Source: Desulfovibrionaceae bacterium (GTDB taxonomy: Bacteria > Desulfobacterota > Desulfovibrionia > Desulfovibrionales > Desulfovibrionaceae). Taken from it: a stretch of DNA of 64,000 nucleotides. The first letter of the stretch is position 1, and the number at the start of each line of letters is the position of its first letter. Both the position numbers and the translations under genes were made by a program. The notes under the pieces are model-generated. The model had not been told where the DNA came from, did no database searches, and worked only from the letters and a program-made list of their open reading frames with translations. Shown in pieces: positions 1 through 64,000 of this stretch. Location: the NCBI GenBank assembly GCA_963665185.2, contig CAXXPO010000006.1, positions 14,156 through 78,155 of the forward strand, written 5' to 3'.

Positions 1-1245
1 GGTGAAGGAGTGAGTGGCAGCCCGGTTGATGAAACGGGTGAAGGGATCTTCGTCCCGCGCGGAATCTCCAGCGCCCTCCGGACTCTGCGGCGCGTCCCAC
101 TGCCGGGCCGTGGAGGCGATGGAGTGCAACGCTCCCTCCAGGGCAGGCGTGGCTTCGGGTTGCCCCTCCTTTGTCTGGCACTGACAGGACGCGGCCTGCC
201 CCAGACGGATAAGCCCGCCGTCCAGACTCTGCAAGAACCTTGCGCTGAAGGAGCAAAGCGAATGTTCGCATCCCGGCGGCACAAAATGCTCTGCCCGGAC
301 CATGCCGTCTGTCTGAACTTCCAGCCCGGCCATAATTTCCGGCAAGGTCAGCCGGGCATCCACTGCAGGCGACTCAGGGTAACGCCCGAAAAAGCTCATG
401 GGCTGAAAATGCACTCCGCGCACACCGGGCATATTGTCCAAAGCAAAACGCAAAATATCGCCCAGCTGGTCGTCGTTGACCCCGCGCCGCAAGGTGGGCA
501 CAAGCACCACGCCTACCTGGGCATCGATCAGACGGCGCACGGCCTGCACTTTTTCCGCCCAAAGGCTCCGCCCCCGGATGATCCGGTAAACCGCATCGTT
601 CACGCCGTCGAACTGAAAAAACGCAGAGGACAATCCAGCTTCAGCCAAACGCATGGCATATTCCGGCTCCTGAGCCATGCGCAGACCGTTGGTGTTGACC
701 TGGATAAAGGTGAATCCAACCTCACGGGCCATGGCGATAATTTCCGGCAGATCGTCGCGGACGGTCGGTTCGCCCCCGGAAAGTTGCAGGTTGCAACCGC
801 CTGTGGCCCGCATGGCCGCTTCCAGCTGAAAACGCAGGGTTTCCAGAGCGGGGTCTGAATTTTTGGACGCTTTGTCTCCGCTGGAAGCAAAACAAACCGG
901 ACAGCCGAGATTGCACCGGGCTGTAATTTCAACAAGCGCGGTACAGGTACGCTGATTGTGCTCCGGGCACAGGCCGCAGGCAAAGGGACAGGCCGCACCA
1001 TTACTCGTCTGGGTGGGCGGCTTGTGGGCGATTTTAGGGCGCGACCAGGACATGATGTCCGGCTCGCCCCGCCAGAACAGCGCTTCGAACCTGCCGTGAT
1101 CCGGGCAGGTCTTGATCAGAAAAACATCGGTTCCCCTCCGTACACGATTTGCGGGGATACGGTTCAGGCAAACCGGACAAACGCTTTCGGTTCGTCCCAG
1201 GACTTCTTCAGAAAAGACATTTGAGATCGGCAATTCAGAATCCAT
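1..1245 (-). CDS. radical SAM enzyme with N-terminal Cys-rich zinc-ribbon region; 3' end lies beyond window start
   Basis: Absent from the ORF track because it has no in-window stop. My reverse translation from ATG 1245 reads MDSELPISNVFSEEVLGRTESVCPVCLNRIPANRV..CPDHGRF..ACPFACGLCPEHNQRTCTALVEITARCNLGCPVCFASSG..LQLSGGEPTVRDDLPEII. It has the canonical CxxxCxxC (CNLGCPVC) and a GGEP motif. I checked every codon from 1245 to 1 in this frame and found no stop. The start overlaps the upstream stop by 11 nt. Confidence 0.88.
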   Translation of the reverse strand, partial: MDSELPISNVFSEEVLGRTESVCPVCLNRIPANRVRRGTDVFLIKTCPDHGRFEALFWRGEPDIMSWSRPKIAHKPPTQTSNGAACPFACGLCPEHNQRTCTALVEITARCNLGCPVCFASSGDKASKNSDPALETLRFQLEAAMRATGGCNLQLSGGEPTVRDDLPEIIAMAREVGFTFIQVNTNGLRMAQEPEYAMRLAEAGLSSAFFQFDGVNDAVYRIIRGRSLWAEKVQAVRRLIDAQVGVVLVPTLRRGVNDDQLGDILRFALDNMPGVRGVHFQPMSFFGRYPESPAVDARLTLPEIMAGLEVQTDGMVRAEHFVPPGCEHSLCSFSARFLQSLDGGLIRLGQAASCQCQTKEGQPEATPALEGALHSIASTARQWDAPQSPEGAGDSARDEDPFTRFINRAATHSFT

Positions 1246-1699
1246 TTGCGTCGCTACTTTCCCTGGACTGGGTGGGATCGATACCATGGGAGGTGAGGAT
1301 TTCCAGCACCTTGCCGTAGGTTTCCCCCACGATGTTTCCACAAACCTGCATGTCCGGCGCACCGTCGCCCACGATGCTGGCACAGTCCGTTCCGCCGTGC
1401 ACCGCGCCCACGAACTCGTCGAACCAATCGGACAATTCGGAAAGCATCAGGGCAAAGACATCGTCTTCCCTCTCCTCGTCCGTGCCTTTACCTGCATAAA
1501 GCCCCAAAAGGCAGGCTCCTCCGGTCAATGCGCCGCAGCTTCCGCCACGAGCGCCCACACCGTGGCACAGTCCGCCCATTGCACGGACCAGACCGGGGTT
1601 TTCCTCACCCTGCGCATCCAGTCCCATGCGCAGAATGATCTGACTGCAACAATATCCCCTGCCCCCGTGGGACAGCACATCCATCAGATAATCGCTCAT
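1235..1699 (-). CDS. C_GCAxxG_C_C family protein
   Basis: 154-aa ORF with YCCSQ and GGSCGALTGGACLLG motifs and later conserved Cys residues typical of this family. Tightly packed within the operon. Confidence 0.85.
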   Translation of the reverse strand: MSDYLMDVLSHGGRGYCCSQIILRMGLDAQGEENPGLVRAMGGLCHGVGARGGSCGALTGGACLLGLYAGKGTDEEREDDVFALMLSELSDWFDEFVGAVHGGTDCASIVGDGAPDMQVCGNIVGETYGKVLEILTSHGIDPTQSRESSDANGF

Positions 1700-1713
1700 G
1701 CTCTCTCCTCACC

Positions 1714-2451
1714 TCATATCGGGGTGGCCACGGCAAGATACAGACCCGGCATTTGTTTTTTTGCCGTACACACGGCCTGCTCCGCGGCTTGGCGTCCTCC
1801 GGGCCCCTGCCCGGTGACGGTTTCCCAAAAACCTTCCAGGCTACCATGTTCAAAAACCAGCCGGGCCGCCGTTTCCTTGAGCAACCGGGTGTGGTCCTCC
1901 ACATGAAGCACACGAAATCCGGCATCTTCAAAAAGAACACGCATATCTTCCAACCGCCGCGCCCTGGCAAAACAGCTCGTCACAGGCCAATCCGGTTCCC
2001 GCCCGCGACGCACGAAAATGTCCGAAACCACCAGCCACCCCCCCGAAGAGAGCATCCGGTGAAACTCCCCAAGCACGGAGGCCGGATCCTGCGCAAGGTT
2101 CAAGGCACATTCGCACAGCACCATATCCAAAGCCCGGGAACGAATGGGAAGACCGTCCAGACTGGCACGGATCAGAGGAAACCCCGCATTGCGGGCCTGT
2201 TCCAAAAGATCCGTGGCAAGATCCAGCCCCATGGCCCGCGTGAAGCCCTGCGATCTCAGATATTCAAGCGTCCCGCCCGGCCCACAGCCCGCATCAAGGA
2301 TTCGCCAATCCAAATTGAGGGAGTCGGCCGCGCCGTTCACAAGTTCCAATGCCCGACGGGTCAGGTCCAGCCCGCCGGGACGCAGGCACGCTCCAAGAGA
2401 CGCACGCACGGAATCCGCCGCGTACAGCGGAACATGCAAGGCCGTAGGCAC
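1714..2451 (-). CDS. class I SAM-dependent methyltransferase
   Basis: LDAGCGPGGT glycine-rich SAM loop, DMVLCECAL, GGWLVVSD. I moved the start from 2538 to GTG 2451: GGAGG lies 7 nt upstream and the GTG overlaps the TAG stop of the upstream gene (TAGTG). Confidence 0.85.
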   Translation of the reverse strand: MPTALHVPLYAADSVRASLGACLRPGGLDLTRRALELVNGAADSLNLDWRILDAGCGPGGTLEYLRSQGFTRAMGLDLATDLLEQARNAGFPLIRASLDGLPIRSRALDMVLCECALNLAQDPASVLGEFHRMLSSGGWLVVSDIFVRRGREPDWPVTSCFARARRLEDMRVLFEDAGFRVLHVEDHTRLLKETAARLVFEHGSLEGFWETVTGQGPGGRQAAEQAVCTAKKQMPGLYLAVATPI

Positions 2452-2663
2452 TATTTGTCCTCCAGCAACCGCTCCACCTCCAACATACGGCCCATGGCCA
2501 CCTCCTCGGGTACCAAAGGCAGGCCGCACTTGGGACAAACCAGAAGTTCCACGTTGAACACACTGCCCAGATAGGTGATCTCCACGCCTTTGGGCTCCAA
2601 GGGCATGTCACAGCAGGCGCATTTCCAGTCCGATCCGTCGTCGGGAATAAATCGCAGGCTCAT
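2451..2663 (-). CDS. small double-CxxC zinc-ribbon/redox-type protein (70 aa)
   Basis: MSLRFIPDDGSDWKCACCDMP...LLVCPKCGLP. The start lies 1 nt after the upstream stop codon. Position and size match what I recall as the DVU_1557-type small protein, but this is unverified. Confidence 0.7.
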   Translation of the reverse strand: MSLRFIPDDGSDWKCACCDMPLEPKGVEITYLGSVFNVELLVCPKCGLPLVPEEVAMGRMLEVERLLEDK

Positions 2664-2664
2664 A

Positions 2665-4974
2665 TCACACCCCCTCCACTTTCATGCGGTGGCTCCATGC
2701 CCTGAAAATCCGGTAGGAATCGCCTTCCTTCGCATATTCCAGCCAATAGGTGACCTCGCCCAGCCGGGCGCAGACCACCCTCCTGTCGTCGGAATGGCGA
2801 AATCCCCGCCCGCTCGGTTCCGCTGTATGCAAGGTGCGGCGCAGGTCGTCGTCCAAAATACGCCGTTCTTCCAATTGCTCCCGCACTTCCGGAGCGGCCA
2901 ACAAACTGATGCCGTCCCATGGCCGGACCGGGGCATGCTCCCCACCCTCTTGTCCTGCCCACAGGTCGGCCATATTCCGGCGCAGACGCGCCCTGCCCTC
3001 GCGCCGCCCATTAAGTCCGGCAACAGACGCGGCAGCCGGGTCAGGCTTTTCCGGATCGGGAAAAAGCAAATCCAGAAGGTGCACGGCCCGCTTGCCCGTA
3101 CCGGCCAGACGATCGCGGCACATGGCGCAGTAGGCCAGAAAGTCGTTTTCGCTCTGTCCTGCCCGACGGGAAATGACCTCCCGGGCAAGCTTCGGATTGG
3201 CGTTCTCCTGCAACCCCCCAAAACCGCAACATTCAGTCATATCACCGTTGTGAGGCAGGTCGTCCACGGGTTGTTCCAAACGTTTGAGGATGTTGCGCAC
3301 GGCTTGGCGCACGGCAGGCGCATTCCGGGTGGTGCAGGGGTCGGTCACGGCCAGGGGCATATTCTCAAAGGATGTACAGTTCTCCGGCAGTCCATGGGCA
3401 TCCAAGACTTCCCACAGGGAAGTGGCCTGGAACTCGGGACAGTGTTCACCGAAAACAGACAGACAACTGGAACAGGCGGTCACTATGCGCGGCCTGCCCA
3501 GTTCGTTCCAGGCAGTACGCAATTTGTCCAGCACTGCATCAAACTCCTGTTCGCGCCCGGCCCAGTGCGCCGGAATACCGCAGCAGGCAAGAAAAATCCC
3601 CACTCCGGCTTGTCCTTCGGAAAGCACCCCGCGCAGGTATTCCCACGAGGCCAGCACCTTGTCCGGTCCCATGCCAGCCAACTGGCAACCGGGAAAAAAC
3701 AACCACCCGCTGGTTCTGGTACCAGGTGCATGCCGGGCAAGAAAATAGGCCTCGTCCAAACTGGTGTTCATTTCCGTAAGCGCAAAATCATGGGCCGAAG
3801 GCGGCATGCGGTTTTCCGCCACCATACCCCGGCGCGAGGTCAGACAGAGTTCGGCCATGGAAAAGTCTTCCGGGCACACAGCTTCGCACAATCCGCACAG
3901 ACTGCACGAATTGATCATGGTATTGGACTGGTGCGTGCCTTTGACAATGGCCTCGTTGTTGTACATCTGCCGCGCATAAACCTTAGGATACGCCTTGAAA
4001 TGCTCCAGATACGCGCAGGACTTCACGCACTCCATGCACTCACACTGTATGCAACGGGCCGCTTCCGCACGAGACTGCCCTTCGTTGCACATAGCAACCT
4101 GCTGCAAGGCCGGATCCTGCCGGACCAGGGGAACACCTTGCAGTGAGGTGAAAAGCCGGGTTTCAAACGGTCCTTCGCGACGACGCTCTGCGGTCAGGGA
4201 CGCGCCCTGCATAAGCCTGTCCATGGAAGTGGCGGCCCGACGGCCATCGGCCACGTCGTCAATGAAACGCCGCACTCCCGACTGACCGGAAAACCCACCG
4301 ATAAAGACACGCTCCCTGGTCCAGGCCAAGGTCATGGGGTCTGCCGCGTCGGCCTCCAGACGAAGGTCCTTTTCCATCTCCGCATCCTGGGAAATATACG
4401 CCGTGTCGTAACTGCGGATGTCCAGAAGTTCGCTGTCGAGCCTGTCCACCGATTCAAATTCCACCCCCAAGCCCTTGAGCAGGGAAAGGTCCTGGTCCAG
4501 AACCGCGGCAGGCAGTCTTTCTTCCGGCATTTCCCGCAACCAGCCGCCAATCTGTCCGGGCAGATGGAGCACAGTTACAGAGTAACCTTTCTTGCCCAGA
4601 TCGAAGGCCACGCACAAACCGCTGGGGGCAGCGCCAACCACCAGGGCATTCTTTCCCCGGGCAGGAAGACGCAAGGGTTTGCCCACACGAGGCGCCATAT
4701 TCACGCAGGTGCGCTCCAGCAGGCCCACGGCTATGGCCCCACCCAAAGGTTTACGCAAACAGGCATCCTGGCAAGGGGCTTCGCACAACCGGGCACTTAT
4801 CCCGGCCAAAGGAAGGGTTGCTTCAAGGACCTTGCGAGCCTTGGCGGCATTTCCCTCGGCCATGGCCCGAAGAAAAGACCGCACATCCACATGAAGAGGA
4901 CAGGCGGCCCGGCAGGCCGGTGGTTCGTCCTGGATGCACTTGGCTTCCCAGGCCCGTAATTGCTTCTGATCCAT
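2665..4974 (-). CDS. fusion flavoprotein: GltD-like FAD/NAD(P) oxidoreductase + 2x[4Fe-4S] ferredoxin + HdrD/GlpC-like CCG domains
   Basis: CRAACPLH and VVGAAPSGLCVAFDL (dinucleotide fold); CIQCECMECVKSC and CSLCGLCEAVCPE (ferredoxin); FFPGCQL and ECCGFGG (CCG domains). Start set at ATG 4974 (MDQKQL), preceded by AAGGAG. Confidence 0.85.
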   Translation of the reverse strand: MDQKQLRAWEAKCIQDEPPACRAACPLHVDVRSFLRAMAEGNAAKARKVLEATLPLAGISARLCEAPCQDACLRKPLGGAIAVGLLERTCVNMAPRVGKPLRLPARGKNALVVGAAPSGLCVAFDLGKKGYSVTVLHLPGQIGGWLREMPEERLPAAVLDQDLSLLKGLGVEFESVDRLDSELLDIRSYDTAYISQDAEMEKDLRLEADAADPMTLAWTRERVFIGGFSGQSGVRRFIDDVADGRRAATSMDRLMQGASLTAERRREGPFETRLFTSLQGVPLVRQDPALQQVAMCNEGQSRAEAARCIQCECMECVKSCAYLEHFKAYPKVYARQMYNNEAIVKGTHQSNTMINSCSLCGLCEAVCPEDFSMAELCLTSRRGMVAENRMPPSAHDFALTEMNTSLDEAYFLARHAPGTRTSGWLFFPGCQLAGMGPDKVLASWEYLRGVLSEGQAGVGIFLACCGIPAHWAGREQEFDAVLDKLRTAWNELGRPRIVTACSSCLSVFGEHCPEFQATSLWEVLDAHGLPENCTSFENMPLAVTDPCTTRNAPAVRQAVRNILKRLEQPVDDLPHNGDMTECCGFGGLQENANPKLAREVISRRAGQSENDFLAYCAMCRDRLAGTGKRAVHLLDLLFPDPEKPDPAAASVAGLNGRREGRARLRRNMADLWAGQEGGEHAPVRPWDGISLLAAPEVREQLEERRILDDDLRRTLHTAEPSGRGFRHSDDRRVVCARLGEVTYWLEYAKEGDSYRIFRAWSHRMKVEGV

Positions 4975-5009
4975 GGCTGCTCCTTGACTGTGTTCCGTGT
5001 TCTCCGAAT

Positions 5010-5046
5010 ACAAAACAAACCCCGGACAACATAACGTTGTCCGGGG
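5010..5046 (-). terminator. intrinsic terminator/attenuator between mop and the flavoprotein gene
   Basis: Perfect 11-bp stem CCCCGGACAAC/GTTGTCCGGGG (5020-5030 and 5036-5046) with a 5-nt loop. On the minus strand it is followed by TTTGTTTTGT. It lies 18 nt after the mop stop. Confidence 0.75.
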
Positions 5047-5063
5047 CGGTTGTGAATGTCAAA

Positions 5064-7793
5064 CTAGATGGACTTCAAACCTTCCAACACCTTTTCCGGC
5101 AATGCGGGCAGCTTCCTGATGCGCACGCCGCAGGCATTGTAGATGGCGTTGATGACCGCCGCATGCGGGCAGGTCAGAGGCAGTTCGCCGACTCCGGAAG
5201 CGCCGTGGGGACCGTCGGGACGCGGTGATTCCACGTACACGATCTCCATGTTGTCCGGGATGTCCTTGGCATAGGGGAAACCTGCCCCCCGCATGGTGGA
5301 ATGCTTCATGATGTCTTCGTAGTCTTCGCTCAGAGCCAGACCGATACCCTGGGCAAGACCACCGTAGATCTGGCCGTCGACCAACAGCCTGTTGGCGATT
5401 TTGCCGATGTCGGCAACCAGGGTCATCTTTTCGACCGTGGTCTTGCCCGTGGCGATTTCCACGGCGACCTCGGACATGAAGATGCCGTACATGTAACAGC
5501 AGAAGGGGCTTCCCTGGCTGTTCTCGTCGCATTCCGTGGCAGGCGCGGTCCACTTGCCATTGTACTTGGTGGGAATTTTCTCCGCAACCATGTCCTTGTA
5601 GGTACGGAAGCTTCCATCGGATTTCCGCATGCCGCCCAGAAGCAGCTCACAGGCCGCCTTGATACCCTGGCCGACCACGACCTGGGAACGGCTGCCGCCG
5701 GCGGGACCGCCGTTGGGGCAGAACTGGGTGTCGTTGAGCACCAGGTGGATCTGCTCGGGCTTCAGCCCCAGAGGACGCAATGTTTCATGGGCCACTGCGA
5801 GCGTACCCATGTCCGCACCCTGACCATGGTCGTGCCAGGTGGTGTACACGGTCACGGTGTTGTCGTCGTGGAGTTCGACATCGGCTTCGGCAGAGTCCGG
5901 ACCGTCCAGCCCGCTGCCGTATACGCCAAGCGAAATGCCGACGCCGCGTTTGACTGCGTCGGTGGAGTTCGCCTTGGCCTTGGCCTTGGCAGCTTCATAC
6001 TTGGGCTTGAGAAGCTCCAACATCTCCGGCAGACTGTAGACTTCCGGGTCCTGGCCCGTAGGTGTGGTGCTGCCCTTGCGGTAGGCGTTCTTCAGGCGCA
6101 GTTCCAGAGGATCCATGCCCAGTTTTTCCGCCAGTTCGTCCATGAGAACTTCCGAGGCGAACTCGGACTGCGGCGAACCGTATCCGCGGAAGGCCGAACC
6201 CCAGGCATGGTTGGTGCAAACCGTGCGGCCGTTGCCCCGGATGTTGGCAATGTCATACCCGGCACCGATGAACTGGGCGCCACGCAGGGTCAGCAGGTCG
6301 CCGAACTCGGAGTAGGGACCGTGGTCGCAGGTCCAGTCCGTTTCCATGCCCTTGATCATCCCGTCCTTGGTTGCGGCCATGCGCACGTTCATGAAGAACG
6401 GCGAACGCTTGCCCGTGTATGTCTGCTGCTGGAACCAGTTGTAGCCCAGGTAGCAGGGACGGCCGGTGGCCATGGCGGCGGCGCCCACCAGGGCTTCCAT
6501 GGTGGGGCTGAACTTGTAGCCGAAGGTGCCGCCCGCAGGGTTCTGCACCATGATGACGTTTTCAGCTTCAATACCCAGGCCCGGAGCGATCATGTACAGG
6601 TGCAGATGCAGGCCGATGGACTTGGAATGGATGACCAGCTTGCCCTCGTCGTTGAAATAGGCAAAGCCTACATCCGGCTCAATGGGCATATGCGGCTGGC
6701 GGCCCACATAGTAATCGCCTTCGGCAACAACCAGGCCGTTGTCGGCGAAAATGGGCTCGGTTTCCTCACCCTTGGCAATGCGCAGTTCATAATAGACGTT
6801 TGGCGTGCCCGGATGGATTTCAATGGCGTCCTCAGCCATGGCGGCCGGGGCGCTCATGTATTCGGGCAGCGGCTCAAGCTCGACTTTGACCTTGGCGGCA
6901 GCGGCTTTGGCATTCTTTTCCGTGTCGGCGCAAACCATGGCGATGGCGTCGCCGAACTGGAAGACCTTCTCATCGCACAGAATGGGGCGATCCCAACCGT
7001 CGCCCTTGTTGGTGGGGAAGGTGATCAGCCCGGTGATCCGGTTTTTGCCCTTGATGTCCTTGTGGGTCACGACCTTGAACACGCCGGGCATTTTTTCCGC
7101 TTCGGAAGTGTCGATGGACAGAATCCTGGCATGGGAAATCTCGGCCTGCACCAAAGCGATGCGCAACGTGTCCGGAGGCAGCTTCAGCCCCAGGTCGGCA
7201 CCATAATCCAGTGTGCCCGTCACCTTGGCCACGGAGGAAGGACGGGGATATTTCGTACCCCAGATGCGGCCGTCTTCGGGAATCTTGAAAGCCAGTTCAT
7301 CCATGCTCATTTCACCGCGCAGCACCTTGGCGGCATCCAGGGTGGCATCGACAAGCTGCTTGTAGCCGGTGCAGCGGCAGGCATTGCGGTGCTTCTGGAA
7401 CCAGTCACGGATGTCTTCGCGGGTGGGGCTGGGATTGCCGTCCAGCAGCGCCTTCACCGAAACGATGAAGCCGGGGGTGCAGAATCCGCACTGCGCACCG
7501 CCGTGGGCAATCCAGGCCATCTGGATGGGATGCAGGTTGTCCGGGGTACCGATGCCTTCGATCGTCACGATTTTCGATCCTTCCTTGAGGCGGGACACCT
7601 TTGTCACGCAGGAACGCACCAGTTTGCCGTCAAGAATCACACTGCACGCACCGCAATGGCCCTCGGCGCAACCGACCTTCACGCCGGTAAGGCCAAGCTG
7701 GTCGCGCAGCACTTCGGAAAGCCGTGCGTCGGCATCGACGATCAGCTTACGTGCCACTCCATTTACCAATACATCTCTTTTAAGCATCGTCAT
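5064..7793 (-). CDS. mop: aldehyde oxidoreductase, xanthine-oxidase family molybdoenzyme with two [2Fe-2S] domains (Mop)
   Basis: Long collinear similarity to the remembered D. gigas MOP sequence: GLTGVKVGCAEGHCGACSVILDGK, HGGAQCGFCTPGFIVS, RNACRCTGYK, GRQPHMPIEPDV, GGTFGYKFSP, ending PEKVLEGLK. Start chosen at ATG 7793, which has AGGAGG 4-5 nt upstream. Confidence 0.95.
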   Translation of the reverse strand: MTMLKRDVLVNGVARKLIVDADARLSEVLRDQLGLTGVKVGCAEGHCGACSVILDGKLVRSCVTKVSRLKEGSKIVTIEGIGTPDNLHPIQMAWIAHGGAQCGFCTPGFIVSVKALLDGNPSPTREDIRDWFQKHRNACRCTGYKQLVDATLDAAKVLRGEMSMDELAFKIPEDGRIWGTKYPRPSSVAKVTGTLDYGADLGLKLPPDTLRIALVQAEISHARILSIDTSEAEKMPGVFKVVTHKDIKGKNRITGLITFPTNKGDGWDRPILCDEKVFQFGDAIAMVCADTEKNAKAAAAKVKVELEPLPEYMSAPAAMAEDAIEIHPGTPNVYYELRIAKGEETEPIFADNGLVVAEGDYYVGRQPHMPIEPDVGFAYFNDEGKLVIHSKSIGLHLHLYMIAPGLGIEAENVIMVQNPAGGTFGYKFSPTMEALVGAAAMATGRPCYLGYNWFQQQTYTGKRSPFFMNVRMAATKDGMIKGMETDWTCDHGPYSEFGDLLTLRGAQFIGAGYDIANIRGNGRTVCTNHAWGSAFRGYGSPQSEFASEVLMDELAEKLGMDPLELRLKNAYRKGSTTPTGQDPEVYSLPEMLELLKPKYEAAKAKAKANSTDAVKRGVGISLGVYGSGLDGPDSAEADVELHDDNTVTVYTTWHDHGQGADMGTLAVAHETLRPLGLKPEQIHLVLNDTQFCPNGGPAGGSRSQVVVGQGIKAACELLLGGMRKSDGSFRTYKDMVAEKIPTKYNGKWTAPATECDENSQGSPFCCYMYGIFMSEVAVEIATGKTTVEKMTLVADIGKIANRLLVDGQIYGGLAQGIGLALSEDYEDIMKHSTMRGAGFPYAKDIPDNMEIVYVESPRPDGPHGASGVGELPLTCPHAAVINAIYNACGVRIRKLPALPEKVLEGLKSI

Positions 7794-7873
7794 TTCCCTC
7801 CTAAGCTTATTGCTTTTGTCGGAACAAAAAATAGCCCCCGACATCGCGTCTGTTCAAAACGGAACACATAACC

Positions 7874-8899
7874 TCACGCTCCCTTGCCGAATCCGCAGGC
7901 CGGATAGCGGCAGGTCGAACAGCTTTCGCAAAAACCGCCATGCCCCAGGGCGACGATGTCCTCCCGGCAAAGACGCTTCCCGGACAGAATACGCGGAACA
8001 ATCAGATCGAACACGCTGGCCCGAAAATACATGACGCAACCGGGCAGCCCGAGCACCGGAGTACCGCCCAGGTAGGCCAGCATGAACATGGCTCCGGGCA
8101 AAATGGGTGCACCGTATGCAACGACCTCCGCCCCGGACGCCCGTATGCTGGCCGGAGTCTGGTCGTCCGGGTCCACGGACATGCCGCCCGTGAGCACGAT
8201 CATGCCCACACCGCGTTCTTTGAAATCGTGAATGGCGGCCACGGTGGCGGCCGGATCGTCGGACACAAAAACCTGATCATGCACCACGCAGCCCAGCTCT
8301 GAAAACTTGCTGCGCAGCACCGGGCCGAAACCATCCTGAATACGGCCTTTGAAAATCTCGCTTCCCGTGGTGATTATCCCTACGGATCGAGCCTTGAGTG
8401 GACGCACTTCAACGAGCGGGGCAGCCTGTTTGCAAATGTGCTCCGCCTGACGGACAGGCGCTTCGCCAATAGCCACGGGAACAACCCGCGTCCCGGCCAG
8501 GGCACGCCCCTTGCGCACGAACTGATTGGTATGGATGGTGGAAAAAACGATATCCGAAATGGAATTTATGGCAAACAGGGCTGCGGCGTTGACACACAGC
8601 AGGCCGTCATGTGTGGCAGTAAGGGTGACTTTTCCCTCGGACGGCGTGGAAAGCGCAATGCCTTGTCCACTCGCGGCCAGAGCAATGCGGTTGGCCGCAT
8701 CGTCCTCGTGCATGAGTCCGTCTTGCAGATCGAAGACGAACAGATGCTCCTTGCCTATGGACAGCAGCATATTGATATCTTCGGCACGAACGACATGTCC
8801 CCGTCTGAAGACCGGTCCTTTGTCTTCTCCCGGAACAATGCGCGTGATGTCATGACCCAAAACTGTCCCAACAGCCTTGCGAACAGGAATAACCCTCAT
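7874..8899 (-). CDS. molybdopterin-binding (MoeA/MoCF-biosynthesis-like) protein with C-terminal Cys cluster
   Basis: 341 aa. GIITTGSEI...LTGGMSVDPDD is a MoCF_biosynth-type core. C-terminus is CESCSTCRYPACGFG. Lies immediately upstream of mop. Confidence 0.75.
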   Translation of the reverse strand: MRVIPVRKAVGTVLGHDITRIVPGEDKGPVFRRGHVVRAEDINMLLSIGKEHLFVFDLQDGLMHEDDAANRIALAASGQGIALSTPSEGKVTLTATHDGLLCVNAAALFAINSISDIVFSTIHTNQFVRKGRALAGTRVVPVAIGEAPVRQAEHICKQAAPLVEVRPLKARSVGIITTGSEIFKGRIQDGFGPVLRSKFSELGCVVHDQVFVSDDPAATVAAIHDFKERGVGMIVLTGGMSVDPDDQTPASIRASGAEVVAYGAPILPGAMFMLAYLGGTPVLGLPGCVMYFRASVFDLIVPRILSGKRLCREDIVALGHGGFCESCSTCRYPACGFGKGA

Positions 8900-9017
8900 T
8901 GTGCGACCCCTGGATGTTGGAGAAGCGCAACAATTTGCAACGGCGATTTCAGTCTGGGCCTGTCCCCTTGTGCCCGGGACTTAAAACATGCCACCTCTGA
9001 CATAAGTCATACGTGGC

Positions 9018-9047
9018 ATACTAAAAAGGATAAAGAGGAATTGTCAA
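9018..9047 (-). promoter_or_regulatory. putative sigma-70 promoter for the Mo cluster
   Basis: Minus strand reads TTGACA (9047-9042), an 18-nt spacer, then TAGTAT (9023-9018). About 115 nt upstream of the 8899 start. Confidence 0.5.
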
Positions 9048-9528
9048 TTCATTGCATGAAAAAAAAGTCCACTTTGACATGGAGAGAGGCTGAAAAACAA
9101 CTTAAAATGCCGTTTTAATTCAGCTAAACAAGAAAGCACTTTTGATTATGCTTTTTATAACATATCAGTGTGTCCGATGCGCTTCCGAACAACAATTGTG
9201 GTGCACTGCATCATGCCTTCCGTCTTGCACATCCGAACAAACGCACAACAACTGCCGCGTATTTTCAACGTAAAAAAACACTTTTAACGGATTCGTTACA
9301 GTCGCGGGCGCGGCACGCATCTCTGCCATCCCAAACGTCAGACACCGCATACCGTAAACCACCTTCCGTGTCATGGACCGCCCCATACTTTCCCAGTCCG
9401 GTTTTCTCCAAAAAAAATCACGCCCGCGTGACATCAATGACACCCATCCTTCACCAGAAAAACTTGAAAGCCCCTAAAAAGAATACGCATTCCTCCATAA
9501 ACCCAACCCCTCTTTATAAGGAGCCATC

Positions 9529-12500
9529 ATGAAACGTTTTGCATCCTTGTTGACCATGCTGCTGGCATTCGCCCTCCTTTACGGATGCGGCGGCAGCAGC
9601 GGTGACGACTCGTCCGCGCCAACGCCTACCACCGTCAATTCCTTCGGTGTCATGAGCGATCCACACTACTATGACACCGCGCTCGGCACCAATGGAACGG
9701 CGTATGAAGCCTATGTCGCCGGCGACCGCAAGCTGCTGTCCGACAGTCCAGCCATTTTGGAATCGGCCATCGATCTGTTCATTGCCAAAAAACCAGCGTT
9801 CGTCCTTATCCCCGGCGACCTGACCAAGGACGGGGAACGCTCCGGACACCAAAAATTCGCCGACGCAATCAAACGCCTGGAAGACAACGGCATCCAGACC
9901 TATGTCATCTGCGGCAACCACGACATCAACAATGCCGATGCCGTACAGTTCAGCGGCGCGACCAAAACTCAGGTAGCCACGGTAACGCCTGTTGAATTCA
10001 CGACCATTTACGCCAAGTACGGCTACGACCAGGCCCTTGCCCGCGACAGCAATTCCCTGAGCTACGTTGCTGACCTGCCCGGCGCAGGCAATCTGCGCCT
10101 GATCGCCATTGATTCCTGTCTGTACGACAAGAACACACCTACCGATCCCATCACCGCGGGAAAAATCAACGACGCCACCCGCGCCTGGGTCATGGAGCAG
10201 ATAGCCAACGGAAAGGCCAGCGGCAAGACCGTCATCGGCATGATGCACCATGGCATTCTGGAACACTACGACGGCCAGTCCACGGAATTTCCCGAGTATG
10301 TCGTGGCCGACTGGAAGGACCTCTCAAGGCAGTTTGCCGCCGCAGGCATGCAGACCGTGTTCACCGGCCATTACCACGCCCAGGACATCGTGACCGACAG
10401 CGTCATCGGCATGACCGACGTGGAAACCGGCTCCCTGGTGACCTACCCCAGCCCCCTGCGCATAGTGGAAGTACAGGATGCGGGCGGGGTGGCAAGCTTC
10501 AAGTACTCCTCCATGAATGTCACTTCCATCACGGTTCCCGATTCGTCCTCCTCACACGCCAGCCTGGCATACAATGGAAGCACAACCTTTCCCGCATACT
10601 CTGAAAAATTCCTGGATGACGGCCTTTACAACCTGGCCCTTGCCCAACTTGTCCATGTCTACGGGCAGGACGGCTCGCTCGATTCAACCAAACAACTCGC
10701 AAAGGCCCTGGCCGAGGCACTCAAGGCGCATTACGTCGGCGACGAAACCCCCGACTCCGACACACAGAATTACTACAAAGCATTGCAGGCCAACTCCTCC
10801 ACCGCCTTCTTCGGAAAATACCTGCAAGCCCTCTGGACCGACCTGGCTCCGCACGACACAGATATCAGCGACAAGGCCGCCAAGCCAATGGGCAGCGCCT
10901 TCCACCTGACCCTGATGCACGTCAACGATGTCCATTCACATCTTGAGGCAAGCAGCAACAGCATCTCTCCCAACAAAATCAAAACCTATGTCTCCATGGG
11001 CGGATTTCCCCGTCTGGCAACCAAGGTCAAACAGATCCGTACCAACAGCGACAACTCCCTGTTGCTGCATGCCGGTGACGCCATCATGGGAACCCTGTAT
11101 TTCACGGTGTTCAACGGCACTGCCGACTTCACCATGATGAACGACATGAAATTCGACGCCATGGCTGCCGGAAACCACGAATTCGACAGAGGCCCCGCCC
11201 TGTTTGCCGATCTCATCACCATCGCCAACTTCCCCGTTCTGGGTAGCAACATCGATGCTTCAGCCGACGCCAACCTCAACGGCAAGCTGAAGAATTACGT
11301 CATCAAGGAACTCAACGGACAACGCGTCGGCATCTTCGGCCTGACCACTCCCACGACATCCAACCTGTCCAGCCCCGGCGCAAACGTCAAATTCAACGAC
11401 CCCATTGCTACGGCCAAGGCCATTGTCGCCGAACTCCAGGCCAGGGACATCAACAAGATCATCTGCCTGAGCCACCTGGGCTACGACGAGGAAAAAGATC
11501 TGGCCGGCAAGGTGGATGGCATCGACATCATCATCGGCGGCCACTCACACACCACGATGGGGGCGCTCAGCTCGCTGGGGATAACGGCGGACGGAACCTA
11601 TCCCGTCAAGACGACAAGCCCCAACGGCGATCCCGTCTATCTTGTCTCCGCCGGCGACTATGCCAGGATTCTCGGTATCGCCTCCCTGTACTTTGATGCC
11701 CACGGAAAGATCGTGAAGTTCTCCGGCATGCCGACCCTGCTGCTGGGTGACGACTTTCTGGATGGCGACAAGAATGCCGTCAACGCCACCCGTCGCGCAC
11801 AGATCATGCATGTTCTCTACACGACCCCCGATGCCGAAGTCGTGGCTGAAGACTCTGCCACGGGTGCGGTTCTCAAAACCTACGCCGACCAGGTGGAGAC
11901 CATGAAATCCACGGTCATCGCACAGGCAGGCGAAGACATCCCCCACACCCGTGTACCTCTGACAGACAAACTGAGCTACGGCAGTCCCAGCGACTTCCCC
12001 AACGGCAGCTTCCTCGCTCCCATTGTTGCCGAAGGCATGTACGTGAAGGCCAAGGAAATCGGGCAAAACCCGCACCTGGCCATCCAAAACGCTGGCGGAG
12101 TTCGCGTCAGCCTGCTCAAAGGCGACGTGACCATCGGTGTCGCCCACACCATTCTGCCCTTTGCCAATATGCTCTACATGGTGGAACTCACCGGCAAAGA
12201 AGTCTGGGACGCCCTGGAAGGCGGCGTGGACACCGCTGTCAACGGAACAAGCTCCGGTGCCTTCCCCTACCTGGGCAACGCCCGCATGGCCGTGAACAAC
12301 GGCAACCCCGCCGGCAGCAAAATAACCTCCATTGAGATCAAGGACGCCTCAGGCAACTGGGTTGCGGTTCCCAAGGACGACACAAGCAAATACAACGTGG
12401 CCACCAACAACTACATCGCCGGCGGCGGCGATTTCTACGACACTCTGAAAAACGCTGCTGGCAGCCGTGTGGATACGGGCATCGTGGATGCCGACATCCT

Positions 12501-12582
12501 TATCGACTACTTCAAGAGCCTGGGCACTGTGTCCAGAATGGCTGGCGGCTTCACCAGTGTAACCTGGACCGCGGCTCCGTAA
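9529..12582 (+). CDS. lipoprotein with tandem metallophosphoesterase and 5'-nucleotidase/UshA-like modules
   Basis: Signal peptide plus lipobox (LLYGC). Module 1: SDPHYY, PGDLTKDG, GNHD, MMHHG, GHYH. Module 2: VNDVHSHLE, AGDAIMG, GNHEFD, GGHSH, plus a 5'-nucleotidase C-terminal-like region. RBS AAGGAG. Confidence 0.88.
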   Translation: MKRFASLLTMLLAFALLYGCGGSSGDDSSAPTPTTVNSFGVMSDPHYYDTALGTNGTAYEAYVAGDRKLLSDSPAILESAIDLFIAKKPAFVLIPGDLTKDGERSGHQKFADAIKRLEDNGIQTYVICGNHDINNADAVQFSGATKTQVATVTPVEFTTIYAKYGYDQALARDSNSLSYVADLPGAGNLRLIAIDSCLYDKNTPTDPITAGKINDATRAWVMEQIANGKASGKTVIGMMHHGILEHYDGQSTEFPEYVVADWKDLSRQFAAAGMQTVFTGHYHAQDIVTDSVIGMTDVETGSLVTYPSPLRIVEVQDAGGVASFKYSSMNVTSITVPDSSSSHASLAYNGSTTFPAYSEKFLDDGLYNLALAQLVHVYGQDGSLDSTKQLAKALAEALKAHYVGDETPDSDTQNYYKALQANSSTAFFGKYLQALWTDLAPHDTDISDKAAKPMGSAFHLTLMHVNDVHSHLEASSNSISPNKIKTYVSMGGFPRLATKVKQIRTNSDNSLLLHAGDAIMGTLYFTVFNGTADFTMMNDMKFDAMAAGNHEFDRGPALFADLITIANFPVLGSNIDASADANLNGKLKNYVIKELNGQRVGIFGLTTPTTSNLSSPGANVKFNDPIATAKAIVAELQARDINKIICLSHLGYDEEKDLAGKVDGIDIIIGGHSHTTMGALSSLGITADGTYPVKTTSPNGDPVYLVSAGDYARILGIASLYFDAHGKIVKFSGMPTLLLGDDFLDGDKNAVNATRRAQIMHVLYTTPDAEVVAEDSATGAVLKTYADQVETMKSTVIAQAGEDIPHTRVPLTDKLSYGSPSDFPNGSFLAPIVAEGMYVKAKEIGQNPHLAIQNAGGVRVSLLKGDVTIGVAHTILPFANMLYMVELTGKEVWDALEGGVDTAVNGTSSGAFPYLGNARMAVNNGNPAGSKITSIEIKDASGNWVAVPKDDTSKYNVATNNYIAGGGDFYDTLKNAAGSRVDTGIVDADILIDYFKSLGTVSRMAGGFTSVTWTAAP

Positions 12583-12611
12583 CAGCGCATTCCGCAACTC
12601 CCCGTCCCGCA

Positions 12612-12644
12612 AAAGGCCCCGGCAAACGTCGGGGCCTTTTTTTT
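12612..12644 (+). terminator. intrinsic terminator
   Basis: 10-bp stem AAAGGCCCCG/CGGGGCCTTT with an 8-nt loop, then a T-run. Confidence 0.85.
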
Positions 12645-12814
12645 GACGGCGCATTGATCGGGTAGAAGAATTCACCCAAAACCATGCGGGCTGCATTGTT
12701 TTATTTTTCATGTGGAGCTATTCAACAAATCACGTACCTGGGATTTAAACTCCTGGGTTCCCCATTGTGCCGGTGCCTGTTTTTTATGACGGCTTTACCC
12801 CGTGGAGGATGCCA

Positions 12815-14215
12815 ATGAATTATCTGAAAACGTACTCCCCTGTTATCGTGGCCGTTCTTATGGCGCTCATTCCAACGCCTGAAGGGCTTCAACCGAATGC
12901 CTGGTATTTTCTCAGCATTTTCGTGGGGGTCGTTGTCGGCCTCATCGTGGAACCTGTTCCCGCCGCGCTTGTCGGACTTGTGGGTGTGGCTGTCGTGGCC
13001 ATGCTGGGCTTGGTGGGCAACGCCTCCGCCAGCAGCAAATGGGCATTGTCGGGTTTTTCCAACGGGGTCATCTGGCTTATTTTCGCCGCCTTCATGTTCG
13101 CCCTGGGATATCAGAAGACAGGGCTGGGCAAGCGCATCAGCCTTTTGCTGATCAAGTATCTCGGCAAGAACACTCTGGGGCTCGGGTATGCCGTGGCATT
13201 TTCCGATGCCGTCCTGTCGCCCTTCATGCCATCCAATACCGCCAGAAGCGCGGGAACCATTTATCCGGTGGTCAGCAACATCCCGCCCATGTTCAATTCC
13301 ACCCCGGAACATGAACCTCGCAAAATCGGCTCGTATCTCATGTGGGTCGGCATCGCCTCCACCTGCGTCACAAGCTCAATGTTTCTGACCGCCCTGGCTC
13401 CCAACCTCCTGGCAGTGGACCTCATCGCCCAGGGAACGGGCATCACCATAACCTGGGGCGGATGGGCAAAAGTGATGATTCCGGCCATGCTCCCCCTGTT
13501 TCTGCTCACCCCCTGGCTGGCCTATGTCATTTATCCCCCCACCCAAAAACACTCGCCCGAGGCTCCGGCCTGGGCTACCGACGAACTCCGGAAAATGGGG
13601 CGCATCACGACCAAGGAAATCATGATGCTCGGCTATGCTATCCTGGCCTTGATTTTCTGGATCTTTGGCAAGCAGCTCGGCGTTAACAGCACCGTGGCCG
13701 CGATTTTCGTACTCAGCCTGATGGTTTTGACAAATATCATCACATGGGAAGACGTCATCACCAACAAGGGCGCGTGGAACGTCCTGGTCTGGTTCGCCAC
13801 CCTGGTTTCCATGGCCGCAGGCCTGAAACAGGCAGGCGTTCTCAAGTGGATCGGCGATCTGGTTTCAATCCACCTTCAGGGAATGCCCCCTTCCACAGTG
13901 GCCATCATGCTGGTGCTGCTCTTCTTTGGACTGCATTACTTCTTCGCCAGCACCACGGCCCACACCACGGCCCTCATGCCCTTGTTCCTGGCCATCGCCG
14001 CCCCTCTTCTGCCTGTGGAAATGCTCCCCAAAGTAGCCCTCATGCTGGCAGCCAGCCTGGGGCTGATGGGCATCATCACGCCATATGCCACTGGTCCCTC
14101 CCCTATCTGGTACGGGGCAGGATTCCTCAGCCAGGCTCGCTGGTGGGCTCTGGGCGCCATATTCGGAGGCATCTACCTGGTCGCCATGATCGTGGTGACC
14201 ATGCTCTACGTATAG
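12815..14215 (+). CDS. DASS/SLC13-family anion (di/tricarboxylate or similar):sodium symporter
   Basis: Polytopic membrane protein with SNTARSAGTIYPV and a second hairpin-like motif. Start set at ATG 12815 (MNYLK), 6 nt after GGAGG. Confidence 0.8.
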   Translation: MNYLKTYSPVIVAVLMALIPTPEGLQPNAWYFLSIFVGVVVGLIVEPVPAALVGLVGVAVVAMLGLVGNASASSKWALSGFSNGVIWLIFAAFMFALGYQKTGLGKRISLLLIKYLGKNTLGLGYAVAFSDAVLSPFMPSNTARSAGTIYPVVSNIPPMFNSTPEHEPRKIGSYLMWVGIASTCVTSSMFLTALAPNLLAVDLIAQGTGITITWGGWAKVMIPAMLPLFLLTPWLAYVIYPPTQKHSPEAPAWATDELRKMGRITTKEIMMLGYAILALIFWIFGKQLGVNSTVAAIFVLSLMVLTNIITWEDVITNKGAWNVLVWFATLVSMAAGLKQAGVLKWIGDLVSIHLQGMPPSTVAIMLVLLFFGLHYFFASTTAHTTALMPLFLAIAAPLLPVEMLPKVALMLAASLGLMGIITPYATGPSPIWYGAGFLSQARWWALGAIFGGIYLVAMIVVTMLYV

Positions 14216-14232
14216 GTCGTCCGCATATATAC

Positions 14233-14271
14233 AAAAAAGAGCTGCGCTTCCATGGAAGCGCAGCTCTTTTT
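14233..14271. terminator. bidirectional intrinsic terminator between convergent genes
   Basis: 14-bp perfect stem AAGAGCTGCGCTTC/GAAGCGCAGCTCTT, flanked by an A-run upstream and a T-run downstream. Confidence 0.85.
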
Positions 14272-14309
14272 ATCTTTCCGCAGCCCCAAATGCCGTGCGG
14301 AAATTCAGG

Positions 14310-15620
14310 CTATTCCACAAAAAGGATGTCGAAAGAATCTCCGGTAAGGCACTTCCCACCCGACTCGGTGACGACAAACGTATTTTCCACCCCAACCATG
14401 CCCAGGCCGGGAATACCCATTTTGGGTTCCACGGCCAATGTCTGGTTTGTCACCAGAGGTTCGTCAAACCCCTTGGCCAGCACGGGATAGCCGTCAACGG
14501 ACAAACCTATGCCATGTCCCAGAAAATTCACCTTATTGGGGGACAGAGCCATGAAACCTTCGGACATGCCCTCCTTTTCCGCCCAGGCTACGCAATGGGC
14601 GTAAATTTCACTGGGAATATTGCCTGGCTTCAGATTTTCAGCCACCCACTCCTGCACATCCATGCAAAAGGATTGGGCGCTGCGTACATGTTTCGGCATG
14701 TCCGAGACGCGACCGGCCCAGAATGTCTGGGTCTTGTCCGTGCAGTATCCCTCCAGGGAAAATCCGCAGTCCAACCCCAACGGTTCGCCCGTGTTCCAGA
14801 TTTTTCCAGCATAGCCCATGAAGCTGATGGCCGGGTGCTCACCACGCAACCCCAAAGGTCCGTTGAACATGGACGGATAATTGCCCGAATCGCCCGCAGA
14901 CACGTGACCGAGAAAGCACTCCTCGCCAAAAGCCCCCATGCGCAGGACCCCCATGTGGCCATGGCTCAAAAAAACTTCCCAAACCTTGTGGGAAATCTCG
15001 CGCTCGCTCATGCCGGGGCGGATATGGTCCGGCATGAGGTCGTGCAGGCATTCGTGATGCCGCTGGCCGCACAACCGCATCTTGTCGAGTTCCCAGTCGG
15101 TCTTGAGACTGCGCGCCTTCGCCAGCACGCCGTCTCCCGGCATAAAGGTCACGGTGTGCAGATGCTTTTGCAGGGTTCCTGCCAATGCCCACGGCAGGCC
15201 GTTCATCTCCGCCGCCACAATGTCCGACACGGCCCCGCCTGTTTCGCGGATAAGCCCTTCCAGGTCCCGGTAGGAACGAAAAGCAAGGATATGCGAAATG
15301 GACGACTCCAATTTTGCCCGCTCAATGCCGCGCCTCAGCAAAAGAACTGGTTCGCCACGCAGGGGAAGCCAGAAAATTCCCGCAGCCATGGTCCCGGAAA
15401 GATAGTAAATATTGAGCTTGGAAAAAACCATCAGCCCCCCGGCCTGCGGGCATTGTGCGGCCAAGGCGGAGCGGCAGCGCTCCCAGCGCCGTTCCAACTC
15501 GGAAAAAGGTATCTGCTCCAGCGACTCGAACATGACGACTCCCAAGGACCGGTGTTGCTGAACCGGCCCTTTCCTTCTATAAGGTTGCTTTACGTCGCAG
15601 ACACGACGCACTTCAACCAT
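14310..15620 (-). CDS. M24-family metallopeptidase (Xaa-Pro aminopeptidase/creatinase-like)
   Basis: 436 aa. HGIGLSVDGYP and LAVEPKMG..GVENTFVVT are pita-bread fold motifs. Confidence 0.85.
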   Translation of the reverse strand: MVEVRRVCDVKQPYRRKGPVQQHRSLGVVMFESLEQIPFSELERRWERCRSALAAQCPQAGGLMVFSKLNIYYLSGTMAAGIFWLPLRGEPVLLLRRGIERAKLESSISHILAFRSYRDLEGLIRETGGAVSDIVAAEMNGLPWALAGTLQKHLHTVTFMPGDGVLAKARSLKTDWELDKMRLCGQRHHECLHDLMPDHIRPGMSEREISHKVWEVFLSHGHMGVLRMGAFGEECFLGHVSAGDSGNYPSMFNGPLGLRGEHPAISFMGYAGKIWNTGEPLGLDCGFSLEGYCTDKTQTFWAGRVSDMPKHVRSAQSFCMDVQEWVAENLKPGNIPSEIYAHCVAWAEKEGMSEGFMALSPNKVNFLGHGIGLSVDGYPVLAKGFDEPLVTNQTLAVEPKMGIPGLGMVGVENTFVVTESGGKCLTGDSFDILFVE

Positions 15621-15631
15621 GTGGTTTACAA

Positions 15632-16054
15632 ATGCTGCTACCGAATTTCCAGGATCTCAAATCCCTGTTCGACAGAGTCAGGACCATTGCCATCATCGGC
15701 GCCAAAGACGTGCAGGGGCAGCCGGTGGACATGGTGGGCCGCTACCTTCTGGATGCCGGGTACACCGTGATTCCGGTCCACCCCAAACGCAAAAACATCT
15801 GGGGACTTGCGACCTACCCTAATCTGACCGATGTGCCAGAGCCTGTGGACATGGTCAATGTCTTCCGCGCCCCGCAGTTCTGCCCCGCCCACGCCAGGGA
15901 AACCCTGGAGTTGAAAAAAAGACCCGCCGCCTTCTGGATGCAATTGGGCATTGTCAGCCCCGAGGCCGTTCAGATTCTGTCTCCCCACGCTATCCAGGTC
16001 ATCCAGAACGAATGCCTGATGGTTGTCCATAAAAGGCTGAAGGAACAACCATGA
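15632..16054 (+). CDS. CoA-binding domain protein
   Basis: IAIIGAK...GYTVIPVHPK...VNVFR pattern typical of YccU/YneT-type CoA-binding proteins. Confidence 0.8.
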   Translation: MLLPNFQDLKSLFDRVRTIAIIGAKDVQGQPVDMVGRYLLDAGYTVIPVHPKRKNIWGLATYPNLTDVPEPVDMVNVFRAPQFCPAHARETLELKKRPAAFWMQLGIVSPEAVQILSPHAIQVIQNECLMVVHKRLKEQP

Positions 16055-16518
16055 GCGAAAGCAACGACATCGCCTTTTCCTGCCAAAGATGCGGCCATTG
16101 CTGCAAGGGCAAGGGCGGTATCATCTTGATGGAAAGCGATATTGAACGCATGGCCCAAGGTCTTCGACAGACACGGGAAGAATTCCTGCGCGAAAATACG
16201 GAAACCGCCAACGGACGTATCCGCCTTCTGGTGGGGGAAGACGAGTACTGTCTTCACTACAACCACGACATTCAGGGATGCGGCGTCCACCTGATCCGTC
16301 CGGACATCTGCCGGGCGTGGCCGTTCTTTCGGGGCAACATTATCGATTCGCTCAGTTGGGAACTCTCCCAGGACTTTTGTCCCGGCATAAACCCGAAATG
16401 CGGGCATGACAAATTCCGCCGACAGGGCCTGGAATATCTCAGGGAGGAAAACATCGGCGGGCCGGGCGGCCCAGATGACCCCGACCTGCCCAATGCACTG
16501 GTCTGGCCCAAGGACTGA
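16051..16518 (+). CDS. YkgJ-family cysteine-cluster (Zn/Fe-chelating) protein
   Basis: [13 protein letters not shown]... plus later C..C. 4-nt overlap with the upstream gene. Confidence 0.75.
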
Positions 16519-16535
16519 TATCCGAGGATTGCAAC

Positions 16536-17369
16536 GTGACGCTTCAGGAATGTTATAAGATTCTTCAGGCCCGGGAAGGCCAGGGAATGGAGGAAATCAA
16601 GTCGCACTACCGGCGGCTGGCTTTCCAGTATCATCCGGACCTCAACCCGGATGACCGCAATGCTTCGCGCAAATTCCAGCGTCTGAACGAAGCCTACGTT
16701 CTTCTGCAAAAGCATATTGAGACCGGGGAAATGCCTCCCGATCCGCAACAGGGCAGACGCCCCAAAGGCCCCAAAGCCGCCAGAAACTCAACAGGCGGAA
16801 CCTACGACGCATCGGGCCGCTCCCATACTACAAACGACGAAACCCAGCCTCCGCCCGGCGCGACGGGAACATCCGGCCCGACTCGCTCCGCGCGCCAGCC
16901 CGGCGGATTCGACCGCTCCACAGGCAACTTCCACTACCGCCAGGAGGAAGTGCTCAGGGATATCCTGCAAGATCCATTCGCCCGCAAGGTTTTCGAAGAC
17001 ATTTACACCCAGGTGAACCAGCGCCAGGGCACTCCGGCCAATACCGCAGCCAAGACCCGTCGTCTGGACCTGAACTGGGGAGACAGCAAGGTCAGCCTGG
17101 ACCTGAGCAAAGGCGTATTCGGCAGCATGAAATCCTGGGTCCGGGGCCAGCTTGACGACGAGCACACCGCCTATTACCCGGCCTCGCACCTGTATCCTGG
17201 ACGGCCCATCCGCATACGTGTACAACAGGGTTTTTCCGGCAAGGAAAAAACAGTGGAAATCACGCTGCCCATGGATTTCTCCGTGGGCCGGGCCATCCGC
17301 CTGAAAGGACTGGGCCGCAAGCTCGGGCCGTTCAAGGGCGACCTGTACCTGCGCCTGCTGCCAAAGTGA
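16536..17369 (+). CDS. J-domain protein
   Basis: YKILQA...[20 protein letters not shown]...FQRLNEAY (HPD motif). GTG start. Low-complexity Pro/Gly middle region. Confidence 0.8.
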
Positions 17370-17491
17370 TGTTTCTGACCATTTTTTTGACTCCAGACAT
17401 TATTTTCGCCTTCCACGATCATCGCCTCAAAAAATTTTCTCCTTTTTATTACAACCTGTTAAAGAAAGACACACATCAAAATTCACACTGC

Positions 17492-17506
17492 TGGCACATA
17501 TTTGGC
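17492..17506 (+). promoter_or_regulatory. putative sigma-54 (-24/-12) promoter
   Basis: TGGCACatattTGGC has the GG and GC elements at the canonical spacing. It lies 34 nt upstream of ATG 17540, in an AT-rich intergenic region. Confidence 0.55.
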
Positions 17507-17539
17507 TTATGGCAAAAAACAACAAGGAGGAGTGTTGCC

Positions 17540-18646
17540 ATGCAGTATGCACTAAATGCCAAGCAAATGAACCAGCTGAGTAACCGCCTGTTTGCCCAGT
17601 CATGTCAGGGCAAGGTCTATACGTTCCCTGAACAGATTACCCTGATGCCGCTTACGAAATGCAATTACAAATGCATCATGTGCGGCGAATGGACTAAGGA
17701 AAAAAAGCCAGAGCTTCCCTGGGAAACCATCCTCAAGCTGGAAGAGGTGCTGCCCTTTGTTCAGACCCTGTTCGTCACGGGCGGTGAACCGCTTATGTAT
17801 CATCGCATCCGCGATGTCTTCGCCATGGGGAAAAAAGCCGGATGCAATCTGTGGATGGTGACCAACGGCGCGCTCATGAACGAAGCCAACCGCAATATGG
17901 TCATGGAGGAAGGACTCGCACAGGTCAAGTTCAGCCTGGATTCAGCTACTCAAAAGACCTACGCCAAAATCCGCGGTGGCAACCTCATGCAGGTTTTTGC
18001 CAACATCGACCAGCTGGCAAAACTCAAAATAAACAACAACACACGCTCTCCCCGCATCCAGGTCGGCTTTGTGGCCATGCGCAGCAATATTGAGGAATTG
18101 GGAAAATTCGTCGCCATTGCCAACGAAATCGGCGTGGACAGCATTTATGTGACCTATTGCCAAATTCAAACTCAAAACATGATCCCTGAGTCCCTGTTTC
18201 TGCATCAGGAACTGAGCGACAAACACATGATAATGGCTGCAGAAATCGCCCGCCGTGTCGGGATGCATCTGGAACTCCCCCCCCTGTTCAACTCCGAATT
18301 ATGCGGCGACCAGGAAAAAACGAATGCCTGCTCCCGTGTCCGGGAAAACTGCCTGGAACCATGGCGCCAGTTGTTTGTCGGCGCAGATGGAAATTGCTCC
18401 CTGTGCTGTGGCGGTGGCGGAACTTGCGGCAATCTCAATGAAACGGATTTCATGACCATGTGGAACCACCCGGCGCGGGTGATCGCCCGGGAACGCGTGA
18501 ACACGGACAATCCTCCGGCAAAATGTCTTTCTTGCCGCACCATTAAGCAGGACGCCCACAATCTGGGATCACACTTCCAAAACAAGGATTTTCAACGACA
18601 GGCTCTGGAAATGACCAGCCAGAACAAACTGGTCGAGACCGTGTAG
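17540..18646 (+). CDS. radical SAM / SPASM-domain enzyme
   Basis: CNYKCIMCGEW (CxxxCxxC), FVTGGEPLM, and a C-terminal Cys-rich region CLEPW...GNCSLCCGGGGTCGN...CLSCR. Start set at ATG 17540, behind AAGGAGGAG. Confidence 0.85.
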   Translation: MQYALNAKQMNQLSNRLFAQSCQGKVYTFPEQITLMPLTKCNYKCIMCGEWTKEKKPELPWETILKLEEVLPFVQTLFVTGGEPLMYHRIRDVFAMGKKAGCNLWMVTNGALMNEANRNMVMEEGLAQVKFSLDSATQKTYAKIRGGNLMQVFANIDQLAKLKINNNTRSPRIQVGFVAMRSNIEELGKFVAIANEIGVDSIYVTYCQIQTQNMIPESLFLHQELSDKHMIMAAEIARRVGMHLELPPLFNSELCGDQEKTNACSRVRENCLEPWRQLFVGADGNCSLCCGGGGTCGNLNETDFMTMWNHPARVIARERVNTDNPPAKCLSCRTIKQDAHNLGSHFQNKDFQRQALEMTSQNKLVETV

Positions 18647-18689
18647 CGTCTCTTCGATTCAATTTGAAATTATTGCAGGAAGATATAAA

Positions 18690-19616
18690 ATGAGTCCCGT
18701 CACCATAGATGGCCAGATCAACCCCGTACTCATGATACTGACGTCTCCGGCACACCCGGTGGACACATTCATTATGTGCCTGCGCTATCTCCAGCGCAAT
18801 ACAGACCTCTCCAGGTTTAAAAAAATTTATATCTGCGCCAATCAGGTAGGGGGCGATCGCTTTGCCGTCATCCAGAACTTCGTCCGCCGCACCCCCAACG
18901 CGCAAGATATCCATTGCGGTCCTGTCGGGCACCATCCCTGCGTTCCTTATGTACAGAACCTGCTGGCGAAAAAACACCCCGACACTCCCATTATCAAAAT
19001 GGATGACGACATGTTCGTCATGTCCGGCTGGTTGGACAGGCTCATCGAAGTGTACGAGGACACAAAGGAGCAGCCCGACCTGGGTATAATTCTGCCGCTC
19101 ATCCCCATCAACACCATGGGGGCGCAATGCCTTTGGAATTTCATGTCCCTTACCTATGGAGACGAGTTCCGCCACATGTGGATACGGGGGCAGGGACACA
19201 TCGGGGCCAATCCGGGCTACCACGATTTCATCTGGTCCAAAGTCATGGACCATCACATGATAGAACGCTTCGTAAACCAACTCGAGGACCCCTACCATTA
19301 CTTTTCAGGACCGTACGCCCATGCAAGCATCAATTGCGTCATGTATGACCACCGGTTGATTGAAAAGGCCTACCCCTTCCCTCTCTACGAGGCCTGGTTT
19401 CTTGACAGGGAAAAAATGTTTGACGAGAGCATCGTCAATCGGGAAATCAGGGAGGGACGACTCAAAGGACTCATGGTAAAGGATACGGTCGTGCACCATT
19501 ACGCCTTCAACAAGGTGGAAGGATATATGCGCCAAACGCATCCCCCGGATAAAATCAAACGCTTTCTGGACTCGGTCAAGCCCTTGGCAAGCCGGTTCAA
19601 AAACAAGACGGCCTGA
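18690..19616 (+). CDS. hypothetical protein, possibly GT-A-fold glycosyltransferase-like
   Basis: 308 aa. VLMILTS...IKMDDDMFV is a DxD-like motif. No confident family assignment by eye. Confidence 0.6.
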   Translation: MSPVTIDGQINPVLMILTSPAHPVDTFIMCLRYLQRNTDLSRFKKIYICANQVGGDRFAVIQNFVRRTPNAQDIHCGPVGHHPCVPYVQNLLAKKHPDTPIIKMDDDMFVMSGWLDRLIEVYEDTKEQPDLGIILPLIPINTMGAQCLWNFMSLTYGDEFRHMWIRGQGHIGANPGYHDFIWSKVMDHHMIERFVNQLEDPYHYFSGPYAHASINCVMYDHRLIEKAYPFPLYEAWFLDREKMFDESIVNREIREGRLKGLMVKDTVVHHYAFNKVEGYMRQTHPPDKIKRFLDSVKPLASRFKNKTA

Positions 19617-19629
19617 CGGAAAAAGACAA

Positions 19630-19667
19630 GGGCCGGGAAAGACATGCTCCCCCGGCCCAGACTTTTT
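19630..19667 (+). terminator. intrinsic terminator
   Basis: Stem GGGCCGGG/CCCGGCCC followed by a short T-run (19663-19667). Sits between convergent genes. Confidence 0.65.
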
Positions 19668-19681
19668 CCTCGAGCATCACG

Positions 19682-20122
19682 CTACTTCTTCAATTCCGCC
19701 ATCTGCGCCCTCAGATAGGCTCCCGCCACAATGCCGAAATCCTCGTCCTTCGCGTGTTTCTCGCCGTATGCCCGCAGATCTTCATCTATCTGCTTTTCCA
19801 TGGTCGCAGACTCGATGTACATGAGGTAGACCAGCAAAAGCGCGGTCGTATTTTCACGGGTTCCGTCGCACAGGACCTTGACCTGCTCCACGGGCACGGT
19901 CTCGAACAGCCGTTTCGTGAACATGGAAACCCATTTCTCGTACAAATCCAGAAGCACCGGAGGAATCAGGGACGACACCGTACATGCGGCATCATAATCC
20001 ATGACGGGCGCAGCCACGGCAAAATATTCCCGCAAGGCCTCGTAACGCCGGTCCTGGTCGCTGGTCAGGCGCTCCAGCACTTTTTCACGGATATGGGCGC
20101 GTAATTCCATGTGTTCAGGCAT
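19682..20122 (-). CDS. hypothetical protein (146 aa)
   Basis: Start reset to ATG 20122 (MPEHMEL), 1 nt after the upstream stop. No recognisable motif. Confidence 0.6.
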   Translation of the reverse strand: MPEHMELRAHIREKVLERLTSDQDRRYEALREYFAVAAPVMDYDAACTVSSLIPPVLLDLYEKWVSMFTKRLFETVPVEQVKVLCDGTRENTTALLLVYLMYIESATMEKQIDEDLRAYGEKHAKDEDFGIVAGAYLRAQMAELKK

Positions 20123-20123
20123 G

Positions 20124-20660
20124 TCAGCCTTCCTGCTGATTGTGCATGAACTTGGGACAATTGTCCTTGAGGTTGCAGATGACACAGCCGCCTTCATACG
20201 GATAGGGCGTGAGCACGGCGTACTGATGATCAAGCGATCCCTGGTCGTTCCAGGTCACACCGACTTTTTTGAGCGCCTTGCGCAATTCCTTGGTGGGACG
20301 GGGAACCGGAGCGCAGCCCGCACCCTCGGCCAGTTCAGGGATGTAGCTGCTGGCCGCGGACATGACCATGGCAATGGCCAGGGTATGCATGGCAAAGCCA
20401 TCCGAAGGGGTTTCGCGCCACAAACTGTCCACGTCGATGTCCACGGTCTGGTTCAGATGGATGAGGAGCACGCCCTTGCCGTTCTGCTCGTCCTTGGGTT
20501 CGAAAGTGTAGGCCTTGAGTCTGGGAAGCCACTCGAACCATTTTGCTTCCAGTTTTTCCAACAGTTCGTGCTCTATCCTGCGGGAACCGAACAACCCAAG
20601 AAAAAAACCGAGGTCGAACTCTGGTTCGGCCTTGAGTGTGCTATAACGCAATTGGCTCAT
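20124..20660 (-). CDS. hypothetical protein with C-terminal Cys motif (GGCVICNLKDNCP)
   Basis: Start reset to ATG 20660 (MSQLRY), behind AGGAG. Translationally coupled to the downstream gene. Confidence 0.6.
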   Translation of the reverse strand: MSQLRYSTLKAEPEFDLGFFLGLFGSRRIEHELLEKLEAKWFEWLPRLKAYTFEPKDEQNGKGVLLIHLNQTVDIDVDSLWRETPSDGFAMHTLAIAMVMSAASSYIPELAEGAGCAPVPRPTKELRKALKKVGVTWNDQGSLDHQYAVLTPYPYEGGCVICNLKDNCPKFMHNQQEG

Positions 20661-20851
20661 GAAAAACTCCTGAACAGAAGATACCCCGGTCTGGCTATGA
20701 TGAAAAAGCATCACCTTTTCCGGTTCCGGGCGGATATTTCGTAAGAATGTCTGGGCGGTGTACCGTTTTTGGAAGGGGTTTACAAGGCGTGGCCGCAAGA
20801 AGAAAGACACCGAGCCGCCTGCAAATGTTCAGGCCACAGGGTACGGCGAGA

Positions 20852-23800
20852 TTACTGCCCCCCGGCGCTGCTGAATTGACGGGCCTGTTCCTCCAGGCTC
20901 TTTGACGCCAGGTCGGATTGAGCGGACCTGGCAGCCAAAGACCCCGGCTTTTCCTTGATAAGATTTTCCAGCACCTTGCGCCATGTTTTGTTATCGCCCA
21001 GTTTTCTATAAATTCCGGCCAGGCGGTATTGAAATGAAGGCCAGTCCGGTGCGTCCTTTCTGATGAGCGAGTTGTATTCCACTGCCCACTGCAACGTATC
21101 GGTCAATCTCCCGGAAAATTCAGTGGCGTCCATGAGCATGACAAGCAGATCCTTGACCTTCTGGTTGTCCACTCCCGAAGCCAGGAACAGGGCCAGCCCT
21201 TCCTGGGCAAAAACATATTGTTTCTGCAACTGCCCTTCTTCTCCGGCAAAACGGGCCATGTAGTACAAGGCGTAGGCGCGTTTGACCGGATCGCTCTTAT
21301 ATTCGGCGGCCAGCTTGGCCCAAAGCTTGCGGCTCTTATCCATCTGCCCGAGATTCACCATGGCCAGAGCCTGGGCGTAATCCACCTCGAAACGCAAGGC
21401 CTCGGGAAGCTCCCAATCCGCCGTATTGTTACCAAGTGTGAGAATATCGCTCCACCCATCCCTGTCCAGATAGATATTCAAGGCCAGCTCCACTGCAATT
21501 TCCGAAAGCTTGCCCTGCTTCGGACCTTCCAGAAACGGCTTGGCCATAGCCAGGGCCTTGTCCGGGGTATCACGCTTCCAGTAGCTCATGGCCACGGCCA
21601 TGCGCGAATCCGGAGTCAGCTTTTCCAGGTACTCTGCCAGAAAAGGATGCTGCTCCCAGGTTTTAACAATGCGCGGATAATTTTCTTCGGCCAGAGCCTG
21701 GGCCGTGCTTTTTTCAAAAGCGGCCAGTCCCACATCCAGGGCACGTTCCGCAAGAGAACTTTTGGGATACATTCCGAAAAAATCCTGAACCGCCCCCATG
21801 GCTTCTTCCAACTGGTTGTTGAACATGTACCACATGGACAACTTGAGCTGGGCCAGCGGAGCCAGGGCGCTCTTGGGAAAATTCTTTACGATCTTGGTAT
21901 AGATTTCCACGGGGCGGACATTGTAGGGTCTGTCAAACACCGTGAACATCTGCTCCATATTCGGATCGTCGTAGATCCCCTCCTCGGCCAACCGCATGCT
22001 GGAAACCAGACCACCCTGGGATTCTGGATAATTCTTGGCAGTAAAGGCATAAACGTCTTTAGCCGCCTGTTCCTTTTTTTCCCGCAGGTAAATATCACCG
22101 ATGCGGGCCAGGACGATATCCATATCCTTGGCTTCCGGGGTCAGGTTGTAAAAGGTCCAGTAATCCGTTTTCGCCTTTTCAAACTTGTCCAGCTTGTTGG
22201 CGATATTGCCGGACAGACGAAGAAATTCCGGCGAGTCCACATAGTAGCGCGGCCAACGCTTATCTATATAATCGATGATCTGGTAGGCCTGCTGGTTGAA
22301 GCCTAGCTGGTCCAATGAATTGGCCAGGCCCAACGCGGCCTCCCGCACAACCTTGCTGTCCGGAAGGTCTGCACCAGATACTGGAAGCGATCGGCCGCCT
22401 TGCGGTATTCCCCCCGGTCAAAGTGATACTGGCCCCAGTAGTATTCAATGAAAGGAATATTGTCGTCGTCAGGGTACTTCTTCTTGAGAATGTTGAAATA
22501 GGCTCCGGCCTCGGGAAGGTTCCCCACCTTCATGTTGATAAGACCGAGATTAAGCAGCCCTTCAGGCACTCTCGGCGATTTCGGATTGTAATTGATGGCC
22601 TGGTCGAACGCCCCGGTCAATTCCCCGAAATGCGTGGCCAACTCGTCCTTATGCAACTGAAATTTCGCCGAGGCCATGGTATACAGGGTTTCCTCGCGCA
22701 ATTCTTCGGGAAAATCAGGATCTTTCAGAAGAGTACCCAAAAGATCCACTGCCTGGGCGTAATTGTCGGCCATGAGCATTGAAGTGGCTTGATCCAGCTG
22801 TGTTTCAATCTCAATGCGGTGCAAAGTGGCATTATCCATTTCCAGGGCCACCTGCTCGCCCTCCAGGCTTGCATTGGCAATAGCCGCCTGGGTCGCATTT
22901 TCCATGATGATGTCCACAGCTTCACCGACTTTTCCGGCCTCCGCTTCCGCCGCGATATCGCGCCCCAGTGCGCCGCCCTGGACAACATCCTGCCGAATGT
23001 CCGTTGCCGCGTCCCCAAGGGACTGTTCCGCGTCGGTTGCAAGACTTCCCACGCCCTTTTCCGCATCGGCCAACATCTGCTCAAGCGTCTTCCTGACCGC
23101 CTTCATGCGCAGGGAAGGACCGGCTGGACGACCGGGGAGGGCAGACTGGGCAGACAGACCGCCGTCGGCCGAAGCGGTTGCTGCGGGAACAGGCGCAACA
23201 TCAGGATTTTTTTGAACCACCTGCTTCTGAAGTTCGGCAACTTCCGAAGCTGCATCCTGTGATTGCGCAGGAGGATCGACTGAAGCTGATGGCGGGCTCT
23301 CAGCGGATGTGCCGGAAGAAAGCTCGGGCAACATGGCCGGAGTCAGTGCAGGCGAACTTGCGCCTTTTGGCGGTTCCGCCGTCGTACTGAAAGCCTCGGC
23401 CCTGCTTGGACCGTCTTTTTGAATAGGTGCGCGCATGGCATAAGGAACACTGAAAAAAGGTTTCCGCATGTCGCCTGGCTGATCTTTTAAAGACGACGGC
23501 TTCTCAAGTTTCTGCACACTTTTCTGTTGCGTCGGCTTTTCAGCAGACATGGGCTTTGCAGGAACAGGCGCGGCGGAATCCTTTATGGAAGATTTGGCCG
23601 ATGGCGTCGCCACCTTACGTTGGGACAAGGGTTTGGCCGCCGGTTCAGGCTTTTTCCTGGAGGACTCTGGGGATGTCGAACGAGGCTTCCAACGCGCTCC
23701 GATAGGATCCCTGAAGATCTGCAAGGTCATGCTGCCACGTTGCGTGGGCAGCTTGATAAACCCGAATCCGTTGGTGGCCATTGTCAGCACCAGCCCGGTA

Positions 23801-24087
23801 TCCGTGGGCGCTATGGAACGTATAAGCCGGGAATCTGGAAAGCTCTGTGCCGCAGGTCGGGCTTCGCGCTTCCAGACATCCTTGCCCATTGCGATAACAA
23901 GCCGCGTGGTCCCTGTCCGGCTGACAAGCGGAATGGTGTTGTCGGCATCCAATGAAAGGCGCAGAGTTTCCGTGCTGTCCGAAACGCTCAGCTCATAACT
24001 CAGTGCGCAGACCTGCGAAGGCATGCTCAAAAACGCCAAAAGCGCGACAAGGAGCCAGCCGAGACTGGTGCGTGGCAGTTTTCTCAC
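20852..24087 (-). pseudogene. AMIN-domain / TPR-repeat envelope protein interrupted by a 1-nt deletion (or sequencing error)
   Basis: ORFs 22303..24087 and 20852..22348 join as ...DRFQYLVQTF|PDSKVVREAALGLANSL if one C is restored in TTCCGG near 22358-22366. The span is 3236 nt, one short of a multiple of three. It has an N-terminal signal peptide, an AMIN-like beta region, a P/A/S-rich linker and many TPRs. Confidence 0.8.
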
Positions 24088-24297
24088 AAAGACCTTTGTT
24101 GCAATAACCGTGCAACAAGAAATACTTCTTTACTCCGACACTCTGGAAAAATATCCCCTACAGCATTGGAAGCCCCTGACGCTACGGTGCAGGGCCACCG
24201 CCCATCACGTAACCAGTCGAAAAAGAAAAACGTCTTCAGAAAACGGATCACTCCACCAACAATAAAACATTGCCCCCACCATGCGCTTATAACCGCA

Positions 24298-25308
24298 CTA
24301 GATATCTATCTTCTTTTTCTTCAGCTTTTCGATCAGCGTTGTCCTTTTGATTCCAAGAATTTCCGCTGCCTGGTTTTTTATTCCGCTGGACATGTCCAAG
24401 GCTTGTCGCAACAACCGCTCTTCCACTGCATCCATGAAATCCTTCAAAGCCATATCGTGTTCTTTCAGATGCTCGATCGTGGGCCAACAAAAACCTAACG
24501 ATTCCGACAGCAAGGCAGGCTTCGGCTTTTCCTCGCCCATGTCACGCCAAATTTTTTCAGGCAAATCATCGGGAACAATCTCATCGTTTTCACAGAGAAT
24601 GGACAGACGCTCCATGAAATTCTCCAGTTCACGAACATTGCCCGGCCAACTGTAGTTCATGAGCATGTCTCGAGCCTGCACGGAAAGACAAAGGGCGTTC
24701 CGTTCCTTTGCAGCGCAAAATCGTCCCAGGAAATGCTGGGCCAATGAAAGGATATCCCTCCCACGCTCGCGCAACGGAGGAAGGTGCATGGGGATGACGT
24801 TCAACCGATAGAAAAGATCCTCGCGGAACCGGCCTGCCTCGACTTCATTTTCAAGATTGCGGTTGGTGGCCGCCACAATACGGACATCTGCCTGGATGGT
24901 CTTCACTCCGCCCACGCGTTCAAACTCGCGTTCCTGCAACACCCGCAGAATCTTGACTTGCAGGCTCAAATCCATTTCGCCGATTTCGTCGAGAAAGACG
25001 GTGCCGCCCTGAGCCAATTCAAAACGCCCCGGCCTGGAACGAACTGCGTGGGTAAAGGCTCCCTTTTCATGGCCGAAAAGCTCGGACTCCAAAAGCTCCT
25101 TTGGGATGGCACCGCAATTTATGGGAACAAAGGGAAACTGGGCACGCTTGCTGTTACGGTGCAAGGCCCGGACAAGCAACTCCTTGCCCGTGCCGGATTC
25201 GCCGGTAACCAACACCGTCGAATCCGTGGGTGCAACCTTTTGCAAGACTTTGAACACCTCTTGCAGGGCGCGGCTTTCGCCGATAATTCCATCCAGTTTC
25301 AAGCTCAT
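24298..25308 (-). CDS. sigma-54-dependent transcriptional activator lacking an N-terminal sensory/receiver domain
   Basis: The AAA+ core starts at residue ~7 (IIGES...[23 protein letters not shown]). C-terminal Fis-type HTH ([18 protein letters not shown]). Confidence 0.9.
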
Positions 25309-25481
25309 GTCTACTCCCGATTAGGCTGGCTCACATGAACATGCACAGTGAATGCCTGGAATTGTGCTGTCAATTATATGACGCGAAGTCAATGAAAAAG
25401 TGACTGCAATTTCAAATAATCGTTTCCGGAATCATTTGTTCAATTGGAAACAAGAAAAAAACATGGATTTCATAACGGCGG

Positions 25482-25498
25482 TAGGCTAATCTTTTGCT
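25482..25498 (+). promoter_or_regulatory. putative sigma-54 (-24/-12) promoter of the vWA-OmpA gene
   Basis: tAGGCtaatcttTTGCt has GG and GC at the canonical spacing. About 55 nt upstream of ATG 25553 and divergent from the activator gene. Confidence 0.6.
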
Positions 25499-25552
25499 AC
25501 GTCATCCCCCCTTTCTCCAACCAAGAAAAATGAGCAACAAAGGAGTTCGTTC

Positions 25553-26593
25553 ATGAAAAAACTGATGATGTCTCTTGTGCTGGTAGCAATACTCTGCATG
25601 ACGACAACAGCTTTTGCACAAGAGTACGAAAAAAAAGCTGACAACTTTGTGATTCTCTTTGATGCGTCCGGCTCCATGAGTAGGGAATACTATGACACCG
25701 GGAAGAAAAAAGCGGTCATTGCAAAAGAAATCCTGGAAGCAATGAACCAGCACATCCCCGACCTCGGATACCGGTGCGCCTTGTATTCCTTTACTCCTTG
25801 GAAAAATTTCTACGGTCCCGCTCCGTACGAACGCAACAATTTTGAGGCCGCCATCGACTCGCTGCCCATCGATCCAAACATCGTCTTCGGCTACCCCACT
25901 CCCATGGGAAAAGCCATGGTCGAGCTTGACCCGGTTCTGGCCCAGATGGACGGCAGGACCCTGGTTTACCTCTTCTCCGACGGTCTGAACACCGACGACC
26001 TCAATGTCATCAAAAAAGCCGAAACACTGACCAAAAAATACGATGTCTGCTTCATCATTGTCAGCATGGCCACAACCCCTCAAGGAAAGGCCACTCTTGA
26101 AGCCATCCGCGACCTCACAAAATGCTCGCACATCATCGGTTTCGACGATGCAGTAAATAGCCCGGAACTTTTTCTGGACGATCTCTACGTGAAAAAGGCT
26201 GCACGCGTGGAAGTTGTCGTTGTGGAAAAAAAGGTTATCAAACTGCTGCCGCCTCCCGCCCCTGTGGTTACGTTCTGGTTTAAGAACGACTCTTCCAAGC
26301 TGAACGCCTTTGCCCGTTCCGCATGTGATGAAATAGCCCGGAGCCTGCGTAACGACCCTGACAGCAAACTGGGCATCGCCGGATTTGCCAGCGCTGAAGC
26401 CAGCGACGAATACAACATCAATCTCTCCAAGGCACGCGCCGAAGCCGCCCGCGACTATATCGTGAAAACTCACGGCATCTCCGCCGACCGCATTGAACTT
26501 GAGTGGTTTGGCGAAAGCTCTCCCGTGGCTGCCAACGATACCGCTGCAGGACGCCGTCTTAACCGCCGCGTCGAAATGGTCCTGATAAAGTAA
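25553..26593 (+). CDS. secreted vWA-domain protein with C-terminal OmpA-like peptidoglycan-binding domain
   Basis: Signal peptide (..TTTAFAQE), MIDAS motif DASGSMS, and an OmpA-C motif NRRVEMV at the C-terminus. Confidence 0.85.
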   Translation: MKKLMMSLVLVAILCMTTTAFAQEYEKKADNFVILFDASGSMSREYYDTGKKKAVIAKEILEAMNQHIPDLGYRCALYSFTPWKNFYGPAPYERNNFEAAIDSLPIDPNIVFGYPTPMGKAMVELDPVLAQMDGRTLVYLFSDGLNTDDLNVIKKAETLTKKYDVCFIIVSMATTPQGKATLEAIRDLTKCSHIIGFDDAVNSPELFLDDLYVKKAARVEVVVVEKKVIKLLPPPAPVVTFWFKNDSSKLNAFARSACDEIARSLRNDPDSKLGIAGFASAEASDEYNINLSKARAEAARDYIVKTHGISADRIELEWFGESSPVAANDTAAGRRLNRRVEMVLIK

Positions 26594-26608
26594 AAAAGCA
26601 CACCGAAC

Positions 26609-26638
26609 AGGTGCCCCCTTTAGCTACAGGGGGCACCT
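26609..26638 (+). terminator. stem-loop after vWA-OmpA gene (no U-tail)
   Basis: 11-bp stem AGGTGCCCCCT/AGGGGGCACCT with an 8-nt loop. No T-run on either side. Confidence 0.45.
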
Positions 26639-27528
26639 CCTCTCCCCTGATTTCCACACTGCGGTGATGCCCTGAGATGCCCTGCCCTGAACATCCGCAG
26701 CCGGCTCCAACATAAGATCGCCCTTCGGCATCGAAAAGATTTGACGCAAATCCAATTTCCGCGAGGCACCAATAACCATCCGGATTCGCAGTGCCAGACA
26801 GGATTCACGTTTCCCCGGCATACCCCCATCCTCTTCAGCCCACTGCGAAATCCTTTGCAGCTAGGAATGAGGCCGGACTACCAAAGTGCACTCCGCAGCA
26901 AGCGGCTGCATGAGCGAAATCAGGAAGCATCCATAGCAGGAGCCATCTGTCGTTAGGCCGGAGGGTAAAATGCTTGCTTTTCCAAATTGCGATAAACAAT
27001 GAAACACAGGATGTGTTTGTCGTGGAGACATCGGGGACGATCCACTTTCGAGACGGTGAATCGGAGGAGGGGCAAATGAGGTGACGTCGGTAAGAAGGTA
27101 TTGAATTCCAACGCGACCCGCTGTGGTTCAGCAGAGGGCTCCGTCATCTTGCTACCGGAGCATCGTCACTACCTGTGAAAACTGCCGCAGACTTTACCGC
27201 CACCATACCAGTGGCATGTCCGCAACAGATTCGTTTCACAGCACATGGGAATCCGTCGAATCCCGGCAAATGCCCTTTGCCGGAAACATTGCTGGCAGCC
27301 CAGAACGGCAATGCAGGTTTGCCTGGCCGAAACGGGTATAATCAGACAGGGAAAGCGCACAAGAGCTGCGACAGACGGTACGGCAATGCAGTCCCTATGT
27401 CCGCCCTGCTCCAGCACCCGTGCCCGCCAAAGAACATCGTCCATAAATCGGAACTGTCAGGTCAATCCGAAAAAGGACGCGGTGAACCCAGAACACAAAA
27501 CGAATTTACCTGATCGGGCAGAATATCC

Positions 27529-27915
27529 TCACCCGGCCGAAAGCGTGAAGGGAATCACATGCAATTGCGATGAAACCTGTACAGTACGGCCCAATCGCCA
27601 CTGCAAACTCTCCGGCGCCAATCCGACCTCCTTTTCCACGGCGCGGGCAACGCCCGTCACATTTATAACGGGGTGGCGCTCAAAGACCTGGGGCAACCCA
27701 GTGGTCAGGTTACAAGCCAGACATTTGCCAGGCCGCTGCTTAAGCTGAAAATCAAACTGAAGATTTGTGCAATCTCCGCCCGTGAAAGCAAGGGCAATGT
27801 CGTAGGCTCCTTCGGCGGAGTCACCAAGTAGAGCCTCAAAAAAGTGGTCCGCCCTGTCAGCGGGAAATATTTCCTCGCATTTTTCATGCGAAAAGATCGT
27901 GGTAAAATCGGTCAC
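27529..27915 (-). CDS. conserved hypothetical protein (128 aa)
   Basis: GTG start behind GAGGGGGAG. No motif that I can name with confidence. Confidence 0.6.
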   Translation of the reverse strand: MTDFTTIFSHEKCEEIFPADRADHFFEALLGDSAEGAYDIALAFTGGDCTNLQFDFQLKQRPGKCLACNLTTGLPQVFERHPVINVTGVARAVEKEVGLAPESLQWRLGRTVQVSSQLHVIPFTLSAG

Positions 27916-28031
27916 TTTTCTCCCCCTCTTCCAGACTTGGACTTCCTATCACAAACGTCCGATAGATTCTCGTGTGGTGGGATTTTCCGGTTTTTACAAA
28001 CAATGTCAAGCAAAGTGCGGCAGCTAAGCCC

Positions 28032-28071
28032 AACTCCGCAGGCCGAAAAGGCCCCCTTGGCCTGCGGAGTT
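28032..28071 (-). terminator. strong stem-loop downstream of the AhpD-like gene (no U-tail)
   Basis: 13-bp perfect arms AACTCCGCAGGCC/GGCCTGCGGAGTT. Confidence 0.45.
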
Positions 28072-28092
28072 AAGTATTCAACGACGAATTGG

Positions 28093-28608
28093 CTAATCTT
28101 TCATGAAACCATCAAACAAAATCCCTGACGAAAGCACCAATGTCGCATGGCAGGCGGCATCCAGCACATCGCTCTCAGTCCAACCGCAGGCTTGCACTGC
28201 CGCAATGTCCTGCCGGCTGACCGTTTTGGGATTTTTGATCACCTTGTCCACCAGTCCCAGCAGCGCCTGTTCCTTTTCTTCAAGCGGAGCCTGGGCAGGA
28301 TTCATCTTCACGTCCTCCAACTCCTGGTCAGTGAAACCCTGTGCCAGCAGCATTTTCCCGTTGTAGTTCGTGCAGCTGACATGTCCGCAATGCGTCGCAG
28401 CCAGATAGCGTATGGCTGTCAGCAAGGGAAATGACAACGTGGGATGGTTCTTGTAATACCCTAGAAATGCCGCATGAACGCCAAGAAGTCCCGGGCTGGC
28501 GGAAAAAAGACGAATAGGGTCCGGAATGCGGCCTTCCGGAAAAATGGAGTAAATGTCTTTGACAGCTCCTTCCGCCTTTTCCGGTTCCACAAGCTGAAGC
28601 AATGACAT
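28093..28608 (-). CDS. carboxymuconolactone decarboxylase (AhpD-like) family protein
   Basis: Start reset to ATG 28608 (MSLLQLVEPEKAEG). An internal ATHCGHVSC region resembles the CxxC/H region of the CMD family. Confidence 0.7.
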   Translation of the reverse strand: MSLLQLVEPEKAEGAVKDIYSIFPEGRIPDPIRLFSASPGLLGVHAAFLGYYKNHPTLSFPLLTAIRYLAATHCGHVSCTNYNGKMLLAQGFTDQELEDVKMNPAQAPLEEKEQALLGLVDKVIKNPKTVSRQDIAAVQACGWTESDVLDAACHATLVLSSGILFDGFMKD

Positions 28609-28746
28609 GAGAATATCCCCTTGGTTAAGTTGTTTATTTGCAAGTTGGAATACGACCGGTCGTCTACAATTTTTAAAAAAAATAACTCCGCATTGCGGAG
28701 CATAGTTAGACGCGCAGGATTCCATGGAACCTGCACAGCTCTCCCG

Positions 28747-29382
28747 CTACTTTTGTAAAAAAAACAAAAAAATATTCTCCAGCTCGTCCAAGGGCCGGGG
28801 GCTTCGTTCAAGCTTCATGCGCATGAGTGCCCCTTGCCATGCGGAAACAATCGTCCCGGCAAGGAGCCGGACATCAAGCCTGTCCGAGACTTCGCCTTTC
28901 TGCATCGCCTCGTGCAACACAGAGGCAACGCGGTCCACAATATGTTGAAAGACAATCTCGAGCTTGTGGCGCATGCACTCGCTGACTTCGCTCATCTCCT
29001 GTACCAGCTTGCCAAGGGGACATCCCAAGGAATATCCGCTCAACGCCCCCAGCCGCCGGGTTTCCTGAAGAAATCGAAGGATACGCTCCAACGGGGCCAA
29101 CGAAACATCCCCTAGGAATCGCGTCGGAGCGAGGTCGTCCTGTTGTATGTAAAAATCAATGAGCGCCGCCCCGAAGTCTTCTTTGCTTTTGAAATAATAA
29201 TAGAAAGACCCCTTGGGAACATCGGCGGCGCATAGAATTTCCGAGAGGCCCGTATTGTTGAACCCCTTTTCATGGACGAGCCGTCCTCCCACTTCGAGAA
29301 TCCGGAGCCTGGTGTCTACGCGTGCATTCACAAAGACACGACTAGACGACTGGTCTAGTCGTGTCAATAAAAATCCACCCAT
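28747..29382 (-). CDS. TetR/AcrR-family transcriptional regulator
   Basis: RILEVGGRLVHEKGFNNTGLSEILCAADVPKGSFYYYFKSKEDF is an HTH signature. The start is uncertain (ATG 29382 or GTG 29331). Confidence 0.85.
   Translation of the reverse strand: MGGFLLTRLDQSSSRVFVNARVDTRLRILEVGGRLVHEKGFNNTGLSEILCAADVPKGSFYYYFKSKEDFGAALIDFYIQQDDLAPTRFLGDVSLAPLERILRFLQETRRLGALSGYSLGCPLGKLVQEMSEVSECMRHKLEIVFQHIVDRVASVLHEAMQKGEVSDRLDVRLLAGTIVSAWQGALMRMKLERSPRPLDELENIFLFFLQK
29336..29364. promoter_or_regulatory. 11-bp perfect inverted repeat, probable TetR operator
   Basis: ACACGACTAGA-N7-TCTAGTCGTGT at the 5' end of the TetR gene. The minus strand reads TTGACACGACTAGA... Confidence 0.5.
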
Positions 29383-29405
29383 CCTTTTCAGCGTTCTTGC
29401 TTCGA

Positions 29406-29960
29406 TCAGGGTACGGGCAGTTTTTCCGGGGAAATATCCTTGAGCAGCGGAGCATTGCGGTCCTTTTCGGATAACAAAAGCCCCTCCCGCAAAGGCCAAT
29501 CAATGCATATGTCCGGATCGTCCCAGAAAAAGCCTCCCTCGTGTTCTGGCATATAGTAGTCGGTACATTTGTAGACAAAGTCCGCCTCATCCGAAAGGAC
29601 CACAAAACCATGAGCAAACCCCGGAGGAACCCAAAGCTGGTAGTGGTCCACATCGTCCAAAACATGGCCTGTCCACTGTCCGAAGGAGGACGATCCGCGC
29701 CGGATGTCCACCGCCACGTCAAAAACCTTGCCCCGCGTGACCCGAACCAGTTTGCCCATGGAGTGAGGATTCTGGAAGTGCAGCCCCCTCAACGTTCCCT
29801 TGCGGGAACGGGAATGGTTGTCCTGGACAAAGGGCGTGGTAATTCCCGCGTCTTTCAAAACATTCTCGCGAAAAGTTTCCAAAAAAAAACCCCGCACATC
29901 CCCAAACACTTTGGGTTTGAGCAGGAGCACCCCTTCCAGGGTCGTTTCTCTAATATTCAT
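29406..29960 (-). CDS. rfbC: dTDP-4-dehydrorhamnose 3,5-epimerase
   Basis: [48 protein letters not shown]. The start at 29960 overlaps the rfbA stop. Confidence 0.92.
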
Positions 29961-30855
29961 AACCCCTCGGATTCTGCCTGGAGATAAGGTCCAAAAGGTA
30001 TTGACCATATCCTGTTTTTGCCAATGGTTCTGCCAATTTTCTTACCTGGTCGGAGGTAATATATCCCATGTTGTAGGCAATCTCCTCCAGGCAGGCTATC
30101 TTGAGTCCCTGCCTGGACTCCACTGTCTGCACGAAATTGCCGGCAGCCAAAAGTGAGTCATGAGTTCCCGTGTCCAGCCAGGCCACTCCCCGACCAAGCA
30201 GCTCCACGCGCAGCTTTCCCCGCGCCAGATAGGCTTTGTTCACATCGGTGATTTCCAGCTCCCCGCGAGGCGAAGGCTGAAGAGATTCGGCAATGGCGAC
30301 GACTTCCGGCGAATAGAAGTACAGTCCGGTCACAGCAAAGTTCGACTTGGGCTGAGTCGGCTTCTCTTCAATGTCGACAACCTTGTGATCTGCATCAAAG
30401 GCCACCACTCCGTACCGTTCAGGGTCCCGCACATGGTATCCGAATATACTGGCTCCGTCGCCTGTATTCTCAACGGCGCTACGCAACGTCTCCTGAAGAA
30501 GGTTGCCGAAAAAGATGTTGTCGCCCAGAATAAGACAAACCGAGGAATCGCCGATGAACTCCTTGCCGATGACAAAGGCCTGGGCAATTCCTTCGGGATT
30601 GGGCTGCTCAGCATAACTGATATGCAGCCCCAGATCCCGGCCGGTTCCGAGCAATTGCTCGAAACGCGGCAGATCCTGCGGCGTTGAGATCAGAAGAATA
30701 TCCCGGATTCCTGCCATCATGAGCACTGAAAGCGGGTAATAAATCATGGGCTTGTCGTAAATGGGCATAAGCTGTTTGCTTGTGGCCCGCGTTACTGGGA
30801 ACAGTCGGGTTCCCGATCCACCGGCCAATATGATGCCTTTCCATTGTTCAGCCAC
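29950..30855 (-). CDS. rfbA: glucose-1-phosphate thymidylyltransferase
   Basis: [38 protein letters not shown] start behind AAGGAG. Confidence 0.93.
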
Positions 30856-31151
30856 GATCAGTTCTCCTTGCAGGTCGTTGGTCTCATGCGCTCAGGCGAA
30901 GCAGCCAGTGCTGCATTACCAGTTTCGGCAACCACGCAGTCTGCCTCCATTCGCAGTTGATTTCAAGAGAAAGGGAGTCTCCGGCAGTTCGCACTGCCCA
31001 TGAGCTCCTGCTATACACCGCTTCTCCGCCCAGCCTCTTGGAAAATGCAATGCAGCAGGTTCTGCCGCTGTGCCTGGCCTGCATGCCAACAGGGGCCTTC
31101 AGGCAGTCCCAGAGAACGGCCACAGTGGTTGAACAGCCATTCAAATAACAG

Positions 31152-31179
31152 TTGACCAACACCATACCTTTGCTACAAT
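31152..31179 (+). promoter_or_regulatory. putative sigma-70 promoter
   Basis: TTGACC-N16-TACAAT, about 30 nt upstream of the small Cys-rich gene. Confidence 0.55.
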
Positions 31180-31209
31180 GGCATAATCAAAAAAATAAGG
31201 AGGCTCTCC

Positions 31210-31425
31210 ATGTCAGGATGCGCGTTGTTGGCTCAATGTATCTTTTTTAACGACAAGATGGAGTCCATGCCCAAGGCTGCGGAAATGTTGAAAAACAGAT
31301 ACTGTCGAAAAGACTTTTCCCGTTGCGCCCGTTATGTTGTGCGCTCCAAGCTGGGACCGGATAAAGTTCCTGCCGACCTGTCGCCCTCCCAGATGGACAG
31401 AGCGCAGGAACTCATCTCGAAGTAA
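31210..31425 (+). CDS. small Cys-rich conserved protein (71 aa)
   Basis: AAGGAGG RBS. MSGCALLAQCIFFNDKM...YCRKDFSRCARY has four spaced Cys. Followed by a 9-bp hairpin at 31435-31460. Confidence 0.7.
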   Translation: MSGCALLAQCIFFNDKMESMPKAAEMLKNRYCRKDFSRCARYVVRSKLGPDKVPADLSPSQMDRAQELISK

Positions 31426-31604
31426 CGCGGTTTCTCCGGGAGGAAAAACTCCCTCCCGGAAGACCTCACAGACTGACATTCAATGCTGTTCCAGATCCAG
31501 CCGACAGCCAAAAAACCTTGGCTCCTTCATCCTGGCTGTGAACGAGCATCCCCTCGCCCACAAGCTGTTTGCCCTTGCGTACGCATATGCGTATAAGCGA
31601 CGGC

Positions 31605-33254
31605 ATGACAAACGCCACTCAAAACATTGCAGATATATTCGGTTCCCTGGGGCGCTTCTGCACGCGCCACCCGCTGTTGGTTCTGGCACTGGTCTTGACC
31701 GCCCAATGCGCCTTCAGCCTGGACGCGCGCGCCTTGTGGTTTTCCGACGAGGTACGGTACGCCAACGCCTTTGAAAACCTGCTCAACGGCAACTGGCTCG
31801 TCCTGCACCTCAACGGGCAGATGTATCCGGACAAGCCGCCGGTCTACTTCTGGTTCATGTGGCTGGTGTCCCTGTTCGGAGGAGGTGCAACGCCGATCAC
31901 GTTTTTCGTATCTTCCGCACTTTCCGCGCTGCTGTACCTGTTTGCAACCCATGCATTTTCCCGCTTTATCGCACGGGAGGACAACACCACCAGCCTTTTT
32001 GCCGGGCTTTTTTTCCTGACAAACCTTTATTTCATCGGCCTGGGGCAGTATCTGCGCATGGACCTACTGTTCAGCGTTTTCATCCTGGCCAGCCAATTTT
32101 TCTTTTACTTCGGCGTCACGGATGAAAAAAACAACTACTGCGCGGTGCTGGCCTTTGTACTGGCCGGCATCGCCACACTGACCAAAGGCCCATTGGGCGC
32201 GCTTTTCCCCCTGATCAGCATAATCGCCTTCCTCATCTGGAAAGGCGACCTCCGCCGCCTGTTCCGCAAGGACATGCTGCTGGGCCTCCTGCTCATGACG
32301 GCCATGCTCGCCGCATGGGTTGGCGGCGCGTATCTCATTGAAGGCAAAGCCTACCTGGACAACATCTTCTATAAACAAATCTACCGCCGGGCCGTAAACA
32401 CTTGGCACCACGAACAGCCTTTCTACTATTACTTCACGTCACTCCCCCTGGTCTGCCTGCCCTGGACGTTCATTGTCCTTCTGCTGCCGCTCAAGAGGCT
32501 TATGCAAACTTCATTTTGGACCAATCTGTGGGAACGACGCCGCGCCGCCCAGGGGACAAGCTACCTGTGGATCATGTTTTTATCCGGCCTGTTCATGCTC
32601 AGTCTGCTCAGCGGAAAAGTGGCTGTTTATCTGTTGCCGATCCTCGCTCCGCTGGCGATTCTGGGAGCCAAAGGTTTACGCTATCTGAACACCCGGGAAA
32701 AAACAAAACTCCCCTGGCTGTGGATCTTTCTGGCAGGTTTTTCCTTTATCATGATTCTGGCCGCGCCATTCTTTGAAATATTCTGCCCCTGGCCGGTGAC
32801 TGTGGCCGGGTTGGGGTTCGTGACCCTGATCATGGGAGGAACCGGCGCAGCCCTTCTTGCCCTGCGCAGACAGGGGGCAGGCCCGGGCCTGGCTGTCTTT
32901 GTCCTGGGCATCACCCTGATGTTGCAACCCCTGAAACTGATGACCATGCCCAGCATTGATGCCGGAATGAGTCCAAAGGCCATGGCCATGGAAATACGCG
33001 ATTACGTCGAACAGGGATATTCCCCCGCAGCCTTTGATATCTATTCCGGAATTTTCACGTATTACGCTGGCCGGGATATTCTTGAATCCGACTACTACGA
33101 AGATATGGCCAAAAACTTTGCCGACCATCCGGGCAAAGCCGTGGCTGTATTCAAGGAAAAGGACTGGAATCGCTGGCAGGAAAAGCCGGAAGGGTTGAAG
33201 ATCGTTTTCCGCCAATGGATTGTGGACAGGCCCTACGTTCTGGTGTCCAACTGA
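31605..33254 (+). CDS. GT-C fold glycosyltransferase (ArnT/PMT_2, family 39-like)
   Basis: Polytopic membrane protein. The YPDKPPVYFW motif in the first loop is typical of ArnT-like enzymes. The start is uncertain (31569, 31587 or 31605). Confidence 0.8.
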   Translation: MTNATQNIADIFGSLGRFCTRHPLLVLALVLTAQCAFSLDARALWFSDEVRYANAFENLLNGNWLVLHLNGQMYPDKPPVYFWFMWLVSLFGGGATPITFFVSSALSALLYLFATHAFSRFIAREDNTTSLFAGLFFLTNLYFIGLGQYLRMDLLFSVFILASQFFFYFGVTDEKNNYCAVLAFVLAGIATLTKGPLGALFPLISIIAFLIWKGDLRRLFRKDMLLGLLLMTAMLAAWVGGAYLIEGKAYLDNIFYKQIYRRAVNTWHHEQPFYYYFTSLPLVCLPWTFIVLLLPLKRLMQTSFWTNLWERRRAAQGTSYLWIMFLSGLFMLSLLSGKVAVYLLPILAPLAILGAKGLRYLNTREKTKLPWLWIFLAGFSFIMILAAPFFEIFCPWPVTVAGLGFVTLIMGGTGAALLALRRQGAGPGLAVFVLGITLMLQPLKLMTMPSIDAGMSPKAMAMEIRDYVEQGYSPAAFDIYSGIFTYYAGRDILESDYYEDMAKNFADHPGKAVAVFKEKDWNRWQEKPEGLKIVFRQWIVDRPYVLVSN

Positions 33255-33482
33255 TACGCCGCCCTGCCCCAGAGGCAATCCGACGGACATAGCACTGTCG
33301 CACGCAGGCCCCGGCTTGGCTGGGAATCAAAAAAGCCGGGCATCATGTGCTTTGTCCTGGCAGGAAAGCCGTGCTTTTCCGTTCGGCAACGCAGCACTCG
33401 ACGATGTATGGCGGCCCCCTCCCCATGTCTCCATATCGTTTTCACAGAAAAGAATCCGGCCTGCAAATCAACGGGTGCGGCA

Positions 33483-35357
33483 CTAGACCGCATGTAGCGA
33501 AAACGTGATTTTAACTGTAAAGCCTTCAGAGTCGTAATACCATTCCACCTCGCCGCCAAGCTGGGCCGTAAGATTGACCACAAGCTGCAATCCAAGTCCG
33601 CCGACATCATGAATGTCTTTGTCTTTGGGCAATCCTTTTCCATTATCGCTGATACTTATAACCACGTTGTCGCCTACGCGTTTGAGAGTGACGTTCACCC
33701 TCCCCTTGGAATCCAGGTCGGAAAACCCATGTTTAAGGACGTTGGTCAGAAGCTCGTTCAAAATCAGTCCACAAGGAACAGCCTTGTACAAAGGCAGCTC
33801 CAAAGGTCCGCCTTCCACCTCCAATGCGACACTCGGCCTGTTTCCCATGGAACGGCAAAGCCCTGCCCACAGATTCGTCACGTACAGACGAATGTCTATG
33901 CTGCCCAGATTGTTGGAATGATACAGTTGCTCATGAACCTGTGACATCGACATGACCCGCTGGCTGCTGTCTCGAAGCACCTGCAAAGCCGCTGGATCGG
34001 CGATTTTTCCAACTTGCAGATGCAGCAGACTGGAGACGATTTGCAGGTTGTTCTTGACCCGGTGATGGATTTCCTTGAGCAGGGTATCCTTTTCCACCAG
34101 CGACCTCTTGAGTTCGGCTTCAGCCTCGGCCACCCGCTCGACCATGGAGTTCAGAGCCCGGGCCAGGGAACGGAACTCATCATACTTCAGAGGTGCGAGG
34201 TCCATGGGGGCGATGTCATATTGTACGCTTTCCAGAAAGTTGTTGAAAAGACCGAGTTCATGTCCCAGGCTTTTTGCGAACCGACGGCTCAACCACAAGG
34301 AAATCCCCAAAACCAATGTACTCAATGCAAAAAAATACCCGAATTTCAACAAAAGCATCTGCCGGGCCTGGCGCTTGTTTTCCGCAAAACGTTCCTGCAC
34401 GGAAACAGGATGGATGCTTGCCCCGATATACCATTTCCAGCTATCCACCCCCTGCACATAACTTATTTCCAGATTCCTTCCCCCGTCATGTTCCGGTGTC
34501 TGGTAGGAAACGAACCCTCCCCCTTGCCGGGCTGTTGCAATGAGTTGCCGCACAATATAACGGCCGTCACGGTCCTGTTGGTCCAGTGTCGATGATCCTT
34601 TCTGCGGTCCTAGCAGGGAGATTCCGTCATAGGTTCCCGCAAAAATGTACCCCGTGTCTCCATAAGTAATCGATTCCAGATATTCCAGGACCTTGCGCTT
34701 GGAAGCCTTTTCCCTGTCATCGAGGTATTCCCCCGCCCCGAGGACCCAGTCAAACGGGGCGAAATATTTCACATATGAAAGCTTGCGAAATGTTTCGCCT
34801 GGATGGTTTAGCTTGGGCCAAAGATATTCCAGGTATCCCTCTTTCCGATTCCGGACCAGATCGAGCATTTCCACCACAATATTCCGGCCCTCGGCATTGA
34901 TTGTTCCGAGATCGTGATGTCCCTCGATGGACGGATTGAGCGGGTTCAGGTCTATAAACCCTTCCATTGTAAAAGCGAAATAGTACCCGCGGCCTCCCAT
35001 GAAACGGATAGGACGCAGTGCCTCGGCAGCTATTTTTTTGAGCTCATCCGTATTTTTTGTTTCACGGTACTTGGAATAGATGTTCCACAAAATATTGTTC
35101 GCCTCGTCCACGTGGCGTCGCAATTCATCCTTCAAACCATCAATGGTGCGACTGTTTTCCAACGTGACGAAACTTACGGCGCTTTGGGTTTCCGCCTTGA
35201 CAAGATCCCTGTATGTCGTCAGCAGATTCCCCTGAAATCCCTGAATACTGGCGGTAAAACTACGGTAATCCATATAGGCCATCAAAAGGAACAACACAGC
35301 CAAGGAAACTATTATAAGGCTCACAAATCTGACAAACAGTCTCTTGGATAAACTCAT
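33483..35357 (-). CDS. sensor histidine kinase with periplasmic Cache-type domain and HisKA_2/HWE-type core
   Basis: Two transmembrane segments flank a ~300-aa sensor region. EIHHRVKNNLQIVSSLL is the H-box. An HATPase region (GLGLQLV) is present. No adjacent response regulator. Confidence 0.85.
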   Translation of the reverse strand: MSLSKRLFVRFVSLIIVSLAVLFLLMAYMDYRSFTASIQGFQGNLLTTYRDLVKAETQSAVSFVTLENSRTIDGLKDELRRHVDEANNILWNIYSKYRETKNTDELKKIAAEALRPIRFMGGRGYYFAFTMEGFIDLNPLNPSIEGHHDLGTINAEGRNIVVEMLDLVRNRKEGYLEYLWPKLNHPGETFRKLSYVKYFAPFDWVLGAGEYLDDREKASKRKVLEYLESITYGDTGYIFAGTYDGISLLGPQKGSSTLDQQDRDGRYIVRQLIATARQGGGFVSYQTPEHDGGRNLEISYVQGVDSWKWYIGASIHPVSVQERFAENKRQARQMLLLKFGYFFALSTLVLGISLWLSRRFAKSLGHELGLFNNFLESVQYDIAPMDLAPLKYDEFRSLARALNSMVERVAEAEAELKRSLVEKDTLLKEIHHRVKNNLQIVSSLLHLQVGKIADPAALQVLRDSSQRVMSMSQVHEQLYHSNNLGSIDIRLYVTNLWAGLCRSMGNRPSVALEVEGGPLELPLYKAVPCGLILNELLTNVLKHGFSDLDSKGRVNVTLKRVGDNVVISISDNGKGLPKDKDIHDVGGLGLQLVVNLTAQLGGEVEWYYDSEGFTVKITFSLHAV

Positions 35358-35501
35358 ATGATGCTTCCAAGGAAAAGGTCATAACAATTTCACTTCACTA
35401 TTGCCTGTTCCTCGCTTTTTATAAATGATAATTCTCAGGACATATCGCAAGTCCCTTCCGGGTAGCACAGCCAGCCATCCGGTTTCGAATTAACCCGAAA
35501 C

Positions 35502-35538
35502 AAAAAAAACCGCCCACCGGAAAAATTCCGATGGACGG
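35502..35538 (-). terminator. intrinsic terminator of clpB
   Basis: On the minus-strand RNA, CCGUCCAUCGG-loop-CCGGUGGGCGG (including G-U pairs) is followed by U8. Confidence 0.75.
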
Positions 35539-35567
35539 CCGGTAAGGACTTTGCGTTCAAAATCGGA

Positions 35568-38171
35568 TCATTCCCGTCCCTGAAACACCAATTCATCCCC
35601 GTTCAGAGCCACGGTCACGGTCGTGCCGTCGGCAAGCGCGCCGGAAATGATTTCCCGAGCCAGGGGTGTTTCCACATGCGCCTGCAGAAAACGACGCAAC
35701 GGACGCGCACCGTAGACAGGGTCATAGGCAGCCGTGGCAACGAAATCCTTGGCTTCCTCGGTCATTTCCAGGCCTATCTTGCGTTCGGAAAGACGCCTGC
35801 GCAGGCCGACCAGTTGCAGATCCACGATCTTCTTCAGCTGGGCGGGAAGAAGCGGCCTGAAGAGCACGGTCTCGTCCACGCGGTTGAGGAACTCCGGCCG
35901 AAAATGCGCCCGAAGCTCGGCCATGACCTTGTCCCGCACTCCCACGCCGAATTCCCCTTCGGGCGTGATGCCTTCAAGCAGGTGCATGGATCCGATGTTC
36001 GAAGTCATGATGATGATCGTATTCTTGAAATCCACCGTCCTGCCCTTGGCGTCGGTAAGGCGCCCGTCGTCCAGGATTTGCAGAAGCGTGTTGAACACGT
36101 CGGGGTGCGCCTTTTCTACTTCGTCGAAAAGCACCACACTATAGGGTTTGCGGCGCACGGCCTCGGTAAGCTGGCCGCCCTCGTCGTAGCCCACGTATCC
36201 CGGAGGCGCTCCGATGAGCCGCGCCACGGTATGCTTTTCCATGTATTCGCTCATGTCCAGACGAATCATGTTTTCTTCCGAATCGAACAGGGCCTTGGCC
36301 AGGGTCTTGCACAGCTCGGTTTTTCCCACGCCCGTGGGACCAAGAAAAATGAAGGACCCTATGGGACGTGCCGGGTCCTTGAGCCCGGCGCGGGCACGTA
36401 GCACGGCATCGGACACGGCCACCACGGCCTCATCCTGACCGACAACACGTTCATGCAGCTCGTCGCCCAGACGCAACAGTTTTTCACGTTCGCCCTCCAC
36501 CAGTTTGGATACCGGAATGCGGGTCCAACGGGCAATAATCTCGGCGATATCCTCGGGGCGCACTTCTTCCTTGAGCATACGCTTGCCCGAAGCCTGTTCC
36601 TGACTCTCGAAAGCGGCCAGCCGCTTTTCCAGTTCATGCAGGGTGGAGTATCGAAGCTCTGCGGCCTTGTTGTAATCCAGGGCGCGTTCCGCCTCTTCGA
36701 CCATCAACCGGGTGCGCTCAATATCCTCCTTGAGACGTCGTTCACCTTCAATGGAGCCTTTTTCCTTCTCCCATTGATTCATGAGAACGACCTGCTCGTC
36801 CTTAAGGTCGGCCAGTTCCTTTTCCAGCTTTCCCAGCCGGTCCTTGGAACCTGCGTCGGTCTCTTTGCGCAAGGCCTCCCGCTCGATTTCCAATTGCAGC
36901 ACCTTGCGGTTGATGCCGTCCAGTTCCGTGGGCATGGAGTCGATCTCCGTACGGATCATGGCTGCGGCTTCATCAATCAGGTCGATGGCCTTGTCCGGAA
37001 GCTGCCGGTCGGTGATGTAACGGTGCGAGAGCACTGCCGCCTCCACCAACGCACCATCGGCGATGCGCACTCCGTGGTGCACTTCGAATCGATCCTTGAG
37101 GCCGCGCAAAATGGAGATGGTATCCTCCACGCTCGGCTCTTCCACCATGATCGGCTGGAAACGACGCTCCAGGGCCGGATCCTTCTCGATATTCTTGCGG
37201 TACTCGTCAATGGTGGTCGCGCCGATGCAGTGCAATTCGCCCCGCGCCAACATGGGCTTGAGCAGGTTGCCCGCGTCCATGGCTCCTTCGGCCTTGCCCG
37301 CACCGACAATTGTATGAATCTCGTCGATGAACAGCAGGATGCGGCCATCCGAATTCTGCACGTCCTTGAGCACGGCCTTGAGCCGTTCCTCAAACTCGCC
37401 GCGGTACTTGGCTCCGGCAATAAGCGCCCCCATGTCCAGGGAAAAGACACTCTTGTCCTTGAGTCCCTCGGGAACATCCTGCTTGAGGATACGCTGGGCC
37501 AGCCCCTCCACGATGGCGGTCTTGCCCACGCCCGCCTCGCCGATGAGCACGGGATTGTTCTTGGTGCGGCGCGACAGGATGCGGATGCAGCGGCGGATTT
37601 CCGAGTCGCGCCCGATGACCGGATCGAGCCGTCCCTTGCGCGCTTCCTCCACCAGATCTCGGCCGTATTTCTTGAGCGCGTCGTAGGTTTCCTCCGGGTT
37701 GGCGGAGGTCACCCGCTGCGAACCGCGCACTTCGGTCAGCACGGTCAGGACCTTGTCCTTGTCCAGATGGAACTGGCGGTTGATCCGTCCGATGCCCGTG
37801 GACGACGGTTCGTCGCACAACACCAGAAAGATATGCTCCACGCTGGTGTATTCGTCGGTCATCTTCTTGGCCATCTGCTCGGCCTTGACCAGCACTTCCT
37901 GCAAACGGGGGGTTATGTATATCTGCCCGGGCTTGGAACCCGGACCGGACACCTTGGGCAGTTTGCCCAGTTCGGCCTGCACGGCCTTGGCATATGTTTC
38001 CGGATCGAATCCGGCCTTTTCCAGCAGGCTGGACACCAGTCCGTGTTCCTGCTCCACAAGGGCCAGAAGAAGATGTTCCGCGTCTATCTGCTGATGGCCG
38101 AAACGGACCGCGATGTTTTGGGCCTCGCTGACGGCTTCCTGAGATTTCTGGGTGAATTTGTTCAAATCCAT
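35568..38171 (-). CDS. clpB: ATP-dependent chaperone ClpB
   Basis: [14 protein letters not shown]..., two AAA+ modules (GEAGVGKTA; GPTGVGKTE) and a coiled-coil middle domain. Start at ATG 38171, behind AAGGAGG. Confidence 0.96.
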
Positions 38172-38205
38172 ATATGAGCCTCCTTGAAAAAAATTCCGCG
38201 TGAAA

Positions 38206-38511
38206 TCAGCGTTGCCTGAGTTCGTCCACCTGCTGTTCCAGGCGTTCGATGCGCTCCAGAAGGTCAACGATGATGCTTCCTCCCACCGTGGTAACTTCCA
38301 GGTCGGAACAGATGCGATGCAGTTTTTTCATCCGGTACACGTCTTCCAGCCGGAAAAGGTATTCTTCCTCGTTGGTCTTGGCTGGCTCAATCCAGCCGAT
38401 TTCCAGAATTTCCAACACCTGGGCCTTTCCCATCCCCGTGATTTCTATCATCTGGCTCCAGGAAAGCAGTTTGGAACGGGTGGGCAGGGTTTCGCTTCGC
38501 TTCAAAAACAT
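38206..38511 (-). CDS. cbpM: MerR-like chaperone modulator (CbpM-type)
   Basis: 101 aa. HTH-like N-terminus and a C-terminus [24 protein letters not shown] resembling CbpM. Sits between cbpA and clpB. Confidence 0.7.
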
Positions 38512-38523
38512 CGGGCTGCCTCC

Positions 38524-39519
38524 TTAAAACGTCCGGGGATTGAAAGCCGAGGCTTGAGCCAATTTGGACCACAGTTCCCTGACCTCGTCGGTCTCGGCCT
38601 TGGGAACCCTGACCATCATGCGGATAAACAGGTCGCCCTGCTTTGCTCCGCAGCCCAATCCCTTTCCGCGCAAGCGCAATTTCTGACCACTGCACACTCC
38701 CGCAGGCACATTGAGGTCCACTGTGCCATCCAGGGTGGGAACCCGAACCGTGGCTCCGGTGGCCGCTTCCCACGGAGCCAGAGGCAGATCGACCACCACA
38801 TTGGAGTCTTCCACCTTGAAACGGCTGTGCGGGAGCAGATTGACCTTGAGATACAAATCTCCTGCACTGCCGCCGCCGAACCCCGGAGAACCCTGGCCTG
38901 CCAGCCGGATACGCTGTCCCGCCTTGATCCCCTTGGGAATCTTCACGCTCAAGGTCCTGGTTCCGCCGCCGGCCTCGGAAAGACTCAGGGACTTGGTTCC
39001 GCCCTGGTAGGCTTCTTCCAGGGTAAGATCGAGCTTGGCTTCCACATCCTGCCCCCTGCTCTGTCCGCCTCCGGTGAATCCCGTGCCGCCGGCGAATCCG
39101 GCCCGGCCGAACATGTCTTCAAAACCGCCCGCCCCAGGACGTCCCTGGCGTGCTCCGGCTCCGCCGCCACCGAAAATGAACTCGAAAAAGTCGCTGAATC
39201 CGCCAGGGTCACCGCCAAATCCCCCCCCCGACGTATTGAAATTGAAATTCGCGTGCCCGTATCCCGGAGGCGGCTGAAAATCCTGCCCCGCCTGCCAGTT
39301 ATGGCCCAGCGAATCATACATTTTGCGCTTTTCAGGGTCTTTGAGCACTTCGTAGGCCTCGTTGGCCTCTTTGAATTTATCTTCGGCCGTTGCATCACCG
39401 GGATTGAGGTCGGGGTGGTACTTTCGGGCCAACTTCTTGAAAGCCTTGGATATCTCCTCTTGGGACGCGCCGCGCTTGACTCCGAGAAGGTCGTAGTAAT
39501 CCTTGTATTTAACACTCAT
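38524..39519 (-). CDS. cbpA: DnaJ-class co-chaperone lacking the zinc finger (CbpA-type)
   Basis: KDYYDLLGVKRGASQEEISKAFKKLARKYHPDLNP, a G/F-rich region and the two C-terminal beta domains. No CxxCxGxG repeats. Confidence 0.88.
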   Translation of the reverse strand: MSVKYKDYYDLLGVKRGASQEEISKAFKKLARKYHPDLNPGDATAEDKFKEANEAYEVLKDPEKRKMYDSLGHNWQAGQDFQPPPGYGHANFNFNTSGGGFGGDPGGFSDFFEFIFGGGGAGARQGRPGAGGFEDMFGRAGFAGGTGFTGGGQSRGQDVEAKLDLTLEEAYQGGTKSLSLSEAGGGTRTLSVKIPKGIKAGQRIRLAGQGSPGFGGGSAGDLYLKVNLLPHSRFKVEDSNVVVDLPLAPWEAATGATVRVPTLDGTVDLNVPAGVCSGQKLRLRGKGLGCGAKQGDLFIRMMVRVPKAETDEVRELWSKLAQASAFNPRTF

Positions 39520-39586
39520 ATGTTCTAGCACTCCCCATCACGGCTATGTAATTCTGCGTTTGCACTCTTTCGTGGCAAACGATAGG

Positions 39587-39614
39587 TAAATAATTCGCAT
39601 TCACCTTTTGTCAA
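39587..39614 (-). promoter_or_regulatory. putative sigma-70 promoter of cbpA-cbpM-clpB
   Basis: Minus strand reads TTGACA-N16-TATTTA. A GTTTGC-N11-GCAAAC inverted repeat (39558-39580) follows in the leader. Confidence 0.45.
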
Positions 39615-39626
39615 CAATCTGACACT

Positions 39627-40739
39627 ATGAAAACATCAAGTCTCCCGGTTCTGATGTACCACTATATTTCCACATGGGAAAATCCCATTTCCGTGCACCC
39701 GGATATTTTCGAGGCGCACCTGCAAACCTTTACCCGCAAAGGGTACAGGGGGATAGGTCTTGACGATGCCCAGGCCTACCTGCGCGACGGCATCACCCCG
39801 CCCGGACTGGCGGCCCATGAACGCCCCGCCCTGATCACATTTGACGACGGCTTCCTGGACAACTACGTCCATGCATGGCCCCTGCTCAAAAAGCACGGGC
39901 ACAAGGGCATCATCTTTGCCGTTACCGGAAAACTCGAATCCGGAGAACCACGCCCGACCATGGACGACGTGTGGAGCGGCGACATCGCACGCACCGACCT
40001 GCCCCGCGTGGACGCGCCCATACTTCAGGACAGCCTGGGCTACGAACGACGCGAGGACCACTTCCTGAACTGGCAGGAAGTCCGGCGCATGGAAGAATCC
40101 GGCATCATCAGCGTACAGGCGCACTCACACAATCACGCGTCGGTATTTCTTTCCAACGACTACGACGGATTCTACGCTCCCGGCCCCCGCAGCCGCACCT
40201 TCGACCGAATCCAAAATAATGTCCCCTGGGGCATGCCATGCTTCAAGGAAGGCCCTGCCCTGGCCAACCGGGCATTCATCCCGTCCGAGGATTTCCTGCA
40301 ATTGCTCAGCTGGGAGCTGCCGAAGAACAAGGCCGACTGCGATGCCTACCTCAAGGATCAGGTCAAGGTGAAACGTTTGGAAAAGGTTCTGCACTCCATG
40401 CCGCTTGCCAAGTGGGGGCGCATGGAAGAGCCGGAAGAATTCCGCCAGCGTATCCGGTTGGAACTGACCCAATGCCGGGATGCCCTTGTCCAAAACGGGG
40501 GGATCCCGTCCGCCCTGGCCTGGCCTTGGGGAAAATACTCGCCGGAAGCGCTGAAGATAGGCAAGGAGCTTGGATTCGAGCTGTTCTTCGCCACCTCCAT
40601 GGGTGCCAACCCGCCAGGTGCGACGGATCACATCCACCGTTTCAAGGCCAAACCCAAGCCGCCGACCTGGATGGCCCAGCGCCTGGACATCTACTCCAGA
40701 GCATGGCTGGCGCGGCTGTACGCCAAGGTTCGCATATAA
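39627..40739 (+). CDS. polysaccharide deacetylase family protein
   Basis: PVLMYHYI..., LITFDDGFLDNY, HSHNH are NodB-type motifs. Confidence 0.85.
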   Translation: MKTSSLPVLMYHYISTWENPISVHPDIFEAHLQTFTRKGYRGIGLDDAQAYLRDGITPPGLAAHERPALITFDDGFLDNYVHAWPLLKKHGHKGIIFAVTGKLESGEPRPTMDDVWSGDIARTDLPRVDAPILQDSLGYERREDHFLNWQEVRRMEESGIISVQAHSHNHASVFLSNDYDGFYAPGPRSRTFDRIQNNVPWGMPCFKEGPALANRAFIPSEDFLQLLSWELPKNKADCDAYLKDQVKVKRLEKVLHSMPLAKWGRMEEPEEFRQRIRLELTQCRDALVQNGGIPSALAWPWGKYSPEALKIGKELGFELFFATSMGANPPGATDHIHRFKAKPKPPTWMAQRLDIYSRAWLARLYAKVRI

Positions 40740-40815
40740 CGAACAACGGCCCCCCGAAGGCCGGCGTACACGACGACTCAAAAGCCCCCGCTTGTCCAAA
40801 CGAACAGGAGATTTC

Positions 40816-41313
40816 ATGCCGTCACAGCCACGGCCTTTTTCCGGCCCACACGTCTATCCCCCATGCATAGCCCGAGCCGAAGCCTACGGGAACTCCGGCT
40901 GCACCTGTGCCGAATCCGTGGCCCTGGCCTTTGGCCCAGCCTTGGGGATGGCCCCGGAAACCGCACGCAAAACAGCTTCCGGATTTGCCGGAGGTATAGG
41001 GCTGAGCGGCGCAACCTGCGGCGCAGTCACTGCCGCCATTCTCATGATCGGCTTGCATTCCGGCCCGGAAACGCTCGAAGACGTGCAATCCCGTCAACAG
41101 ACCTTGCGCATGGCCGGAGAATTCATGAAGCGATTCCGGACGCGGCACGGTTCCACAATCTGCAGGGAACTCTGCACAGCCGGTGATCCGCGTACAGAGG
41201 AAGGATCGCTGGCCATCCGCGCAAGCGGCATGCCGCGTGCGCTTATTCGTAGCGCCTCGGAAATCCTGACAGAATTGCTCCAGGAAGCAGAGAGACAAAC
41301 AAAGAAGCCGTAG
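40816..41313 (+). CDS. C_GCAxxG_C_C family protein (second copy)
   Basis: CAESVALAF, GATCGAVTAAILMIG, STICRELC. Start reset to ATG 40816, behind AGGAG. Confidence 0.82.
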   Translation: MPSQPRPFSGPHVYPPCIARAEAYGNSGCTCAESVALAFGPALGMAPETARKTASGFAGGIGLSGATCGAVTAAILMIGLHSGPETLEDVQSRQQTLRMAGEFMKRFRTRHGSTICRELCTAGDPRTEEGSLAIRASGMPRALIRSASEILTELLQEAERQTKKP

Positions 41314-41325
41314 CGAAAAAAACGC

Positions 41326-42333
41326 CTACTCCGGACCTGCCACGGAAGCGGCGGCCAGTTCCAGAGCGGCCTGCAGGCCTCCGGTATCGGCCCGGCCCGT
41401 TCCCACCAGATCGTACCCCGTGCCGTGGTCCGGCGAAGTCCGAACGAACGGCAGCCCAAGGGTGACGTTGACCGCCTCGCCGAAATGCAGCAACTTGAGA
41501 GGGCCAAGTCCCTGATCGTGATACATGGCCAAAACCGCTCCGAATTCTCCCCGAACAGCGCGTCCGAACACCGTATCCGCAGGAAAAGGCCCGGCCACGG
41601 CCAGCCCCTCCGCCTGCAACTGCTTTACCGCAGGCCGGATAACGCGGACTTCCTCGTCCCCGATTAGGCCATCCTCACCAGCGTGGGGATTCAATCCGCA
41701 GACTGCCAGGGGCTTGTCCTTCTTTCCTGTTTTCTCCAGAAATTCCCGGATAAGCCGGGCGCAGAGCATGACCCGCCCCGCTGTGACAAGCCCGGCCACA
41801 TCACGTAGCGGGGGATGGGTGGTGACCAGTCCCACGGACAACCTGGGGGCATGGAAGTACATGCAAATGGCGTCCTGCGCCAGACCGGAGCGTTGCGCCA
41901 GAAATTCGGTATGACCGGGGAAGACAAACCCGGCCTTGTTCAGCATGGCCTTGTTCAACGGACAGGTGATCAAGGCCCCGGATCGCCACGACAGTATCAT
42001 ATCCAGAGCCATTTCCAGGGAGGCGCCGGCCGCCAGTCCGCCAGCCGCCGTGGCCTGTCCGGGGGTAAACGAAAATCCGTCCAACCCGGCAGGGACCAGA
42101 AGATGCAGACCTGATGCAGGCAGCGAGGCCCGAACATCGGAGCAGGCCAGGGAGGTCCAGAAGTGTTCCATCCCCCGGGCTGCACACCAATGCTCCAGAG
42201 GTTCCCGCGGACCGACAAGGACAATGGGACGGGATTCCAATATACGGAAAAAACCGGCCCGTACCAACATACAGACCAATTCCGGCCCCAGACCGTTGGG
42301 ATCGCCCAGCGTGATTATCAAAGGTTGTTTCAT
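41326..42333 (-). CDS. pdxA: 4-hydroxythreonine-4-phosphate dehydrogenase
   Basis: ITLGDPNGLGPE, FPGHTEFLA, VRTSPDHGT. Confidence 0.9.
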   Translation of the reverse strand: MKQPLIITLGDPNGLGPELVCMLVRAGFFRILESRPIVLVGPREPLEHWCAARGMEHFWTSLACSDVRASLPASGLHLLVPAGLDGFSFTPGQATAAGGLAAGASLEMALDMILSWRSGALITCPLNKAMLNKAGFVFPGHTEFLAQRSGLAQDAICMYFHAPRLSVGLVTTHPPLRDVAGLVTAGRVMLCARLIREFLEKTGKKDKPLAVCGLNPHAGEDGLIGDEEVRVIRPAVKQLQAEGLAVAGPFPADTVFGRAVRGEFGAVLAMYHDQGLGPLKLLHFGEAVNVTLGLPFVRTSPDHGTGYDLVGTGRADTGGLQAALELAAASVAGPE

Positions 42334-42373
42334 GGCTCCAGCCTACGCCCGGTCCGTATCATGAGCAAGAAGA

Positions 42374-44295
42374 TCAGGACGACGGCTTGAAAGCCACTCC
42401 TGCCAGTGGCGGCAAGGTGATTTCCAGATAATGGGAGCGCGGCCCCAAGTCCGAGGGCCTGGCGTGGGCTCCGAAGAAGTTCCCCAGGTCCGAGCCACCG
42501 TATATGGCTGCATCGGAGTTGAAAACCTCGCCCCAATGTCCGCCATGCGGACATGCCAGCACATATCCTTCGCGGACCACGGGCGTAAAATTGAATGCCC
42601 AAAGCACAATCCCGCCCGAGCGTGACTTCCGCATGAAACTGATGGTGGAGGCCTGCCAGTCGTTGTGGTCTATCCACTCGAATCCGGGCCATTCATGATC
42701 CACCTGGTGCATGGCCGGTTCTTCCCGCAAGAATCGGTTCAGGTCCTGGACTGTCTTGGCAACGCCCCGGTGCGCGGGATAGTCGTACAGATTCCAGTCC
42801 AATGCGGCATCGGAATTCCACTCGTTCCACTGGCCGAACTCCGACCCCATGAAAATGAGCTTCTTGCCGGGATGCGCCCACATGTAGCTGAGAAACAACC
42901 GCAGGTTGGCGAACTGCTGCCAGTAGTCTCCAGGCATTTTGGAAATCAGCGCACCTTTACCGTGAACGACCTCGTCGTGCGAAACCGGCAGGATGAAGTT
43001 CTCGGTAAATGCGTAGAGCATGGAAAACGTGAGATTGTTGTGATGGTAGGAACGGTGCACCGGATTCTTTGTAAAGTATTCCAGGGTATCGTTCATCCAG
43101 CCCATGTTCCACTTAAAGGAAAAACCCAACCCCCCGGCATAGATGGGCCTCGACACGCCGGGCCAGGATGTGGACTCCTCGGCAATGACGCAGGCGCCGG
43201 GATAATGAGCATGCACAACCTTGTTCAGTTCGCGCAGGAACTCCACTGCGTCGAGATTTTCGCGTCCGCCGAATTCGTTGGGAATCCATTCGCCGTCCTC
43301 TCGCGAATAGTCCAGGTAGAGCATGGAAGCCACGGCATCAATGCGCAAGCCGTCAAAATGGAATTCCTTGAGCCAGTACAGGGCATTGGCCAAAAGGAAA
43401 TTGCGTACCTCGTGCCGGCCGTAGTTGAAAATAAAGGTGCCCCAGTCCGGGTGCTCCCCCCGGCGCGGATCTTCATGTTCGTACAGGGCGGTTCCGTCGA
43501 AACGCCCCAGACACCATTCGTCCTTGGGAAAATGTCCGGGAACCCAATCCAGATAAATACCGATCCCCTCGTTGTGCAGCCGGTCCACCAGATAGCGCAG
43601 GTCGTCCGGCTCCCCGTATCGGGATGTGGGTGCGAAATAATGGCTGGTCTGGTAGCCCCAGGACTGGTCCAGGGGATGCTCGGCCAGGGGCATGAACTCC
43701 ACATGGGTGAAACCCAATTCCTTGAGGTAGGGAATCAGTTGGTCGGCCAGGTCGCGGTAGTTGAGGAACTGCCCGTATTCCTGGCCACCCCAACGCCAGG
43801 AACCGGGATGGATCTCGTAGACGCTTATGGGCTTGTCCAAAGGCAGACCGTGCGCTCGGCGCTGTTCCATCCACTGGTCATCGCCCCACGTGTATCCGTC
43901 CAAAGGCCAAAGGCGGGCCGCATTGCCCGGTCTGAGTTCGGCATAGATGGCGTACGGATCCGTCTTCAGACAGGTGTACCCGTTCTTGAATTCCACAGCG
44001 TACTTGTAACATGTTCCCTGGGCAAGCCCCGGAACAAAACAGGCCCATATTCCCGATGTTCCGACTGGATAAAGCGGATGCCGTCCGGCTTCCCAACCGT
44101 TGAAATCGCCCACAACACACACGCTGGCGGCATTGGGGGCCCAAACCGCAAAGCGCCAGCCCATCGTTCCGGCCGTCGCTCATGGCATGCGCCCGCAAGA
44201 ATACGGTAGATGTCCCAATGGACGCCTTTCCCGTAGAGGTACAGGTCGAAAGGCGGAATATACGAAGGTACACTTGTTTTGTTGGACACGGGCAA
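42374..44295 (-). pseudogene. glgB: 1,4-alpha-glucan branching enzyme with two +1 frameshifts near the 5' end
   Basis: Frame A (to ~44196): FDLYLYGKGVHWDIYRIL. Frame B: AHAMSDGRNDG. Frame C (from 44164): GWRFAVWAPNAASVCVVGDFNGW, continuing through the full catalytic core. The 1922 nt minus 2 gives 640 codons. Start is TTG 44295 or GTG 44289. Confidence 0.85.
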
Positions 44296-44537
44296 TCCAT
44301 TTCCGCCAAAGGCGGACAGTTACAGAAAACAGAACACACGCGCTGCGCGTATCCGAAAAAAACCGGTCTACGCCAGCCGAAAAACCCACCGCCCCATCCG
44401 GGCTTTGACAGCCCAGGTAGATCCCGAAAAAACGAAACGCACGCTCCGGCCATCGGGACACCGTGAACAACAGTCAGGCTGTCGGGCCCCCTCACGGAAC
44501 AGCTTCACAACACTTCCGGGAAGTCAGGCTTTCCTCT

Positions 44538-44842
44538 TTACACGCGAACTACGGAATTTTCGCAATTTCCGAATTCGCTGAACTCAAAGGTATCCGCCTC
44601 GACTTCGTTTTCCCAGATCCGGCCGTCCAGCAGATAACGGAACTGATACTCGCGTCCGGCTTCCAGATCGAGAGTTTTCGTGAAGCCATCCTTCATCTTG
44701 CGCATGGGCATGGAAGCGGTATCCCATTCATTGAACTCCCCTACAAGATGCACTGTCCTTGCGCTGTTGGCCGCTTCCGCAGGCAGGGTGAAGCTGACTT
44801 TGCAGACCGGCTTGGATTTGAGATATTTCTTTTCAGCGACAT
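44538..44842 (-). pseudogene. CBM48/AMPK-beta-like glycogen-binding module protein with a 1-nt deletion after codon 4
   Basis: ATG 44842 lies behind GGAGG (5-nt spacer), but that frame stops after 32 codons. The conserved module (VHLVGEFNEWD...YQFRYLLDG) lies in the -1 frame. An A-run at 44830-44833 is the likely site. The 305 nt plus 1 gives 102 codons. Confidence 0.75.
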
Positions 44843-45002
44843 GGCGTCCTCCGAAAAGGTTTTTTACATTGCCTTGGGCAATGTAATGATAAAGGCTTTA
44901 TCCATTGTCTATGGTCATAAGGGCCACTGTGCAATATTTATTACGTCCCCCGGATGACATTTATTTTACACTTCCACGGTCGTCACCCGCTGGCGACGCT
45001 TC

Positions 45003-46454
45003 TTACACGTCCACTCCCAGTTCATTATACATGTCCATATAGTGGGTCGCGGAAAGGTCCCAGGTAAAGGCCTGGTTCATGGCACGCTCCACCATGGCGT
45101 TCCAGTAATACCTGTCTTCCCACATGCGCACCGCCGTCTTGACGGCCTTGTAGAACAATTTGCTGTCCGGCTCCTGAAAGGTGAAATCCCGTGGCCTGCG
45201 GCGACGGATACGGGATGATCGTATCCTTGAGTCCGCCCACCGCCGTTGCCACAGGAGGCGTTCCATACCGGCAGGGCGTACATCTGCGTAAGGCCGCACG
45301 GCTCGTAAACGCGACGGCATGAGAAAGATGTCACACCCTGCCTGGATACGGTGGGCAAGGTCCTCGGTGTAGCTGACCTGCACGGAAAGCTGCCCGTGGT
45401 ACTGCTCCATCATGTCCAGAAGTTTGGCCTCGGCCCGCAGGTCGCCCTCGCCCAGAACAACCACGGCCCACGCCCATTTTCATCAGCCGGGGAATGATGT
45501 CGATGAGCAGGTCGATGCCCTTTTGTGCCCGCAGCCGTCCGATGAATCCCAGAATGGGTCTGTCCTCGAGCATGTCCGAAAGATAGAACTCCCGGATGAG
45601 TTTGCGTTTGCACCACATCTTTCCGGTCATACGCCCCGCCGAATAGCAAACTGGGCAGATACCTGTCGGCCTCCGGCGCCCAGACATCGTAATCCGCCCC
45701 GTTGAGAATGCCCCGGATGGACTCCCTGCGTTTCTGCAGAATGCCTTCCAGGCCGCAGCCGAATTGCGGGGTCAGAATCTCCTCCGCATAACTGGGGCTG
45801 ACCGTCGTTATCATGTCGGAATAGGCAATGCCCGACTTGAGCAGGTTGAAGTCGCCGTAATACTCGCATCCGTCCATGTTCCAGGCCTCGGCGGGCAGTC
45901 CGGACTCGTTGAAGAGACGGGAGGAATACCGTCCCTGGAACGCCAGATTGTGAATGGTCAGCACGGTTTTCGTCCTGGCCCAAAAGGGATCGTACTTGCG
46001 AAGAAAGTGGACCCAGGTCGTCGCCAAAGCGGTCTGCCAGTCGTTGACATGGATCACCTGCGGCGGCGTCCCCAGTCTGCGCAGCCATTGCAGCGCTGCC
46101 CGGCAGAAGAAATTAAACCGCTCGCAGTTGTCGAAGTAATCGCCTTTGTAGGTATTGTAATAGGCCCTGCGGTCGAAGTACTCGTCGCGCTGCACAAAAT
46201 AGACGGTAACCCCCCGGTACTGGGCTTGGTAGATTTCCGCGGTGATAGGTTCCCAAGGGTATCCCACGGGGCAGTCCGGGGCCACCAGGCGCAATGGATG
46301 ATCATTGGTTTTCAACCGTCCGTACAAAGGCGTTATGACCGCCACGGGAAGACCGGACTTGGCGACTGCGGGGGGAAGCGCCCCCATGACGTCGGCCAAC
46401 CCGCCCGGTCTTGGAAAAAGGAAACATTTCGGAAGTGATGAAAACCAGCTTCAC
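45003..46454 (-). pseudogene. glgA: glycogen synthase broken by six +1 frameshifts
   Basis: GlgA motifs are spread over all three frames in strict rotation: [17 protein letters not shown] | [11 protein letters not shown]...DRYLP | [11 protein letters not shown]...IIPRLMKM | [10 protein letters not shown]...LMPSR | [12 protein letters not shown] | [16 protein letters not shown]...ATGF | TFQEPD...ELGVDV. The 1452 nt minus 6 gives 482 codons. GTG 46454 lies behind GAGGAG. Confidence 0.85.
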
Positions 46455-46725
46455 TATGCTCGCTCCTCAACAACAAATGTGGCACCCCCCGCCGAAAGAC
46501 GGCACCACACCATAAAACAGCCCGGACACAAAAAACGTCCTTCCCCGCCCAAAGGCGGGTTCACCCCTTCTGTTCCCGACAACGGCCCGACAGCCCCACG
46601 CCGCCTAAAAACAACCTTGCGCGCATCTGGTATTGCGCATGGTTCTGGAATTTTTCTCTCGCCTTGCACTCCAACGGCTTTCAACGGCCAGCCAGCTTGC
46701 ACCTCGTGCAGTAAATCCGGTCTGC

Positions 46726-47188
46726 TCAACGTTGCAACCGATCAAGCGACTGGAAAAAATCCAATACAATACGATTATGATCAAAAACCAAAGGTTCTGG
46801 CAAGGCACTCTGCAAATAAAATGCGGCCTTGGCAGCATCGTCCCCCGCCTGAAGAGCATCGGGATTTTTGGCAAGCCCCGTGTATACCACCGACAACGTG
46901 TGTCCCCGCGGATCGCGGTCCGGATCGGAGTACACACCGAGAAGGCCGGTCAGCACCACATCAAGGCCTGTTTCTTCACAAGCTTCCCGGACCGCGGCGC
47001 TTTGGGCGCATTCGCCGTAATCAATGAATCCGCCGGGCAATGCCCACCCCAAAGGCTCGTTTTTTCCGACTGACCAGCACAATCCCTTTGACGGGATCAT
47101 AGATGACGACATCCACCGTGGGCGTCGGGTTGGTGAACAGTTTGACAGTTTTCCCGCAATAAGGGCACTCCGCCAAAGTTTGGCCCAT
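46726..47188 (-). pseudogene. NUDIX hydrolase with N-terminal zinc ribbon, one +1 frameshift
   Basis: MGQTLAECPYCGKT...IVLVSRK joins NEPLGWALPGGFIDYGE..REACEETG (Nudix box) if one T is removed from the T6 run at 47060-47065. The 463 nt minus 1 gives 154 codons. Confidence 0.8.
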
Positions 47189-47757
47189 TTTTTCCTCCCG
47201 CAATTGTGCAAGCTTCCATCTGTGAGTGCGCCGAATTCCCGCCGGGCCCGGCAGTTGCCGCACCAAGGCACAAACCATCCATCCGGAATCGTTTCGAAGG
47301 ATGGTATCCACCGATTGTAACATCACCATGAATAATTGAACAAAAAAGCACACCCAAGGCAACAATTCTTTTCCATCACAAATTCACTCCGCCACCCCAA
47401 AAAAATTCTTTTCAGAAAAACAGCCTGCACCACATTCACCTAAATCGTGCGCCTTCCCCCATGTTCGATACCGAAAATAAAAATGTTGATTATCGCGCAA
47501 AAATAGCGTGAATAATTATTTTTTTCATCCCAATTAAATATTTTCGACCAAAAACGCTTGATTTTATGTAACATGAATTGCAATTTACAATCATCTTGCC
47601 CCCCATAGCCGGGGCTATGTTTTGCAAGACCCATAAAAAAAAATGATAACCGATATAATCCACCGCCAAATAGGCAGACAGGTAGCCAACACACAGATAA
47701 AGGCTTTCAATTCATATATACGTGGATGGTCTACATCAACTCAAGAGGTGTGTTTTC

Positions 47758-48817
47758 ATGAAAAAGCTCATTAATGCCGTGGAAAATGTGGTGAAGGAAC
47801 AACTTGAGGGCATGGCCCTTGCCCATCCGGAATTGACGGTCAAAACCGAACCTTTTTACCTCTATCGGGCCGATGCCCCTGTAAAAGGCAAAGTGGCTCT
47901 CATTTCCGGCGGCGGCTCCGGCCACGAACCCATGCACGGAGGTTTTGTCGGCAAGGGAATGCTCGACGGCGCATGCCCCGGCGAAGTGTTCACTTCCCCC
48001 CACTCCCGACCAGATGTATGAATGCGCCAAAGCCGTGGACAGCGGCGAAGGGGTTCTGTTCATTGTAAAAAATTACACCGGCGATGTGATGAACTTCGAG
48101 ACTGCCGCTGAACTGGTCGCAGCCGAAGGCATCAAGGTCCAGAATATTCTCATCGACGACGATGTGGCCGTCAAGGACAGCCTGTACACGGCAGGCAGGC
48201 GCGGAGTCGGAACAACGGTTCTGGCTGAAAAAATCGTCGGCGCCGCGGCCGATGCAGGCTACAACCTGGAAAAATGCGCCGACCTTTGCCGCAAGGTGAA
48301 CCAGTACGGCCGTTCTTTCGGCGTAGCCCTGACGTCCTGCACGGTTCCGGCTGCGGGCAAACCCACGTTCGAGCTTGGAGAAACCGAAGTTGAAATGGGC
48401 ATAGGCATCCACGGCGAGCCGGGCACCCATCGGATGCCCATCAAATCCGTTGATGAAATGACCGAATATGTGGCGGAACAGATCATCGACGACCCTGCCT
48501 ACACGCGGACCATCCGGGAATGGGACGGAAACGAATGGGCGGAAAAGACGCTTACGGATGAACCGTTCGCCAGCGGCGACAAGGTCATAGCCTTTGTAAA
48601 CAGCATGGGTGGCACCCCCCTTTCCGAGCTGTACGGGGTGTACAAAAAACTGAACGACGTCTGCGAGGCCAAGGGAATCACCATTGTCCGCAATCTTATC
48701 GGCCCGTACATCACCTCTCTGGAAATGCAGGGGTTTTCCATCACCCTGCTCAAGGTGGATGACGAAATCCTCAAATTCTGGGACGCCCCGGTCAAAACCC
48801 CCGGACTCACCTGGTAA
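47758..48817 (+). pseudogene. dhaK: dihydroxyacetone kinase subunit DhaK with one +1 frameshift
   Basis: [31 protein letters not shown] joins [32 protein letters not shown] if one C is removed from the C6 run at 47996-48001. The 1060 nt minus 1 gives 353 codons. Confidence 0.85.
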
Positions 48818-48988
48818 ATGATGAAAGAGTAGTGTCTCTTCCGATTTTATCTATGGAGACACATTTTTCGGGATTGGTCCCGCCTTTCGAAGCAATGCCG
48901 GAAAAGCGGGACCAATGCCCGGCAAGCACGCCAATCCCCTCCGCAAAAAGTTGTCTATCCGGGCACAGCCGCCCATTGGAGAATAAGA

Positions 48989-49621
48989 ATGTCCATGAAG
49001 AAAACCCAGCTCATTTCCTGGCTTGCCAAATTACACGATGTGTATGCGGAAAAAGAGGCATACCTCACCGAGCTTGACGCCGCCATTGGAGATGCCGACC
49101 ACGGAACCAACATGAACCGCGGCTTCAAGAAGGTGATGGAAAAACTGCCCACGGTGGAAGACAAGGATATCGGAACAATCCTCAAAACCGTCGGAATGAC
49201 TCTCATGTCCAGCGTCGGCGGAGCCAGCGGTCCCCTGTACGGCACGTTCTGGATGAAGGGAGGCATGGCCCTGGCAGGGAAGGAGGAGCTGGATTCCACG
49301 GATTTCATGAATTTCATAGATGCGGGCGTCGGAGGAATCCTCCAGCGCGGCAGACCTGAGCCGGGCGACAAGACCATGTACGATTTCTGGGGTCCGGTTC
49401 TGGATGAAATCAAGACACGTGCCGCCAACGGGGAGGAGGTGTCCGCCATTGTGAACGCCGTTCTTCCCACGGGCGAAAAGGCCCTGCTTGCCACCATTCC
49501 CCTGCAGGCGAAAAAAGGACGCGCCAGCTACCTCGGGGAAAGAAGCATAGGGCATCAGGACCCTGGCGCAACATCGTCATACTACATGCTTGAAACCCTC
49601 GGGCAGATTCTCGCCGGATAG
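48989..49621 (+). CDS. dhaL: dihydroxyacetone kinase ADP-binding subunit DhaL
   Basis: LDAAIGDADHGTNMNRGF and GGASGPLYGTFW motifs. Confidence 0.9.
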   Translation: MSMKKTQLISWLAKLHDVYAEKEAYLTELDAAIGDADHGTNMNRGFKKVMEKLPTVEDKDIGTILKTVGMTLMSSVGGASGPLYGTFWMKGGMALAGKEELDSTDFMNFIDAGVGGILQRGRPEPGDKTMYDFWGPVLDEIKTRAANGEEVSAIVNAVLPTGEKALLATIPLQAKKGRASYLGERSIGHQDPGATSSYYMLETLGQILAG

Positions 49622-49768
49622 CACGGGAGATGAAAACTCCACGGGGATGAGGAATCCGCCATCCCCTGCTGCGTGGCCTGCCCGGCAAGACAACCAGAGC
49701 GGATGCCGTGCGTTTCAGGAACTTTTCCAGACACTTTTTCCCCGGTTCTTTTTGTGGAGCATGGTGAT

Positions 49769-52270
49769 ATGATTGGCATTGTAATCGTTTCGCACAGCCA
49801 GAAACTGGCCGAAGGCGTGATCGAGCTTGCCGGGCAGATGACCCGCGGATCTGTGGCCATGGAAGCCGCAGGCGGAATAGACGATCCGGAGAACCCGATC
49901 GGCACCGACCCCATGAAGGTCATGGCCGCCATCGAATCCGTGGCTGCCGCCTCCGAAGACGGCGTACTGGTCATAATGGACCTGGGCAGCGCACTCATGA
50001 GCGCGGAAACCGCCCTGGATTTTCTGCCGGACGATGTGAGGCAAAAGGTCCTCCTCTGTTCGGCTCCCATCGTGGAAGGAACCATGGCTGCGGCCGTACA
50101 GGCGTCTGTGGGGGCCTCCCTGCAGGAAGCAAGTGCCGAAGCCAATACGGCCCTGGACGTCAAGATCCAACAGCTCGCCCCAGTTACCGGCGAAAGTGTC
50201 CACACTGCGCACAATGCACTGGAAACCGAACATGCAGGCGACGAACTGCAAGTGGAAATGCGCATCGCCAACAAGTTGGGGCTGCATGCCCGACCCGCCG
50301 CCAAGCTGGTGTCCACAGCCGGAAGATTCCAGGCCAACATCCTGATCCGCAAAGGGGAACGATCGGCTTCCGCCAAAAGCATCAACCAGGTGGCTCTGCT
50401 TTCGGTCAAGCAGGGGGAGGACATCACCGTAACCGTTTCCGGCCCCGATGCACGGCAGGCCATCGACGCCCTGGTGGAACTGCATAAGGACAATTTCGGA
50501 GAACGGGACGAAGACATGGTTCAGGCCCCCTTGCAAGCCCCTGCCGGTGCCCGGACAGCGGACGGCCTCCTTGGCGGAATTCCGGCCTCCGGCGGGTATG
50601 CAGTGGGCACGGCGTATGTCCACAAGGCGACGCTTCCCAAAATCGAACGCAAGGAAATCGCCTCCCCTGAAAAGGAAACTGTACGGCTGGATCAGGCAAT
50701 CGAGACCGCCCTTGCAGACATCGAAGCCTTGCAGCGGGAAACGGAAAAGACTTCCGGCAAGACCAATGCGGCCATCTTCGAGGTCCATGCCATGATCCTC
50801 GGCGATCAGGATATGCGGGACAAGGCCGTCGCCGTTCTTTCCTCGGAAAAAGTGAATGCCGAATTTGCCTGGCTCGAGACCATGAACAAGCTGGCACAGG
50901 ACTACCGCAATCTCGACGACACCTACATGCAGGCCCGCGCAGCCGATGTCCTGGACTGCGGGGGGCGCGTATTGCGCATACTCGCCGGAGAAAGGGAACA
51001 GGGCATACATCTTGAGGAAAAATCCATTCTCGTTGCCCACGACCTTACCCCGTCGGCCGTTGCCGGACTGGATTCGGACATGGTCATGGGAGTGATCACC
51101 GAAGTGGGCGGGGCAACCTCCCATACGGCCATTCTTTCGCGCTCCATGGGTATTCCCGCCGTCATCGGCGTTGGAAAAGGCATTGAGCAGATAACGCCCG
51201 GAAAAATCGTCGCCATGGACGGTTTCACAGGAACGATCCAAATCGATCCAGACCAATCCGCCATTGACTCGGCCGAGAAAAAACGAACCGCCTGGCATGC
51301 CGAACGCGAAACAGCCAAGGCCAAAGGAACCGCCCCCGCCAGAACTCTGGATGGCCGGGACATCATGGTCATGGGAAATATCGGCATTCCGGCGGATGCC
51401 CCGCGCGCCCGTGAATTCGGGGCGGAAGGTGTGGGCCTTTTCCGCACCGAGTTTCTTTTCCTGGACAGGGAAGAGGCCCCGGACGAAGACGAACAATTTG
51501 CAGCCTACGTGGATGCCGCCAAAGCCATGCAGGGAAGCCCGGTCATCATCCGCACGTTGGATATCGGCGGCGATAAGCCGGTCAAATATCTGGACACGCC
51601 CAGAGAGGACAACCCCTTTCTGGGAGAACGCGGCGTACGCTTCTGCATGGCCCGGCCGGACCTGTTCCGCGTCCAGCTGCGCGCCTTGCTCCGCGCCGCA
51701 AGCCAAGAACGCATCTGGATCATGTACCCCATGATTTCGGATGCTGACGAGCTTTCCAATGTGCTGCACTTCCAGGCGCAGGTCCGGGAGGAACTCCTCA
51801 AGAACGGAGTGAAAATTTCGGACAGGATCAAAACCGGGATAATGATCGAAGTTCCGGCGGCGGTGGCTGTGGCCGACAAACTTGCCGCACTCAGCGACTT
51901 CTTCAGCATCGGAACCAACGACCTGACGCAGTACGTCATGGCGGCGGACAGGGGCAACACGGCTGTTTCCAAACTGTGCGACAGCCTCAACCCCGCCGTG
52001 CTGCGCATGATTGCCATGACCTGCAGCGCCGCCAAATCCGCCGGTATCGAGGTGGGCATGTGCGGAGAACTGGCCGGCAACGTCCGGGCCGTTCCCCTGC
52101 TTTTGGGGCTGGGCCTGGAAGAGCTGAGCATGAACGCGCCCGCTATTCCCGATGTGAAGGAAGCCATTCGCTCCGTCACCATGGACGACTGCACCGCCCT
52201 GGCACAAAAGGCACTGGCGGCGGGTTCCGGGGATGAGGTTCGTGAACTTCTGAAATACTCCGGCGAATGA
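49769..52270 (+). CDS. dhaM: DhaM-type EIIA(Man) + HPr + full-length Enzyme I (PEP-protein phosphotransferase) fusion
   Basis: N-terminus MIGIVIVSHS...DLGSA (EIIA-Man/DhaM). HPr-like GLHARPAAKLV. EI motifs GGATSHTAILSRSMGIPAV, FRTEFLF, FFSIGTNDLTQY, CGELAG. Start at ATG 49769. Confidence 0.88.
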   Translation: MIGIVIVSHSQKLAEGVIELAGQMTRGSVAMEAAGGIDDPENPIGTDPMKVMAAIESVAAASEDGVLVIMDLGSALMSAETALDFLPDDVRQKVLLCSAPIVEGTMAAAVQASVGASLQEASAEANTALDVKIQQLAPVTGESVHTAHNALETEHAGDELQVEMRIANKLGLHARPAAKLVSTAGRFQANILIRKGERSASAKSINQVALLSVKQGEDITVTVSGPDARQAIDALVELHKDNFGERDEDMVQAPLQAPAGARTADGLLGGIPASGGYAVGTAYVHKATLPKIERKEIASPEKETVRLDQAIETALADIEALQRETEKTSGKTNAAIFEVHAMILGDQDMRDKAVAVLSSEKVNAEFAWLETMNKLAQDYRNLDDTYMQARAADVLDCGGRVLRILAGEREQGIHLEEKSILVAHDLTPSAVAGLDSDMVMGVITEVGGATSHTAILSRSMGIPAVIGVGKGIEQITPGKIVAMDGFTGTIQIDPDQSAIDSAEKKRTAWHAERETAKAKGTAPARTLDGRDIMVMGNIGIPADAPRAREFGAEGVGLFRTEFLFLDREEAPDEDEQFAAYVDAAKAMQGSPVIIRTLDIGGDKPVKYLDTPREDNPFLGERGVRFCMARPDLFRVQLRALLRAASQERIWIMYPMISDADELSNVLHFQAQVREELLKNGVKISDRIKTGIMIEVPAAVAVADKLAALSDFFSIGTNDLTQYVMAADRGNTAVSKLCDSLNPAVLRMIAMTCSAAKSAGIEVGMCGELAGNVRAVPLLLGLGLEELSMNAPAIPDVKEAIRSVTMDDCTALAQKALAAGSGDEVRELLKYSGE

Positions 52271-52303
52271 TTCCGAACAGGACAAAACAGGGAGATTTCC
52301 CAT

Positions 52304-52343
52304 AAAAAAGCCGGCTTTGGGACCGCTCCCCAAAGCCGGCTTC
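52304..52343. terminator. hairpin terminator (T-run only on the minus-strand side)
   Basis: 13-bp perfect stem AGCCGGCTTTGGG/CCCAAAGCCGGCT. An A6 run precedes it on the plus strand. Confidence 0.6.
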
Positions 52344-52692
52344 CTGTAAAAGAAGGAAGGAAGGTTACGCTGATTAGTTCTTAGCAATATGCGGGCCAAA
52401 AGATGGAGACTGTTTTCTTTTTCTTTCTTTTCCTTGCCAGACAAGGGGTTAACGTATTTTTCCTTCCCTCATCCTTACGAATCTCACGGCCTTCCCATGT
52501 ACAAAATATTAAACCGTTTCAGCCAACCTCCCGGAAAGACGGCCTGGGAAGTAAAAAAAATTGAACATGCCCTTTTTCCCGACTCTCCAGACAAAACGCT
52601 TGGATGGTACCGGGAAAGACCGCAGGCAGATCTTTTGCCCGCATGTTCCGGGGAGAGCGACATCCCTCCTCACGAACCAAAGAAAAAACGTG

Positions 52693-53295
52693 TCAGGAGA
52701 AAATGGTGAAACCGGCTTTTTTCAGAGCAGCGGCCGTAACTGCCCCTTGACGCAGGATGCACACCCGGTCCGTGCCCATACACCTCACGACCGTGGACGG
52801 CAGGCCGCCGGAAGGCCAGGGCTTGTCCAGCACGGCCAGGGCCACACGCCCAACAAGGGAGGGGTCGAGTTCCTGCGGCTTACCCGCGCCGGGTTTTCCG
52901 CTGGCATTGGCACTGGTGGCGATAAGAGGGACCCCGGATTCAAGGCATAAGCGCGAGGCAATGGGATGGGCGGTCCAACGCACGGAGGTGAACCCGCGTT
53001 CGTCATGCAATTGGTGGGGCAGTTTTTTTCCTGCGCGAACCAGAATGGACAGTGGTCCGGGCCAAAAATTCCGGGCCAGATGAACCAGAGCCTTGGATAC
53101 CCAGCCCGTGACCATGTCCAGCTGTTCCATACTGCCGACGATCACGGGAAGGGGTTTGTCGGCTGGCCGGCCTTTGATCCGGACTATCTCGTCTGCAACC
53201 CCCTGGTCGAATGCGCTCCCGCCAATGGCATAAAGCGTTTCCGTGGGGTATATGAGACATTTTCCCTGTTTGATTACTTCGGCAGCGTTTTGCAT
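52693..53295 (-). CDS. tsaC: L-threonylcarbamoyladenylate synthase (YrdC/TsaC type)
   Basis: YPTETLYAIGG, RIKGRPADKPLPV, GPLSILV, TSANASGKP. Confidence 0.85.
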   Translation of the reverse strand: MQNAAEVIKQGKCLIYPTETLYAIGGSAFDQGVADEIVRIKGRPADKPLPVIVGSMEQLDMVTGWVSKALVHLARNFWPGPLSILVRAGKKLPHQLHDERGFTSVRWTAHPIASRLCLESGVPLIATSANASGKPGAGKPQELDPSLVGRVALAVLDKPWPSGGLPSTVVRCMGTDRVCILRQGAVTAAALKKAGFTIFS

Positions 53296-53581
53296 GGGCG
53301 CTCTCTCATAAGGTATCCGAAAAAGGCATTGCCGTTTCAACTGCTTTTTTTCGAAGGATCGCTGCGCCGGAAAAATTAATTTCCCGGCTTGCTTCAGCGC
53401 TTTCAGCGGCGCGGCGGTTCTTGTGAACCGTCATTCGTGACATGTCAATGATGTCTGAGGATTTGAAGAACGCGACACTAGCACAGGAGGCAAGGGGCAT
53501 AAAGAGGAAACTCACAAAGCCCACGGTTTACGAGGCACAAAGTACTATACCCTCGCCCATGGAACGCCCCGCAGAGGACGC

Positions 53582-54172
53582 CTAGCGGTTGCTCCATGTC
53601 TCGAACAGGGATTCCATTTCCTCGGGCGAAAGCGTCGGGGAATCGTACATTCCCTTGGCCATACGCTGGCGGAAGGCTTCGTACAAAACCAAGGCGGCAG
53701 CCACGGAAACATTGAAGCTGGGAACCATGCCCATCATGGGAATGTACACTTCTCCATCGGCAGCAGCTTCCAGTTCCGGCCGGATGCCCGAATGTTCATT
53801 GCTCAGGATCACTGCGGTGGGCTTGCTCAGATCCCAGTCGGACAGCGGTTTTGCCCGCTCCGCAAACCCGGTGGTCAGGATGGTCATATCCTGGTGGCGC
53901 AATTGCTCCACAAGACTTCCGGCTTCGGAATGACGGTTTCGCTCAACCCATTTCAGGGCCGAGGCCGAGGACTTCCTGCCCAGTTGTGGAAAGGCCGACG
54001 TGGTGTAATACAAGTGCACCTGCCCCACGCCGAAGGCGTCGCAGGAACGCAGTATGGCCGAAACATTGTGCGGATCCCACACATTGTCGATAACCAGGGT
54101 GAAATCCTTCTGGCGTTTCTCCAGAACCTGTCTGATCCGCTTTTTTCTTTGGTCTGAAATAACTTCGCGCAT
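53582..54172 (-). CDS. SpoU/TrmH-family RNA 2'-O-methyltransferase
   Basis: DPHNVSAILRSCDAFGV and LSNEHSGI ... IPMMGMVPSFNVSVAAA are SpoU motifs. Confidence 0.82.
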   Translation of the reverse strand: MREVISDQRKKRIRQVLEKRQKDFTLVIDNVWDPHNVSAILRSCDAFGVGQVHLYYTTSAFPQLGRKSSASALKWVERNRHSEAGSLVEQLRHQDMTILTTGFAERAKPLSDWDLSKPTAVILSNEHSGIRPELEAAADGEVYIPMMGMVPSFNVSVAAALVLYEAFRQRMAKGMYDSPTLSPEEMESLFETWSNR

Positions 54173-54272
54173 GGTGCGCGTTGTATAGCAGATGTTTCCG
54201 GCAGGCAAGCCGACGGCCCGCCTCACCGGAAAACAATAAAAAACAGTCCTGCGTCCCTTGATGAAAAACGCC

Positions 54273-55280
54273 TCAGCAGATACGCGGCAACTGCTCGCCT
54301 TCCAACATGTTCATCAGCCGTTTGCCGCCAAGCGGAGTCTGCAGCACGGTCTTGCCGGGATTTTCCTCGGTCATGCTTCCGATGCGGCAGGCGTTGCTCC
54401 CGAGCTCGTCGGCGCGCATGATCGCCAGGGCCTGCTCGGCCTTGTCCTCGGGAAGAATGCACAGGAACTTGCCTTCGTTGGCAAGGTAGAGCGGATCCAA
54501 CCCCAAAAAGGAACACCCCGACCGCACTGCATCGGTGATGGGCAGCAGGGATTCTTCGATAAGACAGCCGCAGCCGGACTTTTCCGTGATTTCATTGATG
54601 GTGGTAGCCAGTCCGCCCCGGGTGGGGTCGCGCAGCACGTGAATTTCCGGGATGGCCCGTACCAGTTTCAGCAGCAGGTGGTTCAAAGCCGCGGAATCGC
54701 TCTGCACCGGCGCTTCAAAGTTCAGCCCTTCACGATACGAAAGAATGGTCAGACCATGGTCGCCCATGGTTCCGCTGACCAGCAGGGCATCGCCGGGACG
54801 AGCACGATCCGCACTGGGCGAAGGATCGACAACAATAGGGCCTATGCCCGTGGTGTTGATGAAAATCTTGTCCACCGCCCCTCTGGGCACGACCTTGGTA
54901 TCGCCGGTCACGATCTCCACTCCGGCATGTCGGGCGGCCGCGGCCATGGACACCACTATGCGTTCCAGGTCGGCCATGGGCAGCCCCTCCTCAATGATGA
55001 AGCCGCAGGTGAGATATTTCGGCTCCGCCCCCAGCATGGCCACGTCGTTGACCGTGCCGTGCACGGCCAGGGAGCCGATGTCGCCGCCCGGAAAAAAGAT
55101 AGGGTCCACCGTGAAGCTGTCCGTGGACATGGCCAGAGGCCCGGACAGTTCGATGCGGGCCGCATCGTTGAGGCGGTTGAGTTCCGGGTTGTCGAAATTG
55201 CGCACAAACAGTTCGCTGACCAGCCGCTGTGATGCCCGGCCTCCACTGCCATAGTCCAAAAGAACCTTTGTCTCGCTCAT
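54273..55280 (-). CDS. hypE: hydrogenase maturation protein HypE
   Basis: AIR-synthase-like fold motifs and the C-terminal PRIC. Confidence 0.9.
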   Translation of the reverse strand: MSETKVLLDYGSGGRASQRLVSELFVRNFDNPELNRLNDAARIELSGPLAMSTDSFTVDPIFFPGGDIGSLAVHGTVNDVAMLGAEPKYLTCGFIIEEGLPMADLERIVVSMAAAARHAGVEIVTGDTKVVPRGAVDKIFINTTGIGPIVVDPSPSADRARPGDALLVSGTMGDHGLTILSYREGLNFEAPVQSDSAALNHLLLKLVRAIPEIHVLRDPTRGGLATTINEITEKSGCGCLIEESLLPITDAVRSGCSFLGLDPLYLANEGKFLCILPEDKAEQALAIMRADELGSNACRIGSMTEENPGKTVLQTPLGGKRLMNMLEGEQLPRIC

Positions 55281-55406
55281 GATCGGAACCTCTGCTTCAT
55301 ATCGCCCCAGGATGGCGGCGGGTGATTCAAAATGAAAGACGGGCTGCAACGGCAGCCGGAACACCACACACGCGGACGGTTTGAAGGCCCCTCCGCGAGT
55401 TTCCAG

Positions 55407-56492
55407 CTATTCCGTGGAATACTTGTAATACGCGGCGCAGGACCCTTCCGTGGAAACCATGCACGGCCCCACGGGGTTGGCCGGAGTGCACGCCTTGCGG
55501 AACAGGGGGCACTGGTTGGGCCGCATCTTGCCCTTGAGCACTTCGCCGCACATGCACCCCTTGATGGGCTGCACATCGTTGAGTTCCAGCCCCAACGCCC
55601 GCAATGCGTCAAAGTCCCGATAGGCTTCTGAAAAAACAAGGCCGCTGCCGGGAATCCTGCCTATGCCCCGCCACAAGGCGTCGGAAGGGGAAAAAACCTC
55701 GTTCATTATGGCAATGGCCGTGGGATTGCCGTTCTCGGCAACCACGCGGGTGTACTGGTTGGCCACCCGGGGGGCACCGGAATTCTTCATGCGCACCAGC
55801 ATGAGCAGGGATTGCAGGATGTCCGAAGGTTCGAATCCGCCGACAACGGCGGGAAGTTTGTATTCATCGGCCAGAAAGGCATACGGGGGCAGGCCGATTA
55901 CGGCAGAAACATGGCCCGGCAGAATGAATCCTTCGATATTCATATCCGAATCGTCCAGGAGCACGCGCAGGGCCGGAGGAACCAGCTTGTGGAAAGACAG
56001 CACCTTGAAATTCGTCAGGCCCCGTTCCCGTGCGGTCTTGACCGTGGCGGCAATGGCCGGAGCCGTGGTTTCAAATCCCACACCGATGAAGACCACGGTG
56101 TCGCCGGGGTTGTCCCCGGCCAGGTCGAGCGCGTCAAAAGGCGAATAGACCACCTTGATCCGCGCCCCTTCGGCCTGGGCGGTCTTGAGATTCAATCCTC
56201 CGGGGCCGGGAACCTTCATCAGGTCGCCGAACGTGGCCAGGATGACCTTGTCCATGGCGGCAATCCGCAGATAGGCGTCCACCTCCGCATCGTGGGTGAC
56301 GCACACCGGACAGCCCGGCCCGGTAAGATGGGTGACGTTTCCGGGCAGCAGGGAATGCAGTCCGCTCTGAAAAATGGAAACCGTATGGGTTCCACAGACT
56401 TCCATGAATTTAAAGCCTGTACATTCCTGTTCCAGGTGACGCAACAGGCCCTTGCAAAGCTCCGGATCTCTGAAGGAGTCGAAGAGGCTCAC
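55407..56492 (-). CDS. hypD: hydrogenase maturation protein HypD
   Basis: FMEVCGTHT and GPGCPVCVT motifs. GTG 56492 lies behind AAGGCGG. Confidence 0.9.
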   Translation of the reverse strand: MSLFDSFRDPELCKGLLRHLEQECTGFKFMEVCGTHTVSIFQSGLHSLLPGNVTHLTGPGCPVCVTHDAEVDAYLRIAAMDKVILATFGDLMKVPGPGGLNLKTAQAEGARIKVVYSPFDALDLAGDNPGDTVVFIGVGFETTAPAIAATVKTARERGLTNFKVLSFHKLVPPALRVLLDDSDMNIEGFILPGHVSAVIGLPPYAFLADEYKLPAVVGGFEPSDILQSLLMLVRMKNSGAPRVANQYTRVVAENGNPTAIAIMNEVFSPSDALWRGIGRIPGSGLVFSEAYRDFDALRALGLELNDVQPIKGCMCGEVLKGKMRPNQCPLFRKACTPANPVGPCMVSTEGSCAAYYKYSTE

Positions 56493-56744
56493 GGACAACC
56501 GCCTTGTTTTTCGTTGTACAACGGGGTATGCGCCTGGGCGCGAAGTCCGGGCACAATATCCCCGCCCCGCCATTTTTGCAAATAGACCACCCCATGGCTA
56601 TTTGCCTGAAAAAAGGATATAAGAACTCCGGCATCTTTGAACACTCTCGGAGCATCCCGACGCCGCACCACGATGTCGGCGCACGGACGATGCTTTTTCC
56701 GAAATATCGCCGAAAAGAATTGGCCACCGCGACACAGGTTCTCC

Positions 56745-57398
56745 ATGCAGCAATCCCAACAAAACAACTATCAAGGCTCCCTCACGCGCTACGGCGAGAC
56801 ACAGGCCTCAATCTGCCCGTTTGCCAGTGTGCCGGACGCAGGCTGGCACGTTCCCGACGACGAGGAGTGCCTGGCCTTGTGGGACCGCTATTCCATGCCC
56901 GCACACATCCGGGAGCATAGCCTGGCCGTGGCCCATGTGGCCAGAGTAATGGCCCTCCGCGCCAGGGACCTGGGGCATGAAGTCGACGTGCAACTGACCT
57001 ATGCCAGCGGCCTGCTGCACGACATCGCCAAAATTTACACCATCGAACACGGTGGCAGCCATGCCCAGATCGGCGCGGCCTGGATGGTGGAAGCCACGGG
57101 CAATCCCCTTCTGGGACAGGCCGTGGCGCACCATGTATACTGGCCTTTCGAACTCGACGCCCACCGCCACTTTCTGCCGATGGCCATCATCTATGCGGAC
57201 AAACGGGTCATGCACAACAATATAGTTTCCGTGGGCAGGCGTTTCACCGACTTGCTGGAACGCTACGGCAAAACCGACGAGCTCAAAGCAAAAATAATGC
57301 TCAACCTGGAGCAAACCCTGGCCCTGCAAAAATGTCTCGGCACATACCTCGAGGTGAATCTCAATGCATATACTTTTGATAGCGGGCGGATGGTCTGA
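56745..57398 (+). CDS. HD-domain phosphohydrolase
   Basis: HSLAVAHVA...GLLHDIAK motif. Start reset to ATG 56745. Confidence 0.75.
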   Translation: MQQSQQNNYQGSLTRYGETQASICPFASVPDAGWHVPDDEECLALWDRYSMPAHIREHSLAVAHVARVMALRARDLGHEVDVQLTYASGLLHDIAKIYTIEHGGSHAQIGAAWMVEATGNPLLGQAVAHHVYWPFELDAHRHFLPMAIIYADKRVMHNNIVSVGRRFTDLLERYGKTDELKAKIMLNLEQTLALQKCLGTYLEVNLNAYTFDSGRMV

Positions 57399-58287
57399 AG
57401 AACGGGCAGTATCCCTGTCCGGCGGCAAACAGATTGAAACCGCACTGCAACGGCTTGGGCACACAATTACCCGGCTCGATCCCCAGAAAGACCTGGCCCG
57501 TTTCATGGAGCTGGCCACAAAACACGACTTCGCCTTCATCAACCTGCATGGTTCCCCCGGTGAGGACGGCCTGTTCCAGGCCATGCTGGAGGAAGCGGGC
57601 TGTCCCTACCAGGGAGCCAGCCCAAAGGCATCCTTTCTGTCGCTGAACAAGGCCGCTGCCAAATTAATTTACGAAACCAGCGGACTGCCAACGCCCGCCT
57701 GGGATTTCCTTCCCGCCCCGCCGAACAACGGATGGACCCCGGCCCTGAATTTCCCTGTCATCGTCAAGCCCAATGACGGAGGATCCAGCATCGGCATGAG
57801 CATCGTGCGTTCGCCCGAGGCCCTGCCTGCCGCGCTCAAGATAGTTTTCGACGCGGGCAAGGAGGCGCTGGTGGAGGAACTGGTGCAGGGAATTGAAATG
57901 ACCTGCGCCGTACTGGGCGACGAGGCTCTGCCCCCCATTCTCATCAAGCCCAACCTGTGCACCGACTTTTTCGACTACGCCAGCAAATACGAGCAGGGCG
58001 GGGCCGACGAAATATGCCCCGCACCGGTGGCCCAGGAGCTGAACCACCAAATAATGGACATGGCCCTGAAAGCGCACCGCGCCCTGGGAATCGACGGGTA
58101 CAGCCGTACGGATTTCATGGTTCGCTCGGGCCGGGAACCTTTGTGCATCGAAACCAACACCCTGCCCGGCATGACTCCCACCAGCCTGGTTCCCAAGGCC
58201 GCGGCCGCCACAGGCATGTCCTTTGACGACCTCATTGCCCGACTTATCGAACTGGGAATGAAAAAACACGGAAGAAAAAACGCCTGA
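57364..58287 (+). CDS. ddl: D-alanine--D-alanine ligase
   Basis: ILLIAGGWSEERAVSLSGG, FINLHGSPGEDG, VIVKPNDGGSSIG, ETNTLPGMT. Confidence 0.92.
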   Translation: MHILLIAGGWSEERAVSLSGGKQIETALQRLGHTITRLDPQKDLARFMELATKHDFAFINLHGSPGEDGLFQAMLEEAGCPYQGASPKASFLSLNKAAAKLIYETSGLPTPAWDFLPAPPNNGWTPALNFPVIVKPNDGGSSIGMSIVRSPEALPAALKIVFDAGKEALVEELVQGIEMTCAVLGDEALPPILIKPNLCTDFFDYASKYEQGGADEICPAPVAQELNHQIMDMALKAHRALGIDGYSRTDFMVRSGREPLCIETNTLPGMTPTSLVPKAAAATGMSFDDLIARLIELGMKKHGRKNA

Positions 58288-59612
58288 TGTCCTGCCGAAC
58301 GCTTTGCCTGATGCAGCATGCCTATGACTGGGCCTGGAAAGCCGCCAGTCCCCTTTTGGGACGCAACAAGCGGCTGCGCCAGGGCATGGAACAACGCAGG
58401 CTGCACACCCCCCTGCCCCATGCAGATGTCTGGATGCAGGCGGCCAGTGCGGGCGAGGCGTATCTGGCCGTGCGCATCTGCCAGGAACTTGCACGGCGTG
58501 GCCTCCCCGAGGTCTGCTCCACAGGATTATCCGTTCTGGTCACCACCAACACCAGCCAAGGGTTCGACATCCTGAACTCCGCCATAACGGACGGCAGCAT
58601 CGCGGCCAAGGCCGCGTACTGCCCATTCGACGCACCTTCGCTCATGGGCCGGGCCTTGGACATGGTAAGGCCCGCCGCAGTGGTCCTGCTGGAAACCGAA
58701 CTCTGGCCCGGCCTGCTTCTGGCCTGCCGCGACCGCGATATTCCCGTGCTGGTGGCCAACGGCCGCATGTCCAGCAGAAGCTTTGCCCATTACCTGGCCT
58801 TTTCCGGACTGCTGGACCGCATTGGGCCGCAACGCATCCTGGCCATGTCGGACAAGGACGCGCAACGTTTCGGCCTGGTCTTTCCCAGTGCTCGGACCGA
58901 CGCCATGGCCAATGTAAAATTCGACAACGTGGCGGAAACGGCTGCCCGTCCCAGCCTGGGGTATACGGAAAATCCTGCTGCCGGCGCCATTGCGCCCAAG
59001 GCTCCCTTCGCAGTTTTCGGCTCGGTACGCCGCGAAGAACGGACAGAGGTCGTCCGGGCCGCCCAAAGTCTGCTGCAACGCAGGCCCCGGACCGTCATCG
59101 GTCTGTTTCCCCGGCATATGCACCATGTACCGAATTGGACCGCAGGCTTGGAACAGCAAGGCATCCCGCACGTTCTGCGCTCGCAGCTCCAAGGCCGCGC
59201 TCCGCAAGGAAGCGTGGTTGTCTGGGACGTGTTCGGCGAACTGGGCGCGGCCTATCACCTGGCGCGGGCCGTCTTTGTGGGGGGAAGTCTCGCCCCTCTG
59301 GGCGGACAGAACTTTCTCGAACCCCTCAGTGCAGGCATCATCCCGGTGACAGGTCCGCATTGGCGGAATTTCGAATGGGTGGGGCACGACATTGTGGATC
59401 AGGGACTCCTGCTGCAAGCCGAAAGCCCGGACGACGTGGCGGAAATCCTGGCCGGACAGTTGGCGCGTCCCCGCAAAAAAAGCGCCGTGCGCAAGGATTT
59501 CATGAACTATGTGACAGCCCGTCGAGGCGGCGCGGCCCAAGCAGCCCGAGCCATTGCCCGACTTGTCTCCCCCCAAAAAACAGTTTCCCCGAAAACAGGA
59601 GAGCTTTCTTGA
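58287..59612 (+). CDS. waaA: 3-deoxy-D-manno-octulosonic acid (Kdo) transferase
   Basis: W.QAASAGE N-terminal motif and a GT30-like C-terminus [14 protein letters not shown]. Confidence 0.85.
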
Positions 59613-59617
59613 GTTCC

Positions 59618-60349
59618 ATGCCCCGCTGCCACGGCATCGTGCCCGCCCGTTACGCATCATCGCGTTTTCCCGGAAAGCCCCTGGTGGAAATCCTGGGAAA
59701 GCCCATGTTCTGGCACGTCTGCATCCGGGCCATGCGTTGCCCCGAACTGCAAAGCGTCCATCTGGCAACAGACGACGAACGAATTCTCCAGGCCGCACGC
59801 GCGCTGGACATCCCCGTGCTCATGACAGCACCGGACCATCCAAGCGGCACGGACCGCATTCATGAAGCAGCCTGCGCACTGGGTCTCGGCGGTTCCGACG
59901 TGGTGGTCAACATCCAGGGCGACGAACCCGCCCTGGCTCCGGCCATGCTCTCGCAACTGCTGGCTCCCTTTACCGATCCGACGGTCTGCGCGACCACCCT
60001 GGCCCACCGCATCCCCCCCGAAAGGGCCAAAATTTACGATCAGGTCAAAGTTGTCTGGACGAACCAGGGGGATGCGTTGTACTTTTCCAGGTCGGTCATT
60101 CCGCATGGAGCGGAAGCCGACCAGCCGATCTGGGGGCACATCGGCATGTATGCCTACCGTTTTGCAACCCTGGAACGGTTCACCTCGCTTGCACCGGGAA
60201 CACTGGAACAATGCGAACGGCTGGAGCAGCTCCGGCTGCTGGAAAACGGAATCCCCATCCGGGTTGTTCCCACAGAATATACCACGCGGGGCGTGGACAG
60301 ACCTTCGGATATAGAAGCTGTCCAGTCCCTCATGACGGAGAATTCATAG
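59618..60349 (+). CDS. kdsB: 3-deoxy-manno-octulosonate cytidylyltransferase
   Basis: [30 protein letters not shown]. Confidence 0.9.
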
Positions 60350-61477
60350 ATGAAAGCCATTCTCGCCCTTGAAGACGGCACGATATTTCATGGCCGTTCC
60401 TTCACCGGCCCTGCAGAGACCTCCGGTGAGGTCATTTTCAACACCGCCATGACCGGATACCAGGAAGTCCTGACCGACCCCTCCTACACCGGGCAGATGG
60501 TCTGCATGACCTATCCGCACATGGGCAATTACGGGGTAAACCCCGAAGACGTGGAATCCGACCGCGTGCGTGCCGCCGCCATGATCGTCAAGGAGTGTTG
60601 CAAAACACCCTCCAACTGGCGGGCCACGGAATCCCTGCCCGAATATCTGCGCAAAGCGGGCGTGCCGGGCATCGAAGGCATCGACACCCGCGCCTTGACA
60701 CGCCATCTGCGCCTGCACGGTGCCATGCGCGGCGTCATCTCCACGGAACAGTCCGATCCTGCCAAACTGGTTGCGCAGGCCAAGTCCATTCCTTCCATGG
60801 AAGGACTCGACCTGGCGTCGCAGGTTACGCCGGATAATCCCTACATATGGACCGGAACCACCACCCGGCCCGTCGAACTGACCGACGGCGCATACGAATG
60901 GACCGGCAACGGCCCCCGGCTGGTGGTCTTCGACTTCGGCGTCAAATGGAACATCCTGCGTCTTCTGACGGACAGCGGATTCGACATGCTCATGGTTCCC
61001 TCCTCGTACACCCGCGAGCAGGTGGCCGCGTTGTCCCCCGATGCCGTGTTCCTTTCCTCCGGTCCCGGCGACCCGGCCGCGCTGCCCGATGTGGCGCATC
61101 AGGTCAGCCTGCTCACCGAGGACTATCCTGTGGGCGGAATCTGCCTGGGCCACCAGATTCTGGGCATGGCCCTGGGCGGCACGACCTACAAGCTCAAGTT
61201 CGGCCACCACGGTGCCAACCATCCGGTGCAGGAAACAGCCACCGGACGTATTGAAATTTCCTCGCAAAACCACGGTTTCTGCGTGGATATCTCCAAACTC
61301 GACTTCCTTACACTGACGCACGTCAATCTCAACGACCGGACGCTTGAAGGCTACGAGCACAAGGAAAAGCCCATCATGGCCTTGCAGTACCACCCGGAAG
61401 CCGGGCCCGGACCGCACGACAGCCGGACCTTTTTCCCCCGCTTCCGCAACTGCGTTAAAAATGTTACGGGAAAGTAG
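60350..61477 (+). CDS. carA: carbamoyl-phosphate synthase small (glutaminase) subunit
   Basis: [36 protein letters not shown]. The ATG abuts the kdsB stop. Confidence 0.93.
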
Positions 61478-61542
61478 CCGACCATACCATCGACGAAAAA
61501 GAGACAGATAAAGAGTTCACAACTCGTTGCAAGGAAAGGCCA

Positions 61543-62343
61543 ATGTCCGCCCAACTGATCAAAGCACGCTCACTCATTGCCAGCATCAATTCGCATCTCA
61601 AGCAAAGCAAGCTTATCCCTGCCGCACAGGCTCTCCACGATGCCGTCGTCATCATTTTGCAGAACAAGCTCATGAAGGCTGAAAAGCAGGAATTTGCGCA
61701 ACTGCTCGACACGGCCATCTACGCCCTCAGCGGCAACAAGAAGCTCAAGGAAATCTACCCCCTCATCATCAATTATTCCGAGGGGGAAGAACGTGCGCTT
61801 CTTGAGCAGATAAAGGATCTGCTCAAGGAATTGCAGGCATCGAGCGAAGCCGAAGTAAAGGATCTGCTCAAGCAGATGCAGCAACGCAAGAACGATGGAC
61901 TCAAGGCCGTTGCGGATCTGCTGGAACAGGGCGAAGTGGAGCATGCCAAAAAAGCGGCGGACAGGCTCATCAAGGATTTTCCGCACGACGCCGACCTCAA
62001 GGCGGACATCGCCGACCTGTTTCTCAAGGCCGAGGAATACAAGGTCGCCTTCGACTATCTGGATGCGGCCCTGAAAGACGACCCCGAAGCCGTGCACCTG
62101 TACAACCGCATCGGAATCGTTCTGCGCAAGATGCAGGACTTCACCACGGCGGAACAGTACTATGACCGCGCCCTCACCTTTTGCAAAACAGACGAGTATC
62201 TTTATTTCAATATCGGCCGACTGTACCACGACTGGCAAAAATGGGCCAAGATGGGCGAGGCTGCAAAAAAGGCATTGGAAATCAATCCCAACTTCTCCCA
62301 GGCAGCCAAGATGCTGCAATTCGCCAACAAGAAACTGGGATAA
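61543..62343 (+). CDS. TPR-repeat protein
   Basis: Helical repeats with TPR consensus (A..Y..AL...P.......N.G). Confidence 0.7.
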   Translation: MSAQLIKARSLIASINSHLKQSKLIPAAQALHDAVVIILQNKLMKAEKQEFAQLLDTAIYALSGNKKLKEIYPLIINYSEGEERALLEQIKDLLKELQASSEAEVKDLLKQMQQRKNDGLKAVADLLEQGEVEHAKKAADRLIKDFPHDADLKADIADLFLKAEEYKVAFDYLDAALKDDPEAVHLYNRIGIVLRKMQDFTTAEQYYDRALTFCKTDEYLYFNIGRLYHDWQKWAKMGEAAKKALEINPNFSQAAKMLQFANKKLG

Positions 62344-62364
62344 CGAACCTCACCCGCCGACAAA

Positions 62365-62404
62365 ACAAGGCCCGCTCCTTATGAAAGGAGCGGGCCTTGT
62401 TTTT
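62365..62404. terminator. bidirectional intrinsic terminator
   Basis: 16-bp perfect stem ACAAGGCCCGCTCCTT/AAGGAGCGGGCCTTGT with a 4-nt loop. T-runs on both strands. Confidence 0.88.
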
Positions 62405-62421
62405 AATTGCATGGGCAAACC

Positions 62422-64000
62422 CTACTGCGCCAGCCTGTATATCCTCCCCCATGGAGAATTTTCCACCACCAGCTGAAAGTACGGGGTGAATTCCTTTGGG
62501 TCCTTCACAAGCATTTGCACCATCATGGAGTCGTAAATGACGTCATCCATGACAAAGACCTCGTTGCTCAGACGATTCATGACCACGTTCAGCCCGGTGG
62601 GGTTGGACCACTTGCGGATCTGGGTGGTGTCCGACAGAACAATGGCCAGTTCCTTGATCTTGAGCGGAGGATATTCCCCGGTTACCAGCGTACCGGTCTG
62701 CGTATCTATGCTGACATCGCCGCCCACCTGTCCGACCTGACCGCGCGCATGGCTGCCCGTGGCCACGTTCCACGAACCGAAATCGGAAATCCAGCCTGAC
62801 AATTTGAGATTGTCCCAGGCCAGCACCAGGTATTGCGATGGATGGCGTGTATCCACAGGCATGGCTTTGGTTGAAAGATCGCCCAGGTATTGTTGGGCCC
62901 TGCCTGCGCCCATGTCTTCCAAAAATTCGATAGGATCCAGACTCAGCTCGAAAATACCGGGCACGGTCCACCGGTCCGCCTCGCCATCCCCACCCTCGGC
63001 CTGCACCTGTTTCCAGGTCTGCGCGGCAAAGGTATGCATAAGCTGGGACGCGGCCATGGGACTATACGCCATGTGTACCTTGGCCAGAGGAAAAACCCAG
63101 TTGGAATAATTGCGGCCGCCGTCGGCAAAGGTGTAGCGTCTGGCGTAAAACTGGGCGGCATAGCCGTAATCCCACCATTGCCAGAGCCAGCCGTTCCTCT
63201 CCGTGGCATTTTCGGCCACGTTCAGGGTCCGGGCATATTCACGTGTCAGCACGGGAGCCGGACGCAGCTGCGAACTGAAAATAACCATGGGATAGGCCAC
63301 ACCCGCCAGAAACACCAGCCCGGCAACCCAGCGCAATGCCCGGGGAGCCTTGAACAGATCCCCCACCGCCAGTCCCAGTCCGAGAAACCCCAGTCCCAAT
63401 GTCGGCCCTCCATACATGGAGAACCTATACCCGAAGCGGGTGCTGGCAAGGCCGAGCAACAAGAGCGGCAAAAAAGCCAGGCAGGCCGGACGCCGCCAGC
63501 AGAGATAACCGTATCCGGCGACTCCCCCCCAAAAGATGGTCCAATGGCCCGCTATCTGTTCGATAATCAGGGCCAACGGCGCATTTTGGGCCTCACGCAC
63601 GCTCTGCCGGATGCCCGGCAGCTGCAGCGCGGCCTCCACACTCTGGGACGCGTTGCCCAATCCGCCCGACACGTGGGTCGGCTTGAGCCATGTCAAAACG
63701 TGGCTCAGCATGCCTCGCACAATCTCGCCCTCAAAGACAACCACGGCAATCACGAAAACTCCCGCCAATCCCCAGAGCATGCGCTGCTCCGCCAACAACG
63801 CGGGCCGCTTCCAGGCGACAACGGCCAGGAGGGCGGCAGCAAGCACGCCGGGCCAGCCGAAGAACAAGGGAGCCGTGGACAGGCACGCTGCGCACAGGGC
63901 GGTCAGACGCAGGCCCGGTACTGCCAGGACAAATCCGGCCACCCCGGCCAATCCCAAGGTCGCCAGCATGATGGACATGCCGCTGGCGTAAAAAATATAA
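62422..64000 (-). CDS. STT3/PglB-type oligosaccharyltransferase, 5' end beyond window
   Basis: WQWWDYGYAAQF carries the WWDYG catalytic motif, preceded by multiple transmembrane helices and followed by a soluble C-terminal domain. The frame stays open from 63978 to base 64000. Confidence 0.8.
   Translation of the reverse strand, partial: YIFYASGMSIMLATLGLAGVAGFVLAVPGLRLTALCAACLSTAPLFFGWPGVLAAALLAVVAWKRPALLAEQRMLWGLAGVFVIAVVVFEGEIVRGMLSHVLTWLKPTHVSGGLGNASQSVEAALQLPGIRQSVREAQNAPLALIIEQIAGHWTIFWGGVAGYGYLCWRRPACLAFLPLLLLGLASTRFGYRFSMYGGPTLGLGFLGLGLAVGDLFKAPRALRWVAGLVFLAGVAYPMVIFSSQLRPAPVLTREYARTLNVAENATERNGWLWQWWDYGYAAQFYARRYTFADGGRNYSNWVFPLAKVHMAYSPMAASQLMHTFAAQTWKQVQAEGGDGEADRWTVPGIFELSLDPIEFLEDMGAGRAQQYLGDLSTKAMPVDTRHPSQYLVLAWDNLKLSGWISDFGSWNVATGSHARGQVGQVGGDVSIDTQTGTLVTGEYPPLKIKELAIVLSDTTQIRKWSNPTGLNVVMNRLSNEVFVMDDVIYDSMMVQMLVKDPKEFTPYFQLVVENSPWGRIYRLAQ

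Follow-up and report, generated by a model that had tools for sequence, protein, structure and literature searches.

Gene content and layout of the locus

At positions 1-8899 of the window, by which we mean the whole 64,000-nucleotide stretch of DNA analysed, lie seven genes, all on the minus strand, as a first-pass annotation had described. Beyond base 1 the cluster goes on with four more genes; this part was taken from contig L001, which matches the window at 100% identity across 1300 nt and supplies the rest of the radical SAM gene G, then H, I, J and K. The seven-gene set proposed earlier stands as to its members and falls short in extent, for the off-window adenylating enzyme, XdhC, MocA-HD and phosphatase genes also belong to it. 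In the direction of transcription the features are:

9018..9047, minus strand: sigma-70-like promoter candidate upstream of A (TTGACA-18-TAGTAT, 10/12), from a consensus scan only
7874..8899, minus strand: A, 341-aa MoCF_biosynth (MoeA/MogA-type molybdopterin-binding) protein
5064..7787, minus strand: B (mop), 907-aa molybdopterin-dependent aldehyde oxidoreductase of the xanthine oxidase family
5009..5047, minus strand: terminator- or attenuator-like hairpin (13 bp, 8 G-C) with a T-run, in the 89-nt mop-C spacer
2665..4974, minus strand: C, 769-aa Fe-S flavoprotein
2451..2663, minus strand: D, 70-aa four-Cys zinc-ribbon or rubredoxin-like protein (DVU_1557 family, DUF7479)
1714..2451, minus strand: E, 245-aa class I SAM methyltransferase (DVU_1556 family), with a GTG start at 2451
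1235..1699, minus strand: F, 154-aa all-helical four-Cys protein (DVU_1555 family, C_GCAxxG_C_C)
1..1245, minus strand: G (TrsS), Tes-like radical SAM enzyme of 469 aa, of which the window covers the first 415
Off-window: H, PaaK-like adenylating enzyme
Off-window: I, XdhC, labelled in NCBIfam as an aldehyde oxidoreductase maturation factor
Off-window: J, MocA-like cytidylyltransferase with an HD domain
Off-window: K, histidine phosphatase

The junctions read from the sequence are those given by the first-pass annotation, namely a 1-nt gap between C and D (TGA-T-ATG), a 1-nt overlap of D and E (TAGTG) and an 11-nt overlap of F and G; to these can be added the E/F junction, a 14-nt gap with GGTGAGGAGAG. 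Gene G is missing from the list of open reading frames because its frame is open for 415 codons up to the window edge. The genes downstream of mop are indeed packed, but mop itself cannot be counted in the same tight unit, as it is set apart by the 89-nt spacer with its conserved terminator-like hairpin. The G+C-rich stem of this hairpin (5047..5019) is followed by TTTGTTTTG, and a weak sigma-70-like match (5056..5028) overlaps it. Hairpins at or below -10 kcal/mol that have a T-rich tail are present in 61/109 orthologous B-C spacers (56%) as against 17/327 shuffles (5%), and in only 2/69 A-B spacers. Across loci the B-C spacer always exceeds 15 nt (median 98 nt), and the C-D, F-G, G-H, H-I, I-J and J-K junctions are mostly 4-nt overlaps, with an H-I overlap in 70% of loci. 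The terminator-like hairpin after mop suggests that C is made in far smaller amounts than Mop. Upstream of A, the promoter candidate sits in a 630-nt A+T-rich intergenic region (GC 0.436 at 9001-9500), in which scanning found no sigma-54 site and no Rfam riboswitch.

Domains and motifs of the encoded proteins

Searches with HMMs and against structure databases, product by product, bear out all the earlier gene identities. Nine proteins, from the window and beyond it, score above the curated NCBIfam cutoffs of the neighbourhood's own families; the models cover TrsS, DVU_1557, DVU_1556, DVU_1555, DVU_1553, DVU_1551, the XdhC maturation factor and "diclust_near_Sec". The Mop-TrsS cluster is real, widely conserved and catalogued before, and the family names DVU_1555, DVU_1556 and DVU_1557, given in the first-pass annotation, exist as curated models. 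DVU_1559 is the D. vulgaris Aor, in line with the D. vulgaris mop neighbourhood likewise named there.

Mop has two [2Fe-2S] clusters, with all eight cluster cysteines conserved, and, unlike its family, no FAD domain. It scores 1702.9 bits against NF045668 (cutoff 1100) and matches PDB 1dgj (1481 bits) and 1sij/1vlb (1470 bits) over its full length; the start codon is ATG 7787, 9 nt after AGGAGGG and aligned with Met1 of D. gigas MOP. Protein A matches Pfam PF00994 (86 bits), falls under every MoeA equivalog cutoff in the NCBIfam search, and carries a C-terminal CxxCxxCxxxxC motif, with Cys288, Cys324, Cys327, Cys330 and Cys335 invariant in 72 orthologues. It lies upstream of mop in many loci and accompanies mop also where genes C-H are missing; A is probably a Mo-cofactor handling factor for Mop.

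Protein C (NF045663, 950 bits, cutoff 530; Pfam Fer4_20, Fer4_17 and CCG) combines a Fer4_20 domain for two [4Fe-4S] clusters, a GltD-type FAD domain, a 2x[4Fe-4S] ferredoxin domain and two complete HdrB/HdrD-type CCG motifs, and every cluster and CCG cysteine is at least 0.99 conserved in 114 orthologues. An upstream TTG at 5013 was rejected as its start, since the NCBIfam alignment begins at ATG 4974 and the orthologues open with MDQK. Solved structures (9bov, 8oh5_C) contain homologues of the N-terminal module of C, namely GltD-like modules fused to molybdopterin oxidoreductases. When C is aligned to 9bov, its residues 212 to 216 correspond to chain residues 301 to 460, so that about 160 aa, the NAD(P)H-binding domain, are absent. 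The part of C described earlier as GltD-like therefore keeps the FAD domain, but C does not belong with the NAD(P)H enzymes of the GltD type. Across the family the FAD motifs are conserved, the window copy being slightly degenerate (GAAPSG, LH) relative to its consensus. In D (NF045645, 94.9 bits, cutoff 60; PF24292), C15, C18, C43 and C46 are invariant.

Protein E (NF045667, 214.8 bits, cutoff 155) has cysteines that align with the As(III)-binding Cys72, Cys174 and Cys224 of ArsM; against CmArsM (5eg5), C115 pairs with C174 and C160 with C224, and conservation within the family is 0.96 for C56, 1.00 for C115 and 0.98 for C160. Protein F (NF045669, 173.5 bits, cutoff 103; PF09719) gives an AF2 model with a mean pLDDT of 92, whose sole meaningful fold match is the split-Soret cytochrome c 1h21, titled 'novel iron centre' (prob 0.99, TM 0.63); the family profile also matches 1h21 (E 0.0036). 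From the model, F is probably a 2Fe-2S-like Fe-S carrier with the fold of the iron-centre domain of this cytochrome.

G passes the TrsS model NF045646 even with its truncated sequence (536 bits, cutoff 490), and the full-length protein matches PDB 7tol with 297 bits. Its AF2 model (pTM 0.87) finds 7tom with Foldseek (E 2.7e-39, TM 0.76), which points to structural homology with GDGT-MAS along the full length of TrsS; the N-terminal ribbon, CPFxCGLCxxH...C, CxxxCxxC and the C-terminal CCIH...FC are all retained. NCBIfam names mark both TrsS and C_GCAxxG_C_C as optional selenoproteins. The window TrsS is the Cys form, G having no in-frame TGA, and no Sec codon was present in any of the approximately 120 TrsS genes examined. 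TrsS is credited to Haft & Tolstoy 2025 (mSystems 10:e0141724) in a table of the review PMC13188914.

Co-occurrence, synteny and fusions

TrsS-anchored loci were drawn from the best 80 of at least 565 TrsS hits, those with at least 7 kb of upstream sequence being informative. The proposed association of the five packed genes with mop holds in this sample, in which mop is upstream and on the same strand in 63/63 informative loci, from at least three phyla (Desulfobacterota, Chloroflexota and Bacillota), and the order B-C-D-E-F-G-H is colinear in 61/62, from different species, which goes far past what chance would give. The gene order of the window cluster is matched in about 120 other loci, and the full module is also present in D. 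gigas, from which the crystallised enzyme came. In the loci sampled, co-occurrence is asymmetric: mop is present wherever the module C-H is, whereas mop sometimes lacks the module. Among 60 mop-anchored loci, 51 carry C and the other nine have mop with I-J-K and/or A only (for example L103, L163, L121 and L132). More distant TrsS relatives, outside the best 80 of at least 565 hits, could occur without mop. No column of the Mop alignment separates module-bearing from module-free loci, and this want of residues co-varying with the module argues against a specialised docking surface.

Single-ORF fusions point to sub-complexes. The C terminus of C continues into D in three loci (L088, L107 and L111); G is fused to H (TrsS plus adenylase) in five, J to K in three, and, in one, G to DUF5714, which is a distant relative of F. 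E and G are lost together in L084, and in L139 E is lost and G truncated; these joint losses suggest that E and G may work together.

Possible functions and relatives of the module

The best reading of the window cluster is as one instance of a conserved Mop-TrsS operon of anaerobes with three functional layers. Mop itself would be the abundant catalytic enzyme, followed by a leaky terminator; A together with the off-window I, J and K would form a maturation set that makes and inserts the molybdopterin cytosine dinucleotide cofactor; and C-H, six genes inserted between mop and the maturation genes, would be an accessory module that depends on Mop, while the making of Mop would not need the module. 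For this module we tentatively favor a role in which an Fe-S/FAD/HdrD-like wire and small Fe-S carriers feed the Tes-like radical SAM enzyme, acting with an adenylase and an ArsM-like methyltransferase. Aldehyde oxidation by Mop would deliver very low-potential electrons from its distal [2Fe-2S] cluster to C, a putative NAD(P)H-independent wire running from two [4Fe-4S] clusters through FAD and two more [4Fe-4S] clusters to two CCG-type clusters, should flow be in this direction. A wire from C to a pterin enzyme would accord with the homology of its N-terminal module to those fused to molybdopterin oxidoreductases, with its two complete CCG motifs and with the missing flavin domain of Mop. From there C, the rubredoxin-like D and the Fe-S carrier F could pass electrons to the three-cluster TrsS, to a disulfide-type substrate at the CCG site, or to both. 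The substrate of TrsS would be one adenylated by the PaaK-like H, plausibly a carboxylate made by Mop, and E might then methylate a thiolate-bound or other soft-atom centre of it. The CCG domains point to thiol/disulfide chemistry, which finds only an imprecise place in this scheme. Since C is probably made in low amounts, Mop was reportedly purified as a homodimer without C, and flavodoxin works in vitro as its electron acceptor, C is probably not the main acceptor for Mop in the cell.

A maturation role is equally compatible with the position of the module between mop and the XdhC and MocA genes and with the H-I overlap in 70% of loci. It is conceivable, though on balance somewhat unlikely, that C-H act shortly before XdhC to build, insert or restore a labile feature of the molybdenum centre of Mop, such as a sulfur or selenium ligand or a reduced dithiolene state. 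Hydrogenases and nitrogenase obtain ligands from similar sets of radical SAM enzymes, adenylating enzymes and Cys-rich carriers; moreover, the location after a terminator-like hairpin is consistent with accessory-level expression, the neighboring XdhC homologue is named a maturation factor, TrsS is marked as a selenoprotein in some organisms and was always found with mop (63/63, as above), and the D. gigas enzyme is anomalous in its family in having no sulfido ligand and in that dithionite and sulfide reactivate inactive preparations. However, the Mop of the nine loci with A, I, J and K genes only has no distinguishing columns, no sulfur or selenium donor (cysteine desulfurase, SelD) is among the recurrent flank families, and D. 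gigas MOP is said, in structural papers and a review, to carry ordinary molybdopterin cytosine dinucleotide and no extra ligand despite the full module. Stable tailoring of the cofactor is disfavored by this last point and by the nine module-free loci. That C-K are an independent operon merely adjoining mop is very unlikely in view of the synteny, which spans several phyla, and of the Mop-specific maturation factors (XdhC and MocA-like) encoded downstream in C-K itself, even though the mop-C spacer holds the hairpin and a weak promoter-like match and the near-identical contigs L087 and L017 diverge exactly past the mop stop codon.

A catabolic coupling, in which Mop and H turn an aldehyde, for instance from a neighboring alcohol dehydrogenase, into an acyl-CoA, with C as a heterodisulfide-reductase-like electron sink for Mop and the other genes minor or unrelated, would accord with the PaaK-family ligase match of H (PDB 4r1l, E 1.2e-31), the two complete CCG motifs of C, an iron-type alcohol dehydrogenase gene flanking the cluster in 15 loci and the placing of DVU_1559 under ethanol metabolism in D. 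vulgaris proteomics. We regard it as unlikely, as it leaves unexplained why D, E, F and G are conserved, why H is fused to the radical SAM enzyme and not to Mop, and why the layout past the terminator is one of low expression; nor is simple aldehyde oxidation expected to need a dedicated radical SAM enzyme. Alternatively, E, the radical SAM enzyme and the Cys-rich metal-binding proteins might methylate or alkylate As, Sb, Se or Te, either detoxifying a Mop inhibitor, as arsenite is known to be, or making an organo-element compound with an aldehyde intermediate oxidised by Mop. The conserved E cysteines, the optional selenoprotein names and the match of DUF5714, which is fused to TrsS or inserted in the module, to the 'metal-binding double selenoprotein MbdU' model speak for this proposal. 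ArsL and ArsS are radical SAM enzymes of organoarsenical biosynthesis, but the kin of TrsS is Tes, and the proposal appears quite improbable given also that the ArsM score of E is 53 bits where the cutoff is 263, that no ars, sel or mer genes are among the recurrent flank families of about 160 loci, and that the TrsS genes examined are free of Sec codons.

Several known systems are close to the cluster. Its genes, inside the window and beyond it, all pass the cutoffs of the NCBIfam TrsS/DVU_1551-DVU_1557 neighborhood models (NF045645, NF045646, NF045663-NF045669), from which this copy departs in its Cys-form TrsS and slightly degenerate FAD motif in C. Mop aligns over all 907 aa with D. gigas MOP (PDB 1VLB) and D. 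desulfuricans MOD (PDB 1DGJ) and shares their domains as well as their cluster and catalytic motifs. The gene cluster is present in D. gigas too, there with a nitroreductase gene between MOP and C and no MocA-HD gene at the locus; in the literature searched on the two enzymes flavodoxin is discussed as partner and the gene cluster is not mentioned.

The N-terminal part of C matches the models of E. coli YgfK (of the XdhD/YgfK system), AegA and YgfT, and Mop matches related Mo-subunit models, but both score far under those cutoffs, and YgfK, AegA and YgfT retain the NAD(P)H domain and lack CCG domains. E shares the class I methyltransferase fold of ArsM (4FR0, 5EG5) and the family-conserved C72, C174 and C224 positions; it differs in its low score and in having neither the N-terminal domain with Cys44 nor an ars context. 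With Tes/GDGT-MAS (7TOL, 7TOM), TrsS has in common the fold, the N-terminal metal ribbon, the auxiliary-cluster and radical SAM motifs and the C-terminal CCIH...FC, whereas it scores 300.8 against a Tes HMM cutoff of 450, leaves residues 325-410 unaligned, and occurs in a bacterial host and a non-lipid genomic context. Class II benzoyl-CoA reductase (BamB-I) has an Hdr-like module attached to a pterin enzyme. C differs from Hdr systems in being a single polypeptide whose GltD-type Fer4_20/FAD module has no NAD(P)H domain; like HdrD/HdrBC it has a ferredoxin-like dicluster domain and two CX(n)CCX(n)CXXC motifs, and like the Hdr-like modules on pterin enzymes it combines these with a flavin and adjoins the gene of a pterin-dependent oxidoreductase.

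Extent and gene content of the mop cluster

Positions 1-8899 of the window carry seven genes, all on the minus strand, as the first-pass annotation had read them from the sequence, and the HMM searches of each product that it had called for identified every one of them by NCBIfam or Pfam matches. The last, a radical SAM gene, was absent from the ORF list because its reading frame is open up to the window edge, just as had been supposed. The cluster extends past this edge: four more genes, joined by overlapping junctions, follow TrsS in an ENA metagenome contig (L001) that shares 100% identity with the window across a compared stretch of 1300 nt. In what follows C-H are termed the accessory module and A, I, J and K the maturation genes; L numbers are handles for related loci.

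Genes of the cluster, with window coordinates, strand and HMM support
8899..7874, minus strand: A, MoCF_biosynth protein (PF00994, 86 bits)
7787..5064, minus strand: B, Mop aldehyde oxidoreductase (NF045668, 1702.9 bits, cutoff 1100)
4974..2665, minus strand: C, 'diclust_near_Sec' Fe-S flavoprotein (NF045663, 950 bits)
2663..2451, minus strand: D, DVU_1557 family protein, DUF7479 (HMM matches)
2451..1714, minus strand: E, DVU_1556 family methyltransferase (HMM match)
1699..1235, minus strand: F, DVU_1555 family C_GCAxxG_C_C protein (HMM matches)
1245..<1, minus strand: G, radical SAM protein TrsS (NF045646, 536.3 bits, cutoff 490, though truncated)
Off-window, in L001: H, PaaK-like adenylating enzyme (NF045666, DVU_1553 family)
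Off-window, in L001: I, XdhC (NF045664, 'XdhC family aldehyde oxidoreductase maturation factor', 417 against a cutoff of 350)
Off-window, in L001: J, MocA-like nucleotidyltransferase fused to an HD domain (NF045665, DVU_1551 family, 430 against a cutoff of 315)
Off-window, in L001: K, CobC-like histidine phosphatase

The junctions were found as first described, with a 1-nt gap between C and D, a TAGTG overlap between D and E and an 11-nt overlap between F and G; to these can be added the E/F junction, a 14-nt gap with a strong ribosome-binding site. Two starts were corrected: that of Mop to the ATG at 7787, which gives 907 aa, a length equal to that of D. gigas MOP, and that of C to the ATG at 4974, which has AAGGAG upstream and orthologues that likewise start with MDQK. 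Among the off-window products, H belongs to the PaaK family (best structure match 4r1l, E 1.2e-31), and the N-terminal half of J scores 134 bits against MocA (TIGR03310), under the cutoff of 186. The mop gene of L001 (3853-6635) is broken into ORFs of 616 aa and 142 aa, probably by an assembly frameshift; that of the window is intact.

Elsewhere in the window, metallophosphoesterase and 5'-nucleotidase domains are confined to the last 560 residues of a predicted 1017-aa ORF (9514-12582, plus strand), which a putative 250-aa ORF on the minus strand overlaps (9514-10266, called on L001 by a different gene finder). A further radical SAM set, unrelated to the first, occupies 16051-19616 (plus strand), where proteins of the CxxCxxCC-domain, DnaJ-domain and radical SAM/SPASM types are encoded beside one of 308 aa that matches nothing in Pfam.

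Association of the accessory module with mop

With TrsS as the anchor, 28 homologues were aligned and one genome per GTDB species was scanned, which recovered TrsS relatives in at least 565 species; the best 80 loci were taken with 10-kb flanks, and their content was read by tblastn with the window proteins. These 80 loci span many Desulfobacterota orders, Anaerolineae and Bacillota (Desulfitobacterium, Desulfotruncus). Among them, mop lies upstream on the same strand in 63/63 informative loci, namely those with at least 7 kb upstream, which upholds the co-occurrence that had been proposed for checking; the order B-C-D-E-F-G-H is colinear in 61 of 62, with I, J, K and A frequent but less constant. 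When metagenome contigs were scanned with Mop as the query, C was present in 51 of the 60 mop loci that extend 2.5 kb or more downstream, and C through G in 37 of the 46 that extend 6.5 kb or more. The mop loci devoid of the module hold only maturation genes, in the arrangements B-I-J-K-A (L103), I-J-K-B (L163) and B-A (L121 and L132). The association is asymmetric, in that C-H was in no case observed apart from mop, whereas mop was found without the module. Mop itself shows no alignment column that distinguishes module-bearing from module-less loci when a residue is required in 90% or more of one group and in no more than 35% of the other.

The D. gigas locus (L164, CP006585.1) was found by way of a MOP sequence rebuilt from the PDB alignment and matched in the protein collection. 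This organism, the source of the crystallised enzyme, has A, MOP, a nitroreductase gene, C-H, XdhC and the histidine phosphatase; the insert between mop and C is a 204-aa nitroreductase-family gene (12800-13414 of L164). Other local departures include an Anaerolineae locus (L062) with two large genes between mop and C, resembling FdhA-type molybdopterin oxidoreductases when their translations are read by eye, and a subset including Desulfitobacterium in which E and F are swapped to D-F-E-G (L070, L138, L142, L153, L162), with I and J also swapped in L070, L153 and L162. Two contigs, L087 (12718) and L017 (6325), share 99.9% identity over the 6.3 kb that end at the mop stop codon; past it they differ, L017 having C-J and L087 a MocA-HD-like gene followed by unrelated ones, which points either to strains that differ in having the module or to a chimeric assembly.

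The mop gene lies outside the tightly packed downstream unit. In the 89-nt spacer behind it, a G+C-rich hairpin of 13 bp (5047..5019) is accompanied by a T-run. Over about 110 loci the mop-C spacer always exceeds 15 nt (median 98 nt), whereas the C-D, F-G, G-H, H-I, I-J and J-K junctions of related loci are mostly 4-nt overlaps. A hairpin of at most -10 kcal/mol plus a T-rich tail follows mop in 61/109 loci, as against 17/327 shuffled spacers and 2/69 A-B spacers. This arrangement suggests that a structural gene is strongly expressed and that the accessory genes behind it are attenuated, and an internal promoter between mop and C is possible because there is a weak promoter-like match in the spacer (5056..5028). 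Upstream of A, the 630-nt region up to the divergent gene (8900-9528) is A+T-rich (GC 0.44 against about 0.60) and contains the best sigma-70-like match (9047..9018). A search of window positions 1-13000 gave no credible Rfam match to a riboswitch or other RNA element (best E-value 0.13).

Over about 160 related loci the recurrent flanking families, whose names were read by eye from representative sequences rather than by HMM search, include sigma-54 response regulators of the NtrC type (25 loci), FDH-like molybdopterin oxidoreductases (17), iron-type alcohol dehydrogenases (15), components of Mo/W-type ABC transporters (8-14) and a 248-aa DUF364-like family (10). Neither metalloid/selenium genes (ars, sel, mer) among the recurrent families of these loci nor lipid genes in the flanks of related loci were seen. 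A sigma-54 promoter for the window cluster was considered and rejected: there is no sigma-54 promoter match upstream of A or mop, and matches window-wide are fewer than expected by chance.

Predicted properties of the encoded proteins

Mop was the first enzyme of the xanthine oxidase family with a solved structure. The window protein is a single chain of two [2Fe-2S] domains, an a/b hammerhead and two MoCo-binding domains, its Pfam content being restricted to Fer2, Fer2_2, Ald_Xan_dh_C, MoCoBD_1 and MoCoBD_2, with no FAD domain. Its full length matches 1dgj (1481 bits) and 1sij/1vlb (1470 bits), the eight cluster cysteines are 0.99 conserved, and the catalytic glutamate motif GVGELP (Glu869 of D. 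gigas MOP) is identical in the 1sij/1vlb alignment. The MocA-like and XdhC genes of the same operon point indirectly to a molybdopterin cytosine dinucleotide cofactor, which is predicted for Mop along with aldehyde oxidation. According to a review of the history of Mop, the D. gigas enzyme has no sulfido ligand and requires reductive reactivation, and flavodoxin accepts its electrons in vitro.

The C terminus of A (window 7874-7990) reads CESCSTCRYPAC, and Cys324, Cys327, Cys330 and Cys335, together with Cys288, are invariant in 72 orthologues. This C-terminal motif would be of an Fe-S-like or Zn-like type; such a motif is not known from MoeA or MogA proteins.

Protein C, which NCBIfam names as a 'pyridine nucleotide-disulfide oxidoreductase', has an N-terminal Fer4_20 two-cluster domain (PF14691, 65.9 bits) and a GltD-type FAD domain, and the FAD motifs are canonical in its family consensus (GxGxxG...E...GG and VFAGGG...DGRRAA). 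In alignments with 9bov, 9n5u and 8oh5_C roughly 160 residues that form the NAD(P)H-binding Rossmann domain are absent, such that residues about 212-216 of C span chain residues about 301-460 of 9bov and 9n5u. The C-terminal half, with Pfam CCG and Fer4_17 matches, has ferredoxin dicluster cysteines in two four-Cys motifs at 308-320 and 357-367 and two complete CCG motifs (C430/C464/C465/C501/C504 and C547/C582/C583/C616/C619), all at least 0.99 conserved. From the missing domain and the retained FAD, cluster and CCG motifs, C is predicted to be an Fe-S/FAD wire ending in an HdrB/HdrD-type site and not an NAD(P)H enzyme. Its small neighbor D has four invariant cysteines.

E is a class I methyltransferase of 245 aa that starts about 20 residues before the methyltransferase core. 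Its C115 and C160 (conservation 1.00 and 0.98) align with C174 and C224 of Cyanidioschyzon ArsM, and C56 in motif I (0.96) is taken to be the equivalent of ArsM C72. A motif-I cysteine is common in methyltransferases, the equivalents of C174 and C224 being the specific ones.

F passes both of its models (PF09719, 79.6 against 27; NF045669, 173.5 against 103) and has invariant C18, C55, C106 and C120. Its AlphaFold2 model is all-helical (mean pLDDT 92), and the sole meaningful fold match is the split-Soret cytochrome c of D. desulfuricans (1h21, probability 0.99, TM 0.63), an entry titled 'A novel iron centre...'. The family profile also reaches 1h21 (E 0.0036) over the TCGALxG and rCG motifs; a PDB search with the F sequence alone gave no match, 1h21 being reached only by the family profile and the fold search. 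Since the iron centre of 1h21 is presumably a Cys-ligated [2Fe-2S] cluster, F appears more likely to be an Fe-S carrier than a thiol/disulfide protein.

TrsS, of which 415 residues lie within the window, is 469 aa long in L001 and ends ...RGCCIHV...FCAWN. Invariant or nearly so are the CxxxCxxC radical SAM motif (C111/C115/C118), an N-terminal HMPTM-type ribbon (C23/C26/C47/H50) and the auxiliary motifs C86/C90/C93/H96/C101 and C435/C436/H438/C450. Its model (pTM 0.87) matches GDGT-MAS (7tom, 7tol) over its full length in Foldseek (E 2.7e-39, TM 0.76), the next-best fold match being MoaA (TM 0.42). Residues 325-410 are TrsS-specific and do not align to 7tol, with pLDDT falling to 50-62 around residues 350-370. 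Selenocysteine is optional in the TrsS family, as its name indicates, and the window TrsS is the Cys form, its full-length gene having no in-frame TGA; no selenocysteine codon of this kind was found in TrsS at about 120 orthologous loci, nor any in-frame TGA in TrsS or neighboring genes at about 160 loci. One stop beside Cys326 (L128, CU-like) was considered as a selenocysteine site and rejected: the codon is TAG, one substitution from the expected GAG (Glu), and is a nonsense mutation or sequencing error.

Gene fusions may mark sub-complexes among these proteins. Single-ORF fusions join C to D (L088, L107, L111), G to H (L013, L025, L033, L034, L064) and J to K (L069, L071, L120). In L069 (9992-12211) the C terminus of G is fused to DUF5714, a distant relative of C_GCAxxG_C_C that is free between E and F in L043 (about 2650-3540); both copies score 120-135 bits, under the cutoff, with NCBIfam 'metal-binding double selenoprotein MbdU'. 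Two reduced loci, one with B-C-D-F-H-I and neither methyltransferase nor TrsS (L084), the other devoid of the methyltransferase with TrsS reduced to its C-terminal 190 residues (L139), suggest that E and G were lost together.

Possible roles of the module and relation to known systems

The explanation best supported by these observations, which we favor tentatively, is that C-H form an optional, Mop-dependent accessory module with an electron relay. Mop with A, I, J and K would be a self-sufficient enzyme-plus-maturation unit, on which the module would depend. As the most economical mechanism, the relay would begin at Mop, where the aldehyde/acid couple is of very low potential and the flavin domain of the family is missing, and electrons would pass via C and D to F and to TrsS, a three-cluster radical SAM enzyme that would be physically coupled to the adenylase H. 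H may activate the carboxylate released by Mop, and E would methylate a thiolate-bound or soft-atom centre. We infer all of these transfer steps, as well as the substrate. Several points weigh against this model: judged by the terminator, C must be sub-stoichiometric to Mop, which has been isolated as a purified enzyme without C and for which flavodoxin is a working acceptor in vitro; the scheme assigns no substrate to the CCG site; and placement adjacent to XdhC fits maturation equally well. Maturation or repair of the Mo centre by C-H, to which the absent sulfido ligand and the reductive reactivation of the D. gigas enzyme would also speak, is nevertheless rather unlikely in our estimate, given that mop loci occur without the module and that the D. 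gigas enzyme has been reported with an unmodified cofactor although its genome has the module. Stable tailoring of the pterin was down-weighted as the main explanation because D. gigas has the module and module-less mop loci exist. It is conceivable, if quite unlikely, that C-H make or maintain a labile state or ligand of the molybdenum centre (S-, Se- or C-based, via XdhC) which is lost or absent in the aerobically purified enzyme; if true, this would explain the missing sulfido ligand, the reductive reactivation and the unsettled substrate of Desulfovibrio Mop.

Plain catabolism of aldehydes to acyl-CoA, with C as a disulfide-reducing sink, draws on the alcohol dehydrogenases in the flanks and on the listing of DVU_1559 as ethanol metabolism in D. 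vulgaris proteomics, but it leaves D, E, F and G unexplained and we regard it as unlikely. The ArsM-type cysteines of E and the MbdU-like DUF5714 domain would fit organo-metalloid chemistry, an improbable role seeing that ars, sel and mer genes are not recurrent in the flanks and that the loci examined have no Sec codon. Coincidental adjacency of the module and mop is hardly credible.

The association is already catalogued: the NCBIfam block NF045645, NF045646 and NF045663-NF045669 comprises curated models for exactly these proteins, in agreement with the DVU_1555/1556/1557-type family names mentioned in the first-pass annotation, and a 2026 review (PMC13188914) lists 'Radical SAM selenoprotein TrsS', crediting Haft & Tolstoy 2025. 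The window is one more member of it, in the TrsS Cys form. No papers were found on the cluster as such or on DVU1551-1558, DUF7479 and DUF5714; neither the D. gigas genome paper nor the review of Mop's history treats the neighborhood, and in the literature that was accessible no function is established for it. The cluster is real and conserved but not new; what is added here is the asymmetric co-occurrence, the conserved terminator and the gene fusions, and, at the protein level, the lack of an NAD(P)H domain in C, an Fe-S-like fold for the C_GCAxxG_C_C protein and the ArsM-type cysteines. Mop is an oddity of its family in having neither sulfido ligand nor flavin domain, and the module provides a direct experimental handle on a question that has lasted thirty years, that of its physiological substrate and electron acceptor. 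Among the concrete hypotheses it raises are an Fe-S partner with a flavin for Mop, and a radical SAM reaction of the Tes type that aldehyde oxidation would power or to which it would be linked. These hypotheses are testable in genetically tractable sulfate reducers; one host of the module is D. gigas, and D. vulgaris is indicated as another by the curated family names.

Comparison with known systems places three of the proteins beside, and apart from, familiar enzymes. C had been described as a GltD/ferredoxin/HdrD-like fusion, of which the FAD, dicluster and CCG parts are present and the GltD NAD(P)H domain is not: it shares Fer4_20 and FAD motifs with GltD/NfnB-type NAD(P)H flavoproteins but not their second Rossmann domain, and with HdrD/HdrB-type CCG proteins it shares two CX(n)CCX(n)CXXC motifs after a 2x[4Fe-4S] ferredoxin domain. 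E appears to keep counterparts of the As(III)-binding cysteines C72, C174 and C224 of ArsM; unlike ArsM, it has neither the N-terminal domain with Cys44 nor an ars operon context in its flanks, and it does not reach the ArsM cutoff (NF008823, 53 bits against 263). TrsS likewise falls short of Tes (NF045702, 300.8 bits against a cutoff of 450, the profile being matched only over 2-322 of 486), but has the overall fold and cluster-binding architecture of Tes/GDGT-MAS, sharing with GDGT-MAS the N-terminal ribbon, the auxiliary-cluster motif, the radical SAM motif and the C-terminal CCIH...FC motif.
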